This document shows, in pieces, positions 1-64,000 of a stretch of DNA of 64,000 bases. The notes beneath the pieces are model-generated. The model did not search any database. It had not been told where the DNA came from and saw nothing but the letters and a program-made list of their open reading frames with translations. This DNA is from Trypanosoma brucei (taxonomy: Eukaryota): assembly GCA_000002445.1 (NCBI GenBank), contig CM000207.1, forward strand, positions 800,001-864,000, read 5' to 3'. Numbering within the stretch: position 1 is the first letter of the stretch; each line of letters begins with the position of its first letter. The translations under genes and the position numbers were made by a program.

Positions 1-60
1 AAGGTAAGAAAATACACACCGAGTTTGGGTGCGGGTGTGTAGGGAAGTAAGAGGGTGGTG

Positions 61-1464
61 ATGTCATGCAATCCGCTGCGGACCGCATTTACATTGCAAA
101 ATCCCGGACTACAGCGGGTTGTGCAGCGCGCGCCCCCAATCTTTGCCAACGGTTACAGCTCCGATAGCATCACATGGGATAGTGTGCGTGTGTTGCTCGT
201 AGGGGCTGGTGGTATCGGTTGCGAGGTTTTGCATTCCCTGGCGCTCAGTGGATTTGCCGATATTACAGTTATTGACATGGATACCGTCGAGCTTTCCAAC
301 CTTAGTCGGCAGTTCCTCTTCCGGGAGGCAGACATCGGGCGCAGTAAAGCCGAAGTTGCTGCCGCTGCTGTGGAGTGCCGTTGCCCTGGTGTACGAGTGC
401 GGGCACTTTTCGGGCGTATCGAAGATCAAAGTGATGAGTTTTACCGCCAGTTTCACGCTGTCATTCTGGCGGTAGACTCTGTCGCGGCTCGCCGATGGGT
501 GAATCAAAAAGTAGCTGAAGTTGCCGAATGGGAAACTTTTGATATGGTTGACGGTGGTTGTTACGAAAATATAGCAGCTCGTCCTATCGCCCGGAGAATG
601 CGGCGAATTGCGTATGCTATGCCTCTAATCGATACTGGTACAGAGGGTTATGAAGGCTGCTGTCGGGTAGTACTGCTGCGGTCCGTCAACCCCACGCCAT
701 GTATAGAGTGTGACCTTTCCTTGTATCCGAGCCGCCGTACTGTACCGCTTTGCACTCTAGAGAATATCCCTCGACTCCCTGAACACTGCGTCTTGTACGT
801 CAAGTTCAAACTGTGGGAGGAACTGAGGCCACATGAATCCCCTGATGCTGACAATCCAGAGCACATTGCTTGGATGACCGTTATGGCACAGAGGAGAAAA
901 GAAGCATTCGGAATTGAAGGACCAGATATCGATGATGCCTTTACCCTGGGGGTGGTGAAAAATGTCGTGCCCGCCGTTGGATTCACCAACGCGCTCGTTG
1001 CGGCGCAAGCGGTGTTAGAGCTCGTGAAGCTTCTGACTGGTGTAGCCTTCCCGGTTCAATGCTTTTCATACTACAATGGTTCGACAAAATGTGGCCTCAC
1101 GTCGTACGTAACCGACCTTATCCCTAATCCTACTTGCTCTGTTTGTGGGCCTCGACCTTTGCTCATTTTAAGTGCTGAAATGACACCGCTGAACGTCCTG
1201 CTCGCCATCAAAACGCAAGTTGGGATGCCCCCGTCTGTTGAAGATATCAGTCACCTCGACGTAACCCTCCGTGTGCGATTCGCAGCTGGCGAGGTTTACC
1301 TCATGTACAAATCCAATAACCCATTGAGGACTAATGTGGTGGCTACTACGATTGAGGAAGCGTTTGCCACATCAGGGTACGCGGCCGCATTTGTGGAATG
1401 GTGCAACTCAGACGCAGTGGTGTTTACCCTTGAGTGTAGTGGGGCTGATATACACATCTCGTGA
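61..1464 (+). CDS. UBA3: NEDD8-activating enzyme E1 catalytic subunit (UBA3-like, ThiF/MoeB fold)
   Basis: The translation carries the E1 adenylation motif VLLVGAGGIGCEVLHSLALSGFADITVIDMDTVELSNLSRQFLF and the catalytic-Cys region PLCTLENIPRLPEHCVLYVK. I recall these as UBA3-type (PRLPEHC), not UBA2-type, without a search. The track start at 55 is GTG and the first ATG is at 61. The frame is open back to window position 1, so the true N-terminus could lie upstream of the window. Confidence 0.72.
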   Translation: MSCNPLRTAFTLQNPGLQRVVQRAPPIFANGYSSDSITWDSVRVLLVGAGGIGCEVLHSLALSGFADITVIDMDTVELSNLSRQFLFREADIGRSKAEVAAAAVECRCPGVRVRALFGRIEDQSDEFYRQFHAVILAVDSVAARRWVNQKVAEVAEWETFDMVDGGCYENIAARPIARRMRRIAYAMPLIDTGTEGYEGCCRVVLLRSVNPTPCIECDLSLYPSRRTVPLCTLENIPRLPEHCVLYVKFKLWEELRPHESPDADNPEHIAWMTVMAQRRKEAFGIEGPDIDDAFTLGVVKNVVPAVGFTNALVAAQAVLELVKLLTGVAFPVQCFSYYNGSTKCGLTSYVTDLIPNPTCSVCGPRPLLILSAEMTPLNVLLAIKTQVGMPPSVEDISHLDVTLRVRFAAGEVYLMYKSNNPLRTNVVATTIEEAFATSGYAAAFVEWCNSDAVVFTLECSGADIHIS

Positions 1465-1881
1465 GACGCAACGATGTCGAAGAGAACTTTTTAATTTGAG
1501 CATGCACTTGTGTGCAAACGCCAAAGTCGTTCGCCTTCAGGAAGAAAATGACTGAATTGCGGATGAGTTCCCTTCGCGGATGTCAGCTGCCCGATGCGAG
1601 GCACGCAGAGGCTCACGTCCGTCGTAGACGTAGAACCTCACGGTGTTATTTTGCTCCGCCAAGTTGCGCCAGCAAACGTTTTTTTCTTTTTTTTCGAGGG
1701 GGGGGTGGTGGTGTTTATCTCCTGTTTTGCGTCCTTTTTCCCGTTGGGCGAAGTTGTGTTTCACTGATATATGTGTAGTGTGTATCCCCCTAAACTTTTA
1801 TTTTCTGCCTACGCCTCAACCGTGGCTGTGCACAGGGACGCGGGCCGGAGAACGACCATTTAGGGAAAAGTGAAGGTAAAA

Positions 1882-4800
1882 ATGCAGAGTTTGGTCTCTT
1901 TGCGAACCAGGGTGCAGTCGGTTGCAGTCAGTGATGCCTTCAGTTCCCTCCAATCATGTCACCGTCCCATAACAACTCCCGCAGCAAAACCGGCGGCGGG
2001 TGCCCATTTGCGTGAGCAGACAAAAGCTACTGACACGGTTGTGGACTCAACAAAGGACCAGCGGCATCATTCGAAGGGACGCGGTGTAGCTGGAGTGAGG
2101 AATCGCGGCGGCCCATATCGTAGGCAGGCACAAGCATGGAACACTAGTGGAAAAAGTGGACTGAATTTGCCAGAATCCTCTGCACCAGTTCTCTTTCCAC
2201 TGGGGAACGGCCTAGAGGTAACGCTTCCCCACGACACTTTCGCGTGGAAAACACGAGGTGCACCAGCCGGTATAGCGGAGCGAAACCAATCAGCGGGCGA
2301 ACACGGAGGAAAATTCGTGGGGGATGGTGGTAAATCGCTTCACGTGTGCGATTCAAATGGATGTGGAACTGATCGGCAAGCAGAGGTGGCAATCATGCAT
2401 CTGAATGAATCGGGGGAGCTCATCTCCGCTATCTTCGCTGTACCCTCCTTGAAGGGCAGTGAGAAACTGCAGAAGGCGCTTGAGGAGTGGCCAGAGCTAC
2501 TTCACCGACTGCGAGCTGATTCCTTGCCCGTGATATTGGGGTCCAGCGGCGAATCACCGCCAACCGCACGATCCATCATCCGAGCTTTTCAAATTCTGAC
2601 GGAAGCACTCGGGTCACTGGACAGTATTTCACAAAATTCGGGACTGCGTGCGGAGCAGCTCTTCCCGGCCGATTTAGTAGCTGCACTCTGGAGAGCGCTT
2701 CCTCCCATACACGAGTACATCAAGCGTACAGCTGTGGACTCCCCACAACCATCTGGTGGGACAGATAGTGATAACGGTGTCAATGAAAGCCTGAGAGATG
2801 ACGAGGTAGCGTTACCCGCAACCCCAGAGTTGCCGAGTTCTCCCATGAAAGCATTTAAAGTGGCCAGACGCGCCCTGGCACTACGGGCTCGTGAAGTCGG
2901 TGATGTACTGCCACCGTCTCTGTTGGTTCAAGTGTTATTGTCCATAGAGAAATGTGGCGCGCTCTCCGATGATATCATTGGACCCATGGGAACGCGTCTA
3001 CTTGAAAGGTATGACAGAGCTCTAGTCGCGCACGGGGGACCGCAACGCGTTGCTTCGAATCACCAGCTCTCCACACGGTTTGTTTCCAGAACTATGAACT
3101 CGTACGACTTGCCTTTTAGTGATGAGGATTCAGTGAGCTTTGCTCGGCTTCTAGGGAGGGCACAGGTGGTAGATCACTTTCAACTCCATCGACTGGTACA
3201 CACAATTCTCCTTCCTTCAGTAGTACGGGCTCTGCGAAGCAATGCGCTCAGCCTAACAGAATTGTTTGAGTTGACAGCATGTTATGCTCGGTACGCCGTG
3301 TGCGGGCGGCCTGTCGTACAAGTGACGGAACTCTGGATGTCGCACGTACCTCAAATGAGCTTGGAGCAGTGTGTCAAATTACTGAACATTGTGAGTCCGA
3401 ACAGGCAGCGCATCAACGGCAAGAAGCGATTCACATCAGGAAAGACACGTCAAACCCTAGCGACTGGTGCGGAGGAAGATTACTTTCCCTTGGTAGGCGC
3501 TGTTCTCGAACGTGCTGTGTGGCTATGCGTTCGTGAAACACAAATCGTTAATAATACTGATACCACTGAACAGATTATTGCTGTCGCTGATGAGGACTGC
3601 GGCGTGCTGTCTCCAACCTGTCTAACGAAGTTCATGTGTGCACTAACTAGGGTCAATGCTGAACGCTGGGCTGAGGTTTACATGGTTGTGGCATCTGTGA
3701 TCGAGAAAAAACTGGAACTGTTTTCAATCACTGATGTTATGTCCATGGCAAAATCCATTATACAGCGAGGATCCAACATACCGTACCACACGTTCCATGC
3801 TCAATTAGCGCGCTTCCTGCTGCAGGCTGAAGCGGCGTTAAGCGATGTGAAGGTTGCTAGCGTTGCTCTCGTCTCTGCCGCCTTGATGCTACCGGCACCG
3901 CCACTCTCGCTATCGAAGGTGAAGGAGGCACATTTTCTTCAACCACCAACAAACTCAGTGCCAGCTCCAACGTGTGCGGGCGAGGATAAGCCCCTACGTG
4001 AGATGGGTAGCTGCACACTGGAACACTCATCAGCATTGGCTATTTTTCGCAAGCATGGCACACGACTTGGTTTGCACAGTTTCGTTGCAGGAATGTGTGC
4101 CACTCCACTGGAGGAACTCCCGCGACGCTCGCAGGAGCGCGTAATTGTTCACTTTACCGCTATAGCTTCAGCGATCGGGGTGGCGTGGCTTGCTAGGGGT
4201 ATTGCGGCGTTGACTTCGAGAATTCCAGATTCTGTGGATCCACTCTCAGTGCAGCGGTGGTTTTCTCGTTTCACGGTTGTGGATGTTACACGACAGCTAG
4301 ACTTGGAGCACGCAGCGATGCTTTTGAATGTTTTGTCACATGAAAACTACAGCCGGGAGAGTGCACTAGCAAAGAGAGCCATAACCAATCGTGTCGCCCG
4401 TTTGCTGCTTCAAGATGACGTTTCTCTGCACTCTATAGTGCTAATTGCGCCTGCACTTCAGCGCGCAGACGTTTTCTTTCCACATCTATATTCGCGCCTT
4501 TGTCGCGTGCTGCTGTCGACCGTGCAGAAGGCCCCGTTCGATGCTCTACTTCCGGCGTTTTACGTGGCGGCAGATGAGTTCACGCGGTGCAAACATCACA
4601 ATGGCGGCACGTTTAGGGATGTGTGGGAACTTTTGCGCACCCGAGTGATTGATGATGCTGCGGTATCCCTCACTACAGAAGACGTTATCGTAGCATTAAA
4701 TGGATTCGCCGCGCTGGACGTTGGGGACTACCCCGTATTCTCTGTCCTTCTTCACAGGTTGTGGGTGTCGTATAAGGAAGTCGCCTCCCAATGTGGTGGT

Positions 4801-5919
4801 GAGGAGGGAGGGACATCGGCAGTGAGTGGGTCCTTGACCCCAACGCGATGGGTAGATAAGGTTCTTTCGGGTTGCACCCCGAGTGCAGTTGCGGTCCTAG
4901 CTTGCTCACTCACCCATTTGGGTGATGGTGAAGTCGTGGACACTTTCATGCCATGGGTGCTTCTCCGCCTTCGGCAAGTCGTTAGGGACATCTTCCCCAT
5001 TGACGTACTCCACCTCATGCCGGCGTTACTTGCAAATTTCGCTAAGGCTGCATCGAGGGCAGAGAACTCGCTGAACCCCACTCACTGGTTAAACATTGAT
5101 GCCAATTGCAGCCTCCTCCATGCGGTCTATGACGCGTGCCGCGAGTTGTTCCTCCAGATGTATGGAGAGGCGCGAAAGGACAGCGGGGAAGGAGTTGATG
5201 GAGTGCGTCGAGAGGACTGGATCCCAAAGGTGCATGTGTCAGTGTCGAGCGTGCCGCACCGCCACTTTGCAGAGCTCCTTATAGCCCTGTGCCGCGCTGG
5301 TGTGCAGGATGAAACGGTTGTCATGGCCTGTGCGCCGCGAACAACCCAACGTTGCTGCGCGGTACTACCCATGGCCGAACTTGTTGACTTGACTATGGCG
5401 TTATGTTTTCATCTGCATTTGCACCCACAAGAAACAGATCAATGTGACACTTCAAAAGAACAAAGCATCAAGCATACAGATGGCACAGACGGGGACGTCG
5501 TTGGTAATCCTCCGTTTGCAGAGAGTGAGGGTACCGGAAACGGAGGTACCGATGCGGTTAAAAGTGCTTCACTGCAAGCAATTACCCCAAACCAACAGCT
5601 CTTACTCCCAGCACTGAACGCACTGTGGGAGCGTGTGGAAGAACTAAGTTTACCTCAAGTGGATGCACTGGTACGTTGCTTGAGGCATTACTACGGCGAA
5701 AAAGTTGACACTGATTTTCTGTTTCGCCTGCAAAACCACCGAGCTGCGGTCGAGGAAATGAGGCGCAGTCGTCAGCAGAGGCGGGGCGAAAAAGTGATGA
5801 AGGGTGAGGCAACTTTGACCGTTGATGCTGCAAAGCCGCGGAATTCTGCTGAAGAACAGGGCCGACGGGAGGAGGGTACGCAATTACAGCTGACAGCGGA
5901 AGATCTTTTTGTTTGCTGA
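1882..5919 (+). CDS. large conserved hypothetical protein (about 1345 aa), no recognisable domain
   Basis: An uninterrupted 4 kb ORF of this size is very unlikely by chance. Codon usage is GC3-rich like the neighbouring genes. The first in-frame ATG is at 1882 after a pyrimidine-rich tract at 1740-1860, and the track start 1870 is GTG. No motif was recognised by eye. Confidence 0.6.
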   Translation: MQSLVSLRTRVQSVAVSDAFSSLQSCHRPITTPAAKPAAGAHLREQTKATDTVVDSTKDQRHHSKGRGVAGVRNRGGPYRRQAQAWNTSGKSGLNLPESSAPVLFPLGNGLEVTLPHDTFAWKTRGAPAGIAERNQSAGEHGGKFVGDGGKSLHVCDSNGCGTDRQAEVAIMHLNESGELISAIFAVPSLKGSEKLQKALEEWPELLHRLRADSLPVILGSSGESPPTARSIIRAFQILTEALGSLDSISQNSGLRAEQLFPADLVAALWRALPPIHEYIKRTAVDSPQPSGGTDSDNGVNESLRDDEVALPATPELPSSPMKAFKVARRALALRAREVGDVLPPSLLVQVLLSIEKCGALSDDIIGPMGTRLLERYDRALVAHGGPQRVASNHQLSTRFVSRTMNSYDLPFSDEDSVSFARLLGRAQVVDHFQLHRLVHTILLPSVVRALRSNALSLTELFELTACYARYAVCGRPVVQVTELWMSHVPQMSLEQCVKLLNIVSPNRQRINGKKRFTSGKTRQTLATGAEEDYFPLVGAVLERAVWLCVRETQIVNNTDTTEQIIAVADEDCGVLSPTCLTKFMCALTRVNAERWAEVYMVVASVIEKKLELFSITDVMSMAKSIIQRGSNIPYHTFHAQLARFLLQAEAALSDVKVASVALVSAALMLPAPPLSLSKVKEAHFLQPPTNSVPAPTCAGEDKPLREMGSCTLEHSSALAIFRKHGTRLGLHSFVAGMCATPLEELPRRSQERVIVHFTAIASAIGVAWLARGIAALTSRIPDSVDPLSVQRWFSRFTVVDVTRQLDLEHAAMLLNVLSHENYSRESALAKRAITNRVARLLLQDDVSLHSIVLIAPALQRADVFFPHLYSRLCRVLLSTVQKAPFDALLPAFYVAADEFTRCKHHNGGTFRDVWELLRTRVIDDAAVSLTTEDVIVALNGFAALDVGDYPVFSVLLHRLWVSYKEVASQCGGEEGGTSAVSGSLTPTRWVDKVLSGCTPSAVAVLACSLTHLGDGEVVDTFMPWVLLRLRQVVRDIFPIDVLHLMPALLANFAKAASRAENSLNPTHWLNIDANCSLLHAVYDACRELFLQMYGEARKDSGEGVDGVRREDWIPKVHVSVSSVPHRHFAELLIALCRAGVQDETVVMACAPRTTQRCCAVLPMAELVDLTMALCFHLHLHPQETDQCDTSKEQSIKHTDGTDGDVVGNPPFAESEGTGNGGTDAVKSASLQAITPNQQLLLPALNALWERVEELSLPQVDALVRCLRHYYGEKVDTDFLFRLQNHRAAVEEMRRSRQQRRGEKVMKGEATLTVDAAKPRNSAEEQGRREEGTQLQLTAEDLFVC

Positions 5920-6267
5920 GTCACAAGCTTTCAACTCCATCATAATTCGATGGTGGTGCTCATGGGGCGGCACGCACCACTTACGCACGCGCTTTTCAAA
6001 ACGGTTCCGCTGTCATTTTCTCTTCTGTTTTCCCGTTTGATACCTCTTGTAACTGTGAATCAAATGCTCTCCGCGGTTCCCTTCACAACTTTACAAGAGG
6101 ACGCAAGGTGTCGTGTCCACCATAGCATACAAGCAATTAGCTTACAACGAAACAGGGGCAGTAAGCTTGGTGGTGGTGGTGTGTGGAACTGTTGGGGGAA
6201 GTATTGCAGTGGGAGTGCTTTCCCATTATTAGAATTCTAGGTTCGTCCGGTATTTTTGGTATGTTGA

Positions 6268-9200
6268 ATGCAGAAGCAGACTAACGCCGAACCACCGTTA
6301 TCGCCAACGACAGGTAGCGGTTTTGGTACGCCTCTGCCGCTGCAGGACGAGACCCCTGAAGACCACGCGCATGTGGAGGGAAATGACGCTGCTCAACACT
6401 TTCTTGAACTCCTGTCACCTAGTTCGCGCGGTGGCAATGCATCGGCATTGAAGAAAGGTAAGAAGAACACGAACCGTAGGTTACGCTTTGATCCAACTTT
6501 GCGTGTGGTAGAGGCGGCAGAAGCTCCGGTGCAAGCCAACACCGAGGACGGCTCTTCAAGTGAGGAAGACAGCGACTCGTGGCGCGGTAAGAGTTTGACC
6601 GCAACCGAAGAGGGAGGGTTGTCAGATGTTCCCGAACCTGAATTAACAGAGTTGTCTAACCGCCAGGTAACAAGAAGGCCGCCGTGGTGGGTGCATCGGT
6701 GGTCTGAGCTCTCGCTATTTCTTAACAGCACGCGTAGTGGCGGTAAACGGGGGAGTACACCGGTCGATGCTGTCAGAGATCAACTTTCAGCTGACCTCGT
6801 TGCTGCACAGTCGCTTCAGCAATTTGTGGGGCGTGACGAGTACGAACAAGTAGCGGAGGTGATTTCTGAGCAAAATCAACTCTTGCCTGGTGGAGCGGAG
6901 CGTAATACCAGTAGAATGGTAGCTGGGCTATTGCCACCGTGGCGACGTGAGGGTATGGGGAGGGAGATGATAGAACATCTCGTAGGAAAAATTCAAGGGT
7001 GGCTCCGAAATCTCTGCGATAGTGTAAAAGGGACCTCGGGTGGTGATGTGCAAAAAGTCTTTGGAGGCGAAGAACATGATGGATCTGATGGTATTGTAGC
7101 GGCTCCCTTTTGTCCGGCAGTGAAGAGGGCGCATCGGTCTATGGTACAAAAGTCTCTCTTTCATGATCTTGTTGTACCATCAACAGATATTTGGAGTGGA
7201 AGGGCATATCAGGTTTGTGAGGGGCTTCGAACTCAAACGCCGACGATCCATTTTGAGTACGTCACAGACGAAAGCGTCAGACCGGTTTTTCACTTGTCAT
7301 GCTTGCATTATATTGACGGAGGGGAAATGCCGATGTCCGCTGTGGTGCAGGAGGCGCAAAAACGCCGTTCCCTTGTGATTCATATCGACTACGTGCGTTT
7401 TCGGCCGTCCTCTCCACCACATTCCGATAAAACCACTGATCATCAAATGCGGGCACGTGGTGGAAATCCCACACGTGATGCAGTGGTAGGCGTTCCAACC
7501 GCTTCCGTTTCATCGGGGGCGAACGCCGGCGGTGGCGAAGGTCGTGCAGCTGCGGCGCCGGTAAACTTTAGTCCGCATGATGAGCTGGTCTCTAGCATTC
7601 TGGATAATTATGAACCGTATCGCATGATGGAATTGAACCTGTTGCCACATCTGAAGAACCGTACTTTCTACGAGGACCAACTGCGGAGTCTCCGCTCGCA
7701 TCGTAGTCTCACAGAGGAACAGAGAAGGTTGATGATCACACTGGAAAAGTTGCACAAACTTACATGTAAGCTACAACACTCGTACCTCTCTGGGATGGTG
7801 ACGTCATGGAGGCAACTCTTGCAATTAGGTAGGGGGAATTTTGGAGGAATATCCACCTCATCGGAGCAACCTGACACTGAGGGAAGACGACGCGAATTTT
7901 TCGCGGCCCACGTGTCGCCGTTTCAAGTTTCAATGAATGGCACAACCAACAGCTTTGGGTCGCCGTCCGGATTTATTATTGGGAATGGGGAATCTGCTTC
8001 CATGTTAGTTGATCCTTCAGTTACAGCTGAAGTGCAGCGAAATGCATGTTTTCATTTGTATTTAAAGCGTGAAGGCTCCAAGGTGGACGCCCATACTGTT
8101 AAAGATGACCGCTTGCTCGACTATTCACCTGTTATTGAGGGTCTCACGTTACCGGTGGGAACGCAAGATGAACCAGCACAACATTTCCAGGTTCTTCTCT
8201 TTGCTCGTACGAACGCCTTCACCCAGCCCCAGTTTGTAGGGGCTACCGAGCCACGGGTAATTAACGCCGTGAAGGTTGTATTCTTCAACGAAACATTTGA
8301 ACTGCATACACTTTCGGATCCAGAGGAGATACTACTGCATGTTATCGCTGTGGGTGGTGTGAACAACAGACGTGTTGTCACCACCATACGTATGGAACCC
8401 TCTCTCACACAGGCGTGCCTTCTGCTTCCAATGCAAAGACCCATACCATTCACACACTCAGGACATAGCCACAAAAAATACGAGGGAAGCGTCATATCGG
8501 GGACAGCTTGTATTTCAACAAACTGGACCACACATCACGGGATGGCCATGCATGAAATAGAGGACCTATTTCTAAATGGGGATGCCGACCCAATGGACCC
8601 CAAATATAGACCATTGTTGAATACTCTAAAGGATCACTACGCGGTGTCAAAGACGCAAACGGCTGTATCGGTGAATGGCGTGAGCAAAACAGGAGCGAAC
8701 GCAGGGGATAATGTTGTACCGCAGGTGGGACGTGTAGTGGGACCGGAGCCAGCTCTGTACAAAGGGTTACCGACGAGACATCCCAAGGAGAGTAAACGGC
8801 TACAACAGTTACGTCATCGCTGGGCCATTCGCTTAAATCGTGAGGAGCCGCGCGATGCAGCGGAGGCACACCTTTTTTCCCAGCCAATCCCTTTGGACGA
8901 CTCAGACAGCTCCGATTTTGCTGCGGCATGCAAACATTGCGTAGAGAATAGGGAATTCATGCAGACGGCGCCTGATGAGCTGCACGAGGGGTTTGTGCAG
9001 GGTTCATCGCCGTCGTGTCTTTCACTGAGTCTACTCTCACGGCGAGAAAAACTGAAGCTGTGGCAGCAACGTCTCCGTTTTCAGAAGAGTAAATACACCA
9101 ACTCACGTAAGGTGGAGGACCATGAGATTCAGGAGCGACACGTCATTATCCCAAAACTTTTACCAGCCAAACCAATACACTGGACGGCTGAAAGTCAACT

Positions 9201-11094
9201 GAATCCGCGCCGAGGGAAGCGCCCTAAAATAAGAGACATCAGCCCTGACTCACTTGCAGTGCTGAGGGATTCCCGCATAGTGGTACATATCATGAGGGCA
9301 TCTACGCTACCAGTGAGGTCAGATGGCACACCTCTCGAGCCCTTTATTGAGGTCAGCTTTGTGTATGAAACGGTGCACTCACGGAGCGAAGTAGGGTCAA
9401 CGCCATCGTGGTTTGAAACACTTAATATTCCCTTTAGCCCACCTGACTTTGATGACGACACACTCTCCCTGATTGACGACGATATTGTGATATCTGTATA
9501 CGATAAGGTGGAGATCCCAATGCCCCCAACAACTATAACAGCGGGAGTCATCTCCCACGAAACGCACTACCGAACCGAGCGCCGGTTGCTGGGAGTGTTA
9601 CGTGTTCCCTTCTACTCACTTTACACGGCGGAGCAGGCTCGAATGGAGGGTCTGTACGTTCTTACCACACCCCGTTGGTCTCTTGGGTATCATCAAAGTC
9701 CGCGGGAGGTCAGCCACGGCGACTCCGGACGAGTGAAACTGAGGCGCCGCGGGTTGCCTTCTCTTCTTCCCACGATCCAGCTATACCTGGCCCTTTGGCC
9801 ACAACCTGACAGGGGGTCACGGGAAGCAGGGGATGAGTTGGAGATGCAAAGACTTGTCAAGCAGTTCAATGTATCACCACAACTCCGGTATCTGCATGAG
9901 ACTGCCATGAGGTGGCGACCAAGTGCCCTCAGTAAAATACGGAAGCTCTCTTCTGTCAACCCTGTGGCGCGCAACCGTAGCATTAGCCCATTTGTGCTGT
10001 GTACTACAGGAGATTTAACGTTAGTATGTCGGTTCCTTCTTGCCGGAGGCGGACCACCTCCGATTACTGTCACCACTGTGAGTCAAGCCATTCGCTTTGT
10101 GTCGCTGCTTCCTCTTCGCTTAGACATGCTCCCGGTTCAAAGTAACCGTGCTTGGAACACCAATGTTGAAGTGCTGAAGGCGCGCGAGTGCAAGTATGAG
10201 GAACTTTCCCTTCTGCTGGCACATTTTCTCCGATTCATTGAACCAAGTGAAGCGACTTACGTGGTAACAGGGCGGGGTCCCATATACCAGCGTGTAACAA
10301 TGGTGTTGCACTCGTTTGACGGTGAGCTGCGGCTCATCGATCCACACGGTGGGGTTGTGGCTCCAGTGCACGACCCCAACTTCAACTTTTTCACTGATGT
10401 TGACATGGTTGTGTCGCACGACCAGTTGTGGGCCAACATACAAATCAGTGGGACACCACACAGGATGGACTGGAATTTGCATGATGAACGCTTTTGGTTT
10501 CCTTGTTTTAACCACGAAGATGAGAATGTGAGGGCATGTTTGCCCTTTATCGCAGCCATACAACGAGAAACACTGCAGTTTTCACTACGGGATACGGGGA
10601 AGGAGCGTGAAATAGAGCACGAGCTTCAAATAAACGTTCGTCGTGCTCTGGTCCGCTGGCGCAACGGCAAGAAGCCCGCTTTTCATCATGGTGTGGCTGC
10701 AGCACTGCAAAAATTGCTTGAAGAGGCTGAAAGTGAGCGACTCGTGTGGGCAAATATGTCCCAAGAAAGGGTTAACAGACGAGCTGCCAGACATCTTAAC
10801 GAGTACCTCGGTGAGGAGGTCATGCATGATTCACGACGGCCCGGTCATACCCCATGCGCGTCGCATTCGCTTGCAGTCGGTAACCCGTGCCTGCGTATGG
10901 CAGGAAGTCCCATTAATTGCGCTTACATGCCGAACGACACCGGACACCGACTTATCCTGCAGCGTGTGTTCGAAACGGCTGTACACGAGGCGGCAGCAAA
11001 TGACGTAAGCTTCGCTGTAGCCACATACGTGAGGGGATATACACGTGAAGTTTTCTCGATGTGGGTGTTCCTTGCAGCATTGTACCGGGTGTAA
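6268..11094 (+). CDS. giant hypothetical protein (1608 aa) with a C-terminal-half C2-like beta-sandwich segment
   Basis: This is a 4.8 kb ORF with an ATG at 6268. The segment ~9270-9620 (VVHIMRASTLPVRSDGTPLEPFIEVSFVYETVHSRSEVGSTPSWFETLNIPF...IVISVYDKVE) has the alternating hydrophobic pattern and length of a C2 domain. That pattern is reminiscent of the CC2D2A/RPGRIP1-family C2, but this is an inference only. Confidence 0.6.
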   Translation: MQKQTNAEPPLSPTTGSGFGTPLPLQDETPEDHAHVEGNDAAQHFLELLSPSSRGGNASALKKGKKNTNRRLRFDPTLRVVEAAEAPVQANTEDGSSSEEDSDSWRGKSLTATEEGGLSDVPEPELTELSNRQVTRRPPWWVHRWSELSLFLNSTRSGGKRGSTPVDAVRDQLSADLVAAQSLQQFVGRDEYEQVAEVISEQNQLLPGGAERNTSRMVAGLLPPWRREGMGREMIEHLVGKIQGWLRNLCDSVKGTSGGDVQKVFGGEEHDGSDGIVAAPFCPAVKRAHRSMVQKSLFHDLVVPSTDIWSGRAYQVCEGLRTQTPTIHFEYVTDESVRPVFHLSCLHYIDGGEMPMSAVVQEAQKRRSLVIHIDYVRFRPSSPPHSDKTTDHQMRARGGNPTRDAVVGVPTASVSSGANAGGGEGRAAAAPVNFSPHDELVSSILDNYEPYRMMELNLLPHLKNRTFYEDQLRSLRSHRSLTEEQRRLMITLEKLHKLTCKLQHSYLSGMVTSWRQLLQLGRGNFGGISTSSEQPDTEGRRREFFAAHVSPFQVSMNGTTNSFGSPSGFIIGNGESASMLVDPSVTAEVQRNACFHLYLKREGSKVDAHTVKDDRLLDYSPVIEGLTLPVGTQDEPAQHFQVLLFARTNAFTQPQFVGATEPRVINAVKVVFFNETFELHTLSDPEEILLHVIAVGGVNNRRVVTTIRMEPSLTQACLLLPMQRPIPFTHSGHSHKKYEGSVISGTACISTNWTTHHGMAMHEIEDLFLNGDADPMDPKYRPLLNTLKDHYAVSKTQTAVSVNGVSKTGANAGDNVVPQVGRVVGPEPALYKGLPTRHPKESKRLQQLRHRWAIRLNREEPRDAAEAHLFSQPIPLDDSDSSDFAAACKHCVENREFMQTAPDELHEGFVQGSSPSCLSLSLLSRREKLKLWQQRLRFQKSKYTNSRKVEDHEIQERHVIIPKLLPAKPIHWTAESQLNPRRGKRPKIRDISPDSLAVLRDSRIVVHIMRASTLPVRSDGTPLEPFIEVSFVYETVHSRSEVGSTPSWFETLNIPFSPPDFDDDTLSLIDDDIVISVYDKVEIPMPPTTITAGVISHETHYRTERRLLGVLRVPFYSLYTAEQARMEGLYVLTTPRWSLGYHQSPREVSHGDSGRVKLRRRGLPSLLPTIQLYLALWPQPDRGSREAGDELEMQRLVKQFNVSPQLRYLHETAMRWRPSALSKIRKLSSVNPVARNRSISPFVLCTTGDLTLVCRFLLAGGGPPPITVTTVSQAIRFVSLLPLRLDMLPVQSNRAWNTNVEVLKARECKYEELSLLLAHFLRFIEPSEATYVVTGRGPIYQRVTMVLHSFDGELRLIDPHGGVVAPVHDPNFNFFTDVDMVVSHDQLWANIQISGTPHRMDWNLHDERFWFPCFNHEDENVRACLPFIAAIQRETLQFSLRDTGKEREIEHELQINVRRALVRWRNGKKPAFHHGVAAALQKLLEEAESERLVWANMSQERVNRRAARHLNEYLGEEVMHDSRRPGHTPCASHSLAVGNPCLRMAGSPINCAYMPNDTGHRLILQRVFETAVHEAAANDVSFAVATYVRGYTREVFSMWVFLAALYRV

Positions 11095-11674
11095 ACAATC
11101 CCGGTTAACCGGCAATGGGATGGGTGTTGTCGCTAAAGTTGGCGGGGAATAGGGCAATTTGTTCCTCTGAAGGCTACGCCACTAATGAAAAATTTGTTTG
11201 TCTGATTAAGTGGAAAGGCTTCTATTACTATCGTTCTTATCGTCACTGTATACCGTATAGGTTTTTTTTAGTTGGGTTGGATATACTTCCAGGACCTCGT
11301 TGTGGCATTCGTGCATGTGTGTTTAGCTCGGACGCTTATAGTTTGCGTATATAAGTGGCGAAAAGATAGATCTATGTATGAGCACGAACTATGCACGTCA
11401 CCGCAGCCGTCGTTTTTGTTGTTAAGAGCGACGGTGATGTCCATCGCCCCTTGCAGATGCTCGCGAGGCGAGAATTGGTTGGGTAACCTGCCGTTTGGGT
11501 GCACCTCCGAAATAGTTTCGCATAACGGTTCGCGAAGTAAGGCACAACAATATATGTTTTATTTGACTCATCAGTATTCCATTTGTTTCTTCAGTGCTTG
11601 AAGTACTCGTTGGTCGTGAACGTCGTCGCTTTTGTTCTTTTGTACACAGCTGCACTGTTCACATTATAGGAAAG

Positions 11675-13162
11675 ATGATGTCAAAAGCGTCGTATATGAT
11701 GCAGGATCACCTGCGGCGCAACTTTGCGCTCATTACCGACATACACAACCCCAATGTTTTCCTAGTGCGTGGTACGCTCCCTTTTCCTCAGGGGCTAGCA
11801 GTGTTGACGGCTCTATTCCGTGGCAAACTGGCCGCGGATGTGTACAGTCATCCCTACTTCATCGAGAAGCAAAGTGACCCCTCGCAGCCGTCACCACAAC
11901 TGCACCTCACGGAGGAGTGCCAGAGTGTAATGAAAATCATCAAGGGTATGCATTTCATGAACGATACCACGAGTAGGCTTGATAACACCGTTGTGTTCGT
12001 GTCAGACTACGACGTTCAGGTGAAGGCCACTGTGCTCACGTATGCCAGCGAGGAAGATGAAGATGCGCTGTTGAGAGAACAGAAGCGGCTGGAGGGTGAG
12101 AGTGATGAGGAGTGGCAAGGGCGGCTACTACGACAGCGCTGGCAAAGGAGTGCAGCGGGTCGGCGGAAGAGCGGAGGAAACACCGGGTCTTCTTCTTTTG
12201 AGGCTTCCCTTCGACCCTTCACACGACAGAGTCACCATAGTAACGATGGACCAGATGAATTGGGGAAGGCCAAGCGGCTCGTAGAGCGGGAAGGCGCCCA
12301 TACCGTTCTGTACAACCCCATCGATGTCGATCCCAAAACATTTGTAGCAACAATTAACAAACTTAACGACGAAAACCGGGTGGTGAAGACGATAGTCGTA
12401 CCAACCCGACAGGCGTGGGGAAGCGTTCATGCGTGGGCCGAGGCTTTCCCCGACGCAGAAATATTGTGCAGTGGCGAGAAGCCCATTCCCAGCGGTGCTC
12501 AGAACAGGCAGCAGGAGGTCGTTCGCCCGACCGGGGGATGTATGAACATGGGGAACGGCCTGACGGGGCTTTCATTTCCAGAGGTGGACGAGGCGGAGGT
12601 TGCAGTGGGAAGTGCTGTCGATAATGACACTGAGGTGGCCATGGTCGCGGACGATATTAACAACATCTGCCGCCTGTGCTCCAGTCAGCCCGACAGTGTG
12701 AGTTGGCGAGTCGCGGATGAAGAAGTACGGTGCTCATCTCGCGTACAACCACTTGGTACATTAATTCAGAAGCAAATAACTCCCAATATCGAGCTGCTGC
12801 GTGTGGCTGGCGATGACCTGACGAACGAGTATGTTATGTATGACCGCAATAGTGCCAGCCTTGCGTGCACTGACTTATTTCATGGAGAGTACGGTGACCT
12901 GGACCCAGTTAACTCGTGGCTGTGTCGTGTATGGTTTAAATTCATGAAGCAGGGGAATTATAAACGTGTGGACCGCGTACCAGAGTTTAAGTGGCTGCAG
13001 GTGAAGAATCATGGTGATTTGAAAGCAGTCCGTGAGTCAGTGGATATAATCACGAGTATGTTTCCTATGAAGTTTCTATTGTATGCGCACGGTACACCAC
13101 CGCTTGCTGAGAACCCTGCGAATGCCCTGCGTCTCCAGTGGGGTATGCCTCCACTATCTTAG
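11675..13162 (+). CDS. hypothetical protein (about 495 aa)
   Basis: The ORF is co-oriented in the polycistron. The track start 11594 is GTG, and the first ATG is at 11675 (MMSKASYMMQDH...). An acidic/Ser-rich low-complexity stretch lies mid-protein. No domain was recognised. Confidence 0.5.
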   Translation: MMSKASYMMQDHLRRNFALITDIHNPNVFLVRGTLPFPQGLAVLTALFRGKLAADVYSHPYFIEKQSDPSQPSPQLHLTEECQSVMKIIKGMHFMNDTTSRLDNTVVFVSDYDVQVKATVLTYASEEDEDALLREQKRLEGESDEEWQGRLLRQRWQRSAAGRRKSGGNTGSSSFEASLRPFTRQSHHSNDGPDELGKAKRLVEREGAHTVLYNPIDVDPKTFVATINKLNDENRVVKTIVVPTRQAWGSVHAWAEAFPDAEILCSGEKPIPSGAQNRQQEVVRPTGGCMNMGNGLTGLSFPEVDEAEVAVGSAVDNDTEVAMVADDINNICRLCSSQPDSVSWRVADEEVRCSSRVQPLGTLIQKQITPNIELLRVAGDDLTNEYVMYDRNSASLACTDLFHGEYGDLDPVNSWLCRVWFKFMKQGNYKRVDRVPEFKWLQVKNHGDLKAVRESVDIITSMFPMKFLLYAHGTPPLAENPANALRLQWGMPPLS

Positions 13163-13559
13163 GCTCAACCACACGAAGAGAAAAGGAAGTTGTACACAGC
13201 AAAGTAAAGGAAGGGTTGGTGACGGCATATCGGAATATACTTACGGACCCATTTTCTTGCACTCACTCACAGATTAACGGGAACATTTCCTTCCAAATCA
13301 TTGTTTTCATTACCGGGTGGTGGGCACACTACGGGGAGGCCAAGTTCACTTGCTTGCGACGTCGCCCTTCTGTGAAGGGGGCAGACAACCGAGGAACCTA
13401 GAGTTCAAGATGGGAAGCAATTAGCATCAATGCATCCTGTAGTTGTTGCTTACGTGGCGTCTGTGTTGTGCAATATACGCTGGTGTCGGTAAATAATTAC
13501 ATAGGAACGATTTTGTGTGCTTTTTCTTTGTGCGCGTGTCACCTTATATTTACTTGCGT

Positions 13560-13719
13560 GCGTATAGTTGCCTGACTCATTGTCGTCGAATACGCCCTGC
13601 TGTATCTTCACGGGCTTCTCATCTCACATCTTCTTTTCTTCTTGTTGTTTCCCTTTTGCTGTGTTTGTTGCAGATTTTTCTCCGCTTTCAAGGCAATCCA
13701 CTCTTAATCGGCGTCAATC
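13560..13719 (+). promoter_or_regulatory. polypyrimidine tract plus AG (trans-splice acceptor region) of eIF4AI
   Basis: This is about 150 nt of almost pure C/T (cttctcatctcacatcttcttttcttcttgttgtttcccttttgctgtgtttgttgcag) ending in AG about 40 nt before the ATG. Confidence 0.6.
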
Positions 13720-14934
13720 ATGGCCCAACAAGGAAAGGTCGAGCCCCAGGATCAGGATTCCTTCCTGGATGACCAGCCCGGAATTCGCCCCATCCCGTCG
13801 TTCGATGACATGCCGCTCCATCAGAATCTCTTGCGCGGTATTTACTCGCATGGTTTTGAGAAGCCGAGCAGCATCCAGCAGCGTGCCATCGTTCCCTTCA
13901 CCCGCGGTGGTGACATCATTGCCCAGGCGCAGTCGGGAACGGGTAAAACTGGTGCATTCTCCATTGGTTTGTTACAGCGCCTTGACTTCCGCCACAACGT
14001 CCTTCAGGGCCTTGTGCTCTCCCCCACTAGGGAACTTGCAATGCAGACGGCTGAGGTCATCACACGCATTGGTGAGTTCCTCGCTGAAGGCAGCTCATCA
14101 TTTTGTGCAACCTTTGTCGGGGGCACTCGTGTGCAAGACGACTACCGTAAGCTGCAGAGTGGCACCATCGTCGCTGTGGGAACACCCGGTCGTGTGGTGG
14201 ATGTGACGAAACGCGGTGCGATGCGAACGGAGTCACTCCGTGTGCTTGTTCTTGACGAGGCCGATGAGATGCTCTCTCAGGGTTTTGCCGAACAGATTTA
14301 CGATATCTTTCGTTTCCTACCTAAGGAGATTCAGGTAGCCCTGTTCTCTGCTACCATGCCCGATGACGTGCTCGAGCTCACAAAGAAGTTCATGCGCGAC
14401 CCCACTCGTATTCTTGTAAAGCGGGAGAGCCTCACCCTTGAGGGTATCAAGCAGTTCTTCATCGCTGTGGAGGAGGAGCACAAGCTTGATACTCTTATGG
14501 ATTTGTACGAAACCGTGAGCATTGCGCAGAGTGTGATATTCGCTAACACCCGCCGCAAGGTGGACTGGCTCGCCTCTCAGTTGAACAGCAGCAACCACAC
14601 GGTCAGCTGCATGCACTCCGAGATGTCGAAGCAAGAGCGTGAAAAAGTCATGGGTACCTTCCGCAACGGAAGCTCCCGCGTGTTAGTGACGACGGACCTT
14701 GTGGCCCGTGGTATCGATGTGCACCACGTGAACATCGTCATCAACTTCGACCTCCCCACGAACAAAGAAAACTACCTTCACCGTATTGGTCGTGGTGGTC
14801 GGTACGGACGTAAGGGTGTGGCAATCAACTTCGTCACTCAGAAGGATGTGGAGGTCCTGCGGGAGATTGAATCGCATTATCACACGCAAATTGAAGAGCT
14901 TCCAGTTGACTTTGCTGCCTACCTTGGTGAGTAA
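13720..14934 (+). CDS. EIF4A1: eukaryotic initiation factor 4A (DEAD-box RNA helicase), 404 aa
   Basis: All DEAD-box motifs are present: Q-motif region [13 protein letters not shown], motif [19 protein letters not shown] (VLDEADEML), SAT, and HRIGRGGR. The length of 404 aa equals T. brucei eIF4AI. The ATG at 13720 is preceded by a long polypyrimidine tract at 13560-13700 ending in AG. Confidence 0.95.
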
Positions 14935-15224
14935 CGGGAGGTGTCTGTGCAATGCGGGCATGAAGGGAATCAGCCCTTTATCCCCATTACATCCCTGTCT
15001 TCCTTCTATCCCCACTGCTGTCGCCGTAGACAAGTGGGTGGCGGGACGAGGCGGGGGGCGAGTGAAGGCACAAAAGAGAAGAGGAAGGACCGAAAGAAGG
15101 AAGGAAGGATACAGCAGAGTATGAGGGTACGTAAATAAGTAAATATGGTATGGTTATGTATTTGTGAACAAAAGAAAACAAAAAGAAATGAAGAGGGAGA
15201 AACGAAAAAAAAACCAAGAAAAAA

Positions 15225-15252
15225 CAACAACAACAACAACACACACACACAC
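15225..15252 (+). repeat. (CAA)6(CA)6 microsatellite inside a ~600-bp purine-rich tract
   Basis: aaaaacaacaacaacaacaacacacacacacacg. The surrounding 15130-15700 plus strand is more than 85% A+G. Confidence 0.85.
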
Positions 15253-16815
15253 GAAGGAATACATATGAAGGGGTATGTTGATAAAAGTAAAAGTTGAGTG
15301 AGGGGAAAACAAAGGTAGCTACTGTAAGGAAATAAAATGAGGAAAGGAATAGCAAGAAAACAGGTAAAGAGAAAAAGAGAAAAAGGAATTACTCACTAAT
15401 TTTTTCTACCTATGACATAAAGGGAAGAATGTCCGGTGAAGTGGGTGAGTGGCGCCGAAAAAGAAAAAAAAATCAGCGAAAGCAAAAGAAAAAAGATGAA
15501 GAAGAAAAACGTGAAATTAACAAAAAGGATACAAGTAATAATAATGTAATACGTCTCTTCTTCAAAAAAAAAAACAACTAATTATATGTGGCCGCCAAAC
15601 GAACGGTAATAAACAAGAATAGAAAAAAGGAAAATATTTGAATAACTAAACAATGAAAATAAATTAAGGAACGGGGAGTGTCAAACCGACCTGACAAACC
15701 GTCTGGTGAGGGCTAGGTATATGCAATCACCACCGTCATCGCTGATTCTCAAGTGCATATTCCCAATAGGGCCACACATGCGCTCATGTACGGTCTCCTA
15801 AGGTGTATGTATGTGTGCGTTAGGTGTGTATGAAGCGAGCAAAGAAGAGAGGGGGGTCGAAATGGATGGCTCGGCAAACGGGTCTGCCAACTATTTTCTT
15901 CCCTCTCCCTTGGTTCTATTGCCTTGGTCGTTTTGCCATTTGAAAGACCTCTTCTTTGTTTTTTCTTCCATTGCACCGCGCCCGTCCCCGACGCCACCGG
16001 GTTCCCATTTTTTTTGTAACTGAAAAGAGGGACGGTACTGACACTTGGGGCGAATAACGGACACTAAGCGAACCTCACCCCTGAGTCTTCCCCACAAGGT
16101 GTTGGTTGCCGCGTGTGCGTGTGCGTGTGATTTGTGTGATACAGACATACGGCGCCGAAGTTGGGGGAAAAAAAGAGAAGAAAAGAACTGAGTTTGAAAA
16201 ATGGGTGTTGGGTGCAGCGAATGGGAAAAGGAAAAGAATGAGAGGAGGTGTAACCAATGCCTTTCGTGCGGCAGCGCGGTTGAAGCGTTCATTGCAGCTT
16301 TACGAAATGTTGCCAGCGCAGGGAAATAATTACCCCGAGAAGTGTCGGAAGGTGCATCTTATTGCAGATGTCCCTGAATGAGAAGTGATGAACGGAAATA
16401 AGGCATTGGAGGAGAGGAATAAAATACAAATAAAATCAAAAAAGGCTGAAAAGAAAAAAAAATAAAAGAGACCTAGCGGTATGCAGCTACCACAAATCGG
16501 CGGACACATGCCTCACTCCCGTGGCGAAGCAGAGGGTACGGCACCCAAACTGTAGGAGCTGCGATGTGTCACACTGCTGTGAGTGTCGCGGCGGCAAACG
16601 GCGTGTGCAGACATCACCGTTTCAATGACGTCAAAAAGGCAGTAGCGTTGAACGTGTCTGTGGAATAGAAAATAAAGTAGGCAAATAACTGCTCATACAC
16701 ATGAGGTCAGCCTCGCATCGCACCCCAATTATTCACCCTTTTCCTTTTCTGATTAACCGGTGGACTGAATAGGGCTCGGCCATGTTTGCTGCTTTTGGTG
16801 TTCTTATCTGCAGCG

Positions 16816-16843
16816 CCCCCCCCCCCCCCCACACACACACACC
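16816..16843 (+). repeat. composite microsatellite C15(AC)6
   Basis: gcgccccccccccccccacacacacacaccc, read directly from the sequence. Confidence 0.9.
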
Positions 16844-18043
16844 CGTAGCTCACGCCCTTGTCATTGTTGTCATTTCTTCCATACTCCCGTTTCTTATTTT
16901 CCCTTTACACCGCTGCGCAGTCCGAAAAAGGGAATTAAGGGAAAATATGGTGCCACGCCGAGAGCATAAAGAAGTCACCTCGGCGTTACTCTACTACTTA
17001 ACCCGGCGTGGCCCGCAAATGGTGATGCCCTTCCATCATTTGCCGCAGTAACTTTTTTCCAGTGCAAACTCACAAGACATGCATTTGGAACATATTGGCG
17101 CTGGGGATGTCAGGTGCCAACAGGGGTACTCTGTTTAATTGACGGTCAATAGCAGACAGCGTTTGTGTGATCTCCCTTTACCAGGCTGCAGATCCGTAGG
17201 GGTTGCCGAGTGGGAAGCCATCCGTTACGTTCCTGTCCCATTCCTCTCTTCCTCACACATGATGGTCGCAGCTGCCTGTAGGTATAATGTATTACCTATG
17301 GGTACAGTGAGCATTTGTTTGGAATAAAATGCCTTTTGCGACCATACAACAACCTACGCGTAATCGGCTACACTTATGCCTGAGCTGGTCGTGCGTAGGT
17401 CGCGTGTCTTGAAGGATGGTGCTGCAGGCGCTTTCATGAATGCGGGGCGTTTAAGTTTTCACACTCCCGAAGGGCGGGATTATCGATACGAAGCGTAACA
17501 TCTAGCTCTGAAAATGCGACCTAATCCCTATGCTCAGTCCGACAAACTCCCGAAAAAGTCTATCGTGCACGAGAAAGTCGAAAGGCCACCTATAATGGCT
17601 ACCAACCGTCACTCCCCTCACGGGGCGGGGGCTCAGATTATGATAAACATCTCGAGGAGGGGCCGGAAGCGGTGAACTTTGCACGTGGCTAGGTGCGAGA
17701 ACACGTTTGAATTCTTCACGAGGTCACTAGTTTGTAATATGGGGGAACGAATCACTCATATGGTTGTTACAACGCTATGCAGCTTGAGTGCTCATTTCTT
17801 CGTTTGTATGTACCAGATGTTATGTGAGAGACCAGCTTTTCAACTGTTTCTCAAATAATTGACGGACCTTCGTGAGCGATTGTACTTTTTTTTTTTCCAC
17901 CGTTTCGATGCTATTTTTTGTCCTTTCCCCCTTTTTGAACGCCAACTTTTAGTGAAATTAGTTGTACTTACTGTTGCATCAGGCGGCAGCAACCTAGATT
18001 GGATCGGACGAATCACATTGGCACCGAGTACTACCCCCCACTG

Positions 18044-19096
18044 ATGCTCTCCGGTGTGTATGGTCCGCAAGCCGAAGGGGCACGCCAAATGTTAGCGACT
18101 TTGGGATACGATAATCCCTCATCCGAGGACATCGCACTCACGCTACAGCAAATGGGTGAGGCTCGGGCTCTTAGAACGCAACATGTCTCAACACAGCGGG
18201 GCACTCCCGATCAAACTGGCGTCTCACCCCCGCGCGGGGCATACGACACCACGATGAGCCCGCGGAACAGCGGTCAATCACCGGTAGGACGTGGTGGTGT
18301 ACTGAAGGGCACCACCGCAACACCAGATGATGTGCGGCACGTGCGGGCAAAACCGCCACCGGTGGATTTCCGCGACTGCTTCGATTATCGCATGCACGAA
18401 CGAGCACCTGGGCGAGTGTCCGTGGGAGGTATCCTGAAACGTGGCGGTGGTGAGAGGTCTAACAGGCGGTACGTTGACCCCGTCGACGGGCCGATTGCCG
18501 GTACCGTAGGGAAGGACCCATGGGGTCGTCTTCGCTTTGTGTCGACGGGAGATCGTATAACTCCTGAAGACCGCATAGAGCAGCACCTCCGACAACACGA
18601 AAAGGGACTCAGCGCCCCACTCGGGGGGAGACGCACCAGTGAAACTAGGGAATACCCCGCTAGAAAGGGGAGGAGGAACAACGTCAGTAGGGGGCAAGAC
18701 GAAGAGGACGAGTATTCTGACTACGTAGATGACTACTATGATGACGAGGGTTTCGGAGGAAATCTGGAGATGTTCTACGGTGGCCGTCCGCCCACTGCAG
18801 TAACACCCTCCATGACACTACGGCTCGGTAACAAGTTTGCACTTGATCAACGAAGCGCAAACACGATGTACAACTTTACTGGCGATAGTCGGTACAAGTA
18901 CCGTAGTGGGCCCGGGGCACCTTTGTCCACTGTGTTGGGACCAAATGGGTCAACACTACGGAACCGTGCGGATCCGGTGCGACGGGGGCAGGAAATGCGT
19001 GAATTGTGGAAAAAGGATAGCTTCCTCGCCCAGCATGGCAGGAAAGAGGATCGCTGGAGGGTAAGGCAGACCATGCTAAGCCGCAGCCTCCAATGA
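18044..19096 (+). CDS. hypothetical basic Arg/Gly-rich protein with an acidic Tyr/Asp/Glu cluster (about 350 aa)
   Basis: The track start 17999 is TTG and the first ATG is at 18044, downstream of a T-rich tract at 17880-17940. The protein is low-complexity with RG/RGG-like stretches and EDEYSDYVDDYYDDEGFGG. This could be an RNA-binding-like protein, but no defined domain was seen. Confidence 0.5.
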   Translation: MLSGVYGPQAEGARQMLATLGYDNPSSEDIALTLQQMGEARALRTQHVSTQRGTPDQTGVSPPRGAYDTTMSPRNSGQSPVGRGGVLKGTTATPDDVRHVRAKPPPVDFRDCFDYRMHERAPGRVSVGGILKRGGGERSNRRYVDPVDGPIAGTVGKDPWGRLRFVSTGDRITPEDRIEQHLRQHEKGLSAPLGGRRTSETREYPARKGRRNNVSRGQDEEDEYSDYVDDYYDDEGFGGNLEMFYGGRPPTAVTPSMTLRLGNKFALDQRSANTMYNFTGDSRYKYRSGPGAPLSTVLGPNGSTLRNRADPVRRGQEMRELWKKDSFLAQHGRKEDRWRVRQTMLSRSLQ

Positions 19097-20717
19097 GGCC
19101 GTATCGTTCTTTATTCTTGGAGTGGCTTGGTTCTTTTCCTTGTTAGTAAGATCAAAGGTGGGAACCACATCCCTCAGATGAAAAGCGGCGGAGGGAGGGA
19201 GAAAGGTGAACGAGTGGAGGGGAAACTTGGGGAGGAGTGGGCGTCCGTTCTAATTGCTGCTATGTAATAGAAGTATCCGGTACGTATTATTCATGTGTTC
19301 TTGTTTGTGGGTATCCACATTTTTCTTTGGTGCAGATACTTTTCCATCATGATTCCCTGTTTAAAAAGGAGAAACTGCAGGTTCGTTTATGATGTCCACG
19401 CCTGTTAGGCCTGGGAAATTCGACCTCACTGCTTTCCCTTATCACCACTTTGCTCGTTTTCCCGTGCATCTCCCCGTTCCCACGGTGATGGGGGAAAATG
19501 AGTGTACACAAGACGACTGTCAGTAAAGTTTAACAACAGACAAAGCCGAAGTGGGCTTACCTTAGGGAAATCAAGGGACAGCGTTCGACCCAGTAATGGC
19601 ATGCCCCTTTACAACTGCAGTGCGGGTGGTACTTTGCGTCGCTGTACTCAAAATTCTGTGCGACGCCATTAATTTCCGCCGCTTCATTCGGGCACGGGTC
19701 ACGTACGGTGGGGAAGGTGAAAGGGCTTCGAACTTCAACTAATGCCACCTAACATACTCGCGACGCATGCATAAGTACTAAAAGACAAACGAACGGCCGC
19801 CCCCGCAGGTTTGTCATTAGTGTTGCAATTATCGATTCTCCACCCCCACGGAAGCGCACAGATGCACACAAGCAGGCAGAGATACACAAGTACAAACGCG
19901 GTTGTATGTGTGTGCAGGTGATGAACTTCCCCTTTGCGTGCGCCGGCTCCACGAGGGCTATGAGCAACTGACTAGCGGAATGTGATTTCCGCTTTTTTTT
20001 TTCCAAGATGTTGGAGTGCCACCTCCACATCAGTAGAGGCAATGTATATATATATATATATACATTGGCAGCATCCCGTTCATTCACATCCTTATTAACG
20101 TGCGCGCTAGATACGCGGTGGAGGGGAGGCAAGAAAGTGTTTATGGGAGTTATGCACTGAGGGGCAACTATCTTATCAAACCTGCCGCCTCCCTCCCCCC
20201 CCCCACGGCAAAACCGCACATAGCATTAGGTTATTATTATGTCCTTTTGGGGCATTATTATCGTTTTTTTTCTTTTACTTGTCTTCCAGCGTTTGTTATA
20301 ACTGATGGCATCGTGCACAATAAAATGTTTCACCTTTCTTGTGTTGTTGCGCGCGCACGTGTGCATGCGATCACCTCTTTCCCAGTAATGACAGTAGTGC
20401 CCCTTATTCATCAATTAATGAGTTGTTGTGCCGCAATGTGGAACTGTGTGAATCCATGAACGACTCTTCATGCTTGCAGACCGCATTATCGGGAGGGTTC
20501 TATCAGTTGTCCTTTTTCTCATGGTTACACATATCTTTTCTATATCTTCTTCCCCATTCGATGAAAGTACGAAAAGGAACCCCTCGGCACGGGATCTCGG
20601 AGGGGTATGTGGTGTGCACACGTTACGCATACATATATACTTGTATGTATGTATTTATTTGTTTTGCGTTTACCCCTTCCCCACTGCATTGACTTCTAGT
20701 ATATGTTTTCCTTGAGA

Positions 20718-20752
20718 GGGGGGGGGGGTTGATATATATATATATTTTTTTT
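20718..20752 (+). repeat. composite G11-(AT)7-T8 tract
   Basis: gagagggggggggggttgatatatatatatatttttttt. Together with (TA)10 at 20044-20062 and C10 at 20195-20204, it lies in the same 2 kb intergenic region. Confidence 0.9.
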
Positions 20753-21135
20753 CTTTTCCTTTCTATGAGGCAAGTGGCCCTTATTTGTTGGAGGGTGATG
20801 AAACCTTGAGGTAAAGGGGGAAGTGACCACTTGGGGCTAACAACTGACGACAGGAGGAGCGGTGGTAATCACCATGGCGTGAGCGAAGTTATTGGAAATA
20901 CCCTTTTATTAACACGGTGACTACATTAATTCTCTGCAGTGTTTTGTTGCCACGCAGATCAACCATGTTGCAATGGGCATGGTCCCGTCAGTCCCTGGAT
21001 ATGTGCAAAAAAAAACAAATGCGTATACATACGTATATCTATGTGTATGCGTGTGCAATTACACGTCCCCTTCGTTTCTTCACACCAAACTCTTAATGTT
21101 TCACAAGTGGTGAAAGCGGACCTCACGTGGAGGGA

Positions 21136-22032
21136 ATGAGACACGTGGGCTTTGCTCATCACACGCGGTTGAACCGCATTGGTAGGTGTGCTTTTCCTTT
21201 GATATTCCAGCACATACATCACTTCCCCATGGTGTTGATGGCGCCGTCAGCCGCTTTGCGATCCTATGTCACTAGTGAAATACCGCAACACGTAGCGGGT
21301 CTTGAGGAGATGCTGCCGAATTCGCTTCGTTGTCCAGAGTGTGGAAAACATTTTATGAGCGCCACAAACCTACTCTACCACCGTCGCACTCGTCACATGA
21401 TCACCATAATCTCCTCCGCGCAGGAGCAGCTGGATCGCTTAAGAGAAGAGAATGCGAGACTGCGAGCAGAGCTTCAGCAGGCGCACATGCAACATCGGCA
21501 AACGACCCCCAATCAGCAGCCCATGAGTGGGACAACCGCTGGAGAACTTGACAAAACTCAACGCATTTTCCCGGCCGCCGTTCCAGAAGGGAAGGCACTG
21601 GGAATTAGTATGGCGGAGGTTCACAATCTTCGGGAGCATCCTTTCAGGGTGGGAACGGGATGTTCAGGGGTTCGCTGCGTTGGCGTCGTTTCGGACGACG
21701 TTGAAGTGGGTCACTTGGGAAGACATGAGGGCGGGACTGAGAGCGGGTTGGAGGTTTTACAGTTTACCCTCAAGTTGGAGGGATACCGCCAGCGGCGTAC
21801 TGGCCGCTTAATGATGTACAATAACCTTGTCACAGTGCGCCTGATGTCACCACAGTACAGGGTTGAGAAGGGTGATGTTGTGCTTGTTATAGGGAACTAT
21901 GGTTTGCATAGGTCGTTTGACCTGATATCTAAGCAATCAATGGAGAATTGTGTCTTGGAGGCGGGGTACATCGGGCTGTTGAAACGAGGCAGCCAGGCGG
22001 GTAATTCGGAGTACACGCGGGAGGACGTTTAG
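21136..22032 (+). CDS. C2H2 zinc-finger protein with a coiled-coil segment (about 298 aa)
   Basis: A single canonical C2H2 finger, CPECGKHFMSATNLLYHRRTRH, is followed by a heptad-like QEQLDRLREENARLRAELQQA. The track start 21127 is GTG and the first ATG is at 21136. An alternative later Met (MVLMAPS...) is possible. Confidence 0.55.
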   Translation: MRHVGFAHHTRLNRIGRCAFPLIFQHIHHFPMVLMAPSAALRSYVTSEIPQHVAGLEEMLPNSLRCPECGKHFMSATNLLYHRRTRHMITIISSAQEQLDRLREENARLRAELQQAHMQHRQTTPNQQPMSGTTAGELDKTQRIFPAAVPEGKALGISMAEVHNLREHPFRVGTGCSGVRCVGVVSDDVEVGHLGRHEGGTESGLEVLQFTLKLEGYRQRRTGRLMMYNNLVTVRLMSPQYRVEKGDVVLVIGNYGLHRSFDLISKQSMENCVLEAGYIGLLKRGSQAGNSEYTREDV

Positions 22033-22418
22033 GCATTCTAGCCATGACCTTCACAAAGCATTTTTTTTTGACTTGTATTATTCCCCACATGATGCTACGG
22101 TAATGTTGTGAGAACAATGTTTCGGGTGGGAGACGGGGGAGCCAAATTACATTTACAGCAACCGTGACACCAGATATTATTGTTATTACTATCCCCAGCG
22201 GTGCGTTGACTCTCTGCTGTTGTAAACGACGCGCGTGACACTCCCTATTCGCGAATCAAGCAAGTCATGTTCTCTTTTCCTTTTCCCTTTTTTACACATT
22301 GTTGTTTAATTATCCATTTACTCCTTCTCTCTCCCCGTATATTCCCTTTTACCGCCGCCGTAAGCGGTAAACCGCAAGCGAACTGTAGGTATTCACCGCA
22401 GCGTGAAAGGGGAATCAG

Positions 22419-25055
22419 ATGTCGAAATCACGCGCGGTGGTGAAGTTTGGTGGCGACCAATCGAAGGAGAGGGTTTCCTTCCGAAATTTCTTTGATGTGC
22501 TGAATCAACGGCACAGCAACGTGTCCGTCTCAGGCCTGGCGGTGACCCTCTTGTTCGAGTTGCTCTCCATATCCATTTATGTGGAGGCATCTTTCTACGC
22601 CCATCCAACGTCGATATACGATTTCAACTGGAAAACCGGCCGGTTCATTACCGTAGCGATCATCAACGCTATATTCTTTTCGGAGTGGATCGTAATGCTC
22701 TGGGTAGAGGAGCAGAAGGTGAGGTATTGCCTTTCTTTGTTGTCAATCGTAAATGCCCTGACGTGCTTGCCAATGGTTATTGTGGGTATTGGTGCAATTG
22801 TCAAGCCCACATGGCAAAGCGTATGGGTGCCCCTGTTTCTCCGCGTGTGGTGGCTGCGCAAATGCATTTTAGTCCTGCTCGACTATCCGCAGGTTGCGAA
22901 GTGGATGATGGACATAAGACGCGATATCTGTCGTTTCTTGATTACCATGCTTGCCGTCCTCTCCACGTGTGTTGGTATACAGCAGTTTGTGGAGACCTTG
23001 GCTGGGAATTACATGGATCCGTTTTCGTCTCTCTACTGCATGGTCACCACTTTTGGGACGATTGGGTACGGTGACGTATCGCCGCAAACGGCACCGGGTC
23101 GGTTCCTTATGATTGGCTTTCTTGTCGTGGCCCTCAGTTATTTCCTGCCCCTGTTCCAGCGGTTGGCACAAATTGGTCGAGACCACCTGAACTATAATGA
23201 ATGTCACTCGTGTTGGGGAAGGAGGCCGCACGTCATATTCTCCGGTATTTTCACGGGGCTTGGGGCAGAAATCATATTGATGAATTTCTACGCCGGTTGG
23301 AGGAAGTACCTTGGTGTTAGAGTGGTACTTCTTTCTCCTGTCGACTTTCCTCCGGAGGTGAGGCTGTTGGCCGACATCCCTTGGCTCAGGAACCGCGTTG
23401 TACTCATGATTGGAGATTCAGCTAAGCAGGTGGATCTCATACGGGCTGACGCCGCGAACGCCGAGGCTATTTTCTTGTTCGGTGACACGGGTTCGGCAGC
23501 TTATCATGCCGATTACCAGGTGATACAACAATCACTTGCCATACGCCAGTTCGATCCCGAACTCCCTCAACATCTGTACCTTCGAAGCGAGCGACATACC
23601 CGACACGTGGCGTCCTATGCTGCCAGTGTAGTGGAGGTTGAGAGACTGTTGCATCACTTGTTGGGGCTCGGTGCTGCGGTCCCCGGGGCTGTACCCTTAA
23701 TAATGAACCTTCTCCGAACGTACGAACCACTCAAAGTGAAGGGTACAGCTTCACGTCCGTGGATAGAGGAATATGAGTGGTCGCTGCAAAATGATATCCA
23801 CTGTTTGGAGATGCAGCAAACGTTCAGAGGTTATAGTTTCCACAGTTTGGCAAGGCTGCTCCTCCAGCACAACGTCACGCCCATAGGCATTATCGATGAA
23901 AACGGCGAGGTGCAACTCAACCCGCATAGGATATCCTCTTCTGCAGTCAAACTTGTTGTAGTTGCCAAAGCCCTTCGGTCCGCCAGGAGTGCACTGGAGG
24001 CTGCGGAGGAAGCGCACTCTCAGACCTCATTTGGAGAACATACGGGTGAGGTGGAGGGAAAAGAACCATGCATCTACGGAATGGACCGCGAGGCGGCTGC
24101 CGGCGCATACTACACCTCCGATTTTCCCGGTCGGGAGGCCAAAAGTGGAGTTGAGGCGCTGCAGCTTGTGGATGATGCCTACGACTTCGAGAATCATTTT
24201 GTGGTTATCGACCTCTCGATGGCAAAAGCGAAGGCACCAGAAACAGAGGGGGCGCGAGAGGGATCCCTCAGCTCAGCTGCCATGGATGTCTTCCATGTGA
24301 TGCGTTCCATCCGGCAGTCGTATCCACAAAACGATATTGTCTTGCTAACGAAAGACACCTCCTTCTCCGCCTACTTTGGGCGCTATTGGAATTCGGTCCC
24401 GGGTGCCATTCCAGTGAAATATATCGATGGCTGCGGATTGAACGCAAACGACCTCAGACGTTGTAACCTCAAGCGCAGCGCAGGTATCATCATTTTTTTT
24501 TCTGGGGACATTGGGGGTGCCTCTACTGGTGGACTCTCCCTTTTGGTCTTTCTTTCGGTTGCGTCCATTCTTCCTTCGTCGCATAACATACCCGTTGTGG
24601 TGGAACTGGACAGCACGCAGTATCTCTCCCTCTTTCCACCATATGCCGACGACCCGTATCTGTGCAGCAGGGCCGAATCTGATTTTGTATTTGAACCCAA
24701 CTATGTTATCGGCAACGCCTTAAGTAGGCATATGTTTTTCCCATCTGTACACCGTACTTATTTTATGGACGAATTCGTTGACATTATTGACATGATGGTT
24801 AGTGGTGTGGATGAAAGGACGCCGTCACTCGGTCGGCTCCCGTTGCTCTTCACCACTGACTCGTTACACATTTATCAGGACGTAGTTGAATACTGCCTCA
24901 AACTCTGTTATCTACCGATTGGTTTGCACCGTTGCATCTCGGACCCGGAAACCCCGTATATCAACGGCCAACGTTTTGTGCTCACAAACCCACCGGGGGA
25001 TTTGATTGTTGATCAGAAATGCGATGCCGTTTTCTACCTTCTACCGGCTAGTTGA
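22419..25055 (+). CDS. potassium channel subunit (6TM pore-loop channel with large C-terminal RCK-like cytoplasmic region)
   Basis: The K+ selectivity filter TTFGTIGYGDVSP sits between two hydrophobic helices, with four further N-terminal TM helices and a ~600-aa soluble C-terminus. The ATG at 22419 is genuine. The protein resembles a trypanosome Ca-activated K channel subunit (TbK2-like), which is a recollection. Confidence 0.85.
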   Translation: MSKSRAVVKFGGDQSKERVSFRNFFDVLNQRHSNVSVSGLAVTLLFELLSISIYVEASFYAHPTSIYDFNWKTGRFITVAIINAIFFSEWIVMLWVEEQKVRYCLSLLSIVNALTCLPMVIVGIGAIVKPTWQSVWVPLFLRVWWLRKCILVLLDYPQVAKWMMDIRRDICRFLITMLAVLSTCVGIQQFVETLAGNYMDPFSSLYCMVTTFGTIGYGDVSPQTAPGRFLMIGFLVVALSYFLPLFQRLAQIGRDHLNYNECHSCWGRRPHVIFSGIFTGLGAEIILMNFYAGWRKYLGVRVVLLSPVDFPPEVRLLADIPWLRNRVVLMIGDSAKQVDLIRADAANAEAIFLFGDTGSAAYHADYQVIQQSLAIRQFDPELPQHLYLRSERHTRHVASYAASVVEVERLLHHLLGLGAAVPGAVPLIMNLLRTYEPLKVKGTASRPWIEEYEWSLQNDIHCLEMQQTFRGYSFHSLARLLLQHNVTPIGIIDENGEVQLNPHRISSSAVKLVVVAKALRSARSALEAAEEAHSQTSFGEHTGEVEGKEPCIYGMDREAAAGAYYTSDFPGREAKSGVEALQLVDDAYDFENHFVVIDLSMAKAKAPETEGAREGSLSSAAMDVFHVMRSIRQSYPQNDIVLLTKDTSFSAYFGRYWNSVPGAIPVKYIDGCGLNANDLRRCNLKRSAGIIIFFSGDIGGASTGGLSLLVFLSVASILPSSHNIPVVVELDSTQYLSLFPPYADDPYLCSRAESDFVFEPNYVIGNALSRHMFFPSVHRTYFMDEFVDIIDMMVSGVDERTPSLGRLPLLFTTDSLHIYQDVVEYCLKLCYLPIGLHRCISDPETPYINGQRFVLTNPPGDLIVDQKCDAVFYLLPAS

Positions 25056-27894
25056 TGCTGCCATGATGTTGTCTTCTTTTTTTTTTCCTTCTGGCTGACA
25101 CCGACGATGTGCAAGTGGGCACTTTGACGGTTGTGGTCGCTCGACTCGCCCTTGTGCGCCGCACACTAAAGATAACAATAATAACAATAACGTTAAAAAT
25201 AAATCCTAGGAAGCTTTACCACATCTATCACCACCACCACCCTCCCCGGTGGGCCTTTTTTCCCCCTTTTCTGGTGCCCCTCCCCCCCCCCCCTCCACAC
25301 ACACACACACACACACACATTAGGTCTTTTGAAAATAAGGGAACGGCATGTGCGGTTTTGACCCCTTTGGAGCAGCGGTGAATGGAGCAAACGAGCAACC
25401 CCACGCCATGCGGAGCAACAAAGAGAGACGTATCGCCTACACATGAAGCGGCTAGCGGGGATGAGGGTTGGAAAACGAATCGGGAGGAAACGGCCTTTTT
25501 GCCGGCGAAATAAAAATGGTGTCGGCGAGCGAGTAGGTACGGCAACGCGGGCCTTCAAGGCGGACACTTTCTTGATGAAGCGGATCGGCAACTTCCTTTC
25601 GGGGATGTAAGGCGTAACGCGGTTGTGCGAAACCCCGCGGGGGCCAATGTCAAGCACCATTTTTTTTTTTTTTTTTGCAACGACGGTAAACGGGTAGAGA
25701 AAGAAAAATAGTAACAGACAGGGCCTCAAGCACTATTTTCCCCCCTTTTACATATGGCAAGTCTATTTATATATGATGGGGGCCACAACGTAACCGTGAC
25801 AACGGGGAAGAAATCATCGTGAAGCTGAGCACCCCACTGCAACGGGTGCCGGATCGTGCAACGAAGTGGTTAAAGAGACATTTTATGGAAATCTGAACAA
25901 AAAAGGTGGAGCGCCACATTGTTGTTTAGTGATTGCATTTCGGGCCCGCTGCACCCAGCTGCTGCTGGAAGGGAAATGGGTTCGGGCCACGGCCCAAGCA
26001 CCGCGCAGACGCTCATTGTTTGGATGGAAAGGACGTTTTCATGAAGGAAATAGGGGTTAGGCACTGGAATTTGAGAGAGGTTGTAGGAGAAAGAGAGAAC
26101 TGGTTGGGTGAAAGCGGTTATAAGACGGGGAGAGGCGGTATACTTATTGAGACGTGCGGATGTTGAAGGGGGAAAAAAAGAAGGGGATATGCTTCAGGAA
26201 ATCTATGTGGTTTACGCGTCAATCTCTACACGAACGTGTGGGAGATGACGGGGGTCCGTATGGCTAGACGCCACAGAAAGGGGGACCGGACCCTCACAGA
26301 AACCGAAATCCAGTAGTCAAAAGCGCTGCGACATCTGAGCGGCAGTAGTTAGAGGGAACCGCGTCGCACAATAGCACCGGCTCGCACCGCATTTGAATCC
26401 ACAGCTCCCCCCTCCACTCCCTCCCCATGCTTTCCAGGAACCGTGGGTACGTGGTAATTCCCGAAAAATAATCGGTCAACCGCCCCATATTATGAAGTAG
26501 GCCCAGCTAAGGCATGGGGAATCCCCATGCACGCACAGAGGCGAAGGTTTTTTTCCTTTTTTATGAAGCATATTAGGTCAAACTCTCCACCGTCGCTTGC
26601 CGCCTGCGCCATGACGCTTTAACAGTGTGCAGTAGCAGGTGACGGCAAAAATGCGAACCTCGCACCTATACCAAAGTTCCAGAAGACGATTAAAAAAAGA
26701 AAAACAATATGTGAAATCCTTTTCCCGGATCAACACCCCAAACAGGGACCATCCGCCTACATCAGCAAAAGAATAAGTAATCCCTCTCTCTTTTTGGAAA
26801 TGCGCCTTCCCCGAGTGTCGACACCTGTGGTGTTGCCGTGTCACTTGGAGGGGGTTTCAAGTACAGACTGGGTTCGATACGTCGCGGATCGCAATGGAAT
26901 AATAGATGTTGTTCCCCTTAGTGTTTTGTGAGATGCAATGCGACCCGCAACCCAATAGCGGCATAAGCAATGGAATCAAAACAAATAAAACAAATGCCAA
27001 TACTAACAAAGACTCTTCTTTCCACGATGTTTCCACGGAGTGGTAAAGGAGGCTCTCCTCCGCGTGCCGATGGACGATGGAATGGGCGGACAAAGGGTGT
27101 AACAAGTAATAGCCCCAGTATGTCTAACCAACGCCCTGAACCGTCAGAGGCCCACACTTCGTCAACCTGTTCCCCAGCCTTTCTTCAGGCGCCTGCCGTG
27201 TTCGTACTTGAAATGGCGGGCTTTCGGTGTACTTCTCCTGAGGTCAAATTCACGGCCCATTCCACGGGAATATCGGAAAGGAAAGAGAGGCTTCAGTGTC
27301 CTAACCTCCGCCAAAAAACCGCCAACTACGTGCGGTAAAATCGACGCGGCGGGGGTATCACGGTATCCAGTGATTACGGATCGTCGCGTCATCCATCCAG
27401 AGAGAACCATCCCAAACAGGTTGCCGACCGCAGCTGCCCTTTATTTCCTTCGTCTGCTGCTGGCAGTAGTGCGCAATGAAATCGAGCTCAAGAAGCCAAC
27501 GCGTACCCTAAGAAGAAGGGTGAGGTGCCTTAGCGGTTTCCATCCTTCAGGGGCCGCACAAATACGCAGCCTCTTGGCGGAGCTGTTGAACGAAGCAGCG
27601 GAGGGCGGTGCCCGAAATAGACAAATTGGGACACCCGGTGTGTGCAGCCCAATAAGTGCGTTTATCGGTCGCATAGCGGGTACCTCAGCTACGACTAACT
27701 CCGCATACAAGATCTTTTCCGCGTCTGTGTATAAGAAAGAAAAGAAAGAAAAACCGCATCAAGGGCCAACGGAGGGGAAACACACACATCCATCCGAAGA
27801 GACGGTGAACAACAACGGTGGATCACATATTTTCCCTATGTGACAAGTGGTGCACTCAGCGCTCCTAACCGAAAAAGCATCAGAAGAATAGCTA
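25056..27894. other. convergent strand-switch region (predicted pol II termination zone) between the K-channel gene (+) and the LRR gene (-)
   Basis: Both flanking genes point into the interval. There is no long ORF here, only spurious low-complexity ORFs across C-run/(CA)n/T-run tracts. I scanned for a tRNA B-box and found none. Confidence 0.6.
25277..25319 (+). repeat. composite microsatellite C-run(CA)12
   Basis: cccctccccccccccccctccacacacacacacacacacacatt, lying in the convergent strand-switch region. Confidence 0.9.
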
Positions 27895-29367
27895 TCATCG
27901 AAGCAGATTCACTCCCCTCGCCTGGAGCTCCGATAAGACTTCACTGTCAATTTTGACACCCCTCAAGTTCACGGAACGCAACCGTGGCAAAGTCGTAAGC
28001 GCTTCCACACCCTTTTCCACTGACAGGCAAGAGTTGAGGCTAATTTCCTCCAAGGTCTTCACTGCAGCGAGGCAAGATACATCGGTAATGTCCATGCACG
28101 TATCGAGGCAAAGCACCACCAAACTGCGGCTTGCGCTCAAATCCCGCAGAGAGTCGTCTGTGATGGGCAAACACGTTCCATCTAGTCTACGGAGTTCAGG
28201 AAGCTGAGAAATATTGCCAATACCCTGTTTCACCTCTGTGCACGCGTCAAGATTTAACTCCCCTAGCGTTTTGAGGCTTACGAGTGCTGATAAATCCGTT
28301 AGATTATCGCAGGAAGAAATATCAAGTCTTACAAGACTCCGACTTGAGCACAAGTCTCGCAGAGCACAATCGGTAATGGGTGTGCAGCTCAAATCAAGTT
28401 CGTAGAGTCCTGGCAACTTACCCAGGTCACCAATACCTGCCACCACAGCCTCGCACGACTGGAGATTAAGGTACTTCAAGGTCTTCAGCTCCGCGAGGGG
28501 CGAGACGTCAGTTAGCTGGTCGCACCAGGAAAGGTTAAGTTTTACCAAACTCCGGCTTGAAGAAAGACCCTGCAAAAAAACGTCCACAATGGAGGAATAA
28601 CTTAGATCAAGTTCATATAGCGCTGGCAAACCACCCAGCTTCCCAACACCTTCCTCCAGAGATGTGCATGACTCAAGAGTAAGCTGTCTCAGAACCTGAA
28701 CATCAGCGATGTGCAGCACATCCGTTAGACAACCACACGAAACTATACAGAGATTCAAAAGACTGGTGGTGGCGCCTAGGCCACGAAGAGAGTTGCCCCT
28801 CATCGACGTGCCTATCAAATACAGCTCGCGAAGTGCCGGCAACTTTCCAAGACTACCGATACCCGTCTCAATACCCACACACTTACATATTGCCAGATGC
28901 TCCAATGCTGTCATCTCAGCAAGAGGTGAAACATCCTTCAAATAGGGACACGAATCAAGGCAGAGTTTTACGAGGTTGCACCCAGCGGTTAGGGTCTGCA
29001 AGCATCCTCCCCTAATTGGGGCCTCAGCAACTTCCAGTGCTTTCAGTTGGGGAAGATTTTTAATGCCAACGAAGTTTTCCAGCTTCGGTGCTTCTTCAAT
29101 AGACAACTCGCCTAGCGACCTCAGTTCGGGAATAGGGCTTAAGTCAGCGAAAGGGTATTCGCCCTCGAAGCGCAGTGTCTGAATGGAAGTGCACAAGCGG
29201 AGAGAACGCAAAGATTCCCTTTCAACTTTTTCCGTGAGGATGAGGTGATGGCAGCTACGCAGCTCATCACTCCCAGTGGCTCGTAGACTGCCAACACGCA
29301 ACCGGTTCGTTTCTCCACAACAAGGGCGAACATCTCCCCCAACACTCGCATCACTTCCTTCAAGCAT
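27895..29367 (-). CDS. leucine-rich repeat protein (ESAG8-like LRR domain, no RING finger), 490 aa
   Basis: It is the only long minus-strand ORF in the window. It has about 18 tandem ~23-aa repeats of the form LxxLxLxxCxxLTDVSPLAxLKxLxxLNL, which are cysteine-containing LRRs typical of the trypanosome LRRP/ESAG8 family. The ATG is at 29367-29365 on the minus strand, and a pyrimidine tract plus AG lies about 300 bp upstream on that strand. Confidence 0.8.
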   Translation of the reverse strand: MLEGSDASVGGDVRPCCGETNRLRVGSLRATGSDELRSCHHLILTEKVERESLRSLRLCTSIQTLRFEGEYPFADLSPIPELRSLGELSIEEAPKLENFVGIKNLPQLKALEVAEAPIRGGCLQTLTAGCNLVKLCLDSCPYLKDVSPLAEMTALEHLAICKCVGIETGIGSLGKLPALRELYLIGTSMRGNSLRGLGATTSLLNLCIVSCGCLTDVLHIADVQVLRQLTLESCTSLEEGVGKLGGLPALYELDLSYSSIVDVFLQGLSSSRSLVKLNLSWCDQLTDVSPLAELKTLKYLNLQSCEAVVAGIGDLGKLPGLYELDLSCTPITDCALRDLCSSRSLVRLDISSCDNLTDLSALVSLKTLGELNLDACTEVKQGIGNISQLPELRRLDGTCLPITDDSLRDLSASRSLVVLCLDTCMDITDVSCLAAVKTLEEISLNSCLSVEKGVEALTTLPRLRSVNLRGVKIDSEVLSELQARGVNLLR

Positions 29368-32300
29368 TGCAGACTCCCTACCACTGATGTAGACAACTTT
29401 ACTAGAGATAACTACGGAACAGATACAAGTTACGAACCTTTGGTGCCTCCTCCTCCGCTGTCGCGGTGTCTACTGAAGCAACAAGCTTCCTCTAAGGGTG
29501 GTAACGACCTCCCCAATAAATTTGCGATTAATCAGAAGTAGTCTTCCAACGTGCGCAGGTGAAAATGCATAGATACATAAATAAATACCAGGATCATTAT
29601 TATTATTTTTTTAAATGAAAGAAGGTGGCAACCAAAAGGGAAAGCGCGCTTTTGAACTCATTCATCCGACGTGACGGAAAAAGTTTTCGCACCACGTGCA
29701 AGGTTTCAACAAACACCGGTATACACCAACGCTCTTCCGGAGAAAATGTTGCTGGAGGCTGACGAAAAAGGCCCCCAAATAATGAAGATCACGGTTCATA
29801 AGCCGCACAAACTAACTGACAGGACAATGAAAATGCTCCCAAAGTATTTGTGAAAGTAAGGCAATCCCCACGCGCTACAGCAACTGTCCTCCGCACATTT
29901 CACTCGGTGTTTCACCGAAACGAGGACGACACACACATACACACACACACACGTCTACCCAGCCACTAAAAGCACATCAATCCTCAAAGGAGGAAAAAAA
30001 AAAACGGACAGAAGCTTGGCTGTAGTGTTTCGTTTAGCCCCTCATGTCAAAACAAAAGCTCTTTAAATACTTTAGTTACCTTTCCACTGGAATAACAGAG
30101 TTCCTTCTTCCACACTCAAATACACCAACGAGCTCCTTCACGCACCCTCGGGGTTACCGCGGCTCACCTCTTCTGCATTATGTTCGGCTCATATTGATCA
30201 TTCATTTAACCGGTCATACAATTTAAAATTTTCCCACAACGTAAATTAATCGAAAAAAAAATGAATACACACGAAAATACCAAACGCTCAACCAATAAAA
30301 GCTTGGAACCACCTGTACCACCAAGTCATGGGATACACGTGTCAGGAAAAAAATAATTCGGTAGGTGCAGATTGTACGTATGGATGCAACCAACAAACCA
30401 ACACACTGCAACCGCAACTGCCCGTGGGCCAGTATGAAAGCAACGGTATTTTGAACAGCCCTGCTTTCGTATTAATCAAATCTAAGTGAAGAGAACAACA
30501 ACAAAATATAAACGTGAATATACATTTCCACGAAGGGGTGCGTGCCCTTCCTGGCAGCGCCTGGGGTAAACCAGATATAACGTACTGAGTCGTCGATCAA
30601 AAGATTCCCAGGCGGCTGAATGTAGGCGGTGACAATGCTACAGCATACGCTAACCAGACCCCAGCTTTCTGTAGTGCCAACTGCAGTGCGTTGGGACATC
30701 TTCAATCCTCCTGTTACATGAAAAATGAAGGCAAGCTCGTTAAAACGTTGTTAATTACAACGAAAGGTGATGCCATAAAATACACACGAAACAAAAATGC
30801 ATTGATTTCAATACAATCGGCGCTGATAAAATTAGAAAACCTTAAGCTGCAACCGCACTACACTTCTTCATGGAAGCATAACGACGCACGCAAACGCATC
30901 CGATGATGCCCATTGGCGGTTTTCTCGACTGGGTAAAATCAGATGTGAACAATCGTTGCTACAATACTAGTGCCTTTTTACTTTCCATCTTACTCGTGCG
31001 CCAAGTTCATCACCAGGGCGGCAACAACGCTTCAAAAACCCACACATAGCGACCATATCGCAGTGATATATACTAAATTAATGTGGATACTCAAGGCTCA
31101 ACAAAGCGCAGGAAAGATACTGTGCGTTAACATTATTTTTTCTCACACACAAACAGATTTAACACTCTACATGGATACCCGGTCACGGAATAGAAGCTCT
31201 GCTATGTAGAACGACCCTCTACCCCAAGAAGTCTGGTGGTCCTGTTGAGGCATCACCGTCAACGAGGACGTACCTGCTAGGGCTGGGTAAAACTTCCGTA
31301 AGGCTCCAAACATGGCATTTACATATGAATGCACAGCAATGCATGCACAATATGTATGAGCCAAGGAAAAAACAACACGAAATAAAAGCGCCTGCTCAAC
31401 CTCACAACTGCAAGGGCTTAAATCACTCTTCTGGGGCAACGAACTTAACTGAACAACCCAACAAGTTGGTATTCAATTACCCAAAACGGGGGTCCGCCAA
31501 TGACTCAGAAGGAAAGGGATACGATGGTACGGAGCTGCTGTACGTTACATGGTTTCATTCTGGCACAGACCATGCAGATACCCTTAAGCACTTAGGAAAA
31601 AAAGATGTTTTTCATGTATCGTATCGGTATAGCACTTTAAAACGACGCACAAGTAATACGCCTTCATCAAGTCGGTCCACGCAGCTTAAAAGCCCAAGGG
31701 CTGAGTAGACGTAGCGCGCGCTAACTTCAACTTTAGTCCTCGTATACGGACGTGGGCGTCACTAAACGCAAGCACCCCCAACTTTCCCCTTTACACAAGA
31801 GATGTGGCACGACCACAGCGACACCCCCCAGTTATCTCCCCCTTTTTTCTTTGAATGGAGGTCCAAAAAGGCAACCCCCCGACTTCCTGCCCCATTTTCC
31901 CGTTCTGCAGAAGGCAGCAAGGATGAAGTGAAACATCAGGGAAGAACGCTCAGCCCCAGACTCTATCAGAAAACGAAACGGAAAGCCGCCCAACGACGAC
32001 GGTTAACACTTTCGTGCATAACACCTCCGCGCGTTCTTAAACGTACAAGCCAGCAAGTTAACCCCCCCCCCCCTCACAAGTAAAATTTTCTACGGCGTCA
32101 CTGCAGAGGAGACTCGGGGCTGCGCACATACAGGAAGAGAAGGTCTAAAAGCGACCCGGGTCATTTTGCTGGGCTCGCACTCCGTGCGGCAGTGCCAAAA
32201 AAGAGTCCCATTTCACCCCTGCACTGCACTCCCCCCTGGTTATGTGTCTCAAGCTGCGGACCGACAGCACACAGGGAAAAAAATGGGTGCAGTAAGTTCC

Positions 32301-32855
32301 CGGTGGGTGGTATGCATCCCTCTCGCATCCGCCGTGTGTAATGAGAGCCGCCGCATGGCGGAGGAAAACCGGTGCCATGGAGTTCCGAGGGATTAGTCGT
32401 TCCCTCCATTCACACGAAAGGTGTGGCAAAACGGGGGAGGGGTGACTGGCCTCTCGCCACAGTCCATCTAAGCCTGCCTGTACGGCAGCTGCAGTACTTC
32501 CTTCCACGGTATTGGCGGAGGCTTCAGCGAATAATTTTTCCTCAAACCGTCTCTTACCCGCGGCGAAAGAGGGGCGAGTGAGTGGACTCTTATGCCCCTC
32601 TTGTCAGGCTTCGAACGGTCTTGTCCCGATTGCCGGGTAAGGCCTAGCAGGAGTGTGAGAGCGGCCCTTCAAGGTGGCTCTGCAGGTGAACAAAGCCACT
32701 GGACTTGGACAGGCAGTGGTTCTTTCATGATCCCGTCATCACAGCCGCGGTCCGGTACGCCGCGGAGTGGCGTTTGTGTTCCAAGGGAGACTTGCCGAGC
32801 CGTTCACCTTCTGTGCGGGATGAGGCCGAACCTATTTCGTTCGGGAGCTCACCTC

Positions 32856-33170
32856 GGTGGTGACTGTGGTTTTGGTGGGTGCCTTGCTCCGCTGTGTTGA
32901 AATTTGTCGAGGTGCGTGCTATTTTTTCCTTTTCTTTTTTTTTTTTGGTATCGAGTGTGACTTTCTGGGGGTAATGTGGTTGTTATTTCGCTGGAAGTGT
33001 GCGCTCCCTGAGGTGCACACATCTGGGCGGTGCGTGCCCCTCTGGGGTTCTGCGGCGTTGGGTAGCGTGCCCCTTGGTGTTATTGTTCTTTCTAGCGAGA
33101 CTGCCGGTCGAGAAGTGTGTGTGTGGAGACACGCTGCTACGTGGGGTCGTCCTCCTGGTGTGTGTGTGTT
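32856..33170 (+). promoter_or_regulatory. GT-rich element in divergent strand-switch region (candidate RNA pol II initiation/H2A.Z-deposition element for the downstream plus-strand polycistron)
   Basis: Over about 315 bp the plus strand is almost entirely G+T (ggtggtgactgtggttttggtgggt ... gggggtaatgtggttgttatttcgc ... gaagtgtgtgtgtggagac ... cctggtgtgtgtgtgttgc). It lies about 3.8 kb upstream of the first plus-strand gene (36962) and about 3.5 kb from the minus-strand LRR gene ATG. GT-rich elements are described at T. brucei pol II transcription start regions. Confidence 0.45.
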
Positions 33171-36100
33171 GCTCGCGCGCGCATGCCTGCCTGCGCGGGA
33201 TTCGCTGAGCAATGTGTCGCTGACTTCCCTTTATAAAAAAAAAAGAAAAATAGTTCGCGATATGTTCGTTTGCTTGACAGACGCCGAAGTACCGTGTTCA
33301 CGCAAAGGGTCGATGAAGATCTCGTCTCGCCTTTCGCGCTTTCGGGGTCCCGCAGTTATCGTATCTTTTCGAAGTGCACCGGGCTAAGATTCGCGTGGGG
33401 TGCCGTGCCGATTTCCCGACTGGTGATGCACTTCAGTTACTGCGGTGTTGTTTCCGTTCATTTTTTGATTTTGAATCACTTTTTTTTGTGTTTTTGACAA
33501 ATACAGGTTCTGGTGTACGCGAAGCGTATGCTTTTCTGGAGGTGGGCTTGCGCCCGGAATCTTCGTCAAACTCAGAAGATTTGTGACGTTTTTGGTCAAG
33601 TCACTACTACACATATATATGTGGTGAGGGTTGGTAACTTGCCCTGTGAACTAGCAACCACCTGCTGTTTGCTAAAGGACCAACTTTCGCTTTGTATTAT
33701 ATTTTATTTGATTCCCCCGGGAGGTGGAATGTGTTGTCATTTGTTCTAATCTGGGTGATAATCCTCGCCTGATTTAAAAAAAAGGAAAACGGCGACGGGT
33801 CAGTGTTATGTTATCTTTGCGACCAGAACTGTTTGTCAACAAATAAGTGGGTGTATTATTGTATAAGGGGGAGAGATTCTGTTTGGACCACAGCGGATAA
33901 ATAATAGGAGCAAATATAACTGTATGTACTCCTGAGCACAATAGAGTTTTGTTCGAAGAAAAGGATCACTTCATTGATCCTGCTTTTGCCAAATTTTTGC
34001 CTTTTGGTGACAAGAGCACTTGATAGCGGCGTGTCGCAATTCGGTTGTATGGTTTCTATAACTTAAATCCCGTGGATGGAAGCTGCGGATGAATATACAG
34101 TTAACTGTGTGCACGGCTGCCATTATGATTTCCCCCCTCTGCGTTCTAACCAACCCTAAGCTCGCTGGTAAGTTTGTACGAAGCTTTTCGGAGGAAAGTA
34201 AAATATTTTTCGGTTATTCGTTACGTACTGAAAACATCTTATGGTTTATTTATATTAGGGATTTGCGTTCTTGAGCTGAACAATTAGACGTGTCCGAAAT
34301 GTAAGTTTCGATTACTGCTTTCATTTTCCCGGTCTACATATATACATCCGCGCACACATATATGTATGCATATATTAAGTGCGTGGGCTTGAGTCTCCAT
34401 GTATATGTACATAGCTTCTATTTTCTGTAGTAATACGAAGGTCGTGTTGTGCGCAACCACTCGTGTACTGTGTGCGGTAATGTTTTCAAATGGTTAAAAT
34501 TTCCCCCCTTTTAATAGAGCGGCGTGCACACGCTAGCTTCGGTTTATATTATTTACTTCTATCAAACGCTCGTGATGTTTAAAGGTTTCCTCCCCTTTTT
34601 GGCGTGCATGGGTATGGGGACACAGGATGTCGCTTGTTTTTTTATTTTCTGCGCTCTTATCATAAGTTGCACGTGTGGAAAATGTTAATCTGAAATAAAG
34701 CGGGTGTAAATTGTATCGTTCAGTAAAGGAGGGATGCGTTCACAGTATCGAAAAAGTTTCAGATCACACTGAAGGCAATCGACCGTATTTAAATGTAAAG
34801 GTGCAGTGATATTCCGACGGCACTATTCCGTTAGTTGCTTACTGTAGGCGCCGTGATGTTTTGAAAATTTTCTTATTTACTCTGTGTTTACTCATTGGGC
34901 CTTCTGTTTTTGACTACACCAGTGGGAAAAAACGTTTTTTACACTTGAACCACTCATAAAATGCTTTTTGCAATGAAAAAAAAAGAGAGTAAATCCACTA
35001 ATATCCCAACGAGGTAGGGCATTTCTTTTACATCAACAATGCCGAAAGAATATGGATTGGGGAAGAAACCTTAATTCCGGTAGGCTGACGTGAACTTTTT
35101 TATTACTTTTCTAGTGGCCGAAGGGTTCTTCAAGGAAAAAAAAATAAGGATTGGGATCTTTTTTTTTTTTTGACGACAACATCTTTGTCACTGTTCAACT
35201 CTCTTGAAAAGAATGTGATAAAATTGTGAGGTTATCTTTTGATGACTTGGAAAATATTGAGTATTTCCCGAAGTGGCCTAATTACGTGTGAGGTAAGGTC
35301 GATCGACGGTCTGAGCCGGGCGGTGCCCATGTTTGTATCGTTTCCCCTTTGTTTCTCATCACGTTAGGTCTGCTAGCAAGGTGCCCTAAGGAGGACCTTT
35401 TATTTAGATTAATATTTCCCCGATCACGTGTAGTCTATGAAGCAGGTCTGTGCGCTTGCTCAAGAGAAAACTAAAGGAATGATGTTGTTTTATCCTCGTT
35501 GTTTCGTAGTGCGGCTCATAGTTTTACAATGCCCCACATATTGCCCGAAAGGTGGCCCGGGCACAATTTGTTCAATCTTCAGAGGATGAGTTGCCCCGTT
35601 TTGATTCATTCACAGCAATATATCCCCTCTCAGCCCCTTCCAACGAGTGTCGTGTTTAACCCTATGTGCGGGTTGGGGAAAAGAACGGTTGTTTTAATGT
35701 ACGGTGGCTTTATGACTTAGATTATGAACCACAAACTGTGTTTCATATTGGTTGCACCAACCAACGTAAGGAGACTTGTATTGGCCACTTTGGTCAAGAT
35801 AATTCGCGTACTCTTCCCCTTCCTGAGTGCAAGGGCTTTGTGAAGTTGACCGGGCTATTAATTAAAAAAAGGGTTATGCCTTACCGACTTGATTGCAGTT
35901 GGAGGATGTCTCCATTGTTTGTTATCGTTCTGTTACCAGCGCTTCTCCGATTTCGTTTATTAGGGCGTGTTCTTTACTAAATTGGCTTCCACACAGGGAA
36001 AAACAAAGATGAGAAAAGAGGCGGCGATGAAGTGCGCTTTGTTTGCTCAGATATTCTGGTTAGTGCTGTCAGGGGTTGATTGGAAACCAGATACCTCAAG

Positions 36101-36961
36101 ATTGTTCTGCCAAGTGTTGTTTTACAAAAATTCTACCTATTCTGCACCTCCTTTTGGTAGTGGTGTATAACTCAATTGGATAGCAAGACACATGACACTC
36201 TGCTTCCTTTTGTTTGTGATCGTCGTTGTGATTCGCTGTACTTGCCTATGTGGGGAAGAGAAATGTCATTCTACCTTTTTTCTTTTGAAATTTGTCTCTT
36301 TGCTAGAATTTGGATGGACTTGTTGTCACGTACGTATCAATGTGTAATTATTGATATTCGGAATAAGTGAAAAAAAAATGGACGGGTCTTCAGGGACATC
36401 CATCCCTTTTCTTGATGTGCTGGAAAGTGTTGCGGCAGGTACTGTTCTGTAGTTGGGTGAGCGCTTGCGTCAGGTTTCTGAGCTACTGATGTTTTCCTCA
36501 GGTACGGACGAAGTGGGGGATTATTGGAAAATGTTTTTATCTAGTTTCTAATGTTTATCATTTGTTTACGGTATGTTGCCGCTACAAAAATACTGGTAAT
36601 TATGACGTTTCTGCTGCCCTCGGTTATGACGTACTTGGAAGGATCGAACGTTACTTTTTTTTTTAAAAAAAATCAAAACTGTTTAAAAATTTTACGTTGC
36701 AGTCGCTTAAAAAAAATTTATGTGTGTATTTCCCCCTATGTGTTCCGTTCACTGTGCCTGTAGGTCAAAGGACGTTTATGATGCCTTAAAAAAAAAGAAA
36801 TTGGTCCCTTGAACCTCGTATTTTGTCTTCCTTTTCCTATTTTGCTTTATTTACACCATCATGTATTTAGGGACATCGAGCTTAGGACTCATAGGGAAAC
36901 GGGTTGCCAATAATTTATTACTTTAATAGTGGTTCGTCTCGGTAGGTATTTTGGGTGTGAG

Positions 36962-39900
36962 ATGTCCGATCTCCTTGAGTTCTTTGTCCCAGCCTATGCC
37001 CGTGACTTGGAAAATATTGAAAAAGTTGGCGTGACTCAGTATCACATCAGTGAACCGTGTGATTTTGACGTCCCTCCACGGCAGCAGCTCGATGATCTTA
37101 CACGTCTTTTTGACAGTCTTCACAGGGAGAAGTCACCGACAGCTCTTTTTTCCAAACCGGAGCTGTTCGCAGCCCTTTTCACGTATATAAAGGCCATGGA
37201 GGACAAGGAAACAAGTTTTGCTGTCACGAGAGGTGCAAGACACAAAATATGTCATGAATCTGCCGAACGATTGAAGAAACTTCTCCAAATATGCGTGACA
37301 TATCTGAGGAGGAACGCCGAAAATGGTTTTAGAGATTCTCTGCTTTTGTGTTTGCGTTCAAATATTAAAATGTACGTTTTTGTTCTTTGCAATACCTTGC
37401 TGTCCACGGCACCGGGTATAGATGACGACGAGGGCATGTCTCCTTCATTCCAGAGGACGGGGCGAAAACGAAAGCGGAATAAGGGTAATCAAGAGGCAGG
37501 AATAGGTGAAGATGACAGTGGAGTCGATCAGGATGGCCGCGAACAGGCCCTTTCTGCACTTATAGATATTTTTTCACAGGACATTTTACAACTATGGACA
37601 GGGGAACTCATAGAAGAATCTATGCTGACTCTCATGCTGCGGATGCTACTTCACATGATCACCCAAAAGTGCAATATTCATGCCGATGTACAATCCGTGT
37701 CTGGTGCGCTTGTGGTTCTTCTTTCCAAGATATCTGCACAGATGATGGCCAGAGGTTCAATTGAGCCCAATGATTTTGTTTCTCCAATGATCGAACTGGT
37801 GTTGAAGTCTGAAGTAACCGCCCTTTTCTTCACGCGATTCGTCGCTGAAACAGAGAATGAGGGTGCGTCTGCTAATCACGCAGGCCGTGTAGTCACTGCG
37901 CTTATTGAAGGCGTTGCTGGTGTCGCCCTCTACGATGTTGTGGGTGATCCATCCGCTGCGAAAAATGTTGCTTTGTTTTTCAGTGAAGTCGCGAGGAGGT
38001 GCGTGAGCGTAACATCACGTATGTCCGATATTGTGATGCAAACCATTAACAGCGAAAGTTACGAAGTAAGGAAGTCGATCATCACTTGTGTCACTGAAAT
38101 GGTTATTCAGCGTTACAGTGGGCCTAACTGTAACGGCGAAGGTGAGGAGGAGATCCGTGATGGCTATCTCTCCGAGCTGCTGTGTCGCCTCATGGACTGT
38201 AATCCATATGTTCGTAATCACGTTGTGCACATGTGGGAGAAGTTGTTGGAGGCTCGAGCCGTCCCAAAACGCTTCCGCTTACCGCTAACGGGCGCTATTG
38301 TCGGCAGACTAGAAGACAGAAACTACCTTGTGAGGGACTCTGCCCTTCAGGTCGTCGTATCGATATTAAACAAGAGCTGGTTCGGCAGTGTATTGAGTCC
38401 ATCGTTGCTAGAAGAGAAGATTCGTGAGGCGACGGCTGCGGCCGAGGTTCTTTTTGAGTCCGTGGAAATGTATGTGAGGTGTCTAGAGGGCGTGAGAAAG
38501 TCCTCTACGTTTACGGAACCCCAAGCTAGTGGTTTGGCTGAAGAGGCAACGGGAGACGTTCCCGTTCCCATAGAGATGTCAAGCGAGCAAGAGTCTGCGA
38601 TTGATCGGGTTATCTCTTTTGAAGCATCAATGGAGTTCGCTAAATTGATAGCAAAATCACTAACGCATGCTACGTCCCTGCTGGATAGCCGAACTGAGCG
38701 AGATGCTATCGAGGCTATAAAGCTTGTGGTTGCCTGTAACCGACACCGGATCGATGAGGCTGAAAAAGCCTTTCTTCACGTACTGGTAATGGTTTACGAA
38801 GGGGAAATCAAGATTCAGTACGCTGTGCGAGACGCCCTCGTAGATGTTGTTTTCAACGCGTTTTCAAGGTCAACGACATCGTTAGCGGTGCAGAACACCG
38901 CCAGTGCTCATAAGTTGATTAGCTTTCTTCGCGGTGCAAAGGAGGGTGACATCAGCGCTGTTGATAGAGTATTCGCTCTCATTAGAACGAACCCTCCCCA
39001 CTGGCGACTCATTTCAGGCCACTTCATAGACGCTCTGTGGGGGATCGCAGGCGGTGCACTCGATGGCGGTGCCACTCTCGTTGAAAGGCGAATAGCTATG
39101 CGCCTTTTCAGCATTGTCTGCAAGCATGATTGGCACGCACTGGTATCCAGAAAAGAAAGCGTTGTGGAGTTTTTGAAGTCGGGCACTATGAAGGACAACG
39201 TTGTTTTGGCGTACTGCTTGAAGAGTCTCGAGGTTGAAGGTCAGGATCCACACTATCAGCCTATATCGTCCAAATTTGCGCCGGGTGAGCATGTAATTCT
39301 TGAGCAATTGGTTTTTCACTTGTGCAGAACCACAACTACGTTGTCTTCATGGCTAATCGTGGCCGATGCAGCTATTAGCGCTGTTCATCGCCTATGCGAA
39401 GTTCCCGCAGTTGTTTATATCTATGTATTGGAGTATCTCGCACAAAGAGTTGACGCTGATGTTAATACTCAGGCTCAGCTTTTTTTTGTATTGGGGCGTA
39501 CAGCGCTGAAACAGCTCGTTGCGGTTGATTGCCTAGAACGCCAGCATCTGAAAAGGGTCGATGTCGAAGCTATGGCTAAGAAGCCAGCAACGGAGCAGTC
39601 GGTTGTGGGTGATGCTGACGCTATGCACAAGGAATTGGGTTTGGGCTCTCACGAGTACAGAAGGCACGCGATCCAGGAACTAGCTCAACGCCGTAAGCAG
39701 GCTATCATGTCTGAGGGTTCAATCTGGCACCGTCTCTCCAAAGATGTTGTTGATGTCTGTCGGAAAAAGGCATCGCGGTCTGTGGGTAACCCACTAGAGA
39801 GGGTCTGCGCCGTCATGACTATGTCTGAGCTCATGATTGTGAGTGACCAGTTCTGTGAGCAGCATCTAGATCTTCTCTTCACCATCGTTTCCGACAAACG

Positions 39901-40738
39901 AGAATCGTGGGTTGTAAAGACGAACGCAGTCATTGCGTTGGGGGATCTGGCCTGCGTACACCCGAATCTTCTTTCTCCATATCTCAAGGTGCCAACAACG
40001 GGGTTCTTCAAACTTCTTAACGATGCTGATGTCAGAGTCCGTGCGGTAACGATTCAGGTGTGTTCCCACCTTGTTCTCGGGGAAATGCTCCGAATTCGAG
40101 ATCACCTTTATATCATAGTGAGGCTTGTGGCTGATCCTAATGAAACAATTGCTAGCAACGCGGTAACGTTCGTGCAGAACCTGGCGTTGAAGGAAAAAGA
40201 GAGGACGGGGAACCTAATTCCTCCTCTTGTTGTTCAACTAAGCCACGTCGTACCAGCTGATAAGTTTCAGCTGGCGATGCGGTCGCTTCTTGAGCGCGTT
40301 GAGGGCGATAAACCGACAGAATCACTAATAGAACGTTTGTGTCAACGGTTTGAACCATATTCGGAGCGCGGAACCAAAAAGCGGCAAATTGCACGCAATC
40401 TGGCTTTTTGCCTTCACGAGCTCACTTATGCAACTGAAAGGACTATCAAACGGATCACCTCGGAGGTCTGCTATCAACAGTATAAGCAATGGTTGCGGGA
40501 TGACGTCGTACTGGACTATTTTAAGGATATCGCCGCCAAGGCTAAAAAGGTTGGGCTTCGAATTGGAACAGAACGTCGTGATAAAGCGGCTATTGAGGAA
40601 TGGGAGGCTCGGATGCAGGCTGATTGCTGCGGACTGGATGACCCCAGAGGCAGTAGGCAGCTCACTGGTGACGAGTCTAGAGAAGCTGGAGACCAGAATG
40701 AACGCGACAACTGGGACACTACGGCTGACGGCTTGTAA
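36962..40738 (+). CDS. condensin complex subunit 1 (Cnd1/NCAPD2-like HEAT-repeat protein)
   Basis: The C-terminal block VVKTNAVIALGDLACVHPNLLSPYLKVPTTGFFKLLNDADVRVRAVTIQVCSHLVLGEMLRIRDHLYIIVRLVADPNETIASNAVTFVQNLALKE matches the conserved Cnd1 C-terminal domain. The rest is helical HEAT-like. The track start 36929 is GTG and the first ATG is at 36962. Condensin II D3 cannot be excluded. Confidence 0.7.
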   Translation: MSDLLEFFVPAYARDLENIEKVGVTQYHISEPCDFDVPPRQQLDDLTRLFDSLHREKSPTALFSKPELFAALFTYIKAMEDKETSFAVTRGARHKICHESAERLKKLLQICVTYLRRNAENGFRDSLLLCLRSNIKMYVFVLCNTLLSTAPGIDDDEGMSPSFQRTGRKRKRNKGNQEAGIGEDDSGVDQDGREQALSALIDIFSQDILQLWTGELIEESMLTLMLRMLLHMITQKCNIHADVQSVSGALVVLLSKISAQMMARGSIEPNDFVSPMIELVLKSEVTALFFTRFVAETENEGASANHAGRVVTALIEGVAGVALYDVVGDPSAAKNVALFFSEVARRCVSVTSRMSDIVMQTINSESYEVRKSIITCVTEMVIQRYSGPNCNGEGEEEIRDGYLSELLCRLMDCNPYVRNHVVHMWEKLLEARAVPKRFRLPLTGAIVGRLEDRNYLVRDSALQVVVSILNKSWFGSVLSPSLLEEKIREATAAAEVLFESVEMYVRCLEGVRKSSTFTEPQASGLAEEATGDVPVPIEMSSEQESAIDRVISFEASMEFAKLIAKSLTHATSLLDSRTERDAIEAIKLVVACNRHRIDEAEKAFLHVLVMVYEGEIKIQYAVRDALVDVVFNAFSRSTTSLAVQNTASAHKLISFLRGAKEGDISAVDRVFALIRTNPPHWRLISGHFIDALWGIAGGALDGGATLVERRIAMRLFSIVCKHDWHALVSRKESVVEFLKSGTMKDNVVLAYCLKSLEVEGQDPHYQPISSKFAPGEHVILEQLVFHLCRTTTTLSSWLIVADAAISAVHRLCEVPAVVYIYVLEYLAQRVDADVNTQAQLFFVLGRTALKQLVAVDCLERQHLKRVDVEAMAKKPATEQSVVGDADAMHKELGLGSHEYRRHAIQELAQRRKQAIMSEGSIWHRLSKDVVDVCRKKASRSVGNPLERVCAVMTMSELMIVSDQFCEQHLDLLFTIVSDKRESWVVKTNAVIALGDLACVHPNLLSPYLKVPTTGFFKLLNDADVRVRAVTIQVCSHLVLGEMLRIRDHLYIIVRLVADPNETIASNAVTFVQNLALKEKERTGNLIPPLVVQLSHVVPADKFQLAMRSLLERVEGDKPTESLIERLCQRFEPYSERGTKKRQIARNLAFCLHELTYATERTIKRITSEVCYQQYKQWLRDDVVLDYFKDIAAKAKKVGLRIGTERRDKAAIEEWEARMQADCCGLDDPRGSRQLTGDESREAGDQNERDNWDTTADGL

Positions 40739-41275
40739 CGGAATTATGCGACTTCACACGAGGTGCAGTTTCTTGTGCGAGTATCACGGAATTGTCATTC
40801 ACCAAGAAAAATGGTAGTTATATAGAAGAGTGCCAACGGCATAAAACTTTTTTTCTTTTCGGCCCATGGGGGTTATGTTTAGTGTTTTTTTCTTGCTTGG
40901 TACAGTTGATTGCCGGGAATCAAATGCGCGAAGGACACTCCCGTGGGGGCACTTCACATTTAGAAGGAAAAGCTTATGCGGCTACATTTTTGTATGCAGT
41001 TTGGACGAGGTGTCGTATAGCGCATGTGCCTTCCGGATGCTTTGAATAGGTCTTGAATGCCGTGTGCTTTTTTGTGCCTCCGTATTCTTCACATCTATTG
41101 CACCGATATGTAAATTGGCCGTGTTCCCAGGGGTTCTTTTGAGGTCCCCACCTTTCCTTTTCTTTATTCTTATTGTGCTTTAACCAGTTTCGATCGCGGG
41201 GAGGGTACCGGACTTGTGTCTGAACTGCAGCGGTGGGGCGCTCGTTCGCTGCCGTCGGTCATTGTCTGGGGAGAC

Positions 41276-42430
41276 ATGTCAGCGTCCCGGATGGTGCCGG
41301 CCGATTTTGAGCTCGGATCAGCTCTTGGTGCGGGATCCTTCAGTAAGGTGGTGACAGCCAGCCACGTACCAACCGGACGGCGCTATGCGATCAAGGTGGT
41401 TTCAAAGCAACAGATCTGTACCGCTCCCTCCGATGAAGAAAAGAGGCGTATGGCAGAAGTGGCCATAAGAGAGGCCCGCATGCTTCGTATGTGCAGCCAC
41501 CCCAACATTGTCCGGTTCCACGCCTCAATGCAAGGTCCGCAGGACCTTATGTACGTAACGGAACTTTGTGACGGGGGGGAGCTACTCGAAGCTATCAAAG
41601 CGTGGGGAACAATACCCCTTGAGGCTGCACGCCACGTCCTCGCCGAGCTTTTTTCGGCTATATGGTATTTGCATCATGCACCGAAACACACACAGCCCGG
41701 AGTTCCTGATGCCCCCCTTGAGTCAATAACAATATTACATAGAGATATAAAACCCGAAAATATTATGCTGATGAGCGATAGGCACGTCAGGCTCATTGAC
41801 TTCGGTACGGCGGTGGTGTGTCGGTCGGTTGACGAACGGCCGGAAGGTGAACACAGTAGCAAAGGAAGGGCGAAGACATTTTGTGGTACAGCACCTTACA
41901 TGTCACCTGAATTGTTACGGAACAACTACACTTGCACTGCTTCTGATTACTGGGCCTGTGGTTGCGTGTTATACCACATGCTGGTGGGCAAGCGTCCTTT
42001 TGATGGATCAACGGAGTACTTTCTTATACAGAGTATCCTCGAAAAGGAACCCGAGTATCCCGAGGACTTAGACGACGACGCGAAGGATTTGATACACAGG
42101 TTGCTGTCAAAATCACCGGATGAACGACCCGGTCGTGAAGAGGTGCAAAATCATCCATTTTTTGTGAGTATTGATTTTGATGGTCTCGCAACGAAGGAAG
42201 TGGCCCCTTTTTGGGTGAGGAACGTTGAGTGGGAGCCCAATTCCCTATTTAGCACCTGCGTAGTCTGTAGAAGGGCGTTCTTCCTCTGGAGGCGTCGCCG
42301 CCACTGTCATAATTGTGGGAAGTTGGTTTGTAGTTCCTGCTCCGCGAATCATATTACCATACCTGGTTGTTCCAGCGCCTCCCCTGAGAGGGTTTGTGAT
42401 TCTTGCTTTGGCAAGATTAGGGGGGATTGA
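41276..42430 (+). CDS. Ser/Thr protein kinase with C-terminal FYVE zinc finger
   Basis: Kinase subdomains are present: GAGSFSKV, AIK, HRDIKPENIML, DFG, APE-like (APYMSPE), DYWACGCVLYHML. The C-terminal WRRRRHCHNCGKLVCSSCS...ERVCDSCF fits the FYVE signature (R+HHCRxCG, RVC). The track start 41216 is GTG and the first ATG is at 41276. Confidence 0.8.
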   Translation: MSASRMVPADFELGSALGAGSFSKVVTASHVPTGRRYAIKVVSKQQICTAPSDEEKRRMAEVAIREARMLRMCSHPNIVRFHASMQGPQDLMYVTELCDGGELLEAIKAWGTIPLEAARHVLAELFSAIWYLHHAPKHTQPGVPDAPLESITILHRDIKPENIMLMSDRHVRLIDFGTAVVCRSVDERPEGEHSSKGRAKTFCGTAPYMSPELLRNNYTCTASDYWACGCVLYHMLVGKRPFDGSTEYFLIQSILEKEPEYPEDLDDDAKDLIHRLLSKSPDERPGREEVQNHPFFVSIDFDGLATKEVAPFWVRNVEWEPNSLFSTCVVCRRAFFLWRRRRHCHNCGKLVCSSCSANHITIPGCSSASPERVCDSCFGKIRGD

Positions 42431-42668
42431 GCGGAAGCAGGAGGTCGCGTTTAACGTTTCGGAAGTTTCTTTATTAACTGTGTCGTTAGCAATAGTATTC
42501 ACGGAACGCAGCAAATAGGTGTTCACTCACTCACCCCTCTCCACTGACTCCCTCATTGGGTTATGTTATGCTTACACACGCATGCACATCTATAAAGTTG
42601 TGTAGATACATTCACGCATGCTCCGTGCACCTATATTTTTCTTGTTTGTAAACTGCAGAGCAGATACC

Positions 42669-43337
42669 ATGGCCGCGGATGATGAGTCTGCCGCACTGCT
42701 GCACCGCCTTGGGTGGTTAGTTGAGCGAAGCAAGGTCGGGTTCAAGGGGAACCCCCCTCCCTTTGAGTCAGCCAAAACTCAGAAAAGCGTGGAAATAATG
42801 AAAAGAAAAGAAAAGAGGAAACTTGCGGGGGGTACGAGCTTTAAGCCCTTTATCCACGGACCTCCGAGACTTGCCGAGGATTCACGGCCAACAAGACACT
42901 TGCGGGGCATAGACACCCAAAAATACGATGCTCAACTGAGCAAAACGGCCTTAAGCGGCCGTTGCCAGAAGTTAGATAGATCAACTGGATGCCCAGAGAT
43001 ACTGGCGGCTTTATGTTGGGATTTAGAAGCAAAGAAACCTGATGCCAATAAAGCTCAGAAGGATCCCGTTGGAACAGTTTGCCATCCTGATGATGGCCAT
43101 CGAGCGGCCACCGCTGGCAAAAATCAGTACCTTCTTACCCTGAGCAAGGAGGAAAGGGAAGCGTATTATAGATCTGAAGCGATAAATCACCCGAAGTTCA
43201 CCAGAAGGAGCCGCGAGTACCGGGAGGGCTTAGGATGGTACCACGGGTCTCAGCTTGTGGGGCCATTGCGTAAAGGCAGCTGTTCATCTGAACCTAAGAC
43301 TCGGAACTGCATTCGTCTGGTGAATAGAAATATTTAG
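42669..43337 (+). CDS. hypothetical protein (about 222 aa)
   Basis: The ORF lies between the kinase and the transporter. The ATG at 42669 (accATGg) sits immediately after a pyrimidine tract plus AG at 42620-42665. The upstream ATG at 42618 lies inside that tract. The protein is lysine-rich and hydrophilic with no recognised domain. Confidence 0.45.
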   Translation: MAADDESAALLHRLGWLVERSKVGFKGNPPPFESAKTQKSVEIMKRKEKRKLAGGTSFKPFIHGPPRLAEDSRPTRHLRGIDTQKYDAQLSKTALSGRCQKLDRSTGCPEILAALCWDLEAKKPDANKAQKDPVGTVCHPDDGHRAATAGKNQYLLTLSKEEREAYYRSEAINHPKFTRRSREYREGLGWYHGSQLVGPLRKGSCSSEPKTRNCIRLVNRNI

Positions 43338-43577
43338 CACTCGCTAGAGTTGCAAGTAAGGATGTGGCTTACCGGTGTGTAGGATTGGGTTAGTTACTGT
43401 TGCGTTATATTGTAAATCCCCCTTCACTGCTGCTACTGCTCTATGATGTGTTCCGTGCCTCCCCCCCCCCTATTCCCTTCGCCCGTAAGCTGGAAGCAGG
43501 AGCTTCGTTCATCGTCCGTGGCGCGCAGGGGCATCGCACTAGGCCTCACCTGGAATTTTTAGGGTCCAGTGGATGCC

Positions 43578-44807
43578 ATGACTGTGTCTGAATTCGGCAG
43601 GTCTCGGGTGCTTTACAGACGTAATGGTGTCTCTGATGTCATCGAGGTGGGGAACACTACCGAACTGAATGATGTCATTGCATTACTTCGGTCCTTCTCT
43701 GGCGTTCCCAAGTCATATACAACTCTAGTTACCCCGTCTCTTGCCGAGCTGTGCGAGGATGCGGTTGGCGTGGAACGTTTGTGGACCAGCTCCGCCGAGC
43801 GCACTGAGCCGAAAGACTTTGCATGGCTTGAAGTTGAGACGGAGAGCGACGAAGTGATGAGACAGGTTCTCTCGGCGTTTCCCATCCATTCCAAAACGAG
43901 CGAGCTGGTACGGAGTAGTGAAAATAGAGTGGAGGTCGTGGAGATATTTCCGTCTTGCGGTTACGTATGGGTTAGCATCGCCGCCAAGGGGGCTGCATCA
44001 GAGTCTAGCGTTCCTGAGGATGATGAACCTGTTGTAGTCTCACTGATTGCGTATGAGCAGTTTCTTATCACGATGCATCGTAAACCTCTTTCGGGGTTTG
44101 AGGACATGAAGGCGCACATGGAAATGCTTGTTAAGTCCCCAGCTTCGTATGGGGCACCAGTTCCCACGGCCGTATGCTCTCTAATAAGTGGTTTTGTCAA
44201 GGAGTATCAAAAGGAGCTACTATCGTTACTTGTTGATGTTGATAACGTCAACGAATTAGTTCTCGAAATCCAACCCTCGGAGTGTGATCAGCTGGATTTG
44301 CTGCGACGTATCGATGATCTTCGGCACAGTCTCTCGCGGGTGCAGGCATCTTATTTCGCCAAGGAGCGCGTGCTGCAGAGACTTCTTCTTCCTGTTGTGA
44401 AGCGTACTTTCATATCCTCTGCCGTAGGTGTTGCCGCTCGGTACCAAAGGATGCTTTCCGGTTTAATTCTTTCTATTGAAAGGCTGCGGAAGGGTCGTGA
44501 TGTTCTCAATATGTCGAGCATGGGCCTTGTAAGTGGTGTTTCAATGCGGTTACTGCAGCGCTGTTATTGGATGGACTACTTGAATAATGTTATGACGATG
44601 ATGACGCTTGTTAGCATGCCTATATCTATTATCCCGGGCCTTTTCACCATGAACGTTCGTGTTCCCTTTGAGGACAGTGAGAGCTTCGTGCCCTTCTATG
44701 TTATTGTGGCAGTCACCGCTGGAATTTTTTTCCTAGGGATGTCGTACCCGGTGTATTTGTACCTCACCTTTAAGTCTCCGGGCGCGCTGGTGCCCACTTC
44801 GCACTAG
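43578..44807 (+). CDS. CorA/MRS2-like divalent cation transporter with variant TMN signature
   Basis: The C-terminal two-TM module MTLVSMPISIIPGLFTMNVRVPFED...FYVIVAVTAGIFFLGMSYPVYLYL aligns to the CorA TM1-GMN-loop-TM2 architecture (LTxxxxIFxPLTxIAGxYGMNF). The N-terminal part is a soluble alpha/beta domain. The track start 43569 is GTG and the ATG is at 43578. Confidence 0.68.
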   Translation: MTVSEFGRSRVLYRRNGVSDVIEVGNTTELNDVIALLRSFSGVPKSYTTLVTPSLAELCEDAVGVERLWTSSAERTEPKDFAWLEVETESDEVMRQVLSAFPIHSKTSELVRSSENRVEVVEIFPSCGYVWVSIAAKGAASESSVPEDDEPVVVSLIAYEQFLITMHRKPLSGFEDMKAHMEMLVKSPASYGAPVPTAVCSLISGFVKEYQKELLSLLVDVDNVNELVLEIQPSECDQLDLLRRIDDLRHSLSRVQASYFAKERVLQRLLLPVVKRTFISSAVGVAARYQRMLSGLILSIERLRKGRDVLNMSSMGLVSGVSMRLLQRCYWMDYLNNVMTMMTLVSMPISIIPGLFTMNVRVPFEDSESFVPFYVIVAVTAGIFFLGMSYPVYLYLTFKSPGALVPTSH

Positions 44808-45197
44808 CGAAAAGAGATGTTGCGAGAGATGACGGGTTTCCCTTATTTTTTTTTTTTACCGTTGTGTGAGAACGAAGAGAGGCAATGTGGTGGTATGAGG
44901 GGAATGTCATAGCGCGTTGCGATTGCGACGGTTGGTGTGAAGGGCAAAACAAGACTAAATCGTCGGGATTCCGATGGAAGGTTTCTCGAACTGTTCCCTC
45001 GCAGCGATAGCGCAACACACTCCTTTTCCTTTTTTTAAATCTGCTGGCTTGCACGTTTGTGCGAGCAAATTATTCTGTGTTGGCCCCTTGCCACCATTGT
45101 CGTTGGCTATGATACTGACTTTCCCTTATTCTGTTGTTGCCTTTGTTTTTTCCATAGTTAGAAGAAGCTTAACCTGCGTTAATCTGCTTGTCTATCG

Positions 45198-46295
45198 ATG
45201 AGGCGGAGCAGGGTACCCGCAGATGGCGTGAGCCACATTCTCGGTAAACGGGCCGTAGCGCTGCTCGTTCCCGTTTTAATAACACTGATGCTAGTGACAT
45301 GGTCTGTACTTAACCTGTCAAGTCTCATTGGGGAACGGCAAAATTCCCTTGTCATCGTTGAACCGTACGGAAACGAGTCAAGTTCGCTGCAGGTATTTGA
45401 GGCGTCTGTTATTAATGCTCTGGCAGTTGTTGCGCTTATTGTGGTCTTCACGTTCATTATGTTGGCGTTGTACAAGTTTGGGTTCGAAATAGTTCTCTAC
45501 GTGTGGCTGGGTGTGTCTGTGGGGTCAATCCTCTTTATCACGATGTGGGTTTTTTTGGATTTGGTACTTACCCGATTTCAAATACCGTATGATTTCATTA
45601 CAATGTTTCTGGTTCTGTGGAACACGGGTGTAGTTGGCCTGGTATCAATCTTTTATTATTCGCATCCGACGGTTGCGCAGGTGTACCTTATTGCCATATC
45701 GGTTATCGTTGCTTGGTCTGCTACGTCCCTGCCCGCCTGGACCACTTGGTGCTTGCTCGTAGCGGTTGCGATATATGATGTAGTCGCCGTGTTATGTCCG
45801 TACGGACCGCTTCGTATGCTCGTGGAGGCTGCTGATGAGCGCAACCGACCCATTCCAGCCCTTGTTTACGACAGTGACGCCCGGATTATTGTTGCAACTT
45901 CTTTCCCTGGAGAGGATGCGCAGATGGTTGAGATTGCGGCCAGGGCCCGAAAGCAAGAGGGAGGCAGGCAGCGACCCCGGAAGCGGCCCCCGTCTCCCCT
46001 GGACTCGCTTCTTGGCGACACTCCCTTTAAATTGGGGCTTGGCGATTTCATCTTCTACAGTTTGTTGTGTGGAATTGCTGCGAGCTACTCATTTATTCCG
46101 TGGTTGATGTCGGTGATTGCCGTCTTATTCGGCCTAGTTGGTACGTTGCTTTTCTTGGTGCTTTTCAAGGAAAAGTTGACGGCTCTTCCGGCACTTCCTA
46201 TATCGATAGCTCTGGGGGTGATCACCTACTTTTCATCCCGCTACTTGGTTGTGCCACTGGACTGGTTTGCGACTCTCTCTGTGCTTGCACTGTAG
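45198..46295 (+). CDS. presenilin-family intramembrane aspartyl protease
   Basis: Both catalytic motifs are present: the TM6 YD ([28 protein letters not shown], matching presenilin [20 protein letters not shown]) and [10 protein letters not shown] (GxGD). There is a PAL motif ([14 protein letters not shown]) and about 9 predicted TM helices. The ATG at 45198 is genuine. Confidence 0.85.
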   Translation: [365 protein letters not shown]

Positions 46296-46541
46296 ATGAG
46301 TAGCATAGAACAGGTGATTCATTTTTTTTTCCATTCGTGTGTCCCCACCTGTGTTGCTCTGTAACATGTTCTTTTTGTGAGCGCTGCTGCTGCCGCTGCA
46401 TGCACCTGCTTCCGGGCCCCGAGCAAAACAACAACAATACACTATTACTGTTCTGATGTTTTCCGTCGCTGAGATACAGGCTCTTTGACGAGGGGGGAGG
46501 AGGAAAGGGTTTGTTGTCGCCGTCTTAGTGATTGGGTAAGG

Positions 46542-47729
46542 ATGAACAAGTGCAAGCAAGCCGGTCGCCCGATGCTTTCGGAGCAGCGCCGGGAGACATT
46601 AGGTTCAATGTACAGTCTGGTCGGTAGCCACAGTGCAGTGAAACTATGCCGCTGGCAGAAGTCAATGATGCGTGGAATGGGCGGCTGTTACAAGTGGACG
46701 ATGTATGGCATTGAGTCCCATCGCTGCATGGAGGCAACACCCAGCATGGCATGTGCCAACAAGTGTGTGTTCTGCTGGCGATTAAATACTAATCCTACAG
46801 CGACAGAGTGGAAATGGCAAGTCGATAACCCACACGACATTGTCGAGGGGATGTTGACCAGCCACAAAACCCTTGTTCATGAGGTGCAGGGTATGCCCGG
46901 TGTAACGGCTGAAAGCTTGGAGGAAGCAAAGAACCCCAAGCACTGTGCCCTTTCTCTCGTGGGGGAGCCCATCTTATACCCCAAAGTTAATGAGTTTCTT
47001 CACATACTCCACACAAAGGGGATTTCTACGTTTCTTGTCAACAACGGTCAGTTCCCCGAAGCAGTGGAGAATTTGGCGACCGTCACACAGTTGTATTTGA
47101 GTGTTGACGCACCCAACAAGGAAGTGATGAAGATTTTAGACAGACCAGTTTTCGCTGATTACTGGGATCGCTTTAACCAAAGTGTCCTCTACATGAATCA
47201 AAGAAGGGAAAGAACCGTTTTTCGCCTGACGATGATCGATGGGTTCAATATGAGTGAGGACAACTTGCGAGAGTATAAGGTTCTCTTCGAGGTGGGTCGG
47301 CCAAACTTTATTGAGTTGAAACGGTTAACACCAGCGTTCTCTGGGAATGACAGGAGCATATTGAGGATGAAGAATGTTCCCACATGGGAGGGGTTGAAGA
47401 CATACGCCGCTCGCTTGTGTGAGACTATACTCGATGGTAAGGAGTATAGTGTGGCATCAGTACACGAGCACTCTGGGTGCATTCTCTTGGCGCAAAATCG
47501 CTTCAAAGTTGATGGTGTTTGGCACACGTGGATCGATTTTGACAAGTTCAATGCCATGGTGCTCGATCCTGCTGTTCGGCCGCGGATTGTAGCCGATGGT
47601 TACCTGCGCCCTACACCTGATTGGGCTCTACCAGATTCTCAGAGTGCTGGTTTCGACCCAGCTCAGTGTAGGCGCATCACACCCCGACGTCAGAAGTACA
47701 TGGATGCTAACGAGGGATCTGCCCCGTGA
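46542..47729 (+). CDS. TYW1: tRNA wybutosine synthesis radical-SAM enzyme TYW1 (short form lacking flavodoxin domain)
   Basis: LVGSHSAVKLCRWQKSMMRGMGGCYKWTMYGIESHRCMEATPSMACANKCVFCWR closely matches the TYW1 core, including the CxxxCxxC radical-SAM cluster. The track start 46485 is TTG and the first ATG is at 46542. There is no N-terminal flavodoxin module, which is consistent with the short TYW1 paralog of trypanosomes. Confidence 0.85.
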   Translation: MNKCKQAGRPMLSEQRRETLGSMYSLVGSHSAVKLCRWQKSMMRGMGGCYKWTMYGIESHRCMEATPSMACANKCVFCWRLNTNPTATEWKWQVDNPHDIVEGMLTSHKTLVHEVQGMPGVTAESLEEAKNPKHCALSLVGEPILYPKVNEFLHILHTKGISTFLVNNGQFPEAVENLATVTQLYLSVDAPNKEVMKILDRPVFADYWDRFNQSVLYMNQRRERTVFRLTMIDGFNMSEDNLREYKVLFEVGRPNFIELKRLTPAFSGNDRSILRMKNVPTWEGLKTYAARLCETILDGKEYSVASVHEHSGCILLAQNRFKVDGVWHTWIDFDKFNAMVLDPAVRPRIVADGYLRPTPDWALPDSQSAGFDPAQCRRITPRRQKYMDANEGSAP

Positions 47730-48752
47730 CCGACGTTTTTCGCCCATTTGTCGTCTTTGCGAATACTGAATTATCTAGGTGATGGTAACGGACAGGGCTG
47801 AAAAAGTGGTTGTGAGGGATTCGGTTTTTGTGTCATCGTAGCGACCAAGTTGCTCTGTATTATGCGCCTATGCTTGCTGTTTGTTTTCCCCCCTTTTTTA
47901 AAAAAAGAGGCAATCTTTTCTTTTCCCACGCCTATCAACGCTTTTAAAATCGAAAGCAAGTAACTCGCTAAGGACAAAGTTGTTTTTTCATCATCCCCCT
48001 GGAGACTCGTACCAGGCAAATAACAAAAACAGAGAAACCCGGTGGAGGTTCTACAGCATCGGCAGTGAAAACAATATGCCACCGAAGAGCAACGAAGATT
48101 ACGTGCCACCAAAGGACAAGGCTGAAGCCTTGGCCGAAGAGTACGAAAGTGCGCACCACGACCGCGCGGGATCTAACAAATCGGCCCCGAGTCACCAAAG
48201 CAAACCCAAGTCTGTGCGTTGATGCGGAGGCATCTATACCCGGCCTGCTCATTCTTTCTCTTTTCCCGATTTTGTCCATTTGAGTAATACGACCTCAATA
48301 GGGAATGACTATGGGTATGTGTAGCGTGGAGTGCCCTGCGTGAGCGGGTTGTGAAATTTGGGGGTTGGTGGGAGAAATTTTTTTTTTTTATGGTCGAGCG
48401 AAGGAAAGTTTAAACGAAAACGATCCAGTGCAAAGGGTAAAGAAAAGCAGGAATGCGAAGGAATGGAAGAAATATATTTTCGAAGCATTTATTATTATTA
48501 TTATTTCCATATATCTTTATATTTGTCTTTGTTCCGCTACTGAAATGGTGAAACAGAAAAGTGACGATACCGTTTCGTACGGAAGTATCAGGCACTGATC
48601 ATTGCCACTACTCTGTTGGCTTCCTTCCGTGTTTGGGCGTTGAAACTTTACTCATTTCAACGGTCTCTCTGCTCGGTTTTTTCTATGGTTGCCCTTTTTT
48701 TTTCCTTTTTACTGGTTCAACGCCGAACGGCGAAAAAAAAAAGCAGTCTCCC

Positions 48753-49343
48753 ATGGCGGACGTTGCTGACCCATCGTCAGAACTTATTAATGAGCTACGA
48801 GCACTTGTAGTTAGCGGCAGCGGCTTAGTACCACTTGACGAGAGGAAGGTACACACTGTTGTGGAAAACATGACTGATGCGTTTCGTCACTTGGAGTCCA
48901 TTTCACGGAACCCGTTTGCTGATCCTTCTCAACCTTATTACTCCGGCGCCATGAGGTTTTACAAAGCCAAATGCTTGAGGGATAAGCGCTGCGTGGTGGC
49001 ATACTTGCTGTGGAGACAGTCGCAGATCACGAAGTCATGGTGGGAGGCCCGGGACAACACAATCTCGAACATGTTAGCTCCGTGTGAGCGAACATTCTTG
49101 CAGGATTATAATGATGTCATGGTAGAGTACATGACGTCGTTTGCGGTTCCACTAGATCTTAGGTCATTCACGTGGCGTCCCCCTTCCACGCAGCAGTTGG
49201 AGGTGAGGGGACTGGTAAATCATGTGTTCGTTTCCTCCATCACCGGAGCTGTGATTAACCTTTACAAGGGTAAACAGATTCTTTTGGGATTTGAAGAGGC
49301 CGAATCGCTTATCCAGCAGGGGGTGGTAGAGCTTGTGGAGTAG
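48753..49343 (+). CDS. PSF1: GINS complex subunit Psf1 (196 aa)
   Basis: ELINELRAL, KCLRDKRCVVAYLLWRQSQITKSWWE and the C-terminal LGFEEAESLIQQGVVELV align with human PSF1 [32 protein letters not shown] and ...EQLIRQGVLEHI. The length is identical at 196 aa. The ATG at 48753 is directly after a T-rich tract plus AG, and the track start 48561 lies inside that tract. Confidence 0.78.
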   Translation: MADVADPSSELINELRALVVSGSGLVPLDERKVHTVVENMTDAFRHLESISRNPFADPSQPYYSGAMRFYKAKCLRDKRCVVAYLLWRQSQITKSWWEARDNTISNMLAPCERTFLQDYNDVMVEYMTSFAVPLDLRSFTWRPPSTQQLEVRGLVNHVFVSSITGAVINLYKGKQILLGFEEAESLIQQGVVELVE

Positions 49344-49644
49344 TATCACCCTGATTGATAACCAACTGTTACCGTGAGGCAGTTAAGCTGGCGATGGCCT
49401 CGTGTGCGTGGTTCTGTGGGGTGACCCAGTTGAGGGAGGTTGTACTTTCCATCTTTTGTTTTTCATCACGTTACGGAAGTGTTCATGAGGGCAACTATGG
49501 GACTGCTCCCTTTTATCCTCTTTTCTTTTTCACTGTTTCCCGTTACAAGAGGTCTTTTTGCAACTTCTCTCATTTTGCTGCCTTCCACTCATTTTCTTGT
49601 GACACAGCCTCTATAGTTGCGACACCTTTTTATTGTGTCTTTTT

Positions 49645-50469
49645 ATGCTGATTAGTGCTGCTGATGTGAGCAGCGCTGCGCTTAGGGAGGAGATTCAACG
49701 GCGGAAAGATTTCTTTGCACTTCTGAATGTTGTGGCGCATCGGATGTATACACCTACGACCGTGGAGTGGCGACTTATAGATCACTGTCTGGGTGAGATA
49801 AACTATAGGTTTGCAGACTTTTCTTTTCTTGCGGGTTTTTTATTAGTGATGCCGATTTGCAGACATAAGCGTACAGCGTTTTCACGCTACGTCCTGCCAT
49901 TTTATGCGGGTCTTGTTGCTTATGACAATGCTCTGAGGTTGACGAACCCGTGCCCTGCAGTTACCTTCTGGAATTCCGTGGTGCTCCTTGACGGTCACTT
50001 GGGTGAAACGGCACGTCAGATATATGCGCCCAAGTGCTTTTACAAAGTTGAAAATGGGCATCGCCAGACCGGGGCACCGGTACGTTACGCCACTTTTCTG
50101 CACTTGTTGTGGGACACCGTTTCCGTTACCGCAGGTTCACTATTACTTCAGACGCTGTTGCGGTATACTTTCAATCGGTCGAGTTGGATGCACGAGTCGG
50201 GAGGCAGCACTGTCACATCTCTTGTCATAAGCACTCGGCTCTTTATTTGGAACGTGTTTGCGCTGAAATCGGAGGACACGAGTGTGGGGCGTGAATACAC
50301 TCTTAGGTTGAGTCTTCCCCACTTTATCGTATCACCGGGCCTTGTTCATTCTTACCGTAGTCGCCACCTGATTCTTTCACGGTCCTCATTTGGGAGTCAC
50401 ATGTGGTACCTTGCACACTTCCCGTGGGTATATTGCCTCAGTTCTAAAGGTAGAAGTCAAGGCGAGTGA
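49645..50469 (+). CDS. hypothetical membrane protein (about 274 aa)
   Basis: The track start 49633 is TTG and the ATG at 49645 follows a pyrimidine-rich tract at 49500-49640. There are several hydrophobic segments (FLAGFLLVMPI, VTAGSLLLQTLL). Coding status is supported mainly by position and length. Confidence 0.4.
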   Translation: MLISAADVSSAALREEIQRRKDFFALLNVVAHRMYTPTTVEWRLIDHCLGEINYRFADFSFLAGFLLVMPICRHKRTAFSRYVLPFYAGLVAYDNALRLTNPCPAVTFWNSVVLLDGHLGETARQIYAPKCFYKVENGHRQTGAPVRYATFLHLLWDTVSVTAGSLLLQTLLRYTFNRSSWMHESGGSTVTSLVISTRLFIWNVFALKSEDTSVGREYTLRLSLPHFIVSPGLVHSYRSRHLILSRSSFGSHMWYLAHFPWVYCLSSKGRSQGE

Positions 50470-50859
50470 GGCGTGCACGTGTCTGCGATGACGGTAACCG
50501 ACTTAGCTTCCCTTCCTTTTGTTGCCTTCCTCACATTTTTGTTCATTGATGATAGGAGGACGCGTGACGCGGCATGATGCAACGAAATTAAAACAACCCT
50601 GAAAGTTCCTCTTCCTCCATCTGACATTAACTTTCCCTTCCGGTGGCATGTTCCTCCCGGGATGCCGCTGTTTGTGCAGTTGGGCAAGTGCCTCCGCACT
50701 TACATGCTTGCTGATTCCTTCAATGGAAAGGTGGATGGACGGATAACAATCACACTCTTCGTTTTTGTAGATCGCTTCGGATTTTTTCTCCGTTCTCCTT
50801 TTGTTTTCGCCTTTTTTTATTTTTGCGGCAGAGACCCTGTGAGTCTCAGGAATAGAGAT

Positions 50860-52017
50860 ATGAGGCGGTGCTGTTGTGCCAAAAGCGGAAGGCCTCAGTT
50901 TCTCATTGACAGTCCGCACGTTCGCCACAGCATCAATGGCTTTGCTCTGTTCACCAAGGAACTCCAGATGGAGAAGGGTGTGCTGAAGGCGAAGGACCTG
51001 AAGAAGGGTCAAGATAATATGAAAGTTATTTCGTCACACTGGAAACAGCTTTCGAATAAAGAGCGAAATGATTATAATAGACGCGCGCGTGAAATAGGGG
51101 CCATGAGAGTGCCGAACACCGAAAAGGCATTCAACGACTTTAACCTTCTTATGCGTCTCATCTACCGGAGCGAGGACATCGCAGGCGCAGGGGACGAGAC
51201 CTTTACCGCACGCATGGTCAGCAATACAATGGCCCAACTCAATCCAGATCAAAAAAAGAAGCTGCGCAAGGAGTTTGTAACTCCGCCAACTAACATAGAA
51301 AACAAAACAAAGGAACAAATGAGACATATATCGTGGTATTACCCGCATATGCGGTATTTCGACTCTTTTACCGATATGCTTCAGTCTGTGGCACCCACGC
51401 GGAAGGAACTCTTTATCGCCGTCTCACGTGTCTTAAAAGTGAATCGCACCGCTTCCCAGCAGTCTTTGGCGGCGCTGAATCAAAAGTTTGAATCCCTTAA
51501 GGGGACTCATCTTAACAAGTTCCGACCCATCGGTGAGGAGGACATCACCTCTTTCGAGAAGTATTGTGCGTCGAATTGCGCCGGCTTTGACGTCCACGCC
51601 TTTAATATCATACGGCTATTTGCCCAGTTCCGTGGTCTGGTGACAGCGAAGAATTCTCCGAAGGGACAAGAAGCCATACAGTACAAAATGTTAATGGAAG
51701 CGGACCGCTTTCGTGAGAGTCTGTATTTCAAGGCCTTGCGCAATTTGGAGAGGGCCAAAGCTGGTCGAACTGCCGACCACGGGACGTACATTTCATACTT
51801 TTACCCAGATGGGGTATCCGTGCCACCCAAAACGTACGGGATAGAAACCCACTTGAACGATGTTCATGTCGCTACGCTGCTGGCTGAAACAAGGTTTGGG
51901 AGGTCTGTCTACGATGATGTTCTGGAGCGGACGGGCTGTTTCCGCAGCAAAGAAGCTAACCAGCTGCTTAGGGAGACGTACATAAACCCTACAAGCAAGA
52001 AAAAAGGGAAAGAATGA
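50860..52017 (+). CDS. HMG-box domain protein (about 385 aa)
   Basis: The region INGFALFTKELQ...MKVISSHWKQLSNKERNDYNRRAREIG fits the HMG-box pattern (SAYxLF..E.....ISK..GE.WK.LS..EK..Y). The track start 50662 would translate the polypyrimidine splice-acceptor tract (LFVFVDRFGFFLRSPFVFAFFYF), so I chose the ATG at 50860 after the tract-plus-AG. The N-terminus MRRCCCAKSGRPQF is Arg-rich with no acidic residues. Confidence 0.55.
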   Translation: MRRCCCAKSGRPQFLIDSPHVRHSINGFALFTKELQMEKGVLKAKDLKKGQDNMKVISSHWKQLSNKERNDYNRRAREIGAMRVPNTEKAFNDFNLLMRLIYRSEDIAGAGDETFTARMVSNTMAQLNPDQKKKLRKEFVTPPTNIENKTKEQMRHISWYYPHMRYFDSFTDMLQSVAPTRKELFIAVSRVLKVNRTASQQSLAALNQKFESLKGTHLNKFRPIGEEDITSFEKYCASNCAGFDVHAFNIIRLFAQFRGLVTAKNSPKGQEAIQYKMLMEADRFRESLYFKALRNLERAKAGRTADHGTYISYFYPDGVSVPPKTYGIETHLNDVHVATLLAETRFGRSVYDDVLERTGCFRSKEANQLLRETYINPTSKKKGKE

Positions 52018-52555
52018 AGTAACGATTATAGATACATAAACCATTTCCTCTCATTTTTTCCCTCTCTCATGATTACTTTTTATGTTTTCCTCCTTTTCTT
52101 GTTGCATTATGTTACTTGGGGGCATGCGCGTACGGGTGAGTGCTGGTGTTCGGGCTGTTAGGGAAGATGACAATTAATACATGTTCACGTGTGAAGGTCC
52201 CGACATATGGCATTTGTACTTTTTTTTTTTGCGAACTGACGGAAGTTGGTTCTCCTTGCCGGTCGTGCATTCCGCCCTTCTCTCTCCCTTCCAATTCGCT
52301 ACCATTTTTTTTTTGAAATTTCCTTTCCCACTGCTCTGCTTTATGAGGTGTAGAAGCAGATTGTGACGGTGCGACATTTCAATGTATTCTATGACAGTAT
52401 AGCCTTTTCACTTGTTTGTAACTGCTGAATTCTTTAAACTCTCGGCATTTGTTACCTTTTCTCCCCGAGCATCGGCAGCATAACCTTTTGTTTTGCCTAG
52501 AGGACATCTCACTCTCTTAGCATAGTACTCATTGTGCACAGTTGGACACTACGTC

Positions 52556-55348
52556 ATGTTCATGAACAAGCCCTTTGGCAGCAAGCGCTGCGAACCCTTC
52601 CACGAGTCGGAGCACCTTTGTGAGGCGTTTGCCATCACTGAAGCAATCCTCGCTCGCTATCAGCGTGGGAAACGCAGCTTTACGTCCTCCGAAAAAAGTG
52701 GACTGGCAGCCCTTATCAAACGTATTCCTTATGATATCCTTGTTGAGGTTCTCGATCAAAGCGGATTTACTCCAACAAGCAATGCAACACCCCCCGTTGA
52801 TTATTTAGCTATGATGGAGCACACAATGACGCACGGTGCGTCTATTACACACGCCCTGCAGTACCTTAACGATTTGATGACTAAGTGTACCGGGTGCCCG
52901 GGGATTCGTACATATTACCATAACCCCAATGATGACGTTCTGGCCGACCCCGTTCACGACACGGCAGCATTGATTGATGAAACAACAGCCGTGGGAAAGT
53001 CGGTTGTAACTAAACAGTACCTTAATATAGCTGGGGCTCACTACATACCCTTGATCCACGGAGATATTGTGGTTGGTTGTGTTGAGGTACCCCGCTTTTC
53101 GGGAAATCTTGAGGAGTTGCCATCATTCCCATCTCTCATAAGAGCTGTGACATGCACCGCACACAAATTCATTGAGGAAGCGAGAATCAACTGGAACAGG
53201 GAGAAGGCGGAAGCTATGTTGCAAATGGCGACCAGGTTGGCCCGTGACAATCTTGATGAAACAGTACTTGCATCTTCTATCATGAACACTGTCAAGAGTC
53301 TCACGGAAAGTGCACGTTGCAGTCTCTTCCTTGTGAAAGACGACAAGCTTGAAGCGCATTTTGAGGATGGTAACGTCGTTTCCATACCCAAGGGAACAGG
53401 CATTGTAGGGTATGTGGCGCAAACTGGTGAGACTGTTAATATTGTTGATGCCTACGCCGATGACCGCTTTAACCGTGAGGTTGACAAGGCTACTGGGTAC
53501 CGTACAAAGACGATACTCTGCATGCCTGTGATGTACGAAGGAACGATTGTGGCTGTAACCCAGCTGATTAATAAATTGGATCTGACAACTGAGAGTGGAT
53601 TGCGCCTACCTCGTGTGTTCGGAAAACGTGACGAGGAGCTGTTCCAAACCTTCTCTATGTTTGCTGGCGCCTCACTACGTAACTGTCGTATCAATGACCG
53701 ACTCTTAAAGGAGAAGAAAAAGAGTGACGTGATTCTCGATGTTGTTACTGTTCTCTCGAACACGGATATCCGCGATGTGGATGGTATTGTTCGCCACGCA
53801 CTGCACGGAGCAAAGAAACTACTGAACGCGGATCGCTCTACTTTGTTTTTGGTGGACAAGGAACGGAACGAACTTTGCAGTCGTATGGCAGATAGCGTTG
53901 CTGGTAAGGAGATTCGTTTTCCGTGTGGCCAAGGTATTGCGGGCACTGTGGCGGCATCTGGAGTTGGTGAGAATATTCAGGACGCGTACCAGGATCCGCG
54001 TTTCAACCGTGAGGTTGACAAACAACTTGGATACCGCACGCAGACCATATTGTGCGAGCCCATCATACTAAATGGTGAGATCCTTGCTGTCGTGCAGCTC
54101 GTGAACAAGCTTGATACGTCTGGAGAAGTGACTGTGTTTACCGAGGATGATCGTGAGACCTTCCGTGTGTTTTCCTTATTTGCAGGTATATCCATCAACA
54201 ACTCTCACCTGCTTGAGTTCGCTGTGAAAGCGGGTCGTGAGGTGATGGAATTAAATGAACACCGAGCAACATTGTTTAATAAGAACGTTCCCTCACGTGC
54301 GGTTAAACGAGTCACTGCCATTACGAAGGTTGAAAGGGAAGCGGTCTTGGTCTGTGAACTTCCATCGTTTGACGTTACGGATGTTGAGTTCGACTTGTTC
54401 CGAGCGCGTGATACTACGGATAAACCGTTGGATGTTGCTGCTGCTATTGCATACAGACTACTGCTTGGAAGCGGCCTTCCACAAAAGTTTGGTTGCTCTG
54501 ACGAGGTGCTTCTTAACTTCATTCTGCAATGCCGTAAGAAATACCGTAATGTCCCTTATCACAACTTTTACCATGTTGTGGATGTATGCCAAACCATTCA
54601 CACATTCTTGTACAGGGGAAATGTGTATGAGAAGTTAACCGAGCTTGAGTGCTTTGTGCTGCTTATCACCGCACTGGTGCATGATCTTGATCATATGGGG
54701 CTGAACAACAGTTTCTACCTGAAAACAGAATCTCCACTTGGTATTCTTTCCAGCGCAAGTGGTAACACCTCTGTTCTTGAGGTGCATCACTGCAACCTTG
54801 CTGTTGAGATCCTCTCTGATCCGGAATCTGATGTGTTTGGTGGTCTGGAGGGTGCAGAGCGTACTCTTGCGTTCCGATCGATGATTGATTGTGTACTTGC
54901 GACAGATATGGCGAAGCATGGAAGTGCATTAGAGGCGTTTCTTGCATCTGCGGCGGACCAGTCGTCAGACGAGGCGGCGTTTCACCGCATGACGATGGAG
55001 ATACTCTTGAAAGCTGGAGATATCTCTAACGTAACGAAACCGTTCGACATTTCCCGTCAGTGGGCAATGGCTGTGACGGAGGAGTTCTACCGTCAAGGAG
55101 ACATGGAGAAGGAGAGGGGTGTGGAAGTATTGCCCATGTTTGACCGATCTAAGAATATGGAGCTTGCAAAAGGTCAAATTGGATTCATTGACTTTGTCGC
55201 AGCCCCATTTTTCCAGAAGATAGTTGATGCCTGCCTGCAAGGGATGCAATGGACAGTCGACCGTATCAAATCGAACCGCGCACAGTGGGAGCGAGTTCTG
55301 GAAACAAGACTATCAACGAGTTCTGGCAACAACAGCAGTACTCGTTGA
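52556..55348 (+). CDS. PDEB1: cAMP-specific phosphodiesterase PDEB1 (tandem GAF-A/GAF-B plus class I PDE catalytic domain), 930 aa
   Basis: Two GAF domains (NIVDAYADDRFNREVD, NIQDAYQDPRFNREVD) are followed by the HD-type catalytic domain YHNFYHVVDV...HDLDHMGLNNSF. The track start 52532 is TTG and the first ATG is at 52556 (MFMNKPFGSKR), giving exactly 930 aa as for T. brucei PDEB1. It is the upstream copy of the tandem pair. Confidence 0.9.
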   Translation: MFMNKPFGSKRCEPFHESEHLCEAFAITEAILARYQRGKRSFTSSEKSGLAALIKRIPYDILVEVLDQSGFTPTSNATPPVDYLAMMEHTMTHGASITHALQYLNDLMTKCTGCPGIRTYYHNPNDDVLADPVHDTAALIDETTAVGKSVVTKQYLNIAGAHYIPLIHGDIVVGCVEVPRFSGNLEELPSFPSLIRAVTCTAHKFIEEARINWNREKAEAMLQMATRLARDNLDETVLASSIMNTVKSLTESARCSLFLVKDDKLEAHFEDGNVVSIPKGTGIVGYVAQTGETVNIVDAYADDRFNREVDKATGYRTKTILCMPVMYEGTIVAVTQLINKLDLTTESGLRLPRVFGKRDEELFQTFSMFAGASLRNCRINDRLLKEKKKSDVILDVVTVLSNTDIRDVDGIVRHALHGAKKLLNADRSTLFLVDKERNELCSRMADSVAGKEIRFPCGQGIAGTVAASGVGENIQDAYQDPRFNREVDKQLGYRTQTILCEPIILNGEILAVVQLVNKLDTSGEVTVFTEDDRETFRVFSLFAGISINNSHLLEFAVKAGREVMELNEHRATLFNKNVPSRAVKRVTAITKVEREAVLVCELPSFDVTDVEFDLFRARDTTDKPLDVAAAIAYRLLLGSGLPQKFGCSDEVLLNFILQCRKKYRNVPYHNFYHVVDVCQTIHTFLYRGNVYEKLTELECFVLLITALVHDLDHMGLNNSFYLKTESPLGILSSASGNTSVLEVHHCNLAVEILSDPESDVFGGLEGAERTLAFRSMIDCVLATDMAKHGSALEAFLASAADQSSDEAAFHRMTMEILLKAGDISNVTKPFDISRQWAMAVTEEFYRQGDMEKERGVEVLPMFDRSKNMELAKGQIGFIDFVAAPFFQKIVDACLQGMQWTVDRIKSNRAQWERVLETRLSTSSGNNSSTR
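53190..55300 (+). repeat. segmental duplication copy A (PDEB1 3' 2.1 kb)
   Basis: It is near-identical to 58361-60471 with a constant offset of 5171 bp and no indels. Spurious antisense ORFs 53452..53946, 53819..54025, 54205..54522 and 54635..54919 reappear at exactly +5171. Confidence 0.9.
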
Positions 55349-56412
55349 GTGAAATTGAAGAAGTCAGTTGACCGGTGGTAGATGTACGTTCTTGTCAATG
55401 GTGATTTGACTGTGTATTTAAAAAGTGAAATGGAGTTCTGGGAGTACTGTAGTGGATGTGAACACTATCACAATCAAATATTTTCCATGCCTACAGATAT
55501 ACATGATACGTTTGGTACGTGGGTTGCCTTCACGGAAGTATGTACAAATCTTACCAATTTTACCCCCTTGTTTTTTATCTTTTATTGAGTGGTTTCTCTG
55601 TTGTTTTGATTGAGCATGTTTGGAGGTGCAAAGAATTTTTTCCCCCTCCTTTTTTTTCTTTTTTCATTCTGTGTCTTGATCAATATAATTTGGGGTGTTT
55701 CCCCCATGTATATTTTATTTGGATACTGGGAGGGATGCATTTTTTTTCTTTTTTCTTCTTTGGTCTTACTTTGGTTTTTCTAATTTTTTGGGAACTTTGT
55801 ACTGCATGGGTAGCTGACCTCTTAACGCCTACCCATGCGAGACTCCTATCTCTTCTCCCCTGTTTCCCCGTCGCATGGAAGGGAAATGAAGTTGGCTGCA
55901 CCAATTTTTTCTTCCCTCCTTTTCATTCCTATCGCAGTATTTTTTTTTTTTTTGCTGCAGGGAGGTGTAAGAGGGAGTTGTGGCGGTACAGAGTTTCATT
56001 CGAAAAGAACTGCAGTTGGAACGGTAGAGAAGAGGAGGAAGAAGGATATTTGTTTGTGGCAGCGGCAGTGGGAACCGCAACAGGTAAATGGGGGTAATGG
56101 AGGTATAATATGGAAGAAGGAGTGCATATCTTTGTGTTATTTATTCTTGTGCCCTTTTGTTTTTTTTATTGTAGGCATGGATGAGTTGTTGTCGTCATTA
56201 CTCACTTCACCATCGCAACTGCCATTAAATTTTTTTTTTGTAATTTTGTCTTTTTTTTTTCTTTCTTTACCAGTGGGGGAATATTGTGCATGTTGTTGTC
56301 AACGGCCCTGCAGCATACACATGCATGGATGTTTGTATAAAGTCTGAAGTGTGTGACCCTTTGATGTTTCCACCAGGATCGTGACATCCTACCTGATTGC
56401 ATCCGTTGTGCG

Positions 56413-56433
56413 TATATATATATATATATATAT
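56413..56433 (+). repeat. (TA)10 microsatellite
   Basis: cgtatatatatatatatatatatgttt, in the PDEB1-PDEB2 intergenic region. A similar (AT)9 lies at 63825-63842. Confidence 0.9.
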
Positions 56434-57726
56434 GTTTATACGTTTACACTGCGGTTGTGTGACATTTTATCCCCCTTTAGGGGGTGTTTCTTCCTTTATT
56501 TTACTACCGCAATCCCGTGGTTTCGTCCTTGTAAGGTTCCCTTTGTCGTCTAACTTACAGGTTGGTAGAGGCGGGACAGGGAGAGAAGTATTCGATTTTT
56601 TTTTTGGTGCTTCTCGGCTACAGGCTGCGTATCTGGTTCTATATTTTTGTTCTTTCTTTCCGTGTGGCACCGCAAAAGGTGTAAGTACCAACGGGAGGAG
56701 GCTGGAATCAACGAGGTGTGAGTTATATATGTATATATTGAATATGTGAGTAGTGGAGAGAAGAGAGAAAAGTAAGCAAGCAATCAAACCTGTAAAGAGG
56801 AGATAAAAGGAAAAAAAAATGTAAGGGAAAAAGAGAGCAAATATGCGGCAAATTTGGCGCGATCCAATGCGTGTATTTTTATTGTTGTTATCCTTTCCCT
56901 TTTGTCTGCACCACTACGCTTCTTGCACGAGCAGCACGGTCTTTACTGCAATTTCACTCCTTTGTTATAGTTTGTTATTCCTTCCTTTATTGAGGGAAGT
57001 GGGATTGACCAACCACTACCTCTCGCGCGTAGGAGGAGGAAAACAACAGGTTAACAATGAGGGGAAAACAAGTGGAGGGGATCATGACTACGGGAAAGGA
57101 AAGAGAACAGGATATTAAACACTAAATGCAACGCATGCAACGTTGCAACTCCTCGCAAATGTTTTTACTTCCTAATGAAATGTGGGAAGTGTTTGTGTGC
57201 ATGGCGGCAATGTACATGACAGAATAAAGCCAAGGATGTGCGCGGAGAGGAATAAAGGGGGATATATGAAAAGGAGCAAATAAAGGGTGTTTGACGATTT
57301 ACAACGTACTGTCTCCTCATATTGGTAGCAGTTTTGTTTGATTGTTATTTATTAATTTGATACTTGGCGGATGCCTTCCGTTACAACCATCAGTTTGCGG
57401 ATGGCAGTCACTACTGCCCATGTACACGTGTGGAGCACCTGCGCCGTTAGGTACGAGAAGGCAACTGAGTTTTTACACCCATTATTCCACCCTCTTCTAA
57501 GCATTCACCCACTAACTTTTCTCCTTTCGCCCTATTTCTCTTTGTTAATTGTTATGCATTTCGCATGTCGTGAGGCTTGTTTTCTGCCGTCGGTTAGGTA
57601 AACTACGTCTGTTGGGCACAGAGATCAAGTGCTAGCACAAATACAGATATAAGTGCGCACAGGGAGAGAGAGAGAGGGACTGCTTCCCCCTTTGCAGATC
57701 CAGATAGCTGGGAAAGACAGAGACAG

Positions 57727-60504
57727 ATGACACACAACGGTGGTCGTCATCTGCTTGAGGCGGTTACGCTATGCGGGTCCATTCTTACCCGCTATAAGCG
57801 GAGCAACATGAAGCTCGACGAAGCTGAGGTAAGGGCATTAAAGGAGTTATTCGAGAAGTATCAAGATATCCTCGTGGATGGATCCCCTGGTTTGCCCACC
57901 CACGCTAGCGGGCCCATGATCCAGCCTCCCGTTACAAACATGGTCGCCCCTTATGATTCCCCCACGGATACTATAGTGAAGTTCGTTGAAGGAACGATAA
58001 ACCTGCAGAGACCAATTGTTGAGGTCCTTCACGTTATGAACGAGCATTTGTCCCTTGTCCTTCGCGCAAAGAACACTCATGTCTTTTATGTCGACCCCGT
58101 TAATAACCTGTTATACGACCCTATTCACGGGGTGGCCGCTGCACTCGATGAATCGTCACCAATAGGAAAGGCCATAGTTTCGGGTGAGCGGCTTAACGTA
58201 GCGGGGACACTATATATACCCATCATCTCCGAGGGGATGCCGTTGGGTTGCGTACTGAGTCCTTGTGGAAGGGCAGATTACCACGCCTCTACGATGCTTG
58301 AGTCATCACTCCGTGTTATTTCCACATCCCTCAAAAACATCATTCAGGCAGAGAAACTAAACTGGAACAAAGAAAAGGCGGAGGCTATGCTCCGGATGGC
58401 AACGCAGCTGGCCCGTGACAATCTTGAAGAAACAGTACTCGCATCTTCTATCATGAACACTGTCAAGAGTCTCACGGAAAGTGCGCGTTGCAGTCTCTTC
58501 CTTGTCAGGGGTGACGTTCTTGAAGCGCATTTTGAGGATGGTAACGTTGTTACAATCCCTAGGGGTGCAGGTATTGCCGGATATGTGGCGCAAACTGGTG
58601 AGACTGTTAATATTGTTGATGCCTACGCCGATGACCGCTTTAACCGTGAGGTTGACAAGGCTACTGGGTACCGTACAAAGACGATACTCTGCATGCCTGT
58701 GATGTACGAAGGAACGATTGTGGCTGTTGCCCAACTGATTAATAAATTGGATCTGACAACTGAGAGTGGATTGCGCCTACCTCGTGTGTTCGGAAGGCGT
58801 GATGAGGAGCTGTTCCAAACCTTCTCTATGTTTGCTGGCGCCTCACTACGTAACTGTCGTATCAACGACCGACTCTTAAAGGAGAAGAAAAAGAGTGACG
58901 TGATTCTCGATGTTGTTACTGTTCTCTCGAACACGGATATCCGCGATGTGGATGGTATTGTTCGCCACGCACTGCACGGAGCAAAGAAACTACTGAACGC
59001 GGATCGCTCTACTTTGTTTTTGGTGGACAAGGAACGGAACGAACTTTGCAGTCGTATGGCAGATAGCGTTGCTGGTAAGGAGATTCGTTTTCCGTGTGGC
59101 CAAGGTATTGCGGGCACTGTGGCGGCATCTGGAGTTGGTGAGAATATTCAGGACGCGTACCAGGATCCGCGTTTCAACCGTGAGGTTGACAAACAACTTG
59201 GATACCGCACGCAGGCCATATTGTGCGAGCCCATCATACTAAATGGTGAGATCCTTGCTGTCGTGCAGCTCGTGAACAAGCTTGATTCATCTGGAGAAGT
59301 GACTGTGTTTACCGAGGATGATCGTGACACCTTCCGTGTGTTTTCCTTATTTGCAGGTATATCCATCAACAACTCTCACCTGCTTGAGTTCGCTGTGAAG
59401 GCGGGTCGTGAGGTGATGGAATTAAATGAACACCGAGCAACATTGTTTAATAAGAACGTTCCCTCACGTGGAGTTAAACGAGTCACTGCCATCACAAATA
59501 GAGAAAGGGAGGCTGTGCTACGTATTGAGTTCCCCAACGTGGACGTTACGGATATTGACTTCGACTTGTTCCAGGCACGTGAAAGTACAGATAAACCGTT
59601 GGATGTTGCTGCTGCTATTGCATACAGACTACTGCTTGGAAGCGGCCTTCCACAAAAGTTTGGTTGCTCTGACGAGGTGCTTCTTAACTTCATTCTGCAA
59701 TGCCGTAAGAAATACCGTAATGTCCCTTATCACAACTTTTACCATGTTGTGGATGTATGCCAAACCATTTACACATTCTTGTACAGGGGAAATGTGTATG
59801 AGAAGTTAACCGAGCTTGAGTGCTTTGTGCTGCTTATCACCGCACTGGTGCATGATCTTGATCATATGGGGCTGAACAACAGTTTCTACCTGAAAACAGA
59901 ATCTCCACTTGGTATTCTTTCCAGCGCAAGTGGTAACAAGTCTGTTCTTGAGGTGCATCACTGCAACCTTGCTGTTGAGATCCTCTCTGATCCGGAATCT
60001 GATGTGTTTGGTGGTCTGGAGGGTGCAGAGCGTACTCTTGCGTTCCGATCGATGATTGATTGTGTACTTGCGACAGATATGGCGAGACATAGTGAATTTC
60101 TTGAGAAGTACCTAGAGCTTATGAAAACATCTTACAACGTTGATGATTCCGATCATCGGCAAATGACAATGGATGTGCTTATGAAAGCTGGAGATATCTC
60201 TAACGTAACGAAACCGTTCGACATTTCCCGTCAGTGGGCAATGGCTGTGACGGAGGAGTTCTACCGTCAAGGAGACATGGAAAAGGAGAGGGGTGTGGAA
60301 GTATTGCCCATGTTTGACCGATCTAAGAATATGGAGCTTGCAAAAGGTCAAATTGGATTCATTGACTTTGTCGCAGCCCCATTTTTCCAGAAGATAGTTG
60401 ATGCCTGCCTGCAAGGGATGCAATGGACAGTCGACCGTACAAAGTCGAACCGCGCACAGTGGGAGCGAGTTCTGGAAGCAAGGAGTACAGGGGCTTCGTC
60501 TTAG
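57727..60504 (+). CDS. PDEB2: cAMP-specific phosphodiesterase PDEB2 (GAF-A/GAF-B plus PDE catalytic domain), 925 aa
   Basis: It has the same architecture as PDEB1. The ATG at 57727 is genuine and gives 925 aa as for T. brucei PDEB2. It is collinear with PDEB1 at a constant +5171 bp offset. It has its own N-terminal 200 aa and a C-terminal tail ...EARSTGASS. Confidence 0.9.
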   Translation: MTHNGGRHLLEAVTLCGSILTRYKRSNMKLDEAEVRALKELFEKYQDILVDGSPGLPTHASGPMIQPPVTNMVAPYDSPTDTIVKFVEGTINLQRPIVEVLHVMNEHLSLVLRAKNTHVFYVDPVNNLLYDPIHGVAAALDESSPIGKAIVSGERLNVAGTLYIPIISEGMPLGCVLSPCGRADYHASTMLESSLRVISTSLKNIIQAEKLNWNKEKAEAMLRMATQLARDNLEETVLASSIMNTVKSLTESARCSLFLVRGDVLEAHFEDGNVVTIPRGAGIAGYVAQTGETVNIVDAYADDRFNREVDKATGYRTKTILCMPVMYEGTIVAVAQLINKLDLTTESGLRLPRVFGRRDEELFQTFSMFAGASLRNCRINDRLLKEKKKSDVILDVVTVLSNTDIRDVDGIVRHALHGAKKLLNADRSTLFLVDKERNELCSRMADSVAGKEIRFPCGQGIAGTVAASGVGENIQDAYQDPRFNREVDKQLGYRTQAILCEPIILNGEILAVVQLVNKLDSSGEVTVFTEDDRDTFRVFSLFAGISINNSHLLEFAVKAGREVMELNEHRATLFNKNVPSRGVKRVTAITNREREAVLRIEFPNVDVTDIDFDLFQARESTDKPLDVAAAIAYRLLLGSGLPQKFGCSDEVLLNFILQCRKKYRNVPYHNFYHVVDVCQTIYTFLYRGNVYEKLTELECFVLLITALVHDLDHMGLNNSFYLKTESPLGILSSASGNKSVLEVHHCNLAVEILSDPESDVFGGLEGAERTLAFRSMIDCVLATDMARHSEFLEKYLELMKTSYNVDDSDHRQMTMDVLMKAGDISNVTKPFDISRQWAMAVTEEFYRQGDMEKERGVEVLPMFDRSKNMELAKGQIGFIDFVAAPFFQKIVDACLQGMQWTVDRTKSNRAQWERVLEARSTGASS
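58361..60471 (+). repeat. segmental duplication copy B (PDEB2 3' 2.1 kb)
   Basis: It is the partner of copy A. The UTRs and intergenic flanks on either side of the two genes are unrelated. Confidence 0.9.
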
Positions 60505-61951
60505 GCGGAAGGTTAATAATCGTGAGCCTGGTTGACGAAGATAGGCCACTTACCTTATCTAATGTTGCAGAGTGCAACACCGTAAAACCTTTTTGGCAGT
60601 GGTGATATGACGTTGAAAGAGGGTGCCAAATCTACTTGCGTTGACATACCCATGTATTTGCACTCTGTCGTTAATTTTACGGTGTGTTTGTGTCCCCGTT
60701 TTGCCAAATAGCTAGTTATTGTTTCAATTTGTAAGTAAGTTTGGTGATGTTCTTCTTTATGCCTGTCTATAATCTTTCGTTTTGTTGTTTTGATTTTTTT
60801 TCCTTAGCATATTGACTTTTTTACCTCTCTTCCCTCTCTGTCTTCGTACATGTCCCTTCTATCTGCTTTGTCCCTCCATCTCATAATTCTGTTTTTTTAT
60901 TGGTTTATTTTGCTTTTTTTTTTCATTATCTTTATCATTTTAATCATCATCATCATGACAAAAATGTCTCCTTACACTGTGCACCTTGCCTTGTGGTGAT
61001 TTGCTTGGTTCCGTATCAAAGGGTATTTACTCTGTCATGCACTTTTGTATGCCTTATGAGCACCATCGAGTTCGCTCCTTGTTTGCGCGTCGATGCGCAT
61101 GCTTAGCTTTGTGCATATATATCTGCTTGTTTATGTATATATCTTTTTCTGGACACGTGATGTACTGTGCCTTTTCTGTGTTTTTTTTTGAGATTTAATT
61201 ATGTAGATATACCCAGATATAAATATTTCCGTATGTTTGTATATATGTTGTGGTGGAGGGAAGGGGCAGTGAGCCATGTGATAAAACGGGATAAACGATA
61301 AAAGAAAAAGTGATGAGAAGGGGAAGGAGATAGAGGATAGGAGAAAAGGGGAAGAGGAAAAAAGGGGGATGGGGGTGGGCAATACTATTAGGGTTTGTTT
61401 CCGCGGGTTAGGGTCGGAGAGGGTGAAGGAGATAAGAAAGCAACTTGGGAATGGGGACGCAGTGTCACAAATTTTTATTTGCTCATTCCTTGGCCTTTAT
61501 AGGCGCTGCTGTTTTACTTCCTTTTCCGTGTCTGTGTCTGTGTGTGTTTCTTCGCGTGTCTACGTGCGTGTGTATGTGTGTCTGTGTGCGTGCTTTTGGA
61601 TCGGCAACTGGCATTCTCTCCAGAAAGCCACACCTCTTTTTCCTTTTTGTACTGATGATATGTAATGTTTTATCTATGTTTTCAATTGCTTGATTCTAAG
61701 CTCACCTGCAGCACTCCTTTAATAGGTGATGTGCGGAAAGATATTTAACTCTTACCCTATTAAACAATAGACTCATTTTGTCACTGTTGCCGCACTGTCT
61801 ATTTTCTTCTTCTTCTTCCTTTTTGTATTCGCCAATAATACTTTCACGTACCCGCATAAACTTATGTGTCTGTGTGTGTACGCGTCCGTGCGAATCTCAC
61901 ATTTCTATCAAACATTATTGCTTGCAAGGTGCATATCTAACGTTTATCGCG

Positions 61952-62332
61952 ATGACGGCTGAAATCAGCGAAAAGGCTTTCCCTCTTGCTGGCGATCGCC
62001 TCACGCAGACCATCCTGGACATAGTACAGGAAGCCAGTAATGCAAAGATGATTAAGAAGGGAGCCAATGAGGCCACGAAGGCGCTCAACCGTGGTATTGC
62101 GGACCTGATCGTGCTTGCGGGCGATACGAACCCTATCGAGATCCTTCTTCACCTCCCGCTTCTATGCGAAGACAAAAATGTGCCGTACGTGTTTGTTCCC
62201 TCAAAGACGGCATTAGGGCGCGCGGCGCAAGTGTCACGGAATGCGGTGGCTCTAGCGATCCTCCAGATGGAGAACAGCCCCATTTCGGCTAAGATACAGG
62301 CGGTTAAATTGGAGATTGAACGGCTCCTGTAG
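61952..62332 (+). CDS. SNU13: SNU13/NHP2-like protein 1 (15.5K, L7Ae family; U4 snRNP and box C/D snoRNP K-turn binding protein), 126 aa
   Basis: KAFPLAGDRLTQTILDIVQEASNAKMIKKGANEATKALNRGIADLIVLAGDTNPIEILLHLPLLCEDKNVPYVFVPSKTALGRA is near-identical in pattern to human NHP2L1. The track ORF starts 58 codons upstream in non-coding (CA)n-containing sequence. The true ATG is at 61952. Confidence 0.85.
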   Translation: MTAEISEKAFPLAGDRLTQTILDIVQEASNAKMIKKGANEATKALNRGIADLIVLAGDTNPIEILLHLPLLCEDKNVPYVFVPSKTALGRAAQVSRNAVALAILQMENSPISAKIQAVKLEIERLL

Positions 62333-64000
62333 TGATGCGTCTTCACTGTAAAGGGGATGCAGACTGAAAAAAGGAAAGCAAAGTACAACGGAGGCTGAAA
62401 CTTAAACCAAAAAAAAATAATTATAACAAAACAAAAAGAAAAGATACAAAATCAAGGAAGAGAAAAGAAGAAGAGAGAGGAGCGTAAAGTAAAGGGAAGG
62501 AATGGTGGGCGAGACTGGGATGCACGAGTATAATAACGAGCAAACGGTAAACCTGCATTTTTAAATGTCGTTAATAAGCTGGGGGGATAGGCGACGAAAA
62601 GGAAAAGAGAATCAAGTGTTGATTGCGGAAGCGGACCGCGGGAGGAGAGAAGAGAGATGCTGTGTGAAACTATTATTTAAACAGAGAGAAAGTCAGAGGA
62701 GGTCGACGGGAAGGGGAGGTACCTTTTCCTTGTTTGTGTTCATGTGTGTGCTATTGTGCTAAAGGAGCTGGAGGGGATGTGGATGTGGGTGACACTGGGT
62801 CGACGCCTCTTCATCCTCTCCTTCGTTAATATCTCTTAAGTTCCTTGAAGCAATCACGACAAGATCACTCACAATCAAATTTTTGAGGGTGAGAATAAGA
62901 ACAAACTGGAGGAGGAGAGGGGTGGGTGGAAGGATGGGATTGAGGACCAAGGACTGATGAGGGGGGAGGCGTTTCATCGAGTCACAAAAAATGTTAGGGG
63001 TGAACCCACTGCAACCGCGCTCACCCCCACGCACGCTCTCACGTGCACATGTGTGTGTGTGTGTGCTTGTCCTCTGCTCCCGTGCCGTCTTTCCTTCCCC
63101 GTCTCCTTGGTGTCAATAATATCTAACACATTTTCAACTCTTTCTAACTACGCTTCCGCATATTTTCCGCCTTCCCTTACCCCTTGAGGAAATATGAAAC
63201 GCTTATATAATGTGGTTCACGTACATGTGCCTTTTTGTCGTTAAATACCCTCTTATTCCATGGTCGCGGGAGCGCATATGCTTTTGATTAGTTGTCCTAT
63301 GTTTTCCCTTTAACTGTTTCTTTCTTAGAGTTCTGTCACTTTCACTGGCGCATGCATGCGTACGTCTGTGGAAAGTCTTAGGCTTCAGAAGGGTTAAATG
63401 AAACTTTGAGACCGACGAAGCGGCCCATGTCGGCAATCCAGCGGTGCACCACCGCCAAGTGAATTATTCGGTCAAGCTGGGTGTGAAAGGCATTTGGTAT
63501 AATCCCATCCTTTCACAATAAAGAGACAAGCACCGAATATGTTTTTTTCCTTTTTGATACGTTTTTAGATGAATTCTGCATAGACATGCGTGTGGAGTAC
63601 CTGTTGGCAGTTGCTCCATTTATTTCACTAACTTTCTTCGATTTGGTATCGGGTAGTTTACCTCTAGTCACGGTGCCTCCCCCTTTGTCCTTGTAGGTGC
63701 GACAAGAAGGAGACGCGCACTCACCATTGCGTGTATGCCATGTCTGAAACCAACCTTTTTGCCCCATTCACGTTCAATCACAAAAAAAAATCTCTCTTTG
63801 CTGCCTTACTGCTAGTTACTGCAATATATATATATATATATAGTCGCTTCATCTACTCGTCAAAGGAGGAAACCAGGGAAAATAAGAGGAGGGGGACGAC
63901 CAACTATTGGCAGTAATGGTCGTGGCATCGTGTCCGGGAAAAGTGCTGATTCTTGGTGGTTACCTAATAGTTGAGGAGCCAAATGTTGGTATTTCCGTAG

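What the first reader, a model, noticed from the sequence alone, without database searches (positions are those of the whole stretch)
27895..29367. Solitary minus-strand ESAG8-like LRR gene forming a one-gene unit between a convergent and a divergent strand switch
- All other 20 genes in the 64 kb are plus-strand.
- This 490-aa protein is built almost entirely of cysteine-containing LRRs of the ESAG8/LRRP type (CxxLTDVSPLAxLKxL...), but it lacks the RING finger of ESAG8.
- Single-gene pol II units are unusual in trypanosomes. ESAG8-like genes are otherwise associated with VSG expression sites, so a chromosome-internal, oppositely transcribed relative is worth characterising. It may be a source or sink for recombination with expression-site ESAG8 copies.
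Basis: partly seen in the sequence, partly recalled or inferred. Interest (0 to 1): 0.5.

Follow-up and report, generated by a model that had tools for sequence, protein, structure and literature searches.

The report
Known single-gene LRRP transcription unit
This is the already annotated Trypanosoma brucei leucine-rich-repeat gene Tb09.160.3410, which sits backwards on the short arm of a two-way promoter on chromosome 9; it is real, but it was catalogued as a one-gene transcription unit in 2010 and is only a distant cousin of ESAG8.

Summary
Window 27895-29367 (-) is an intact 490-aa ORF made only of LRRs, with no RING. It is the only credible minus-strand gene in the window, which is T. b. 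brucei TREU927 chr 9 (v4 800,001-864,000).

It is not new. The gene is Tb09.160.3410, "LRRP, putative". Kolev et al. 2010 (Table S14) already list it as its own Pol II unit ("-", Divergent), one of 16 single-ORF units among 187 read.

The minus-strand block is about 7 kb (25.5-32.5 kb). It also holds a 1.5-kb transcript with no long ORF, Tb9.NT.29, upstream of the gene.

The protein is six 71-aa tri-LRR super-repeats forming one confident solenoid. T. congolense has an ortholog. So does T. vivax, where it lies on the same strand as the K-channel neighbour and is followed by a RING-LRR gene and an RHS gene.

The locus is a synteny breakpoint. After the same K channel, T. theileri has RHS, T. 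cruzi has trans-sialidase/DGF-1 and L. major has unrelated genes.

ESAG8 is only 26-31% identical, ranks 54th among homologs and has a different repeat period. Recombination with expression-site copies is therefore implausible. Interest is low.

The parts
27895..29367 (-). CDS of LRRP Tb09.160.3410 (490 aa). An about 60-aa N-terminal stretch is followed by six 71-aa super-repeats (23+24+24-residue LRRs, residues 61-486) and the C-terminal tail ...VLSELQARGVNLLR.
   Evidence: ORF. Identical to XP_803787.1. Pfam LRR families only. 71-aa periodicity with 38% self-identity. AF2 solenoid with pLDDT 91.
29368..29644 (-). Predicted 5' processing region of the LRRP mRNA. It holds polypyrimidine tracts at 29644-29617. 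The first downstream AG is at 29544/29543, which gives a predicted 175-nt 5'UTR with no uATG.
   Evidence: Read from the sequence. The 3' end of Tb9.NT.29 at 29614 abuts the tract, as expected for coupled polyadenylation and trans-splicing. The splice site itself is predicted, not observed.
29614..31096 (-). Tb9.NT.29, a 1,482-nt minus-strand transcript upstream of the LRRP in the same unit. It probably does not code for protein; its longest minus-strand ORF is 77 aa.
   Evidence: Kolev 2010 Table S7, 0.95 RNA/cell. Absent from their conserved-ORF, peptide and ncRNA tables. ORF list. Divergence from DAL972 is like neutral flank, 98.6%.
31097..35367 (.). Divergent strand-switch / bidirectional Pol II initiation region. 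AT and GC skew change sign at about 32.3-32.5 kb. There is a C12 run at 32062-32073 (G12 on the minus strand) and a GT-rich stretch at about 32.85-33.2 kb on the plus strand. The small ORFs annotated here give no transcript.
   Evidence: Composition. Sequence and tract scan. Kolev Table S14 labels both flanking units 'Divergent'. Table S2 lists Tb09.160.3430, 3450 and 3460 as untranscribed.
35368..36709 (+). Tb9.NT.30, the first mapped transcript of the plus-strand unit, upstream of Cnd1.
   Evidence: Kolev 2010 Tables S7 and S13.
25056..27894 (.). Convergent strand-switch / presumed termination zone between the K-channel stop and the LRRP stop. The next minus-strand polypyrimidine tract is at 27753-27733. 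It contains the annotated 'glucose transporter pseudogene' (25976-27479, +) and Tb09.160.3390 (25193-25660, -), neither of which is transcribed.
   Evidence: Sequence. Kolev Table S2. No Pfam signal in any frame. It is the most diverged segment against DAL972, 97.1%. Termination here is inferred.
22419..25055 (+). Ca-activated K channel (TbK2, Tb927.9.4820 / Tb09.160.3380). It is the last gene of the upstream plus-strand unit and the last gene of a synteny block conserved across trypanosomatids.
   Evidence: Pfam. Orthologs. Contexts. Kolev Table S14. Gene ID from PMC9799330.
36929..40738 (+). Condensin subunit Cnd1-like gene. It is the first solid ORF of the downstream plus-strand unit and is presumably Tb09.160.3470.
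   Evidence: Pfam Cnd1. Kolev Table S14 starts the unit at Tb09.160.3470. The assignment of that ID to this ORF is inferred.

Best explanation
Locus. A conserved, functional salivarian LRRP gene sits on the short arm of a bidirectional Pol II promoter, at an evolutionary synteny breakpoint.

Transcription. Pol II starts somewhere in about 31.1-35.4 kb and runs both ways. Rightward it gives a long plus-strand unit (Tb9.NT.30, Cnd1 and onward). Leftward it gives a short unit of about 5-7 kb, containing the transcript Tb9.NT.29 and then the LRRP mRNA. The LRRP mRNA is predicted to be trans-spliced at the AG at 29544/3 and polyadenylated shortly after the stop codon. The leftward unit ends where it meets the incoming K-channel unit, at about 25-28 kb.

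Protein. It is a soluble LRR solenoid of about 20 turns, with no signal peptide, transmembrane segment, RING or other catalytic domain. Its most likely role is an intracellular protein-protein interaction scaffold.

Shown versus inferred. Shown: the ORF, its conservation, its family, its fold, the strand layout, the unit listing and the neighbouring transcripts. Inferred: the exact splice and poly(A) sites, the termination zone, and the protein's role.
For: Identity and conservation:
- The ORF is identical to Tb09.160.3410.
- The CDS is about 5-fold less diverged than its flanks against DAL972.
- T. congolense has a collinear ortholog (53% identity, residues 17-490) and T. vivax has one at 44%.
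- The three share a diagnostic tail, LPRLR..N(L/M)R...GVxLLR-end, found in no other fetched homolog.

Transcription unit:
- Kolev 2010 Table S14 lists Tb09.160.3410 -> Tb09.160.3410, '-', 'Divergent'. It is paired with Tb09.160.3470 -> 4950, '+', 'Divergent'.
- The same paper reports 5'-triphosphate reads in both directions at all such sites.
- The LRRP is absent from their no-transcript list, while all six small flanking ORFs are on it.
- Archer 2011 records about 530-620 tags per cell-cycle stage for it.
- Tb9.NT.29 and Tb9.NT.30 bracket the switch.
- The AT-skew sign changes at about 25.5 and 32.5 kb.
- G12/C12 and GT-rich tracts lie at the switch.
- The polypyrimidine/AG layout fits the 3' end of NT.29.

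Synteny break. The genes after the K channel differ by lineage:
- T. vivax: LRRP, RING-LRR, RHS.
- T. theileri: RHS.
- T. cruzi: trans-sialidase fragments and DGF-1.
- L. major: a second K channel and a peptidase.

Protein:
- 71-aa super-repeat.
- AF2 model with pLDDT 91.
- Closest solved folds are the Roco LRR domain and internalin A.
- The maximum 19-residue hydropathy is 1.77 and falls inside an LRR, not a terminal signal.
Against: - I could not retrieve a directly mapped SL-addition or poly(A) site for this gene. Kolev's site tables are truncated in the held copy and Siegel 2010's supplements are not held.
- The five 1.6-1.7-kb Logan contigs that carry just this gene have ragged ends near the predicted transcript ends (5' ends 29496-29569, 3' ends 27834-27883). 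They carry no SL or poly(A), and I could not establish whether those runs are RNA-seq.
- Archer's near-identical counts for the neighbouring plus-strand 'pseudogene' Tb09.160.3400 suggest that tag assignment there is not gene-specific.
- No functional or localisation data were found for the protein.
- The T. congolense genomic context could not be obtained.
Confidence: 0.85

Rival explanations
1. The gene is a chromosome-internal ESAG8 relative (GRESAG8) that exchanges sequence with expression-site ESAG8 copies or was their progenitor.
For: It belongs to the same LRR superfamily and shares the C-terminal tail motif with ESAG8. In T. vivax the ortholog lies next to a RING+LRR gene of ESAG8-like architecture.
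Against: - ESAG8 is 26-31% identical and ranks 54th of the representatives at 134 bits. The T. congolense ortholog scores 472 bits and the chr 7 paralog 358 bits.
- It has no RING.
- Its repeat period is 71 aa, against 23/46 aa in ESAG8.
- Jackson 2013 assigns the progenitor role to the RING-bearing Tb927.1.3670 and Tb927.3.580.
- The gene is nearly invariant across T. brucei subspecies, with 0-2 amino-acid changes. That is unlike a locus undergoing gene conversion.
Confidence: 0.03
2. The single-gene arrangement exists because it allows gene-specific transcriptional or epigenetic control of the LRRP. Examples would be control through termination, base J or H3.V at the adjacent convergent switch, or through promoter directionality. 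On this reading LRRP genes are preferentially housed in such mini-units.
For: - Three LRRP-family genes sit in 1-2-ORF 'Divergent' units in Kolev's table: this one, Tb927.1.3670 and Tb09.211.4980.
- A post hoc hypergeometric test gives p = 1e-4 to 3e-3.
- PTU-level epigenetic regulation has been reported in T. brucei (PMC11796357, seen).
Against: - The enrichment test is post hoc, and the number of LRRP genes is only estimated.
- The pattern is equally explained by LRRPs being lineage-specific genes that accumulate at synteny breaks, which coincide with strand switches.
- The T. vivax ortholog sits inside a normal co-directional array.
- The chr 7 paralog is inside a long unit.
- Transcript levels are flat across the cell cycle.
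- The gene was not found in the Kieft 2020 supplements. That is weak evidence, because the modern ID was guessed.
Confidence: 0.1
3. The ORF is a decaying remnant or an annotation/assembly artefact at a strand switch, like the 'hypothetical unlikely' ORFs around it.
For: It is surrounded by six annotated ORFs that produce no transcript, including an unsupported 'glucose transporter pseudogene'.
Against: - The 490-codon ORF is intact in TREU927, DAL972, two T. equiperdum assemblies and five Logan assemblies.
- T. congolense and T. vivax have orthologs.
- Its divergence is CDS-like and low.
- The fold model is confident.
- A transcript was detected.
Confidence: 0.02

Closest known systems
Conserved trypanosome LRRP family (e.g. 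the T. brucei chr 7 LRRP XP_845653.1, the chr 1 LRRPs XP_846402.1/XP_001219194.1, and the T. congolense and T. vivax LRRPs)
   Same: They share LRR-only architecture, the 71-aa tri-LRR super-repeat and Cys-rich LRRs. The C-terminal LPxLR...L..L...GV-type cap is clear in the T. congolense and T. vivax orthologs. It is degenerate in the chr 7 and chr 1 paralogs, which end ...VLDELKSMNVWVNK and ...VAEELEKRGIVVKQM. These proteins are the best database hits. This gene is a member and is annotated as such.
   Different: It is the shortest member (490 aa). Its own ortholog group is defined by the ...GVxLLR terminus. Unlike the chr 7 paralog, which is embedded in a long co-directional array, it forms its own unit.
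ESAG8 (P26337 / CAQ57457; expression-site-associated gene 8)
   Same: Both have cysteine-containing short LRRs and a related C-terminal tail, VLEELKRRGVHIF versus VLSELQARGVNLLR.
   Different: ESAG8 has an N-terminal RING, a 23/46-aa repeat period and a telomeric expression-site location (established knowledge; Jackson 2013). It is only 26-31% identical.
RING-bearing internal LRRPs Tb927.1.3670 and Tb927.3.580 (proposed ESAG8 progenitors, Jackson 2013)
   Same: They are chromosome-internal LRRPs. Tb927.1.3670 is likewise listed as a single-ORF 'Divergent' Pol II unit.
   Different: They carry RING and NLS motifs and are T. brucei-specific. The window gene has neither a RING nor an obvious basic cluster, and it is conserved in T. 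congolense and T. vivax.
Other single-ORF Pol II units of T. brucei (Kolev 2010 Table S14; Nilsson 2010)
   Same: A lone annotated ORF on one arm of a divergent strand switch, ended by a convergent switch.
   Different: Nothing categorical. Here the unit additionally contains an unannotated transcript (Tb9.NT.29) and coincides with a pan-trypanosomatid synteny break.
Short-repeat LRR solenoids of solved structure (Chlorobium Roco LRR domain 5il7; Listeria internalin A 1o6v)
   Same: The overall curved solenoid of 22-24-residue LRRs. Foldseek E = 1e-13, TM 0.5-0.6.
   Different: 19-25% identity. No Roc/COR domain or internalin cap/Ig domains. The resemblance is one of fold class only.

Membership tests
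Trypanosome LRRP family | Protein composed essentially of leucine-rich repeats, with no other domain | tested here: met
   Pfam finds only LRR families. The AF2 model is a continuous solenoid over residues 20-490.
Trypanosome LRRP family | Best homologs are annotated LRRPs of African trypanosomes | tested here: met
   Of the top 18 representatives, the 17 whose source was checked are T. brucei, T. congolense, T. vivax or T. grayi LRRPs.
Trypanosome LRRP family | 71-residue super-repeat of three LRRs (my operational criterion, derived here) | tested here: met
   Offset 71 gives 38% self-identity. The same period appears in the T. congolense, chr 7 and chr 1 LRRPs.
ESAG8 | N-terminal RING (C3HC4) zinc finger | tested here: not met
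   No RING family in Pfam. The regex is negative here and positive in ESAG8 P0178.
ESAG8 | Nuclear localisation signal (said to be diagnostic by Jackson 2013) | tested here: inconclusive
   The N-terminal 60 residues show no K/R cluster by eye (output). No NLS predictor was run.
ESAG8 | Close sequence relationship to ESAG8 copies | tested here: not met
   26-31% identity. Rank 54 at 134 bits. Repeat period 23/46 aa versus 71 aa.
ESAG8 | Location in a telomeric VSG expression site | tested here: not met
   The gene lies between the TbK2 K channel and condensin Cnd1, about 0.83 Mb into chr 9.
Single-gene Pol II transcription unit at a divergent strand switch | Nearest real genes on both sides are on the opposite strand | tested here: met
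   Flanking small ORFs are untranscribed.
Single-gene Pol II transcription unit at a divergent strand switch | Experimental initiation signal (5'-triphosphate reads / histone marks) at the switch | not testable with these tools
   Taken from the literature only: Kolev 2010 Table S14 and text.
Single-gene Pol II transcription unit at a divergent strand switch | Mature trans-spliced, polyadenylated mRNA from the gene | tested here: inconclusive
   The gene is not in Kolev's no-transcript list, and Archer 2011 records tags for it. No mapped SAS or PAS was retrievable. The Logan contigs lack SL and poly(A).
Single-gene Pol II transcription unit at a divergent strand switch | Only one transcript in the unit | tested here: not met
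   Tb9.NT.29 (window 31096->29614, minus strand) lies upstream in the same orientation.

The most novel reading that the evidence does not exclude
LRRP-family genes are non-randomly housed in one- or two-gene Pol II units on the short arm of bidirectional promoters at synteny breaks. The examples are this gene, Tb927.1.3670 and Tb09.211.4980. This would give an otherwise polycistronic organism a way to control these genes individually at the level of transcription initiation or termination. The orientation flip relative to T. vivax would be the event that created such a unit.
Probability: 0.1. Interest if true: 0.5.

Novelty: already known. Interest (0 to 1): 0.15.

Why it matters
It matters little as a discovery. 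The gene is annotated, and its one-gene unit has been in the literature since 2010. It is a clean, compact worked example of three things:
- a bidirectional trypanosome Pol II promoter with a very short arm;
- a synteny breakpoint that different trypanosome lineages have filled with different lineage-specific families (LRRP/RING-LRR/RHS, RHS, trans-sialidase/DGF-1);
- an orientation difference between T. brucei and T. vivax orthologs.

If the recurrence of LRRPs in mini-units is real, these loci would be convenient places to test whether trypanosomes can regulate single genes transcriptionally.

Tried and rejected
- tRNA and Rfam scans of the whole window, looking for Pol III or ncRNA genes that often mark strand switches: none.
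- Spliced-leader or poly(A) sequence on the five Logan contigs: none, with ragged ends. The run accessions were not found in any paper, so their nature (RNA or DNA) is unresolved.
- Literature search for Tb09.160.3410 and for guessed Tb927.9.48xx IDs: only the K channel Tb927.9.4820 was found.
- Nilsson 2010 supplements: no entry.
- Siegel 2010 supplements: not held.
- Kieft 2020 supplements: no Tb927.9.482-487 entries.
- 'Glucose transporter pseudogene' (25976-27479): ten ORF fragments from the five reading frames that contain long open stretches gave no Pfam transporter signal even at E <= 1. I treat it as unsupported.
- RHS or RING-LRR remnants in the window, by tblastn with the T. vivax and T. 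theileri proteins: none outside the LRRP itself.
- Flanking inverted repeats that could have mediated an inversion: only one 33-nt low-complexity pair.
- DNA-level repeats within the gene: none.
- T. congolense genomic context: not on record.
- T. grayi P0003 as an ortholog: rejected. It has a different C-terminus, a 70-aa period and an unrelated neighbourhood.
- My initial assignment of the window to DAL972: rejected.
Full report
**What is at the coordinates**

Window 27895-29367 on the minus strand is an ATG-initiated ORF of 490 codons. Pfam matches only leucine-rich-repeat families (LRR_4, LRR_14, LRR_Zer-1 and others) and no RING. The translation is identical to XP_803787.1 / Tb09.160.3410, "leucine-rich repeat protein (LRRP), putative", of T. 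b. brucei TREU927. It is also identical to the T. equiperdum OVI protein. The T. b. gambiense DAL972 protein differs by S55F.

GeneDB v4 coordinates quoted in Kolev et al. 2010 equal window coordinates plus 800,000. The window is therefore TREU927 chromosome 9, 800,001-864,000.

**The strand observation**

All long ORFs that are not nested in a plus-strand gene are on the plus strand, apart from two short minus ORFs, 19749-20219 and 25193-25729. Their GeneDB counterparts are Tb09.160.3350 (window 19749-20030) and Tb09.160.3390 (window 25193-25660). Both are "hypothetical protein, unlikely" and are listed as giving no detectable transcript (Kolev Table S2).

The left neighbour is the Ca-activated K channel TbK2 (22419-25055, +). 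The right neighbour is condensin Cnd1 (36929-40738, +). The same antiparallel arrangement is present in the DAL972 and T. equiperdum assemblies. Mis-assembly is therefore excluded.

The ORF is under constraint. There are 3 differences in 1,473 nt against DAL972, compared with 61 in 5,972 nt in the flanks (Fisher p = 8e-4). That level matches the neighbouring K-channel and Cnd1 coding sequences.

**It is already documented**

Kolev et al. [quoted passage not shown]
- "Tb09.160.3410 - Tb09.160.3410, -, Divergent";
- the paired unit "Tb09.160.3470 - Tb09.160.4950, +, Divergent";
- the upstream unit "Tb09.160.2340 - Tb09.160.3380, +, Internal".

In the 187 units I read, 16 have the same first and last ORF. 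Nilsson et al. 2010 count 270 annotated monocistronic units, 76 of them with a mapped SL site. Kolev et al. also report bidirectional 5'-triphosphate reads at all such sites. A one-gene unit is therefore a minority class but a recognised one, and this very unit is in the published list.

**Anatomy of the unit**

The plus-strand AT skew is negative in plus-strand units. It turns positive from about 25.5 kb to 32.5 kb and then negative again. The cumulative GC skew has its minimum near 32.3 kb. The minus-strand-type block is therefore about 7 kb long.

At the switch there is a C12 run at 32062-32073 (G12 on the minus strand) and a GT-rich stretch at about 32.85-33.2 kb on the plus strand. Both are of the kind described at trypanosome initiation regions (my knowledge of Siegel 2009 and Wedel 2017; not tested here).

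Kolev's Table S7 maps two novel transcripts that bracket the switch:
- Tb9.NT.29, window 31096->29614, minus strand, 1,482 nt, 0.95 RNA/cell;
- Tb9.NT.30, window 35368-36709, plus strand.

NT.29 has no minus-strand ORF above 77 aa. It is not in their conserved-ORF, peptide or ncRNA tables. Its divergence looks like neutral flank.

The 3' end of NT.29 (29614) abuts the polypyrimidine tracts at 29644-29617. The first AG downstream is at 29544/3, which predicts a 175-nt LRRP 5'UTR with no uATG. After the stop codon, the next minus-strand polypyrimidine tract is at 27753-27733. That arrangement would place polyadenylation close to the stop.

Five Logan contigs of 1.6-1.7 kb carry only this gene. 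Their 5' ends lie at 29496-29569 and their 3' ends at 27834-27883, compatible with those predictions. They carry no SL or poly(A), and I could not establish whether the runs are RNA-seq.

Expression is supported in two ways. The gene is absent from Kolev's no-transcript table, whereas all six small flanking ORFs are on it. Archer 2011 records about 530-620 tags per cell-cycle stage, with a flat profile. A directly mapped splice site was not retrievable.

No tRNA or Rfam family occurs in the window.

**The protein**

Residues 61-486 are six 71-aa super-repeats, each made of LRRs of 23, 24 and 24 residues, with 38% self-identity at offset 71. AlphaFold2, run with a 16-sequence family alignment, gives a continuous solenoid over residues 20-490 (pLDDT 91, pTM 0.87, 21 beta-strands). 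The nearest solved folds are the Chlorobium Roco LRR domain and internalin A, which is similarity of fold class only. There is no hydrophobic terminus and no other domain. I infer a soluble protein-protein interaction scaffold. No functional data were found.

**Relationship to ESAG8**

An exhaustive HMMER search gave this ranking:

| Rank | Hit | Bits | Note |
|---|---|---|---|
| 1 | T. brucei chr 1 LRRP | 570 | multi-stretch match |
| 2 | T. congolense | 472 | one collinear stretch, residues 17-490, 53% identity |
| 3 | T. vivax | 422 | 44% identity |
| 4 | T. grayi | 358 | |
| 5 | T. brucei chr 7 LRRP | 358 | |
| ... | a long list of salivarian LRRPs | | |
| 54 | ESAG8 (P26337; the cluster holds CAQ57457) | 134 | |

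By BLASTP, ESAG8 is 26-31% identical. ESAG8 has the RING and a 23/46-aa period, whereas the LRRPs share the 71-aa period. The two do share a C-terminal tail motif, so superfamily kinship is real.

Jackson et al. 2013 identify the RING- and NLS-bearing internal genes Tb927.1.3670 and Tb927.3.580 as ESAG8's closest relatives and possible progenitors.

Three observations argue against the "source or sink for recombination" idea:
- divergence of roughly 70% at protein level;
- no internal DNA repeats;
- near-invariance across subspecies.

**Synteny and the orientation question**

The genes upstream of the K channel (DEAD helicase, two hypothetical genes, K channel) are collinear in T. vivax, T. 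melophagium, T. cruzi, T. theileri and L. major. What follows the channel differs by lineage:

| Species | Genes after the K channel |
|---|---|
| T. vivax | 731-aa LRRP (+), 530-aa RING+LRR (+), RHS (+) |
| T. theileri | RHS (+) |
| T. cruzi | trans-sialidase fragments and DGF-1 |
| L. major | a second K channel and a peptidase |

The locus is therefore a synteny breakpoint filled with lineage-specific families.

Three lines of evidence make the T. vivax LRRP (P0285, cluster P0131) the ortholog:
- it is the second-best non-brucei hit;
- it is adjacent to the same K channel;
- it carries the ortholog-specific ending ...LPRLRSLNLR...GVRLLR. T. brucei has ...GVNLLR and T. congolense ...GVSLLR. 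No other fetched homolog has this ending.

The T. vivax ortholog lies on the same strand as the K channel, 0.8 kb downstream, inside an ordinary co-directional array. T. brucei and T. vivax thus differ in the gene's orientation. Which state is ancestral is unknown, because the T. congolense context was not retrievable. No flanking inverted repeats survive.

**Verdict**

- Observation: confirmed.
- Interpretation: partly supported. It is a lone minus-strand LRRP without a RING. But it is a known, annotated and published unit. Its unit contains a second transcript. It belongs to the conserved LRRP clade rather than to ESAG8. The recombination idea has no support.
- Novelty: already known.
- Interest: low.

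The one thread I could not close is that LRRP-family genes recur in tiny "Divergent" units: this gene, Tb927.1.3670 and Tb09.211.4980-4990. A post hoc test gives p = 1e-4 to 3e-3. This may simply reflect lineage-specific genes accumulating at synteny breaks.

Noticed in passing
window 29614-31096 (-): Tb9.NT.29 is a 1.5-kb minus-strand transcript mapped by Kolev 2010 directly upstream of the LRRP. It has no ORF above 77 aa and shows neutral-like divergence. It may be a promoter-proximal lncRNA or simply the processed first segment of the short unit.
   Followed up: partly
Kolev 2010 Table S14; Tb927.1.3670, Tb09.211.4980 (P0309), Tb09.160.3410: Three LRRP-family genes head one- or two-ORF 'Divergent' Pol II units. 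In addition, Tb927.3.590, next to the RING-LRRP Tb927.3.580, is a single-ORF unit. Post hoc enrichment gives p = 1e-4 to 3e-3.
   Followed up: partly
L010:16953-18545 (+), T. vivax: A 530-aa protein with an N-terminal C3HC4 RING plus C-terminal LRRs (ESAG8-like architecture). It lies immediately after the LRRP ortholog and before an RHS gene, although T. vivax is not known to have ESAG8. It could bear on the origin of RING-LRRPs.
   Followed up: partly
window 25976-27479 (+): GeneDB annotates a 'glucose transporter pseudogene, putative' (Tb09.160.3400) here. No reading frame gives any Pfam transporter signal, and the region has minus-strand-type composition. The annotation looks unsupported.
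   Followed up: yes
L012:12923-20666 (T. cruzi), L014:14496-16349 (T. theileri): The K channel is the last gene of a pan-trypanosomatid synteny block. T. cruzi follows it with split trans-sialidase ORFs and a DGF-1 gene, and T. theileri with an RHS gene.
   Followed up: yes
window 52532-55348 and 57727-60504 (+): Two ORFs of similar size (938 and 925 aa) each contain an identical-length 164-aa antisense ORF (53452-53946 and 58623-59117). This suggests a tandem gene duplication.
   Followed up: no
window 25230-25320 and 25660-25676: Just after the K-channel stop there is a C-rich tract with a C12 run followed by a (CA)n microsatellite. About 350 nt further on there is a T17 run. This is low-complexity sequence at the convergent switch. 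A second C12 run lies at 32062-32073, at the divergent switch.
   Followed up: no
L002-L006 (Logan runs ERR7929156-64): Five independent assemblies each give a 1.6-1.7-kb contig covering only this gene. The contigs have ragged ends and carry the gambiense-type S55F allele. They look like transcript assemblies, but the run type could not be verified.
   Followed up: partly

What the first reader, a model, noticed from the sequence alone, without database searches (positions are those of the whole stretch)
31800..33220. Divergent strand-switch region with strand-mirrored composition: C-rich (G-rich on minus strand) flank, GC-rich core, then a 315-bp GT-rich element. Candidate bidirectional pol II start site.
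- Coding strand flips here, from the minus-strand LRR gene at 29367 to the plus-strand condensin gene at 36962.
- Plus-strand composition changes in three steps:
  - It is A-rich at 29.7-31.7 kb, which is U-rich for a leftward transcript.
  - It is C-rich with C6-C12 runs at 31.80-32.08 kb.
  - After a GC-balanced core it is almost purely G+T at 32856-33170, and then T-rich as far as the condensin gene.
- This mirrors what is reported for T. brucei pol II start regions, where GT-rich tracts promote H2A.Z deposition and initiation. It would place the start site of the downstream 12-gene polycistron (condensin to SNU13) at about 33.0-33.3 kb.
- If correct, it would also make the LRR gene a one-gene transcription unit driven from the other side.
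Basis: partly seen in the sequence, partly recalled or inferred. Interest (0 to 1): 0.58.

Follow-up and report, generated by a model that had tools for sequence, protein, structure and literature searches.

The report
Known trypanosome divergent transcription start region
This is the gene-free gap on Trypanosoma brucei chromosome 9 where two RNA polymerase II transcription units start back to back, with the G/T-rich sequence typical of such regions; it was catalogued in 2010, so it is a real but known feature.

Summary
The window is T. brucei TREU927 chromosome 9, Tb927_09_v4:800,001-864,000 (window coordinate = chromosome coordinate minus 800,000).

- The only minus-strand gene is LRRP (Tb09.160.3410). 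It is separated from condensin CND1 (Tb09.160.3470) by a 7.6-kb ORF-poor gap.
- The G+T versus A+C skew has its sharpest inflection of the whole 64 kb at about 32,283.
- 32,856-33,170 is the most GT-rich 315-bp stretch in the window, at 71.7%. That is not "almost purely" G+T.
- C6, C6 and C12 runs lie on the other side of the inflection.

- Kolev et al. 2010, Table S14 (built with 5'-triphosphate RNA-seq), lists Tb09.160.3410 as a single-ORF minus-strand "Divergent" unit. It lists Tb09.160.3470 to Tb09.160.4950 as the plus-strand "Divergent" unit.
- The same paper maps processed non-coding transcripts inside the gap, Tb9.NT.29 (31,096 to 29,614, minus) and Tb9.NT.30 (35,368 to 36,709, plus). 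These bound the two start zones.
- Wedel et al. 2017 established GT-rich directional promoters at such regions.

Two corrections. The "12-gene polycistron" is cut off by the window edge. The region is better described as two opposed promoters than as one bidirectional site. The exact start position at 33.0-33.3 kb remains inferred.

Verdict: already known, low interest.

The parts
27895..29367 (-). LRRP gene Tb09.160.3410. It is the only annotated ORF of the minus-strand unit.
   Evidence: ORF; LRR Pfam hits; named 'uncharacterized protein Tb09.160.3410 [T. b. brucei TREU927]' and LRRP; listed as a single-ORF Divergent unit.
29614..31096 (-). Tb9.NT.29, a processed non-coding transcript (1,482 nt, 0.95 RNA per cell) upstream of LRRP. 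Its 5' splice-acceptor site sets a lower bound for the minus-strand start.
   Evidence: Kolev Table S7. The sequence has a minus-strand AG (CT at 31,097-31,098 on plus) preceded by a pyrimidine tract. Kolev states that RNAs lacking SL or poly(A) were excluded from the novel-transcript count.
31800..32080 (-). Flank that is G-rich on the transcribed minus strand (C 34% on plus), with G6, G6 and G12 runs. Proposed 5' end of the minus-strand start region.
   Evidence: composition and runs. GGGGGGGGGG, the top coding-strand 10-mer in Wedel Dataset EV1 (132 versus 17 in TSR region 1), matches the minus strand at 32,062-32,073.
32236..32301 (.). Compositional switch point between the two transcription directions.
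   Evidence: Cumulative skew minima at 32,236 (G-C) and 32,283 (T-A and keto). Largest 3-kb-arm skew contrast in the window at 32,301.
32080..32855 (.). GC-rich, strand-balanced core (57.6% GC) between the two skewed arms. Candidate non-transcribed spacer and possible site of core promoter elements or ORC1/CDC6 binding (inferred).
   Evidence: No Pfam hit for its ORFs, no Rfam hit, no repeats. Tiengwe 2012 reports ORC1/CDC6 binding centrally between the two H4K10ac peaks of divergent SSRs in general.
32856..33170 (+). GT-rich element (71.7% G+T) with a T-run at 32,928-32,950 and GT runs at 33,115-33,125 and 33,156-33,170. Proposed directional promoter and H2A.Z-deposition element at the 5' end of the plus-strand start region.
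   Evidence: Eight Wedel 10-mer hits on the plus strand inside it, against 88 in the whole 64 kb.
35368..36709 (+). Tb9.NT.30, a processed non-coding transcript (1,341 nt, 1.58 RNA per cell). It is the first mapped splice-acceptor site of the plus-strand unit and sets an upper bound for the plus-strand start.
   Evidence: Kolev Tables S7 and S13. AG at 35,366-35,367 preceded by the polypyrimidine tract 35,330-35,359.
36962..40738 (+). CND1 condensin subunit 1 (Tb09.160.3470), the first annotated ORF of the plus-strand unit, which runs to Tb09.160.4950.
   Evidence: The ID is assigned from its order between Tb09.160.3460 (ends 833,387) and Tb09.160.3490 (starts 842,618).
25056..27894 (.). Convergent strand-switch region where the upstream plus-strand unit (to Tb09.160.3380) and the LRRP unit end.
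   Evidence: Skew maximum at 25,151-25,156; ORF map; unit boundaries in Kolev Table S14.

Best explanation
The region is the divergent strand-switch region of T. brucei chromosome 9 between LRRP (Tb09.160.3410) and CND1 (Tb09.160.3470). It holds two oppositely oriented, dispersed RNA polymerase II start regions, separated by a GC-rich spacer of about 0.8 kb centred near 32.3 kb.

On each side the non-template (coding) strand becomes G/T-rich:
- Leftward: G6, G6 and G12 runs at 31.80-32.08 kb.
- Rightward: a T-run plus GT-rich block at 32.86-33.17 kb.

By analogy with the tested GT-rich promoters of Wedel 2017, these tracts favour directional initiation and deposition of H2A.Z/H2B.V nucleosomes (inferred).

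Pol II most likely starts leftward between about 32.3 and 31.1 kb, and rightward between about 32.3 and 33.3 kb; the hard upper bound on the right is 35,368. The primary transcripts are first trans-spliced at 31,096 (Tb9.NT.29, then LRRP) and at 35,368 (Tb9.NT.30, then CND1 and a long polycistron reaching Tb09.160.4950).

Shown: the gene arrangement, the composition, the published listing as divergent start units, and the processed transcripts. Inferred: the exact start positions, the causal role of the GT tract, and the chromatin marks at this particular locus.
For: - Locus identity: exact protein matches named T. brucei TREU927 / T. equiperdum and exact ORF coordinates in Kolev Tables S1 and S2.
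- Published start-unit table: both units are listed as 'Divergent'. The method and the statement that 5'-PPP tags were enriched at every divergent unit are.
- Processed transcripts Tb9.NT.29 and Tb9.NT.30 lie inside the gap. Matching AG and polypyrimidine signals are in the sequence.
- Composition: window-wide extremes of GT content and of skew contrast fall exactly here.
- Wedel coding-strand 10-mers switch strand at 32.07-32.30 kb.
- No tRNA, snRNA or other Rfam gene could otherwise define the boundary.
- The gap ORFs have no Pfam hit. Kolev lists them as 'hypothetical unlikely' with no detectable transcript.
- Comparative evidence: CND1, or the gene directly before it, is first in its plus-strand cluster in T. 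vivax, T. theileri, T. cruzi and L. infantum. A GT-rich (65-71%) first 500 bp follows the skew minimum in T. vivax, T. theileri and T. cruzi, but not in L. infantum, where there is no sharp GT-rich step. T. cruzi shows the order GC-rich core, then T16, then (GT)8, as in T. brucei.
Against: - I could not view any 5'-PPP RNA, Pol II or H2A.Z track for this locus. Start positions are bounded, not mapped.
- Wedel found that all 12 fragments of two start regions had promoter activity, so initiation may be spread well beyond the GT block.
[quoted passage not shown] The GT tract may therefore be accessory.
- G or C homopolymers of 10 or more also occur inside transcribed units of this window.
- The dSSR sequence is not conserved outside Trypanozoon, so conservation cannot single out a functional element.
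Confidence: 0.85

Rival explanations
1. Initiation is dispersed over the whole gap of about 5-7 kb (the H2A.Z domain). The 315-bp GT block is only one of many weak contributors, so there is no preferred start at 33.0-33.3 kb.
For: In Wedel 2017, all 12 overlapping 1.8-kb fragments of two start regions drove reporter expression above background. The plus strand stays keto-rich (55-61% G+T per 500 bp) all the way to CND1.
Against: The same paper finds primary transcripts and Pol II concentrated at the 5' end of H2A.Z regions. It also finds the highest activity in the 5'-most fragments, and the strand-biased 10-mers are most enriched in the first fifth. The GT maximum sits exactly at that 5' edge here.
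Confidence: 0.3
2. The actual promoters are short, sequence-specific core elements, probably in or at the edges of the GC-rich core (32.08-32.85 kb). The T-run and GT tract are a downstream accessory feature (nucleosome exclusion, H2A.Z, pausing) rather than the promoter.
For: PMC13532274 summarises Cordon-Obras 2022 as follows: two separate unidirectional promoters per dSSR, a 75-bp core with three motifs, and poly-T/poly-GTGT at the Pol II peak lying outside the essential core. The GC-rich block is the richest non-coding GC block of the window. T. cruzi shows the same order of GC core, T-run, then GT-run.
Against: Synthetic GT-only promoters were sufficient for directional transcription and H2A.Z deposition. 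The Cordon-Obras paper is not held, so its motifs could not be searched here. There is no sequence conservation in the core outside Trypanozoon.
Confidence: 0.3
3. The mirrored skew is a passive by-product of transcription-coupled or replication-coupled mutation bias around a unit boundary or origin. It has no instructive role in initiation.
For: Keto skew follows the direction of transcription across the whole window, including inside units. ORC1/CDC6 binds centrally in most divergent SSRs, and 19 early origins centre on them.
Against: The GT block is a local spike (71.7% against about 57% in the transcribed flank), not a plateau. Synthetic GT elements are functionally sufficient and orientation-dependent. 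The same spike recurs at the orthologous boundary in T. vivax, T. theileri and T. cruzi despite complete sequence turnover.
Confidence: 0.1
4. The GT-rich stretch is part of a protein-coding gene: ORF 32,857-33,387, annotated in part as Tb09.160.3460.
For: A 176-codon open frame exists. A gene caller also called it in T. equiperdum.
Against: It has no Pfam hit and a low-complexity translation. Kolev lists it as 'hypothetical protein unlikely' with no detectable transcript.
Confidence: 0.02

Closest known systems
T. brucei divergent strand-switch regions with GT-rich dispersed Pol II promoters (Siegel 2009; Kolev 2010; Wedel 2017)
   Same: Divergent gene clusters and a gene-free gap of 7.6 kb. 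The coding strand is G/T-rich at the 5' edge of each side. Poly-G, GT-repeat and T-run 10-mers from Wedel's list are present with the expected strand bias. The locus itself is listed as two 'Divergent' Pol II units.
   Different: Nothing essential. One arm drives only one annotated ORF plus one non-coding RNA. About 16 such single-ORF units appear in the part of Kolev Table S14 that I read, so this is not unusual.
Sequence-specific 75-bp core Pol II promoters in T. brucei dSSRs (Cordon-Obras et al. 2022, Cell Rep 38:110221; known to me only through citing papers)
   Same: Two separate directional promoters per dSSR. [quoted passage not shown]
   Different: The motifs could not be tested because the paper is not in the library. 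Whether this locus carries them is unknown.
Metazoan dispersed (CpG-island-type) promoters
   Same: Broad initiation zone, no TATA-like focus, a GC-rich block, H2A.Z-marked chromatin, and divergent transcription.
   Different: In trypanosomes the two directions come from separate promoters with about a 4:1 sense bias. Each drives a polycistron resolved by trans-splicing. CpG observed/expected in the core is not elevated (0.81).
Orthologous CND1-proximal unit boundary in T. cruzi, T. theileri, T. vivax and L. infantum
   Same: CND1, or the gene directly before it, is first in its cluster, and the skew minimum lies upstream of CND1 (about 3.0 kb in T. cruzi and T. theileri, about 6.4 kb in T. 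vivax and about 7.1 kb in L. infantum). In the three Trypanosoma species a GT-rich first segment follows the switch, and T. cruzi has GC core, then T16, then (GT)8.
   Different: L. infantum shows no sharp GT-rich step. There is no primary-sequence similarity. T. cruzi and T. theileri have an extra 693-aa oxidoreductase gene before CND1. The opposite-strand neighbours are lineage-specific: LRRP, trans-sialidase-like genes, a BNR-domain gene, or retroelement fragments.

Membership tests
Trypanosomatid divergent strand-switch region / Pol II transcription start region | Flanking protein-coding genes point away from each other across a gene-free gap of several kb | tested here: met
   LRRP on the minus strand ends at 29,367 and CND1 on the plus strand starts at 36,962. 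The gap ORFs have no Pfam hits and are published as untranscribed 'unlikely' ORFs.
Trypanosomatid divergent strand-switch region / Pol II transcription start region | 5'-triphosphate primary transcripts enriched at the site (experimental start mapping) | tested here: met
   Literature look-up, not raw data. Kolev 2010 Table S14 lists both units as 'Divergent'. The text states enrichment at every divergent unit. Tracks for this locus were not available to me.
Trypanosomatid divergent strand-switch region / Pol II transcription start region | Enrichment of H2A.Z, H2B.V, H4K10ac and BDF3 over the region | not testable with these tools
   No ChIP-seq tracks are accessible. Kolev says the 5'-PPP sites coincide with all sites marked by modified and variant histones, but no locus-specific value was seen.
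Trypanosomatid divergent strand-switch region / Pol II transcription start region | Boundary not explained by a Pol I or Pol III gene (tRNA, snRNA, rRNA) next to the unit | tested here: met
   ARAGORN found 0 genes. Rfam found 0 hits at the gathering threshold for the window and 0 at E<=1 for 25-37 kb.
GT-rich directional promoter element (Wedel 2017) | G/T-rich 10-mers enriched on the coding strand at the 5' end of the start region, with strand asymmetry | tested here: met
   Plus-strand hits lie at 32,928-33,170 and minus-strand hits at 29,704-32,073, including G12. G+T is 71.7%, the window maximum, compared with 79.6% in the synthetic GT_210 promoter.
GT-rich directional promoter element (Wedel 2017) | Orientation-dependent promoter activity and H2A.Z deposition when moved to a neutral site | not testable with these tools
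   This requires a reporter assay. This fragment is not among the published constructs: regA and regB are on chromosome 10, and the targeting primers are absent from the window.
Sequence-specific core Pol II promoter (Cordon-Obras 2022) | Presence of the three motifs of the 75-bp core promoter | not tested
   The paper is not held. Only a secondary summary was available, so the motif sequences are unknown to me.
G-quadruplex-forming start-site element | Canonical G4 motif (four G3+ runs, loops of 12 nt or fewer) on the coding strand | tested here: not met
   No such motif on either strand between 29.4 and 36.9 kb. The nearest is at 25,262-25,293 on the minus strand.

The most novel reading that the evidence does not exclude
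The order 'GC-rich strand-neutral core, then T-run, then GT-repeat block' seen here recurs at the orthologous unit boundary in T. cruzi (L005:6,980-7,115) and, more loosely, in T. vivax, despite total sequence turnover. It could be a conserved modular grammar of trypanosome Pol II promoters. In that reading the GC core carries the sequence-specific core promoters for both directions (and perhaps the ORC1/CDC6 site), and the T/GT module sets direction and H2A.Z deposition. A related possibility is that the one-ORF LRRP unit is a separately, epigenetically regulated unit, as reported for the HpHbR unit (PMC11796357).
Probability: 0.2. Interest if true: 0.4.

Novelty: already known. Interest (0 to 1): 0.12.

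Why it matters
This changes little. The locus was catalogued as a pair of divergent Pol II start units in 2010, and GT-rich promoter tracts were described in 2017.

Its practical value is as a compact test case:
- One arm drives a single ORF.
- The start zones are bounded to about 1 kb on the minus strand and at most 3 kb on the plus strand by mapped splice sites.
- The GC core, T-run and GT block are cleanly separated.

That layout would suit deletion or inversion experiments asking whether the GT tract or a core element in the GC block is the true promoter.

It also shows that a reader with only raw sequence can locate such start regions from skew alone. The skew inflection and the GT maximum are the window-wide extremes.

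Tried and rejected
- Hidden RNA gene in the gap: ARAGORN found none. Rfam found nothing at the gathering threshold or at E<=1.
- Hidden protein gene or pseudogene: the gap ORFs have no Pfam hits. tblastn with the 693-aa oxidoreductase that precedes CND1 in T. cruzi and T. theileri finds no remnant anywhere in the window.
- Repeats or mobile element in the gap: only low-complexity A/T runs.
- G-quadruplex explanation: no canonical motif in the gap.
- Whether the window is one of Wedel's tested regions or reporter sites: none of the targeting or integration primers occur in it, and regA and regB are on chromosome 10.
- Conserved non-coding blocks: blastn of the gap against the upstream regions of T. 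vivax, T. theileri, T. cruzi and L. infantum gave only chance-level matches of 25 bp or less.
- Constraint from T. equiperdum: identity is 98.5%, but nearly all 'differences' within 31.7-33.3 kb are N gaps beside homopolymers, so this is uninformative.
- Synteny of LRRP and the K+ channel: tblastn found neither within 10 kb of CND1 in the other species.
- Literature:
  - The Cordon-Obras 2022 paper is not held.
  - Wedel Dataset EV2 holds sequencing metadata only, not start-region coordinates.
  - Text searches for the gene IDs found nothing further.
  - Two searches failed on term syntax.
- The 'glucose transporter pseudogene' annotation in the convergent region could not be verified.

Full report
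**Where the window comes from**

The LRR protein encoded at 27,895-29,367 (minus strand) is identical to a protein on a Trypanosoma equiperdum contig. An exact-sequence look-up names it 'Tb09.160.3410 [Trypanosoma brucei brucei TREU927]', a leucine-rich repeat protein (LRRP). It also names the neighbouring calcium/potassium channel and condensin subunit 1 as TREU927 proteins on a 3.06-Mb contig.

ORF coordinates in the supplementary tables of Kolev et al. 2010 (PMC2936537) match window ORFs exactly after subtracting 800,000. Examples are Tb09.160.3490 at 842,618-843,337, Tb09.160.3560 at 850,662-852,017, Tb09.160.3430 at 831,325-831,708 and Tb09.160.3460 at 832,974-833,387. The window is therefore Tb927_09_v4:800,001-864,000, and the finding covers 831,800-833,220.

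**Checking the observation**

The ORF map shows plus-strand genes up to 25,055. That last gene is a Slo-like K+ channel, probably TbK2/Tb927.9.4820 by inference. A single minus-strand gene, LRRP, follows, and plus-strand genes resume with CND1 at 36,962.

- 29.7-31.7 kb is A-rich (A 33.5%, T 22.3%).
- 31.80-32.08 kb is C-rich (34%), with C6, C6 and C12 runs.
- 32.08-32.855 kb is balanced and GC-rich (57.6%).
- 32,856-33,170 is 71.7% G+T.
- The stretch from there to CND1 is T-rich (33.9% T against 24.8% A).

The pattern is far beyond chance:
- Its binomial probability is 2e-8 against the plus-strand intergenic background.
- The cumulative keto skew has a V-shaped minimum at 32,283.
- The skew contrast between 3-kb arms is the largest in the window at 32,301. 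The opposite extreme, at 25,151, marks the convergent switch just past the K+ channel gene.
- The block 32,090-33,230 is the GC-richest non-coding block of the window.

Two details are overstated. The element is not 'almost purely' G+T. The C12 run alone is not diagnostic, because G or C homopolymers of 10 or more occur six times in the window.

**What else could be there**

Nothing competes with the start-region reading:
- No tRNA, tmRNA or Rfam family is detected, even at E<=1 over 25-37 kb.
- Repeats are limited to A/T low complexity.
- There is no canonical G-quadruplex motif in the gap.
- ORFs in the gap have no Pfam match. Kolev et al. list them as 'hypothetical protein unlikely' with no detectable transcript (Tb09.160.3420, 3430, 3450, 3460).

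**Published experimental evidence at this exact locus**

[quoted passage not shown] They state that tags were enriched 'at every divergent transcription unit', and at all sites suspected to be promoters from modified and variant histones.

The table contains three consecutive lines for this part of chromosome 9:
- 'Tb09.160.2340 to Tb09.160.3380, plus, Internal'.
- 'Tb09.160.3410 to Tb09.160.3410, minus, Divergent'.
- 'Tb09.160.3470 to Tb09.160.4950, plus, Divergent'.

Tb09.160.3470 is CND1 by its order between Tb09.160.3460 and Tb09.160.3490.

The same paper's Table S7 lists two novel processed transcripts inside the gap:
- Tb9.NT.29: 831,096 to 829,614, minus strand, 1,482 nt, 0.95 RNA per cell.
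- Tb9.NT.30: 835,368 to 836,709, plus strand, 1,341 nt, 1.58 RNA per cell.

I checked the sequence at both 5' ends. An AG dinucleotide sits directly upstream of each (35,366-35,367 on plus; CT at 31,097-31,098 on plus, which is AG on minus), preceded by pyrimidine-rich tracts. That is as expected for trans-splice acceptor sites.

These sites bound the starts. Leftward transcription must begin at a coordinate above 31,096. Rightward transcription must begin below 35,368. Together with the skew inflection at about 32,283, this leaves about 1.2 kb for the minus-strand start zone and at most 3.1 kb for the plus-strand zone.

**Relation to GT-rich promoters**

Wedel et al. 2017 (PMC5579346) reported the following:
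- Primary transcripts and Pol II concentrate at the 5' end of H2A.Z-enriched start regions, with a 4:1 sense bias.
- 10-mers enriched on the coding strand are mostly runs of G or T and are most frequent in the first fifth of start regions.
- Synthetic 210-bp and 416-bp GT-rich elements drive orientation-dependent transcription and H2A.Z deposition.

I scanned the window with their 157 10-mers. In the gap, plus-strand matches cluster at 32,928-33,170: a T-run with TTTTTTTTGG, then GTGTGTGTGG, GGTGTGTGTG and others. Minus-strand matches lie at 29,704-32,073 and include GGGGGGGGGG, their most enriched 10-mer, at 32,062-32,073.

The element's G+T content (71.7%) approaches that of their synthetic GT_210 promoter (79.6%). 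The window is not one of their tested regions or reporter sites.

**Comparative evidence**

Orthologues of CND1 were found and their loci fetched:
- In T. vivax, CND1 follows a 3.8-kb AT-rich plus-skewed stretch. That stretch begins with a 71.7% G+T segment abutting a GC-rich region with retroelement-like ORFs.
- In T. cruzi and T. theileri, one extra gene (a 693-aa Oxidored_FMN protein) lies between the skew minimum and CND1. The first 500 bp after the minimum are 65-68% G+T.
- In T. cruzi, the order is a GC-rich core, then T16, then (GT)8 (L005:6,980-7,115). T. brucei shows the same order.
- In L. infantum, CND1 follows a divergent gap near a chromosome end, without a sharp GT-rich step.

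There is no primary-sequence similarity between the T. brucei gap and any of these. The opposite-strand neighbours are lineage-specific: LRRP, trans-sialidase-like genes, a BNR-domain gene, or retroelement fragments.

The unit boundary next to CND1 is thus old. The compositional architecture is retained in the three other trypanosomes examined, but the sequence is not.

**Mechanism and its uncertainty**

The best-supported model has two opposed, dispersed Pol II promoters separated by the GC-rich core. G/T-rich coding-strand tracts set direction and favour H2A.Z nucleosomes.

Three things remain inferred:
- The exact start positions.
- Whether the GT block is the promoter or an accessory. [quoted passage not shown] That paper is not held.
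- The chromatin state of this particular locus.

ORC1/CDC6 binds centrally in most divergent switch regions, so the GC core may also be a replication-factor site. That is speculation for this locus.

- The downstream unit does not end at SNU13. The L7Ae-family ORF at 61,778-62,332 is confirmed, but the unit continues to Tb09.160.4950. The 12 genes are what fits in the window.
- The LRRP unit has one annotated ORF but also a processed non-coding RNA.
- 'Bidirectional start site' is better phrased as two directional promoters about 0.8-1.1 kb apart.

**Verdict**

Interest is low.

Noticed in passing
window 25,056-27,894: Convergent strand-switch region. The skew maximum at 25,151-25,156 lies only about 100 bp past the K+ channel stop codon. 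A C12 run sits at 25,282-25,293, inside a minus-strand G4-like motif at 25,262-25,293, and a T-run lies near 25,660. Kolev Table S2 calls Tb09.160.3400 (25,976-27,479, plus) a 'glucose transporter pseudogene'. My three-frame translation has 10-24 stops per frame, and the two longest open segments have no Pfam hit, so I could not verify that label.
   Followed up: partly
window 14,935-17,998 (C15 run at 16,816-16,830): A 3-kb ORF-free stretch inside the upstream plus-strand unit has an unusually low G+T fraction (48.8%), a C15 run and 22 minus-strand matches to Wedel's 10-mers. It looks compositionally like a minus-strand start flank. However, Kolev lists it as the long 3' UTR of Tb09.160.3270 (poly(A) sites at 816,250-816,805) and lists no internal start here.
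   Followed up: partly
window 52,532-55,348 and 57,727-60,504: Tandem paralogous GAF-GAF-PDEase genes, the cAMP phosphodiesterases. Tb09.160.3590 is named 'cAMP-specific phosphodiesterase' in Kolev Table S6.
   Followed up: partly
L001 (T. equiperdum OVI), matching window 32,040-32,062 and 32,914-32,933: The T. equiperdum assembly has N gaps exactly beside the C12 run and at the T-run of the GT element. These homopolymers break short-read assemblies, so apparent divergence in the gap is an artefact.
   Followed up: yes
L002 (T. vivax) 229-5,800: A GC-rich (56-66%) region upstream of T. vivax CND1 carries overlapping ORFs on both strands. By eye, one resembles a non-LTR retrotransposon endonuclease fragment. 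No domain search was run on them.
   Followed up: no
L004 (T. theileri) 7,460-9,541 and L005 (T. cruzi) 7,492-9,573: A 693-aa Oxidored_FMN/Pyr_redox_2 gene sits between the strand switch and CND1 in T. cruzi and T. theileri. It is absent from the T. brucei window, and no remnant is detectable by tblastn. In T. brucei the equivalent space holds only the non-coding transcript Tb9.NT.30.
   Followed up: yes
L005 (T. cruzi) 351-2,206, minus strand: By eye, the opposite-strand neighbours of the T. cruzi boundary resemble trans-sialidase-like ORFs (they contain the VTVTNVFLYNRPL motif). In T. theileri the neighbour is a BNR-domain gene. The conserved unit boundary therefore abuts lineage-specific gene families in each species, as LRRP does in T. 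brucei.
   Followed up: partly
window 36,929 versus 36,962: The mechanical ORF for CND1 starts at GTG 36,929 (1,269 aa).
   Followed up: yes

What the first reader, a model, noticed from the sequence alone, without database searches (positions are those of the whole stretch)
43578..44807. CorA/MRS2-family transporter in which the universally conserved GMN pore motif is TMN
The TM1-loop sequence reads GLFTMNVRVPFED where canonical CorA/Mrs2/Alr1 proteins have (Y/F)GMN. The Gly of GMN forms the narrowest part of the periplasmic/intermembrane selectivity ring, and substitutions usually abolish Mg2+ transport. A natural G-to-T variant therefore suggests either altered ion selectivity or a regulatory, non-transporting paralog.
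Basis: partly seen in the sequence, partly recalled or inferred. Interest (0 to 1): 0.5.

Follow-up and report, generated by a model that had tools for sequence, protein, structure and literature searches.

The report
Trypanosome CorA channel lacking filter glycine
A trypanosome member of the CorA magnesium-channel family carries threonine instead of the normally invariant pore glycine; this change is old, conserved and under selection across trypanosomatid parasites, so it is a natural test of why that glycine is otherwise conserved.

Summary
Window 43578..44807 (+) is an intact 409-aa CorA-family gene. It is 100% identical to a T. equiperdum protein and is inferred to be Tb927.9.4930. T357-M358-N359 aligns without gaps to G312-M313-N314 of Thermotoga CorA, at the end of the pore helix.

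This is neither a sequencing error nor a pseudogene. All nine Trypanosoma orthologs have TMN, and dN/dS is 0.12-0.21. A clade of 27 sequences, including Leishmania, Leptomonas, Angomonas and Phytomonas, has only T, A or S at this position, while Asn is invariant.

The glycine loss comes with other clade-specific changes:
- Pro353 is present in 27/27 clade members but 2/125 relatives.
- A polar residue (N336) sits where CorA has its hydrophobic gate Met.
- Four of the five acidic positions that include CorA's cytoplasmic Mg2+-sensor aspartates are lost.

The inferred Leishmania ortholog LmxM.28.1940 resisted deletion twice. The partial mutant is lost from culture within 144 h.

The most likely reading is a working cation channel with altered selectivity and gating. 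A regulatory subunit, or a compensated ordinary Mg2+ channel, cannot be excluded. No transport data exist. I rate it a new variant of a known kind, of moderate interest.

The parts
43578..44807 (+). Complete coding sequence, 409 aa plus TAG, of the CorA-family protein. It is inferred to be Tb927.9.4930, 'divalent cation transporter, putative'.
   Evidence: ORF and translation. Pfam CorA at 64.1 bits. 100% identity over the full length to the T. equiperdum protein P0001. The next gene is presenilin, which is Tb927.9.4940 (PMC6027440). Tb927.9.4930 carries the same product name (PMC7568655).
43578..44423 (+). N-terminal cytoplasmic alpha/beta domain, residues 1-282. It contains the positions equivalent to the TmCorA Mg2+-sensor residues: E109, L110 (=D89), S204 (=D175) and K208 (=D179).
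   Evidence: AlphaFold secondary structure. Foldseek match to TmCorA over about 400 columns. Residue mapping.
44424..44648 (+). Long stalk plus TM1 pore helix, residues 283-357. It includes R291 (=TmCorA D253), S294 (=D256), N336 (=gate M291), M339 (=L294), M347 (=M302), P348, S350 (=T305), P353, G354 (=G309) and T357 (=G312).
   Evidence: One continuous helix 283-357 in the model. Gapless mapping of 336-359 to TmCorA 291-314. Composition of the clade against other relatives.
44634..44636 (+). Pro353, a clade-specific proline four residues before T357.
   Evidence: Pro in 27/27 clade members and 2/125 other relatives. Cross-tabulation of P353 against G357: 28 P/non-G, 117 non-P/G, 2 P/G, 5 non-P/non-G.
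44646..44654 (+). The TMN triplet (T357 M358 N359; ACC ATG AAC), in place of the GMN selectivity-filter motif.
   Evidence: TMN is present in all nine Trypanosoma orthologs. The Thr codon is ACC or ACG in six species, with synonymous changes around it.
44649..44687 (+). TM1-TM2 loop, residues 358-370 (MNVRVPFEDSESF). It contains invariant P363 and the acidic residues E365 (=TmCorA E320, CtMrs2 E449), D366 and E368.
   Evidence: Coil in the model. N359 and P363 are invariant in the clade and in the other relatives. N+6 Glu equivalence.
44688..44765 (+). TM2, residues 371-396.
   Evidence: Hydropathy. Helix 371-396 in the model.
44766..44804 (+). Clade-specific C-terminal tail (TFKSPGALVPTSH; clade consensus R-Y-K-P-P-G-A-L-V/A-P). 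It replaces the basic KKKKWL end of TmCorA.
   Evidence: P401 is present in 27/27 clade members. Most other relatives end before this point.

Best explanation
This is a real, selected gene for a divergent CorA-fold channel subunit. It belongs to an old clade found throughout the trypanosomatids and is inferred to be Tb927.9.4930.

Shown here:
- The filter glycine is replaced by a small residue: Thr in all Trypanosoma, Ala or Ser elsewhere. The filter Asn, the loop Pro and the acidic loop are kept.
- The replacement travels with a clade-specific Pro four residues upstream.
- A polar Asn sits where CorA has its hydrophobic gate Met.
- Four of five acidic positions aligned to TmCorA D89, D175, D179, D253 and D256, which include its cytoplasmic Mg2+-sensor aspartates, are lost. 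Two of them are replaced by Arg or Lys.

Inferred:
- The protein still assembles into a pentamer and conducts cations across an internal, reticulate (ER-like) membrane.
- Its filter geometry differs from classical CorA: the Thr backbone carbonyl is kept, a side chain is added, and the mouth is reshaped by Pro353.
- Its gating is not driven by cytosolic Mg2+ binding. An Arg291-Glu109 contact may replace the Mg2+ bridge.
- Its ion selectivity and regulation therefore differ from classical Mg2+-feedback-controlled CorA, Mrs2 or Alr1 channels.
- It performs a function that the GMN paralogs (MGT-type) cannot replace.
For: - **Family and fold.** Pfam CorA. AlphaFold model with pLDDT 83 and pTM 0.73. 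Foldseek best hits are all TmCorA, E 2e-14, TM 0.55-0.73.
- **Position of TMN.**
- **Conservation.** TMN in 9/9 Trypanosoma orthologs. The order kinase-FYVE / small ORF / CorA / presenilin / Tyw1 is kept in five further species. dN/dS is 0.117 (theileri/melophagium) and 0.211 (rangeli/conorhini), at dS of about 0.45-0.5.
- **Clade.** 27 representatives with [T/A/S]-x-N form one group in an NJ tree built without the motif columns, bootstrap 150/200. Named members are L. major, Leptomonas, Angomonas and Phytomonas.
- **Pore kept.** N359, P348, P363 and F373 are invariant and the pore-lining positions are polar. E365 is at the N+6 position.
- **Correlated changes.** P353 27/27 against 2/125. Position 336 is Asn in 22/27, against Met/Leu/Val outside. 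Position 204 is Ser against Asp in 71. Position 208 is Lys against Asp/Glu in 81. Position 291 is Arg/His against Asp in 41. Position 294 is Ser/Thr against Asp in 52.
- **Importance.** The inferred Leishmania ortholog LmxM.28.1940 was an 'incomplete' knockout, then 'refractory to gene deletion' twice on a diploid chromosome. Its barcode fell 445/343/376 -> 35/33/81 -> 6/3/9 -> 0/0/0 over 144 h in vitro (PMC11696137; PMC13004518).
- **T. brucei data.** TrypTag localisation is 'cytoplasm (reticulated)', and overexpression was 9-fold enriched among melarsoprol survivors (PMC7568655).
Against: - No transport, electrophysiology or complementation data exist for any member of the clade.
- In the model systems tested, substitutions in GMN abolish Mg2+ transport, including G->A in Mrs2 (PMC4613352). 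A non-conducting protein is therefore a fair default.
- Conservation of pore residues would also be expected for a subunit that joins a heteromeric pore.
- The model is a monomer, so pore radius and the direction of the Thr side chain are unknown. pLDDT is only 69-74 around the motif.
- N-terminal domain residue equivalences rest on alignments at about 16% identity, although two methods agree.
- The links window = Tb927.9.4930 and P0022 = LmjF.28.1940 are inferred from neighbours and product names, not from direct sequence comparison.
- An incomplete knockout is suggestive of essentiality, not proof.
Confidence: 0.5

Rival explanations
1. It is a non-conducting or modulatory subunit. The G-less protein has lost ion conduction of its own. 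It acts either by joining heteropentamers with the GMN paralogs (MGT1/MGT2-type) in the same membrane system or as a sensor or scaffold.
For: Single substitutions in GMN, including G->A, abolish Mg2+ transport in tested CorA and Mrs2 proteins (PMC4613352; triple mutant in PMC11919701). The reticulated localisation is compatible with the ER location reported for Leishmania MGT1/MGT2 (PMC12998195). GMN paralogs exist in Trypanosoma (T. grayi MGT2, P0029).
Against: N359, P363, the acidic loop and a polar pore lining are under strict conservation across the whole clade. The clade is only about 20-25% identical to the GMN paralogs and has a heptad insertion in the stalk, which makes mixed pentamers less likely. 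The partial loss of the Leishmania ortholog has a much stronger in vitro phenotype than the MGT1 null.
Confidence: 0.2
2. It is an ordinary Mg2+ channel with a compensated filter. In this structural background, with Pro353 and the other changes, a small Thr/Ala/Ser is functionally equivalent to Gly because only the backbone carbonyl matters. On this view the protein is simply a third Mg2+ uptake channel.
For: The Gly contributes its main-chain oxygen, not a side chain (PMC11919701). Only small residues (T, A, S) are accepted at this position, and Asn is invariant. The strict coupling with Pro353 looks compensatory. Natural AMN variants occur in rice MRS2 proteins (PMC4613352).
Against: The clade has also changed the hydrophobic gate position and lost four of the five acidic positions that include TmCorA's Mg2+-sensor aspartates. 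That is not expected if function were unchanged.
Confidence: 0.2
3. It is the kinetoplastid inner-mitochondrial-membrane Mg2+ channel, a functional replacement for Mrs2.
For: L. mexicana has only three MIT-family genes, and two of them (MGT1, MGT2) are reported in the ER. 'Reticulated' patterns in procyclic cells are sometimes mitochondrial: a mitochondrial ribosomal protein carries the same label in the same table.
Against: Tb927.9.4930 was not found in the held supplements of the importome or of the mitoproteome compilation (some files may be truncated). The N-terminus is part of the folded domain from residue 8 and is not conserved as a presequence among orthologs. The best structural matches are to bacterial CorA, not Mrs2.
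Confidence: 0.07
4. It is a sequencing error, an assembly artefact or a decaying pseudogene.
For: None beyond the unusual motif.
Against: There are intact full-length ORFs with TMN in nine species from independent assemblies. Two base changes separate ACC from any Gly codon. dN/dS is 0.12-0.21. The TM1-loop-TM2 segment is the most conserved part of the protein.
Confidence: 0.01

Closest known systems
Thermotoga maritima CorA (PDB 2BBJ, 2IUB, 4I0U, 3JCF)
   Same: Same overall fold: an N-terminal alpha/beta domain, a long stalk helix running into TM1, a short acidic loop and TM2 (Foldseek E 2e-14, TM 0.55-0.73). Shared residues are W61/W83, H83/H104, P303/P348, G309/G354, M313/M358, N314/N359 and E320/E365.
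   Different: G312 -> T357. A308 -> P353. Gate M291 -> N336. Sensor D89 -> L110, D175 -> S204, D179 -> K208, D253 -> R291 and D256 -> S294. There is a 7-residue insertion in the stalk. The KKKKWL end is replaced by a K-S-P-G-A-L-V-P tail. The protein scores 31 bits against the 200.75-bit cut-off of the bacterial CorA equivalog model.
Leishmania MGT1 (LmjF/LmxM.15.1310) and MGT2 (25.1090), the characterised trypanosomatid CorA-like Mg2+ transporters
   Same: Same superfamily (TC 1.A.35) and same organism group, with internal-membrane (ER) localisation reported. MGT2 is also refractory to deletion.
   Different: This is a different paralog. A Trypanosoma protein named MGT2 (T. grayi P0029) has GMN and falls outside the G-less clade. 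The Leishmania member of the clade is a third gene, LmxM.28.1940. The 2026 sand-fly paper does not count it among the 'two predicted magnesium transporters'. I could not obtain the MGT1 and MGT2 sequences themselves.
Rice OsMRS2-4 and OsMRS2-5 (AMN) and OsMRS2-8 (GIN)
   Same: These are natural CorA/MRS2 family members in which the filter Gly is Ala, or in which the Met varies. They are conserved in a lineage (monocots), and their function is unresolved (PMC4613352).
   Different: They are an unrelated branch (plant MRS2), and Thr has not been reported there. The trypanosomatid clade couples the change with Pro353, a polar gate and loss of sensor acids, and has genetic evidence of importance.
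Eukaryotic Alr1/Mnr2-like plasma-membrane and vacuolar Mg2+ transporters
   Same: The nearest GMN relatives in the deep search carry the G-M-N-V-x-V-P-(G/F)-Q motif. LmxM.25.1090 is classed as Alr1-like by InterPro. The G-less clade shares the N-V-x-V-P-F core of that motif.
   Different: The Gly is lost, the Pro353-Gly354 pair is gained, and the tail and sensor positions are clade-specific. That Alr1 itself carries this motif is from my own knowledge; it was not tested here.

Membership tests
CorA / MIT superfamily (Pfam PF01544; TC 1.A.35) | Significant match to the family profile | tested here: met
   PF01544 at 64.1 bits against a cut-off of 27, covering residues 79-385.
CorA / MIT superfamily (Pfam PF01544; TC 1.A.35) | Two C-terminal transmembrane helices joined by a short loop, preceded by a long stalk helix and an alpha/beta domain | tested here: met
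   Hydropathy. AlphaFold model helices 283-357 and 371-396. Foldseek match to TmCorA with TM 0.55-0.73.
CorA / MIT superfamily (2-TM-GxN definition) | G-x-N signature at the end of TM1: the Gly | tested here: not met
   The residue is T357, and it is T/A/S in all 27 clade members.
CorA / MIT superfamily (2-TM-GxN definition) | G-x-N signature at the end of TM1: the Asn | tested here: met
   N359 is invariant in the clade (27/27) and in the relatives (125/125).
CorA / MIT superfamily | Homopentameric assembly forming a central pore | not testable with these tools
   Only a monomer could be modelled.
CorA / MIT superfamily | Transport of Mg2+ (Co2+, Ni2+) | not testable with these tools
   No experimental data were found for this gene or its orthologs.
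Classical Mg2+-gated CorA (TmCorA type) | Cytoplasmic acidic divalent-cation sensor (D89, D175, D179, D253, D256 in TmCorA) | tested here: not met
   The equivalents are L110, S204, K208, R291 and S294. The GMN relatives mostly keep Asp or Glu at these columns.
Classical Mg2+-gated CorA (TmCorA type) | Hydrophobic gate (M291, L294 in TmCorA) | tested here: inconclusive
   M291 -> N336 (clade Asn 22/27). L294 -> M339 in T. brucei, with the clade showing Gln 17 and Met 6. Pore geometry was not modelled.
Bacterial CorA equivalog (NCBIfam TIGR00383) | Score above the curated cut-off | tested here: not met
   31.2 bits against a cut-off of 200.75.
ZntB-type zinc transporter (the name given to several orthologs) | Specific similarity to ZntB models or structures | tested here: not met
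   No ZntB model matched in NCBIfam at E<=1. The PDB sequence and fold hits are TmCorA. The 'putative zinc transporter' names appear to be automatic.
Trypanosomatid MGT1/MGT2 group | Groups with proteins named MGT and carries GMN | tested here: not met
   T. grayi MGT2 (P0029, GMN) lies outside the clade. The clade is separated with bootstrap 150/200.
Mitochondrial Mrs2 | Mitochondrial localisation, presequence and Mrs2-type motifs | tested here: inconclusive
   The gene was not found in the held mitochondrial proteome supplements. There is no conserved presequence. TrypTag reports 'cytoplasm (reticulated)'.

The most novel reading that the evidence does not exclude
The whole trypanosomatid [T/A/S]-x-N clade is a CorA-fold channel that has changed what it conducts or how it is gated. 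For example, it may be a constitutively regulated channel for a cation other than Mg2+, or a poorly selective one, in the ER. It would be essential in these parasites and absent from their hosts. That would make it both a natural answer to why GMN is conserved and a parasite-specific channel target.
Probability: 0.3. Interest if true: 0.7.

Novelty: new variant of a known kind. Interest (0 to 1): 0.5.

Why it matters
GMN is treated as the hallmark and selectivity filter of the CorA/Mrs2/Alr1 superfamily, and laboratory substitutions of the Gly destroy Mg2+ transport. Here the Gly has been absent for the whole history of the trypanosomatids, under purifying selection. It is accompanied by a matched Pro, a polar gate and loss of sensor acids.

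This provides ready-made compensating mutations to test in TmCorA or Mrs2, namely G312T with or without A308P. It also shows that the family can evolve away from Mg2+-feedback gating.

For parasitology, it flags a third CorA-like gene, Tb927.9.4930 / LmxM.28.1940, that papers on Mg2+ transport in these parasites have not discussed. In Leishmania it appears to be needed for growth.

Tried and rejected
- **Word-indexed homolog searches.** Two searches with alignments returned nothing beyond the first search. As a result I could not retrieve the T. brucei paralogs or the Leishmania MGT1 and MGT2 sequences.
- **First NJ tree.** The run was invalid because saturated distances gave NaN values. I repeated it with capped distances.
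- **Zhu et al. 2009.** This paper on Leishmania MGT1/MGT2 is not held.
- **Last literature search.** One search was too loose and gave nothing useful. Searches for papers linking GMN with trypanosomatids, or naming the gene ids, found none.
- **T. brucei supplements.** Tb927.9.4930 was absent from the held supplements of the importome, mitoproteome and TrypTag papers. This is weak negative evidence because stored files may be cut.
- **AlphaFold-database fold library.** It was unavailable.
- **Window protein against PDB.** A plain phmmer search found nothing. The profile search was needed.
- **Sequencing error or pseudogene.** Considered and rejected.
- **G354 as a shifted filter glycine.** Considered and rejected, because it corresponds to the separately conserved G309 of TmCorA.
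- **ZntB identity.** Considered and rejected.
Full report
**What is there.** The window carries an intact ORF at 43578..44807 on the + strand. An in-frame TAG lies 12 nt upstream of the ATG, and a polypyrimidine tract followed by AG lies about 90 nt upstream, as expected for a trans-spliced trypanosome gene. The 409-aa product matches Pfam CorA (PF01544) at 64.1 bits against a cut-off of 27. It is 100% identical over its full length to a protein named 'divalent cation transporter, putative' in T. equiperdum, so the window comes from the T. brucei group.

The neighbouring genes, in order, are a condensin Cnd1 subunit, a kinase with a FYVE finger, a 239-aa ORF, the CorA gene, presenilin, a Tyw1-like radical-SAM enzyme, Sld5, an HMG-box protein, and two tandem GAF-GAF phosphodiesterases. 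Presenilin of T. brucei is Tb927.9.4940 (PMC6027440), and Tb927.9.4930 is listed as 'divalent cation transporter' (PMC7568655). I therefore take the gene to be Tb927.9.4930. This rests on position and product name, not on a direct sequence comparison.

**The observation.** GLFTMNVRVPFED is residues 354-366, and T357-M358-N359 are ACC ATG AAC at 44646..44654. A profile of the Trypanosoma orthologs searched against PDB aligns '...MPiaiiPGlfTMNv' with T. maritima CorA '...MPLTFIAGIYGMNF' without gaps. A MAFFT alignment of 72 relatives plus TmCorA gives the same mapping: window residue = TmCorA residue + 45 over 336-359, so G312 corresponds to T357 and N314 to N359. I checked that my TmCorA sequence is identical to PDB 3JCF chain A.

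An AlphaFold model built with 24 aligned sequences (pLDDT 83, pTM 0.73) has one continuous helix from 283 to 357, a loop at 358-370 and TM2 at 371-396. Its best Foldseek matches in PDB are all TmCorA chains, at E about 2e-14 and TM 0.55-0.73. TMN therefore sits exactly where GMN sits.

**Not an error, and not unique to this copy.** All nine Trypanosoma orthologs have TMN: brucei/equiperdum, congolense, vivax, grayi, theileri, melophagium, cruzi, rangeli and conorhini. The gene order kinase-FYVE / small ORF / CorA / presenilin / Tyw1 is the same in theileri, melophagium, rangeli, conorhini and cruzi. The Thr codon is ACC or ACG, with synonymous differences in the flanking codons. Nei-Gojobori dN/dS is 0.117 for theileri/melophagium and 0.211 for rangeli/conorhini, at dS of about 0.45-0.5. 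The gene is under purifying selection.

**A clade without the glycine.** A profile search of 1.84 billion representative proteins found 790 hits at E<=0.001. I extracted the motif column from the best 150.
- The top 27 have T, A or S in place of Gly: TMN, AMN, SCN, AAN, ATN, ASN, TCN, SGN and AVN.
- From the next hit onward the motif is GMN, in 119 of 125 sequences.
- Named members of the G-less set are L. major Q4Q872 (677 aa, AMN), Leptomonas pyrrhocoris (730 aa, ASN), Angomonas deanei (408 aa, AMN) and Phytomonas EM1 (410 aa, TCN). The rest come from unnamed sequencing-run assemblies.
- In a neighbour-joining tree of the C-terminal 181 columns, with the three motif columns left out, the 27 form one group (bootstrap 150/200) and the nine Trypanosoma proteins form a subgroup (197/200).
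- A T. grayi protein named MGT2 has GMN and lies outside the group.

In Leishmaniinae and Angomonas the gene sits at a different locus, between EF-G / HPF1 and ZIP / PDCD5 / BCCIP genes. The tree nonetheless gives one gene per lineage, which fits orthology with relocation.

**What else changed with the glycine.** I compared the 27 clade members with the other relatives, using an hmmalign alignment (111-125 sequences, depending on the columns) and a smaller MAFFT alignment of 15 clade members and 57 relatives.

Kept in both groups:
- N359, P348, P363 and F373.
- G354, which corresponds to G309 of TmCorA.
- An acidic loop. In T. brucei E365 occupies the N+6 position, the Glu reported as conserved across the CorA/Mrs2 family.

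Specific to the clade:
- Pro353 is present in 27/27 clade members against 2/125 others.
- Position 336 (TmCorA gate M291) is Asn in 22/27, against mostly Met, Leu or Val outside.
- Position 339 (L294) is Gln in 17 and Met in 6, against Leu, Met, Phe or Ile outside.
- There is a C-terminal tail with the consensus R-Y-K-P-P-G-A-L-V-P, in which P401 is present in 27/27.
- The stalk carries a seven-residue insertion relative to TmCorA.

Five acidic residues of TmCorA (D89, D175, D179, D253, D256), which include its cytoplasmic Mg2+-sensor aspartates, map to window positions 110, 204, 208, 291 and 294. The GMN relatives mostly keep Asp or Glu at these columns (60, 71, 81, 41 and 52 sequences respectively). 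In this protein they are L110, S204, K208, R291 and S294. The clade majorities at 204, 208, 291 and 294 are Ser, Lys, Arg/His and Ser/Thr, and only position 110 is still often Asp. Two independent alignments agree on these equivalences. They rest on about 16% identity to TmCorA, however, and should be checked on a structure.

**Function: what is known.**
- TrypTag places Tb927.9.4930 in 'cytoplasm (reticulated)'.
- Its overexpression was 9-fold enriched among melarsoprol survivors in an ORFeome screen. It was not among the hits I saw validated individually (PMC7568655).
- I did not find it in the held supplements of a mitochondrial importome or a mitoproteome compilation.
[quoted passage not shown] - LmxM.28.1940 gave an 'incomplete' knockout in the first screen. 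In the second it was 'refractory to gene deletion' in both attempts, on a diploid chromosome.
- The barcode of that line fell from 445/343/376 reads to 35/33/81, 6/3/9 and 0/0/0 at 24, 48 and 144 h in promastigote culture (PMC13004518 supplements).
- The text of that paper speaks only of 'the two predicted magnesium transporters', so the third gene has not been discussed.

[quoted passage not shown] Single substitutions in the motif abolish Mg2+ transport (PMC4613352). In this clade the Asn ring, the loop Pro, the acidic loop and a polar lining are all strictly kept. Only small residues are tolerated at position 357, and a Pro always sits one helical turn before it.

I read this as a pore that is still used, with a mouth reshaped so that a small side chain fits. 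Loss of the sensor acids, with Arg/Lys in two places, and a polar residue at the gate position suggest that closure is not driven by cytosolic Mg2+ binding. R291 could pair with E109 of the neighbouring subunit in place of the Mg2+ bridge.

The steps shown are the family, the fold, the position of the motif, its conservation, the co-variation and the genetic importance of the inferred Leishmania ortholog. The steps inferred are pentamer formation, conduction, altered selectivity and gating, and ER location. I put this reading at 0.5.

**Rivals.**
- A non-conducting or modulatory subunit that joins GMN paralogs (0.2). This fits the mutagenesis literature and a shared ER location. It fits less well with the strict conservation of the filter Asn and loop, the low similarity to the paralogs, and the strong phenotype in Leishmania.
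- An ordinary Mg2+ channel in which Thr is neutral because only the backbone matters (0.2). This fits the small-residue rule and the Pro coupling, but not the changes at gate and sensor positions.
- A mitochondrial Mrs2 substitute (0.07). This has little support.
- Error or pseudogene (0.01). This is excluded.

**Comparison with what is known, and novelty.** The protein is a member of the CorA/MIT superfamily by profile and by fold. It fails the 'G' of the 2-TM-GxN signature and lacks the TmCorA-type sensor. It is not a bacterial CorA equivalog (31 bits against 200.75), not ZntB, and not in the MGT group.

Natural loss of the Gly is not unprecedented. Rice OsMRS2-4 and -5 have AMN, and their function is unknown. 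I also found a second trypanosome lineage with AMN (T. theileri P0089).

The gene itself is annotated and appears in screens. I found no paper that notes its motif, the clade-wide [T/A/S]-x-N pattern, or the coupled changes. I rate it a new variant of a known kind, with moderate interest (0.5). It would surprise a CorA specialist somewhat, and it makes the question 'why is GMN conserved?' directly testable with specified compensating mutations. No function has yet been measured.

Noticed in passing
P0089 (T. theileri, 520 aa), P0114, P0120; not in the window: There is a second, separate CorA-like lineage with a non-Gly filter. T. theileri 'MGT2' has AMN (YPVITIQTVYAMNVPVPFDS), and two unnamed relatives have SIN and AMN. 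This lineage lacks Pro353. In the NJ tree it groups, together with a GMN protein (P0045), next to the G-less clade. Trypanosomatids may therefore have lost the filter Gly twice.
   Followed up: partly
window 52532..55348 and 57727..60504 (+): Two tandem GAF-GAF cyclic-nucleotide phosphodiesterase genes, presumably PDEB1 and PDEB2, are 77% identical overall. Long central and catalytic stretches are almost identical while the N-termini diverge, which suggests gene conversion.
   Followed up: partly
window 42618..43337 (+): A 239-aa ORF lies just upstream of the CorA gene. It has no Pfam match but has a positional ortholog in T. theileri (46% identity, E 4e-68), and genes of 228-232 aa are called at the same place in four other Trypanosoma species. 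It is a conserved protein of unknown function.
   Followed up: partly
window 44766..44804 (+); clade alignment positions 393-401: A clade-specific C-terminal tail follows TM2, with consensus Y-x-Y-F-R-Y-K-P-P-G-A-L-V/A-P and an invariant Pro401. It replaces the basic KKKKWL end of TmCorA. It could be a sorting or interaction motif.
   Followed up: no
L001 (L. major), L003 (Leptomonas), L002 (Angomonas): Leishmaniinae members of the clade are much longer (677-730 aa) because of low-complexity insertions in the N-terminal domain. They sit at a different locus from the Trypanosoma gene, directly upstream of one to three ZIP metal-transporter genes. In Angomonas two TPMT genes occupy that position instead.
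   Followed up: partly
P0011, P0017, P0021, P0023-P0025 (SCN), P0018 (TCN): Several non-Trypanosoma members of the clade have Cys instead of Met in the middle of the motif (S-C-N, T-C-N). That would put a ring of thiols at the pore mouth and hints at a soft-metal preference. Apart from Phytomonas EM1 (P0018), the source organisms are unnamed.
   Followed up: no
window 44499..44562 (+), residues about 308-329: Relative to TmCorA the stalk helix carries a seven-residue insertion, one heptad, between the positions equivalent to L280 and S284. The GMN relatives sampled share this insertion, so it seems to be a feature of this eukaryotic branch rather than of the G-less clade.
   Followed up: no
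window 27895..29367 (-) and 29400..36900: The only sizeable minus-strand ORF is a 490-aa leucine-rich-repeat protein. It is followed by about 7 kb that is poor in ORFs, has lower G+C (0.41-0.45) and shows a reversal of GC skew. This looks like a strand-switch region between polycistronic units. No tandem repeats or tRNA genes were found there.
   Followed up: partly
window 22419..25055 (+): An 878-aa protein with ion-channel, Slo-like RCK and BK-channel domains, that is, a calcium-activated-type potassium channel homolog.
   Followed up: no
window 43905..43907 (L110): The position equivalent to TmCorA D89 is Asp in most Trypanosoma orthologs (consensus T-K-E-D-V) but Leu in T. brucei and T. 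congolense (S-E-L, V-E-L). This is a further, lineage-specific loss at the former Mg2+-sensor site.
   Followed up: no

What the first reader, a model, noticed from the sequence alone, without database searches (positions are those of the whole stretch)
52556..60504. PDEB1/PDEB2 tandem pair: perfectly collinear at +5171 bp, diverged 5' 600 bp, near-identical indel-free 3' 2.1 kb interrupted by hypervariable patches (gene-conversion mosaic)
- The two start codons (52556, 57727) and the whole coding frames are offset by exactly 5171 bp, so the copies have never acquired an indel.
- The first ~200 codons are only about 30% identical at protein level. For example, ILARYQRG vs ILTRYKRS and DPVHDTAALIDE vs DPIHGVAAALDE are alignable but diverged.
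- From about 53440/58611 onward the DNA is almost base-for-base identical for about 1.85 kb.
- Two short patches break this identity and are strongly diverged at both nucleotide and protein level.
  - Patch 1 is ~54300-54420 vs 59471-59591 (TKVEREAVLVCELPSFDVTDVEFDLFRARDTT vs TNREREAVLRIEFPNVDVTDIDFDLFQAREST), at the GAF-B/catalytic linker.
  - Patch 2 is ~54925-54990 vs 60096-60161 (KHGSALEAFLASAADQSSDEAAFHRMTMEI vs RHSEFLEKYLELMKTSYNVDDSDHRQMTMDV), inside the catalytic domain.
- The 3' UTRs diverge immediately after the stop codons.
- An abrupt identity boundary plus islands of divergence is the classic signature of recurrent gene conversion with selection preserving paralog-specific residues. 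The divergent islands are candidate determinants of isoform-specific function or inhibitor selectivity.
Basis: seen in the sequence. Interest (0 to 1): 0.62.

Follow-up and report, generated by a model that had tools for sequence, protein, structure and literature searches.

The report
Known gene-conversion mosaic of TbrPDEB1/TbrPDEB2
The two neighbouring cAMP-phosphodiesterase genes of Trypanosoma brucei (TbrPDEB1 and TbrPDEB2) are an ancient gene pair whose 3' two-thirds are kept almost identical by ongoing gene conversion, apart from short islands that escape it; the pattern is real, but it was already described in 2006 and 2009.

Summary
The window is T. b. brucei TREU927 chromosome 9. The two ORFs are TbrPDEB1 (52556-55348, 930 aa) and TbrPDEB2 (57727-60504, 925 aa).

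**What holds**
- The mosaic is real. At 4-fold degenerate sites, 1/271 differ in the homogenised core. The corresponding counts are 17/27 in the N-terminal region, 10/31 in the GAF-A 5' zone, 6/9 in patch 1 and 3/3 in patch 2.
- Gene conversion is strongly supported. The N-termini are orthologous across Trypanosoma and Leishmania. Core synonymous difference (pS) is 0.00-0.05 between paralogues but about 0.75 between T. brucei and T. congolense.
- T. cruzi, T. melophagium and L. infantum show the same mosaic independently.
- TREU927 and T. b. gambiense carry strain-specific bases present in both paralogues.

**What fails**
- The claim "Perfectly collinear, never an indel" is wrong. Patch 2 holds a 3-bp indel, so the offset becomes +5174. 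The N-terminal region needs at least five indels, and the tails differ by six codons.
- "Hypervariable" and "inhibitor selectivity" are not supported. The patches are stable between strains, the pocket residues lie in identical sequence, and Cpd A inhibits both enzymes at 12 nM.

**Prior publication**
- Johner et al. 2006 described the diverged N-terminus and the helix 12-13 island in three species.
- Kunz et al. 2009 documented a conversion event at this locus.

Only the T. brucei-specific patch 1 island adds a small detail.

The parts
52556..55348 (+). TbrPDEB1 coding sequence (930 aa; Tb09.160.3590). Domains: GAF-A 238-374, GAF-B 406-549, PDEase_I 668-903.
   Evidence: 100% identical to XP_803808.1 of TREU927. 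Pfam domains. The catalytic domain matches PDB 5G2B and 4I15.
57727..60504 (+). TbrPDEB2 coding sequence (925 aa; Tb09.160.3630). This is the unconverted 'B2a' allele.
   Evidence: P0003 is XP_803815.1. Same Pfam architecture as B1. The Kunz primer TbrB2-for matches at 58282-58309.
52556..53197 (+). Diverged 5' region of B1 (codons 1-214; partner 57727-58368). It encodes the N-terminal part that distinguishes the isoforms and has escaped conversion.
   Evidence: pS 0.57-0.82, pN about 0.5, 31% aa identity, five gap blocks. It groups by orthology with T. congolense, T. cruzi, T. grayi and the Leishmania 940-aa proteins.
53198..53410 (+). Intermediate zone (GAF-A 5' part; partner 58369-58581). 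It has been converted less recently than the core.
   Evidence: 83.1% nt identity; 10/31 4-fold sites differ; pS 0.25-0.49. It overlaps the tract converted in Lister 427: ORF nt 780-1077 minimum = window 53335-53632 / 58506-58803 (PMC2689650; primer at 53381-53409).
53411..54319 (+). Homogenised core 1 (rest of GAF-A, GAF-B, start of linker; partner 58582-59490).
   Evidence: 98.5% nt identity; 1/150 4-fold sites differ. Orthologue pS against T. congolense is 0.75.
54320..54418 (+). Patch 1 island (B1 residues 589-621; partner 59491-59589). It lies in the linker between GAF-B and PDEase_I, as a helix-loop-helix at the N-terminus of the crystallised catalytic domain.
   Evidence: 66.7% nt identity; 6/9 4-fold sites differ; pS 0.69, pN 0.23. 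It is an island only in T. brucei. Its 3' edge (54406-54418) is B2-like in T. b. gambiense B1. Model secondary structure.
54419..54913 (+). Homogenised core 2 (partner 59590-60084).
   Evidence: 99.4% nt identity; 0/80 4-fold sites differ.
54914..55009 (+). Patch 2 island (B1 residues 787-818, 'alpha' type; partner 60085-60183, 'beta' type, with an extra codon at 60118-60120). It is a helix-loop-helix (helices 12-13) between the ATDM and AGDISN motifs.
   Evidence: 41.7% nt identity; 3/3 4-fold sites differ; pS 0.77, pN 0.49. An island sits at the same position in T. cruzi, T. melophagium and L. infantum. Described by Johner 2006 (PMC1431542). Model secondary structure.
55010..55303 (+). Homogenised core 3 (partner 60184-60477, offset +5174). 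It contains all the published inhibitor-pocket residues.
   Evidence: 98.6% nt identity; 0/41 4-fold sites differ. Pocket residues V840, Q874, F877, A837, T841, Y845 and N867-L870 come from PMC9190044.
55304..55348 (+). Diverged C-terminal tail of B1 (partner 60478-60504, six codons shorter).
55349..57726 (+). Intergenic spacer of 2378 bp. It has no similarity to the regions upstream of B1 or downstream of B2.
   Evidence: blastn. The literature gives 2379 bp (PMC2689650).

Best explanation
TbrPDEB1 and TbrPDEB2 are tandem paralogues from a duplication older than the Trypanosoma radiation, and probably older than the Trypanosoma/Leishmania split.

Non-reciprocal homologous recombination (interlocus gene conversion) between the two copies repeatedly overwrites about 2.1 kb of coding sequence, from just before GAF-A to about 45 nt before the B1 stop codon. 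That stretch therefore evolves in concert within each species.

Three parts lie outside or resist the conversion tracts:
- The 5' ~640 bp, encoding the isoform-specific N-terminus.
- The last few codons together with both flanks.
- A ~96-bp island encoding the helix 12-13 hairpin of the catalytic domain (patch 2). This island is ancient and stays linked to the same N-terminus type across Trypanosoma.

T. brucei has a second, lineage-specific island in the GAF-B/catalytic linker (patch 1). It has a graded 5' boundary (53198-53410), where conversion is rarer. This is the zone seen being converted in strain Lister 427.

Shown here or in the literature: the mosaic, concerted evolution, recent and ongoing exchange, and the age of patch 2.

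Inferred: why the islands persist. The likely causes are selection against convertants, rejection of mismatched heteroduplex, or both.
For: 1. **Synonymous mosaic.** 4-fold sites differ at 1/271 in the core, against 17/27, 10/31, 6/9 and 3/3 in the N-terminus, GAF-A 5' zone, patch 1 and patch 2. NG86 windows agree.
2. **The duplication is ancient.**
   - B1-type and B2-type N-termini are each shared by T. brucei, T. congolense, T. cruzi and T. melophagium. Leishmaniinae have recognisable counterparts.
   - Synteny (Sld5 - two genes - PDEB1 - PDEB2 - L7Ae/NHP2) is conserved.
3. **The core is homogenised within species.**
   - Paralogue pS is 0.00-0.05 in T. brucei and 0.00 in T. cruzi, T. melophagium and L. 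infantum.
   - Orthologue pS is 0.67-0.83.
   - Protein identity is 98-100% within species and 74-93% between species.
4. **Exchange is ongoing.**
   - TREU927 vs T. b. gambiense: sites 54001, 54415, 54436 and 55198 carry a strain-specific base in both paralogues.
   - A run of five changes at 54406-54418 makes gambiense B1 identical to B2.
   - Most allelic differences match the other paralogue.
5. **A conversion event is published.** TbrPDEB1 GAF-A was copied into one TbrPDEB2 allele in Lister 427 (PMC2689650). Its primers and nine amino-acid changes map exactly onto the differences seen here.
6. **Patch 2 is trans-specific.**
   - pN alpha-alpha is 0.13 (T. brucei/T. congolense) against 0.49 alpha-beta. 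The direction is the same for T. cruzi and T. melophagium.
   - Island boundaries are the same in four species.
   - This was previously noted by Johner 2006 (PMC1431542).
Against: - No result argues against conversion itself.
- Synonymous sites between species are saturated, so ages cannot be quantified.
- Orthology of the patch 2 types between Trypanosoma and Leishmaniinae is only weakly indicated (41% vs 32% identity over about 33 residues).
- Several public assemblies at this locus are probably chimeric or collapsed: T. congolense G0UTQ6, T. grayi and T. equiperdum. This limits the cross-species sampling.
- The cause of island persistence was not tested.
Confidence: 0.93

Rival explanations
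1. The islands, especially patch 2, persist passively rather than through selection for isoform-specific function. They sit in the least constrained parts of the protein, diverged by chance between conversion events, and now block heteroduplex formation through mismatch-repair-dependent rejection.
For: - Among orthologues, the two least conserved 30-residue windows of the whole homogenised region are 555-605 and 780-820. Mean pairwise identity there is 0.34-0.42, against 0.76 overall. These are the positions of patches 1 and 2.
- The patch 2 island has been erased in Lotmaria and Porcisia, and apparently in Viannia.
- Patch 1 is lineage-specific and is being eroded in T. b. gambiense.
- LmjPDEB1 and LmjPDEB2 have very similar kinetics and inhibitor profiles (PMC1431542).
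- Kunz 2009 cites T. brucei recombination as depending on sequence conservation.
Against: - Patch 2 has been retained, with the same linkage to the N-terminus type, in at least four Trypanosoma lineages and in several Leishmaniinae, although identical sequence flanks it on both sides.
- Each patch 2 type is under purifying selection (alpha-alpha pN 0.13 vs pS 0.79).
- Residues 565-588 are equally unconstrained yet are homogenised.
Confidence: 0.45
2. The near-identity reflects strong purifying selection on GAF-B and the catalytic domain, not gene conversion.
For: These domains are the most conserved parts of the protein between species.
Against: - Synonymous and 4-fold sites are also identical (1/271 differ).
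- The same codons are saturated for synonymous change between orthologues (pS about 0.75).
- Strain-specific substitutions are shared by both paralogues.
Confidence: 0.02
3. The duplication is recent, and the N-terminus and patches then diverged very fast or were replaced.
For: The cores are nearly identical.
Against: - B1-type and B2-type N-termini and the alpha/beta patch 2 types are each shared across species.
- pS in the diverged parts is saturated while pN/pS is well below 1.
- The tandem pair and its synteny are present from Trypanosoma to Leishmania.
Confidence: 0.02
4. The mosaic is an assembly artefact caused by mixing reads of two similar genes.
For: Chimeric or collapsed models do occur at this locus in other assemblies: the L. 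major database error reported by Johner 2006, T. congolense G0UTQ6, and the single genes in T. grayi and T. equiperdum.
Against: - The TREU927 sequence agrees with independently cloned cDNA and genomic sequences and with crystallised constructs of both enzymes.
- It agrees with T. b. gambiense.
- It agrees with the Southern and PCR mapping in Kunz 2009.
Confidence: 0.01

Closest known systems
Kinetoplastid PDEB1/PDEB2 tandem pair as described for L. major, T. brucei and T. cruzi (Johner et al. 2006, BMC Microbiol 6:25, PMC1431542)
   Same: - The locus and architecture are the same: a diverged first ~230 aa, an almost identical remainder, and one short, entirely dissimilar stretch at helices 12-13 of the catalytic domain.
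- That stretch is at identical positions in all three species.
- The tandem arrangement is followed by NHP2/L7Ae.
- The paper also reports a chimeric assembly at the locus.
   Different: - The paper works at protein level and does not invoke gene conversion or use synonymous sites.
- It does not mention the second, T. brucei-specific island (patch 1) or the graded 5' boundary.
Gene conversion of GAF-A from TbrPDEB1 into one TbrPDEB2 allele in Lister 427 (Kunz, Luginbuehl & Seebeck 2009, PMC2689650)
   Same: - The genes and the mechanism are the same.
- The converted tract (ORF nt 780-1077 minimum, 702-1362 maximum) lies in the zone that is only 83% identical in this window.
- The nine amino-acid changes are exactly the B1/B2 differences seen here.
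   Different: - It describes one recent event in one strain.
- The window (TREU927) carries the unconverted allele.
- The paper does not interpret the whole 2.1-kb identity block or the islands as the product of long-term concerted evolution.
Concerted evolution of tandem paralogues with conversion-resistant islands in general (from my own knowledge, e.g. human RHD/RHCE, globin and opsin gene pairs)
   Same: - Identity blocks have sharp edges.
- Paralogue divergence is far below orthologue divergence.
- Polymorphisms are shared between paralogues.
- Short islands keep paralogue identity.
   Different: - Here the pair is much older, spanning a whole family of protists.
- The same island has survived in many lineages.
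- The resemblance is recalled, not tested.

Membership tests
Kinetoplastid PDEB family (class I cAMP phosphodiesterase with two N-terminal GAF domains) | [quoted passage not shown] | tested here: met
   PF00233 covers residues 668-903 in both proteins, E = 5e-74 and 2.5e-76. HDLDHMGLNNSF is present in both. The signature is as quoted in PMC1431542.
Kinetoplastid PDEB family (class I cAMP phosphodiesterase with two N-terminal GAF domains) | Two GAF domains upstream of the catalytic domain | tested here: met
   GAF at 238-374 and GAF/GAF_2/GAF_3 at 406-549 in both proteins.
Kinetoplastid PDEB family (class I cAMP phosphodiesterase with two N-terminal GAF domains) | Identity with the reference TbrPDEB1 and TbrPDEB2 sequences | tested here: met
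   ORF1 is 100% identical to XP_803808.1 (P0001). P0003 (XP_803815.1) is the TREU927 TbrPDEB2 entry, 925 aa like ORF2, and it was used as Tbru_B2 in the cross-species alignments.
Kinetoplastid PDEB family (class I cAMP phosphodiesterase with two N-terminal GAF domains) | Tandem B1-B2 arrangement followed by NHP2/L7Ae | tested here: met
   In the window the 126-aa L7Ae ORF is at 61952-62332. The same gene order is seen in T. cruzi, L. infantum, T. melophagium and T. b. gambiense.
Kinetoplastid PDEB family (class I cAMP phosphodiesterase with two N-terminal GAF domains) | cAMP-specific hydrolytic activity | not testable with these tools
   Taken from the literature only (PMC1431542, PMC3379837).
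Interlocus gene conversion / concerted evolution | Paralogue synonymous divergence far below orthologue synonymous divergence in the same segment | tested here: met
   Core pS is 0.00-0.05 between paralogues and 0.67-0.83 between orthologues.
Interlocus gene conversion / concerted evolution | Duplication older than the speciation events | tested here: met
   The N-termini group by orthology. Examples: Tbru_B1 vs Tcon_a 64% against Tbru_B1 vs Tbru_B2 25%; pN for Tbru_B2 vs the T. congolense downstream gene 0.16 against 0.49-0.50.
Interlocus gene conversion / concerted evolution | Mosaic of identity blocks and diverged segments at silent sites | tested here: met
   (Fisher p = 1e-6 to 7e-20).
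Interlocus gene conversion / concerted evolution | Polymorphisms shared between paralogues, or lineage-specific substitutions present in both copies | tested here: met
   Four sites carry strain-specific bases in both copies, and there is a five-site tract at 54406-54418.
Interlocus gene conversion / concerted evolution | A non-reciprocal transfer observed directly | not testable with these tools
   Reported experimentally for Lister 427 using Southern blots, PCR and sequencing (PMC2689650).

The most novel reading that the evidence does not exclude
The helix 12-13 hairpin (patch 2) is a selection-maintained isoform determinant. It has been kept distinct between PDEB1 and PDEB2 since before the Trypanosoma radiation, despite continuous conversion on both sides. 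It would act as a surface for isoform-specific regulation or partner binding, not for catalysis or inhibitor binding. Patch 1 would be a younger, T. brucei-specific example of the same process.
Probability: 0.4. Interest if true: 0.4.

Novelty: already known. Interest (0 to 1): 0.2.

Why it matters
TbrPDEB1 and TbrPDEB2 are validated drug targets that must be inhibited together. The homogenised core explains why a single inhibitor hits both enzymes.

Practical consequences:
- The conversion dynamics explain strain markers such as the Lister 427 allele.
- They explain why public gene models at this locus are so often chimeric or collapsed.
- They mean that a resistance mutation in one copy could spread to the other.

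The persistent helix 12-13 island is a cheap, testable candidate for isoform-specific function. This idea was already raised in 2006.

Tried and rejected
- **Apparent swap of patch 2 types in T. congolense.**
  - UniProt G0UTQ6 has a B1 N-terminus with a beta island.
  - I rejected this as real biology because, in WGS contig CAEQ01000986, the alpha-island gene lies upstream of a gene with a B2-type N-terminus.
  - G0UTQ6 is therefore most likely a collapsed chimera, like the L. major error reported by Johner 2006.
- **Mapping the patches onto crystal coordinates to measure distance from the pocket.** No coordinates are available in the tools. I used the AlphaFold secondary structure and published pocket residue numbers instead.
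- **Papers not held.** Luginbuehl 2010 (N-terminus targeting) and Wang 2007 (LmjPDEB1 structure) could not be read.
- **Literature search for PDB 5H2Q/5H2R.** It found nothing relevant.
- **Search for 'concerted evolution' together with PDEB1/PDEB2.** No paper uses that term for this locus.
- **Orthology of the patch 2 types between Trypanosoma and Leishmaniinae.** The signal is too weak over ~33 residues to call.
Full report
**Identity of the locus**

The window is Trypanosoma brucei brucei TREU927 chromosome 9.
- The first ORF (ATG at 52556, stop ending at 55348, 930 aa) is 100% identical to XP_803808.1, which is TbrPDEB1.
- The second ORF (57727-60504, 925 aa) is TbrPDEB2.
- Both proteins have GAF domains at 238-374 and 406-549 and a PDEase_I domain at 668-903.
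- The B1 catalytic domain matches the crystallised TbrPDEB1 constructs.
- The spacer between the genes is 2378 bp. The literature gives 2379 bp.

**Checking the observation**

The start codons are indeed 5171 bp apart. The claim that the frames are collinear throughout, with no indel ever, is wrong.
- At a fixed +5171 offset, identity is at chance level (0.15-0.37) over 52556-52899 and again beyond about 54940.
- A gapped protein alignment needs five gap blocks in the N-terminal region. These total 16 residues in each protein, so they happen to cancel.
- There is one extra codon in B2 inside patch 2 (CTT at 60118-60120). The offset is +5174 from there on.
- The B1 tail is six codons longer.

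| Segment | B1 coordinates | nt identity | Note |
|---|---|---|---|
| N-terminal region | 52556-53197 | 46.8% | 31% aa identity |
| Intermediate zone | 53198-53410 | 83% | graded 5' boundary |
| Core 1 | 53411-54319 | 98.5% | |
| Patch 1 | 54320-54418 | 66.7% | |
| Core 2 | 54419-54913 | 99.4% | |
| Patch 2 | 54914-55009 | 41.7% | |
| Core 3 | 55010-55303 | 98.6% | |
| Tail | 55304-55348 | diverged | |

blastn finds no similarity between the two units outside 53169-55308 / 58340-60482.

**Is the pattern more than chance or protein-level constraint?**

Yes. The counts of differing 4-fold degenerate sites are:

| Segment | Differing 4-fold sites |
|---|---|
| Three cores combined | 1 of 271 |
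| N-terminal region | 17 of 27 |
| Intermediate zone | 10 of 31 |
| Patch 1 | 6 of 9 |
| Patch 2 | 3 of 3 |

Fisher tests against the core give p = 1e-6 to 7e-20. Synonymous divergence is therefore strongly non-uniform.

**Concerted evolution across species**

I retrieved orthologues and the genomic loci of T. congolense, T. cruzi, L. infantum, T. vivax, T. grayi, T. melophagium, T. b. gambiense and T. equiperdum.
- Synteny is conserved from Trypanosoma to Leishmania: Sld5, two genes, PDEB1, PDEB2, L7Ae/NHP2.
- The N-termini fall into a B1 type and a B2 type, and each type is shared across species. For example, Tbru_B1 is 64% identical to the T. congolense B1-type N-terminus but only 25% identical to Tbru_B2.
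- The cores behave in the opposite way. They are 98-100% identical within every species, but only 92%, 84% and 74% identical between T. brucei and T. congolense, T. cruzi and Leishmania respectively.
- At synonymous sites, core pS is 0.00-0.05 between paralogues and 0.67-0.83 between orthologues.
- T. cruzi, T. melophagium and L. infantum each show the same mosaic independently. Each has a saturated 5' region of about 240 codons, a core with pS of 0.00, and one island at the patch 2 position with pS of 0.53-0.78.

This is the textbook signature of an old duplication homogenised separately in each lineage.

**Conversion is ongoing within T. brucei**

I compared TREU927 with T. b. gambiense DAL972.
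- Four core sites (54001, 54415, 54436, 55198) carry one base in both paralogues of one strain and another base in both paralogues of the other strain.
- A run of five changes in 13 nt (54406-54418) makes gambiense B1 identical to B2. This shortens patch 1 at its 3' edge.
- Most allelic differences in one gene match the other gene.
- Protein variants in GenBank and the PDB show the same sharing at residues 497, 521, 534, 619/620, 682 and 817.

**What is already published**

- *Johner et al. 2006 (PMC1431542).* They described, for L. major, a diverged first 230 aa and an almost identical remainder. They also reported a 24-aa stretch spanning helices 12 and 13 of the catalytic domain that is entirely dissimilar between the paralogues.
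[quoted passage not shown] - They found very similar kinetics and inhibitor profiles for the two enzymes.
- *Kunz et al. 2009 (PMC2689650).* They demonstrated experimentally a gene conversion from TbrPDEB1 into one TbrPDEB2 allele in Lister 427. The tract spans ORF nt 780-1077 at minimum, which is window 53335-53632 / 58506-58803.
  - Their primers map to 58282-58309 and 53381-53409.
  - Their nine amino-acid changes are exactly the B1/B2 differences I list in the intermediate zone.
  - The window therefore carries the unconverted B2a allele. The graded 5' boundary is the zone where conversion is rarer but does occur.

**The two patches are not equivalent**

*Patch 2 (B1 residues 787-818)*
- It is a helix-loop-helix between the ATDM and AGDISN motifs in a confident AlphaFold model (pLDDT 84-93). 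This agrees with the 'helices 12-13' of Johner et al.
- It is trans-specific. The shorter 'alpha' version is on the B1 gene in T. brucei and T. cruzi, with a related B1-gene version in T. melophagium. By position, the T. congolense alpha-island gene is also B1. The 'beta' version is on B2.
- Non-synonymous distances group alpha with alpha and beta with beta (0.13 vs 0.49 for T. brucei/T. congolense).
- Each version is under purifying selection.
- The island has been erased in Lotmaria and Porcisia, and apparently in Viannia.

*Patch 1 (residues 589-621)*
- It lies between GAF-B and the Pfam catalytic domain.
- It is an island only in T. brucei.
- Its B1/B2 divergence (pS 0.69, pN 0.23) is about as large as the T. 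brucei/T. congolense distance.
- It is being eroded in T. b. gambiense.

*Both patches*
- They coincide with the two least conserved stretches of the whole homogenised region among orthologues.
- They are not hypervariable between strains.

**Mechanism**

Shown:
- Interlocus gene conversion homogenises about 2.1 kb.
- Its limits are the isoform-specific 5' region and the last codons plus flanks.
- Internal islands escape it.

Inferred: why the islands persist. There are two readings.
- *Selection against convertants.* This is supported by the long and consistently linked retention of patch 2.
- *A passive, self-sustaining barrier.* Low-constraint sequence diverges and then prevents heteroduplex formation. 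This is supported by the coincidence with low-constraint segments, by loss of the island in some lineages, and by the similar enzymology of the isoforms.

I cannot separate these two readings with sequence data alone.

**Inhibitor selectivity is not supported**
- The hydrophobic clamp (V840, F877), the invariant Q874 and the P-pocket residues (A837, T841, Y845, N867-L870; PMC9190044) all lie in core 3. The proteins are identical there from residue 819 to 903.
- Cpd A/NPD-001 inhibits the two enzymes with IC50 values of 12.4 and 12.0 nM (PMC3379837; PMC7859335).

**Verdict**

However, the mosaic, the helix 12-13 island and gene conversion at this locus are all in the literature.

What this analysis adds is modest:
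- a silent-site and cross-species demonstration of concerted evolution;
- evidence of very recent exchange between strains;
- the T. brucei-specific patch 1 island;
- a list of chimeric or collapsed public gene models.

Noticed in passing
L009 9001-11775 (T. b. equiperdum GCA_003543875.1); corresponds to window 52556-~55100 joined to ~60300-60504: This assembly has a single PDEB gene. It is B1-like up to and including patch 2 and then B2-like, with the switch between window 55007 and 55266. L7Ae follows directly, so one 5.17-kb unit is missing. A second T. equiperdum entry (SCU67933.1, 211 aa) shows the same alpha island with a B2 tail. This is either a real unequal-crossover deletion or an assembly collapse.
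   Followed up: partly
L005 2-15989 (T. vivax GCA_021307395.1): There are at least five tandem PDEB copies with a 3496-bp period. All the complete copies have a B2-type N-terminus and the beta-type island. The last copy is annotated as fused to L7Ae. No B1-type or alpha copy lies within the fetched 10-kb flank.
   Followed up: partly
L006 10001-12781 (T. grayi draft): A single PDEB gene has a B1-type N-terminus and a beta-type island, and L7Ae follows directly. This is what a B1/B2 collapse or an unequal crossover would produce.
   Followed up: no
L001 29-2074 and 3960-5040 (T. congolense IL3000 WGS contig) vs UniProt G0UTQ6 (P0002): On the WGS contig, the alpha-island gene lies upstream of a gene with a B2-type N-terminus. 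The UniProt chromosome-level model instead joins a B1 N-terminus to a beta island, so it is probably a chimeric model.
   Followed up: partly
GenBank AAG43461 (P0097, 'TbPDE2B', 930 aa) relative to window 57727-58800 and 53600-55348: This early clone is B2-type up to about residue 335. It is B1-type from residue 357 onwards, including both patches and the tail. It is either a PCR or cloning chimera or a recombinant allele.
   Followed up: no
window 54410-54415, 54840, 55004 (B1 residues 619/620, 762, 817): The crystallised TbrPDEB1 constructs (5G2B and others) and AAK33016 differ from TREU927 B1 at D619E and T620S (B2-like), G762D and L817I. Structures are therefore not of the TREU927 allele.
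   Followed up: partly
window 53452-53946 (-) and 58623-59117 (-): Two 164-aa antisense ORFs appear in the mechanical ORF list. They are near-identical only because they lie inside the homogenised core, and there is no evidence that they are genes.
   Followed up: no
window 50662-52017 (+) and 61952-62332 (+): The flanking genes are conserved in synteny. Upstream is a protein annotated with a weak HMG-box hit in T. b. gambiense. Downstream is a 126-aa L7Ae/NHP2 protein.
   Followed up: no
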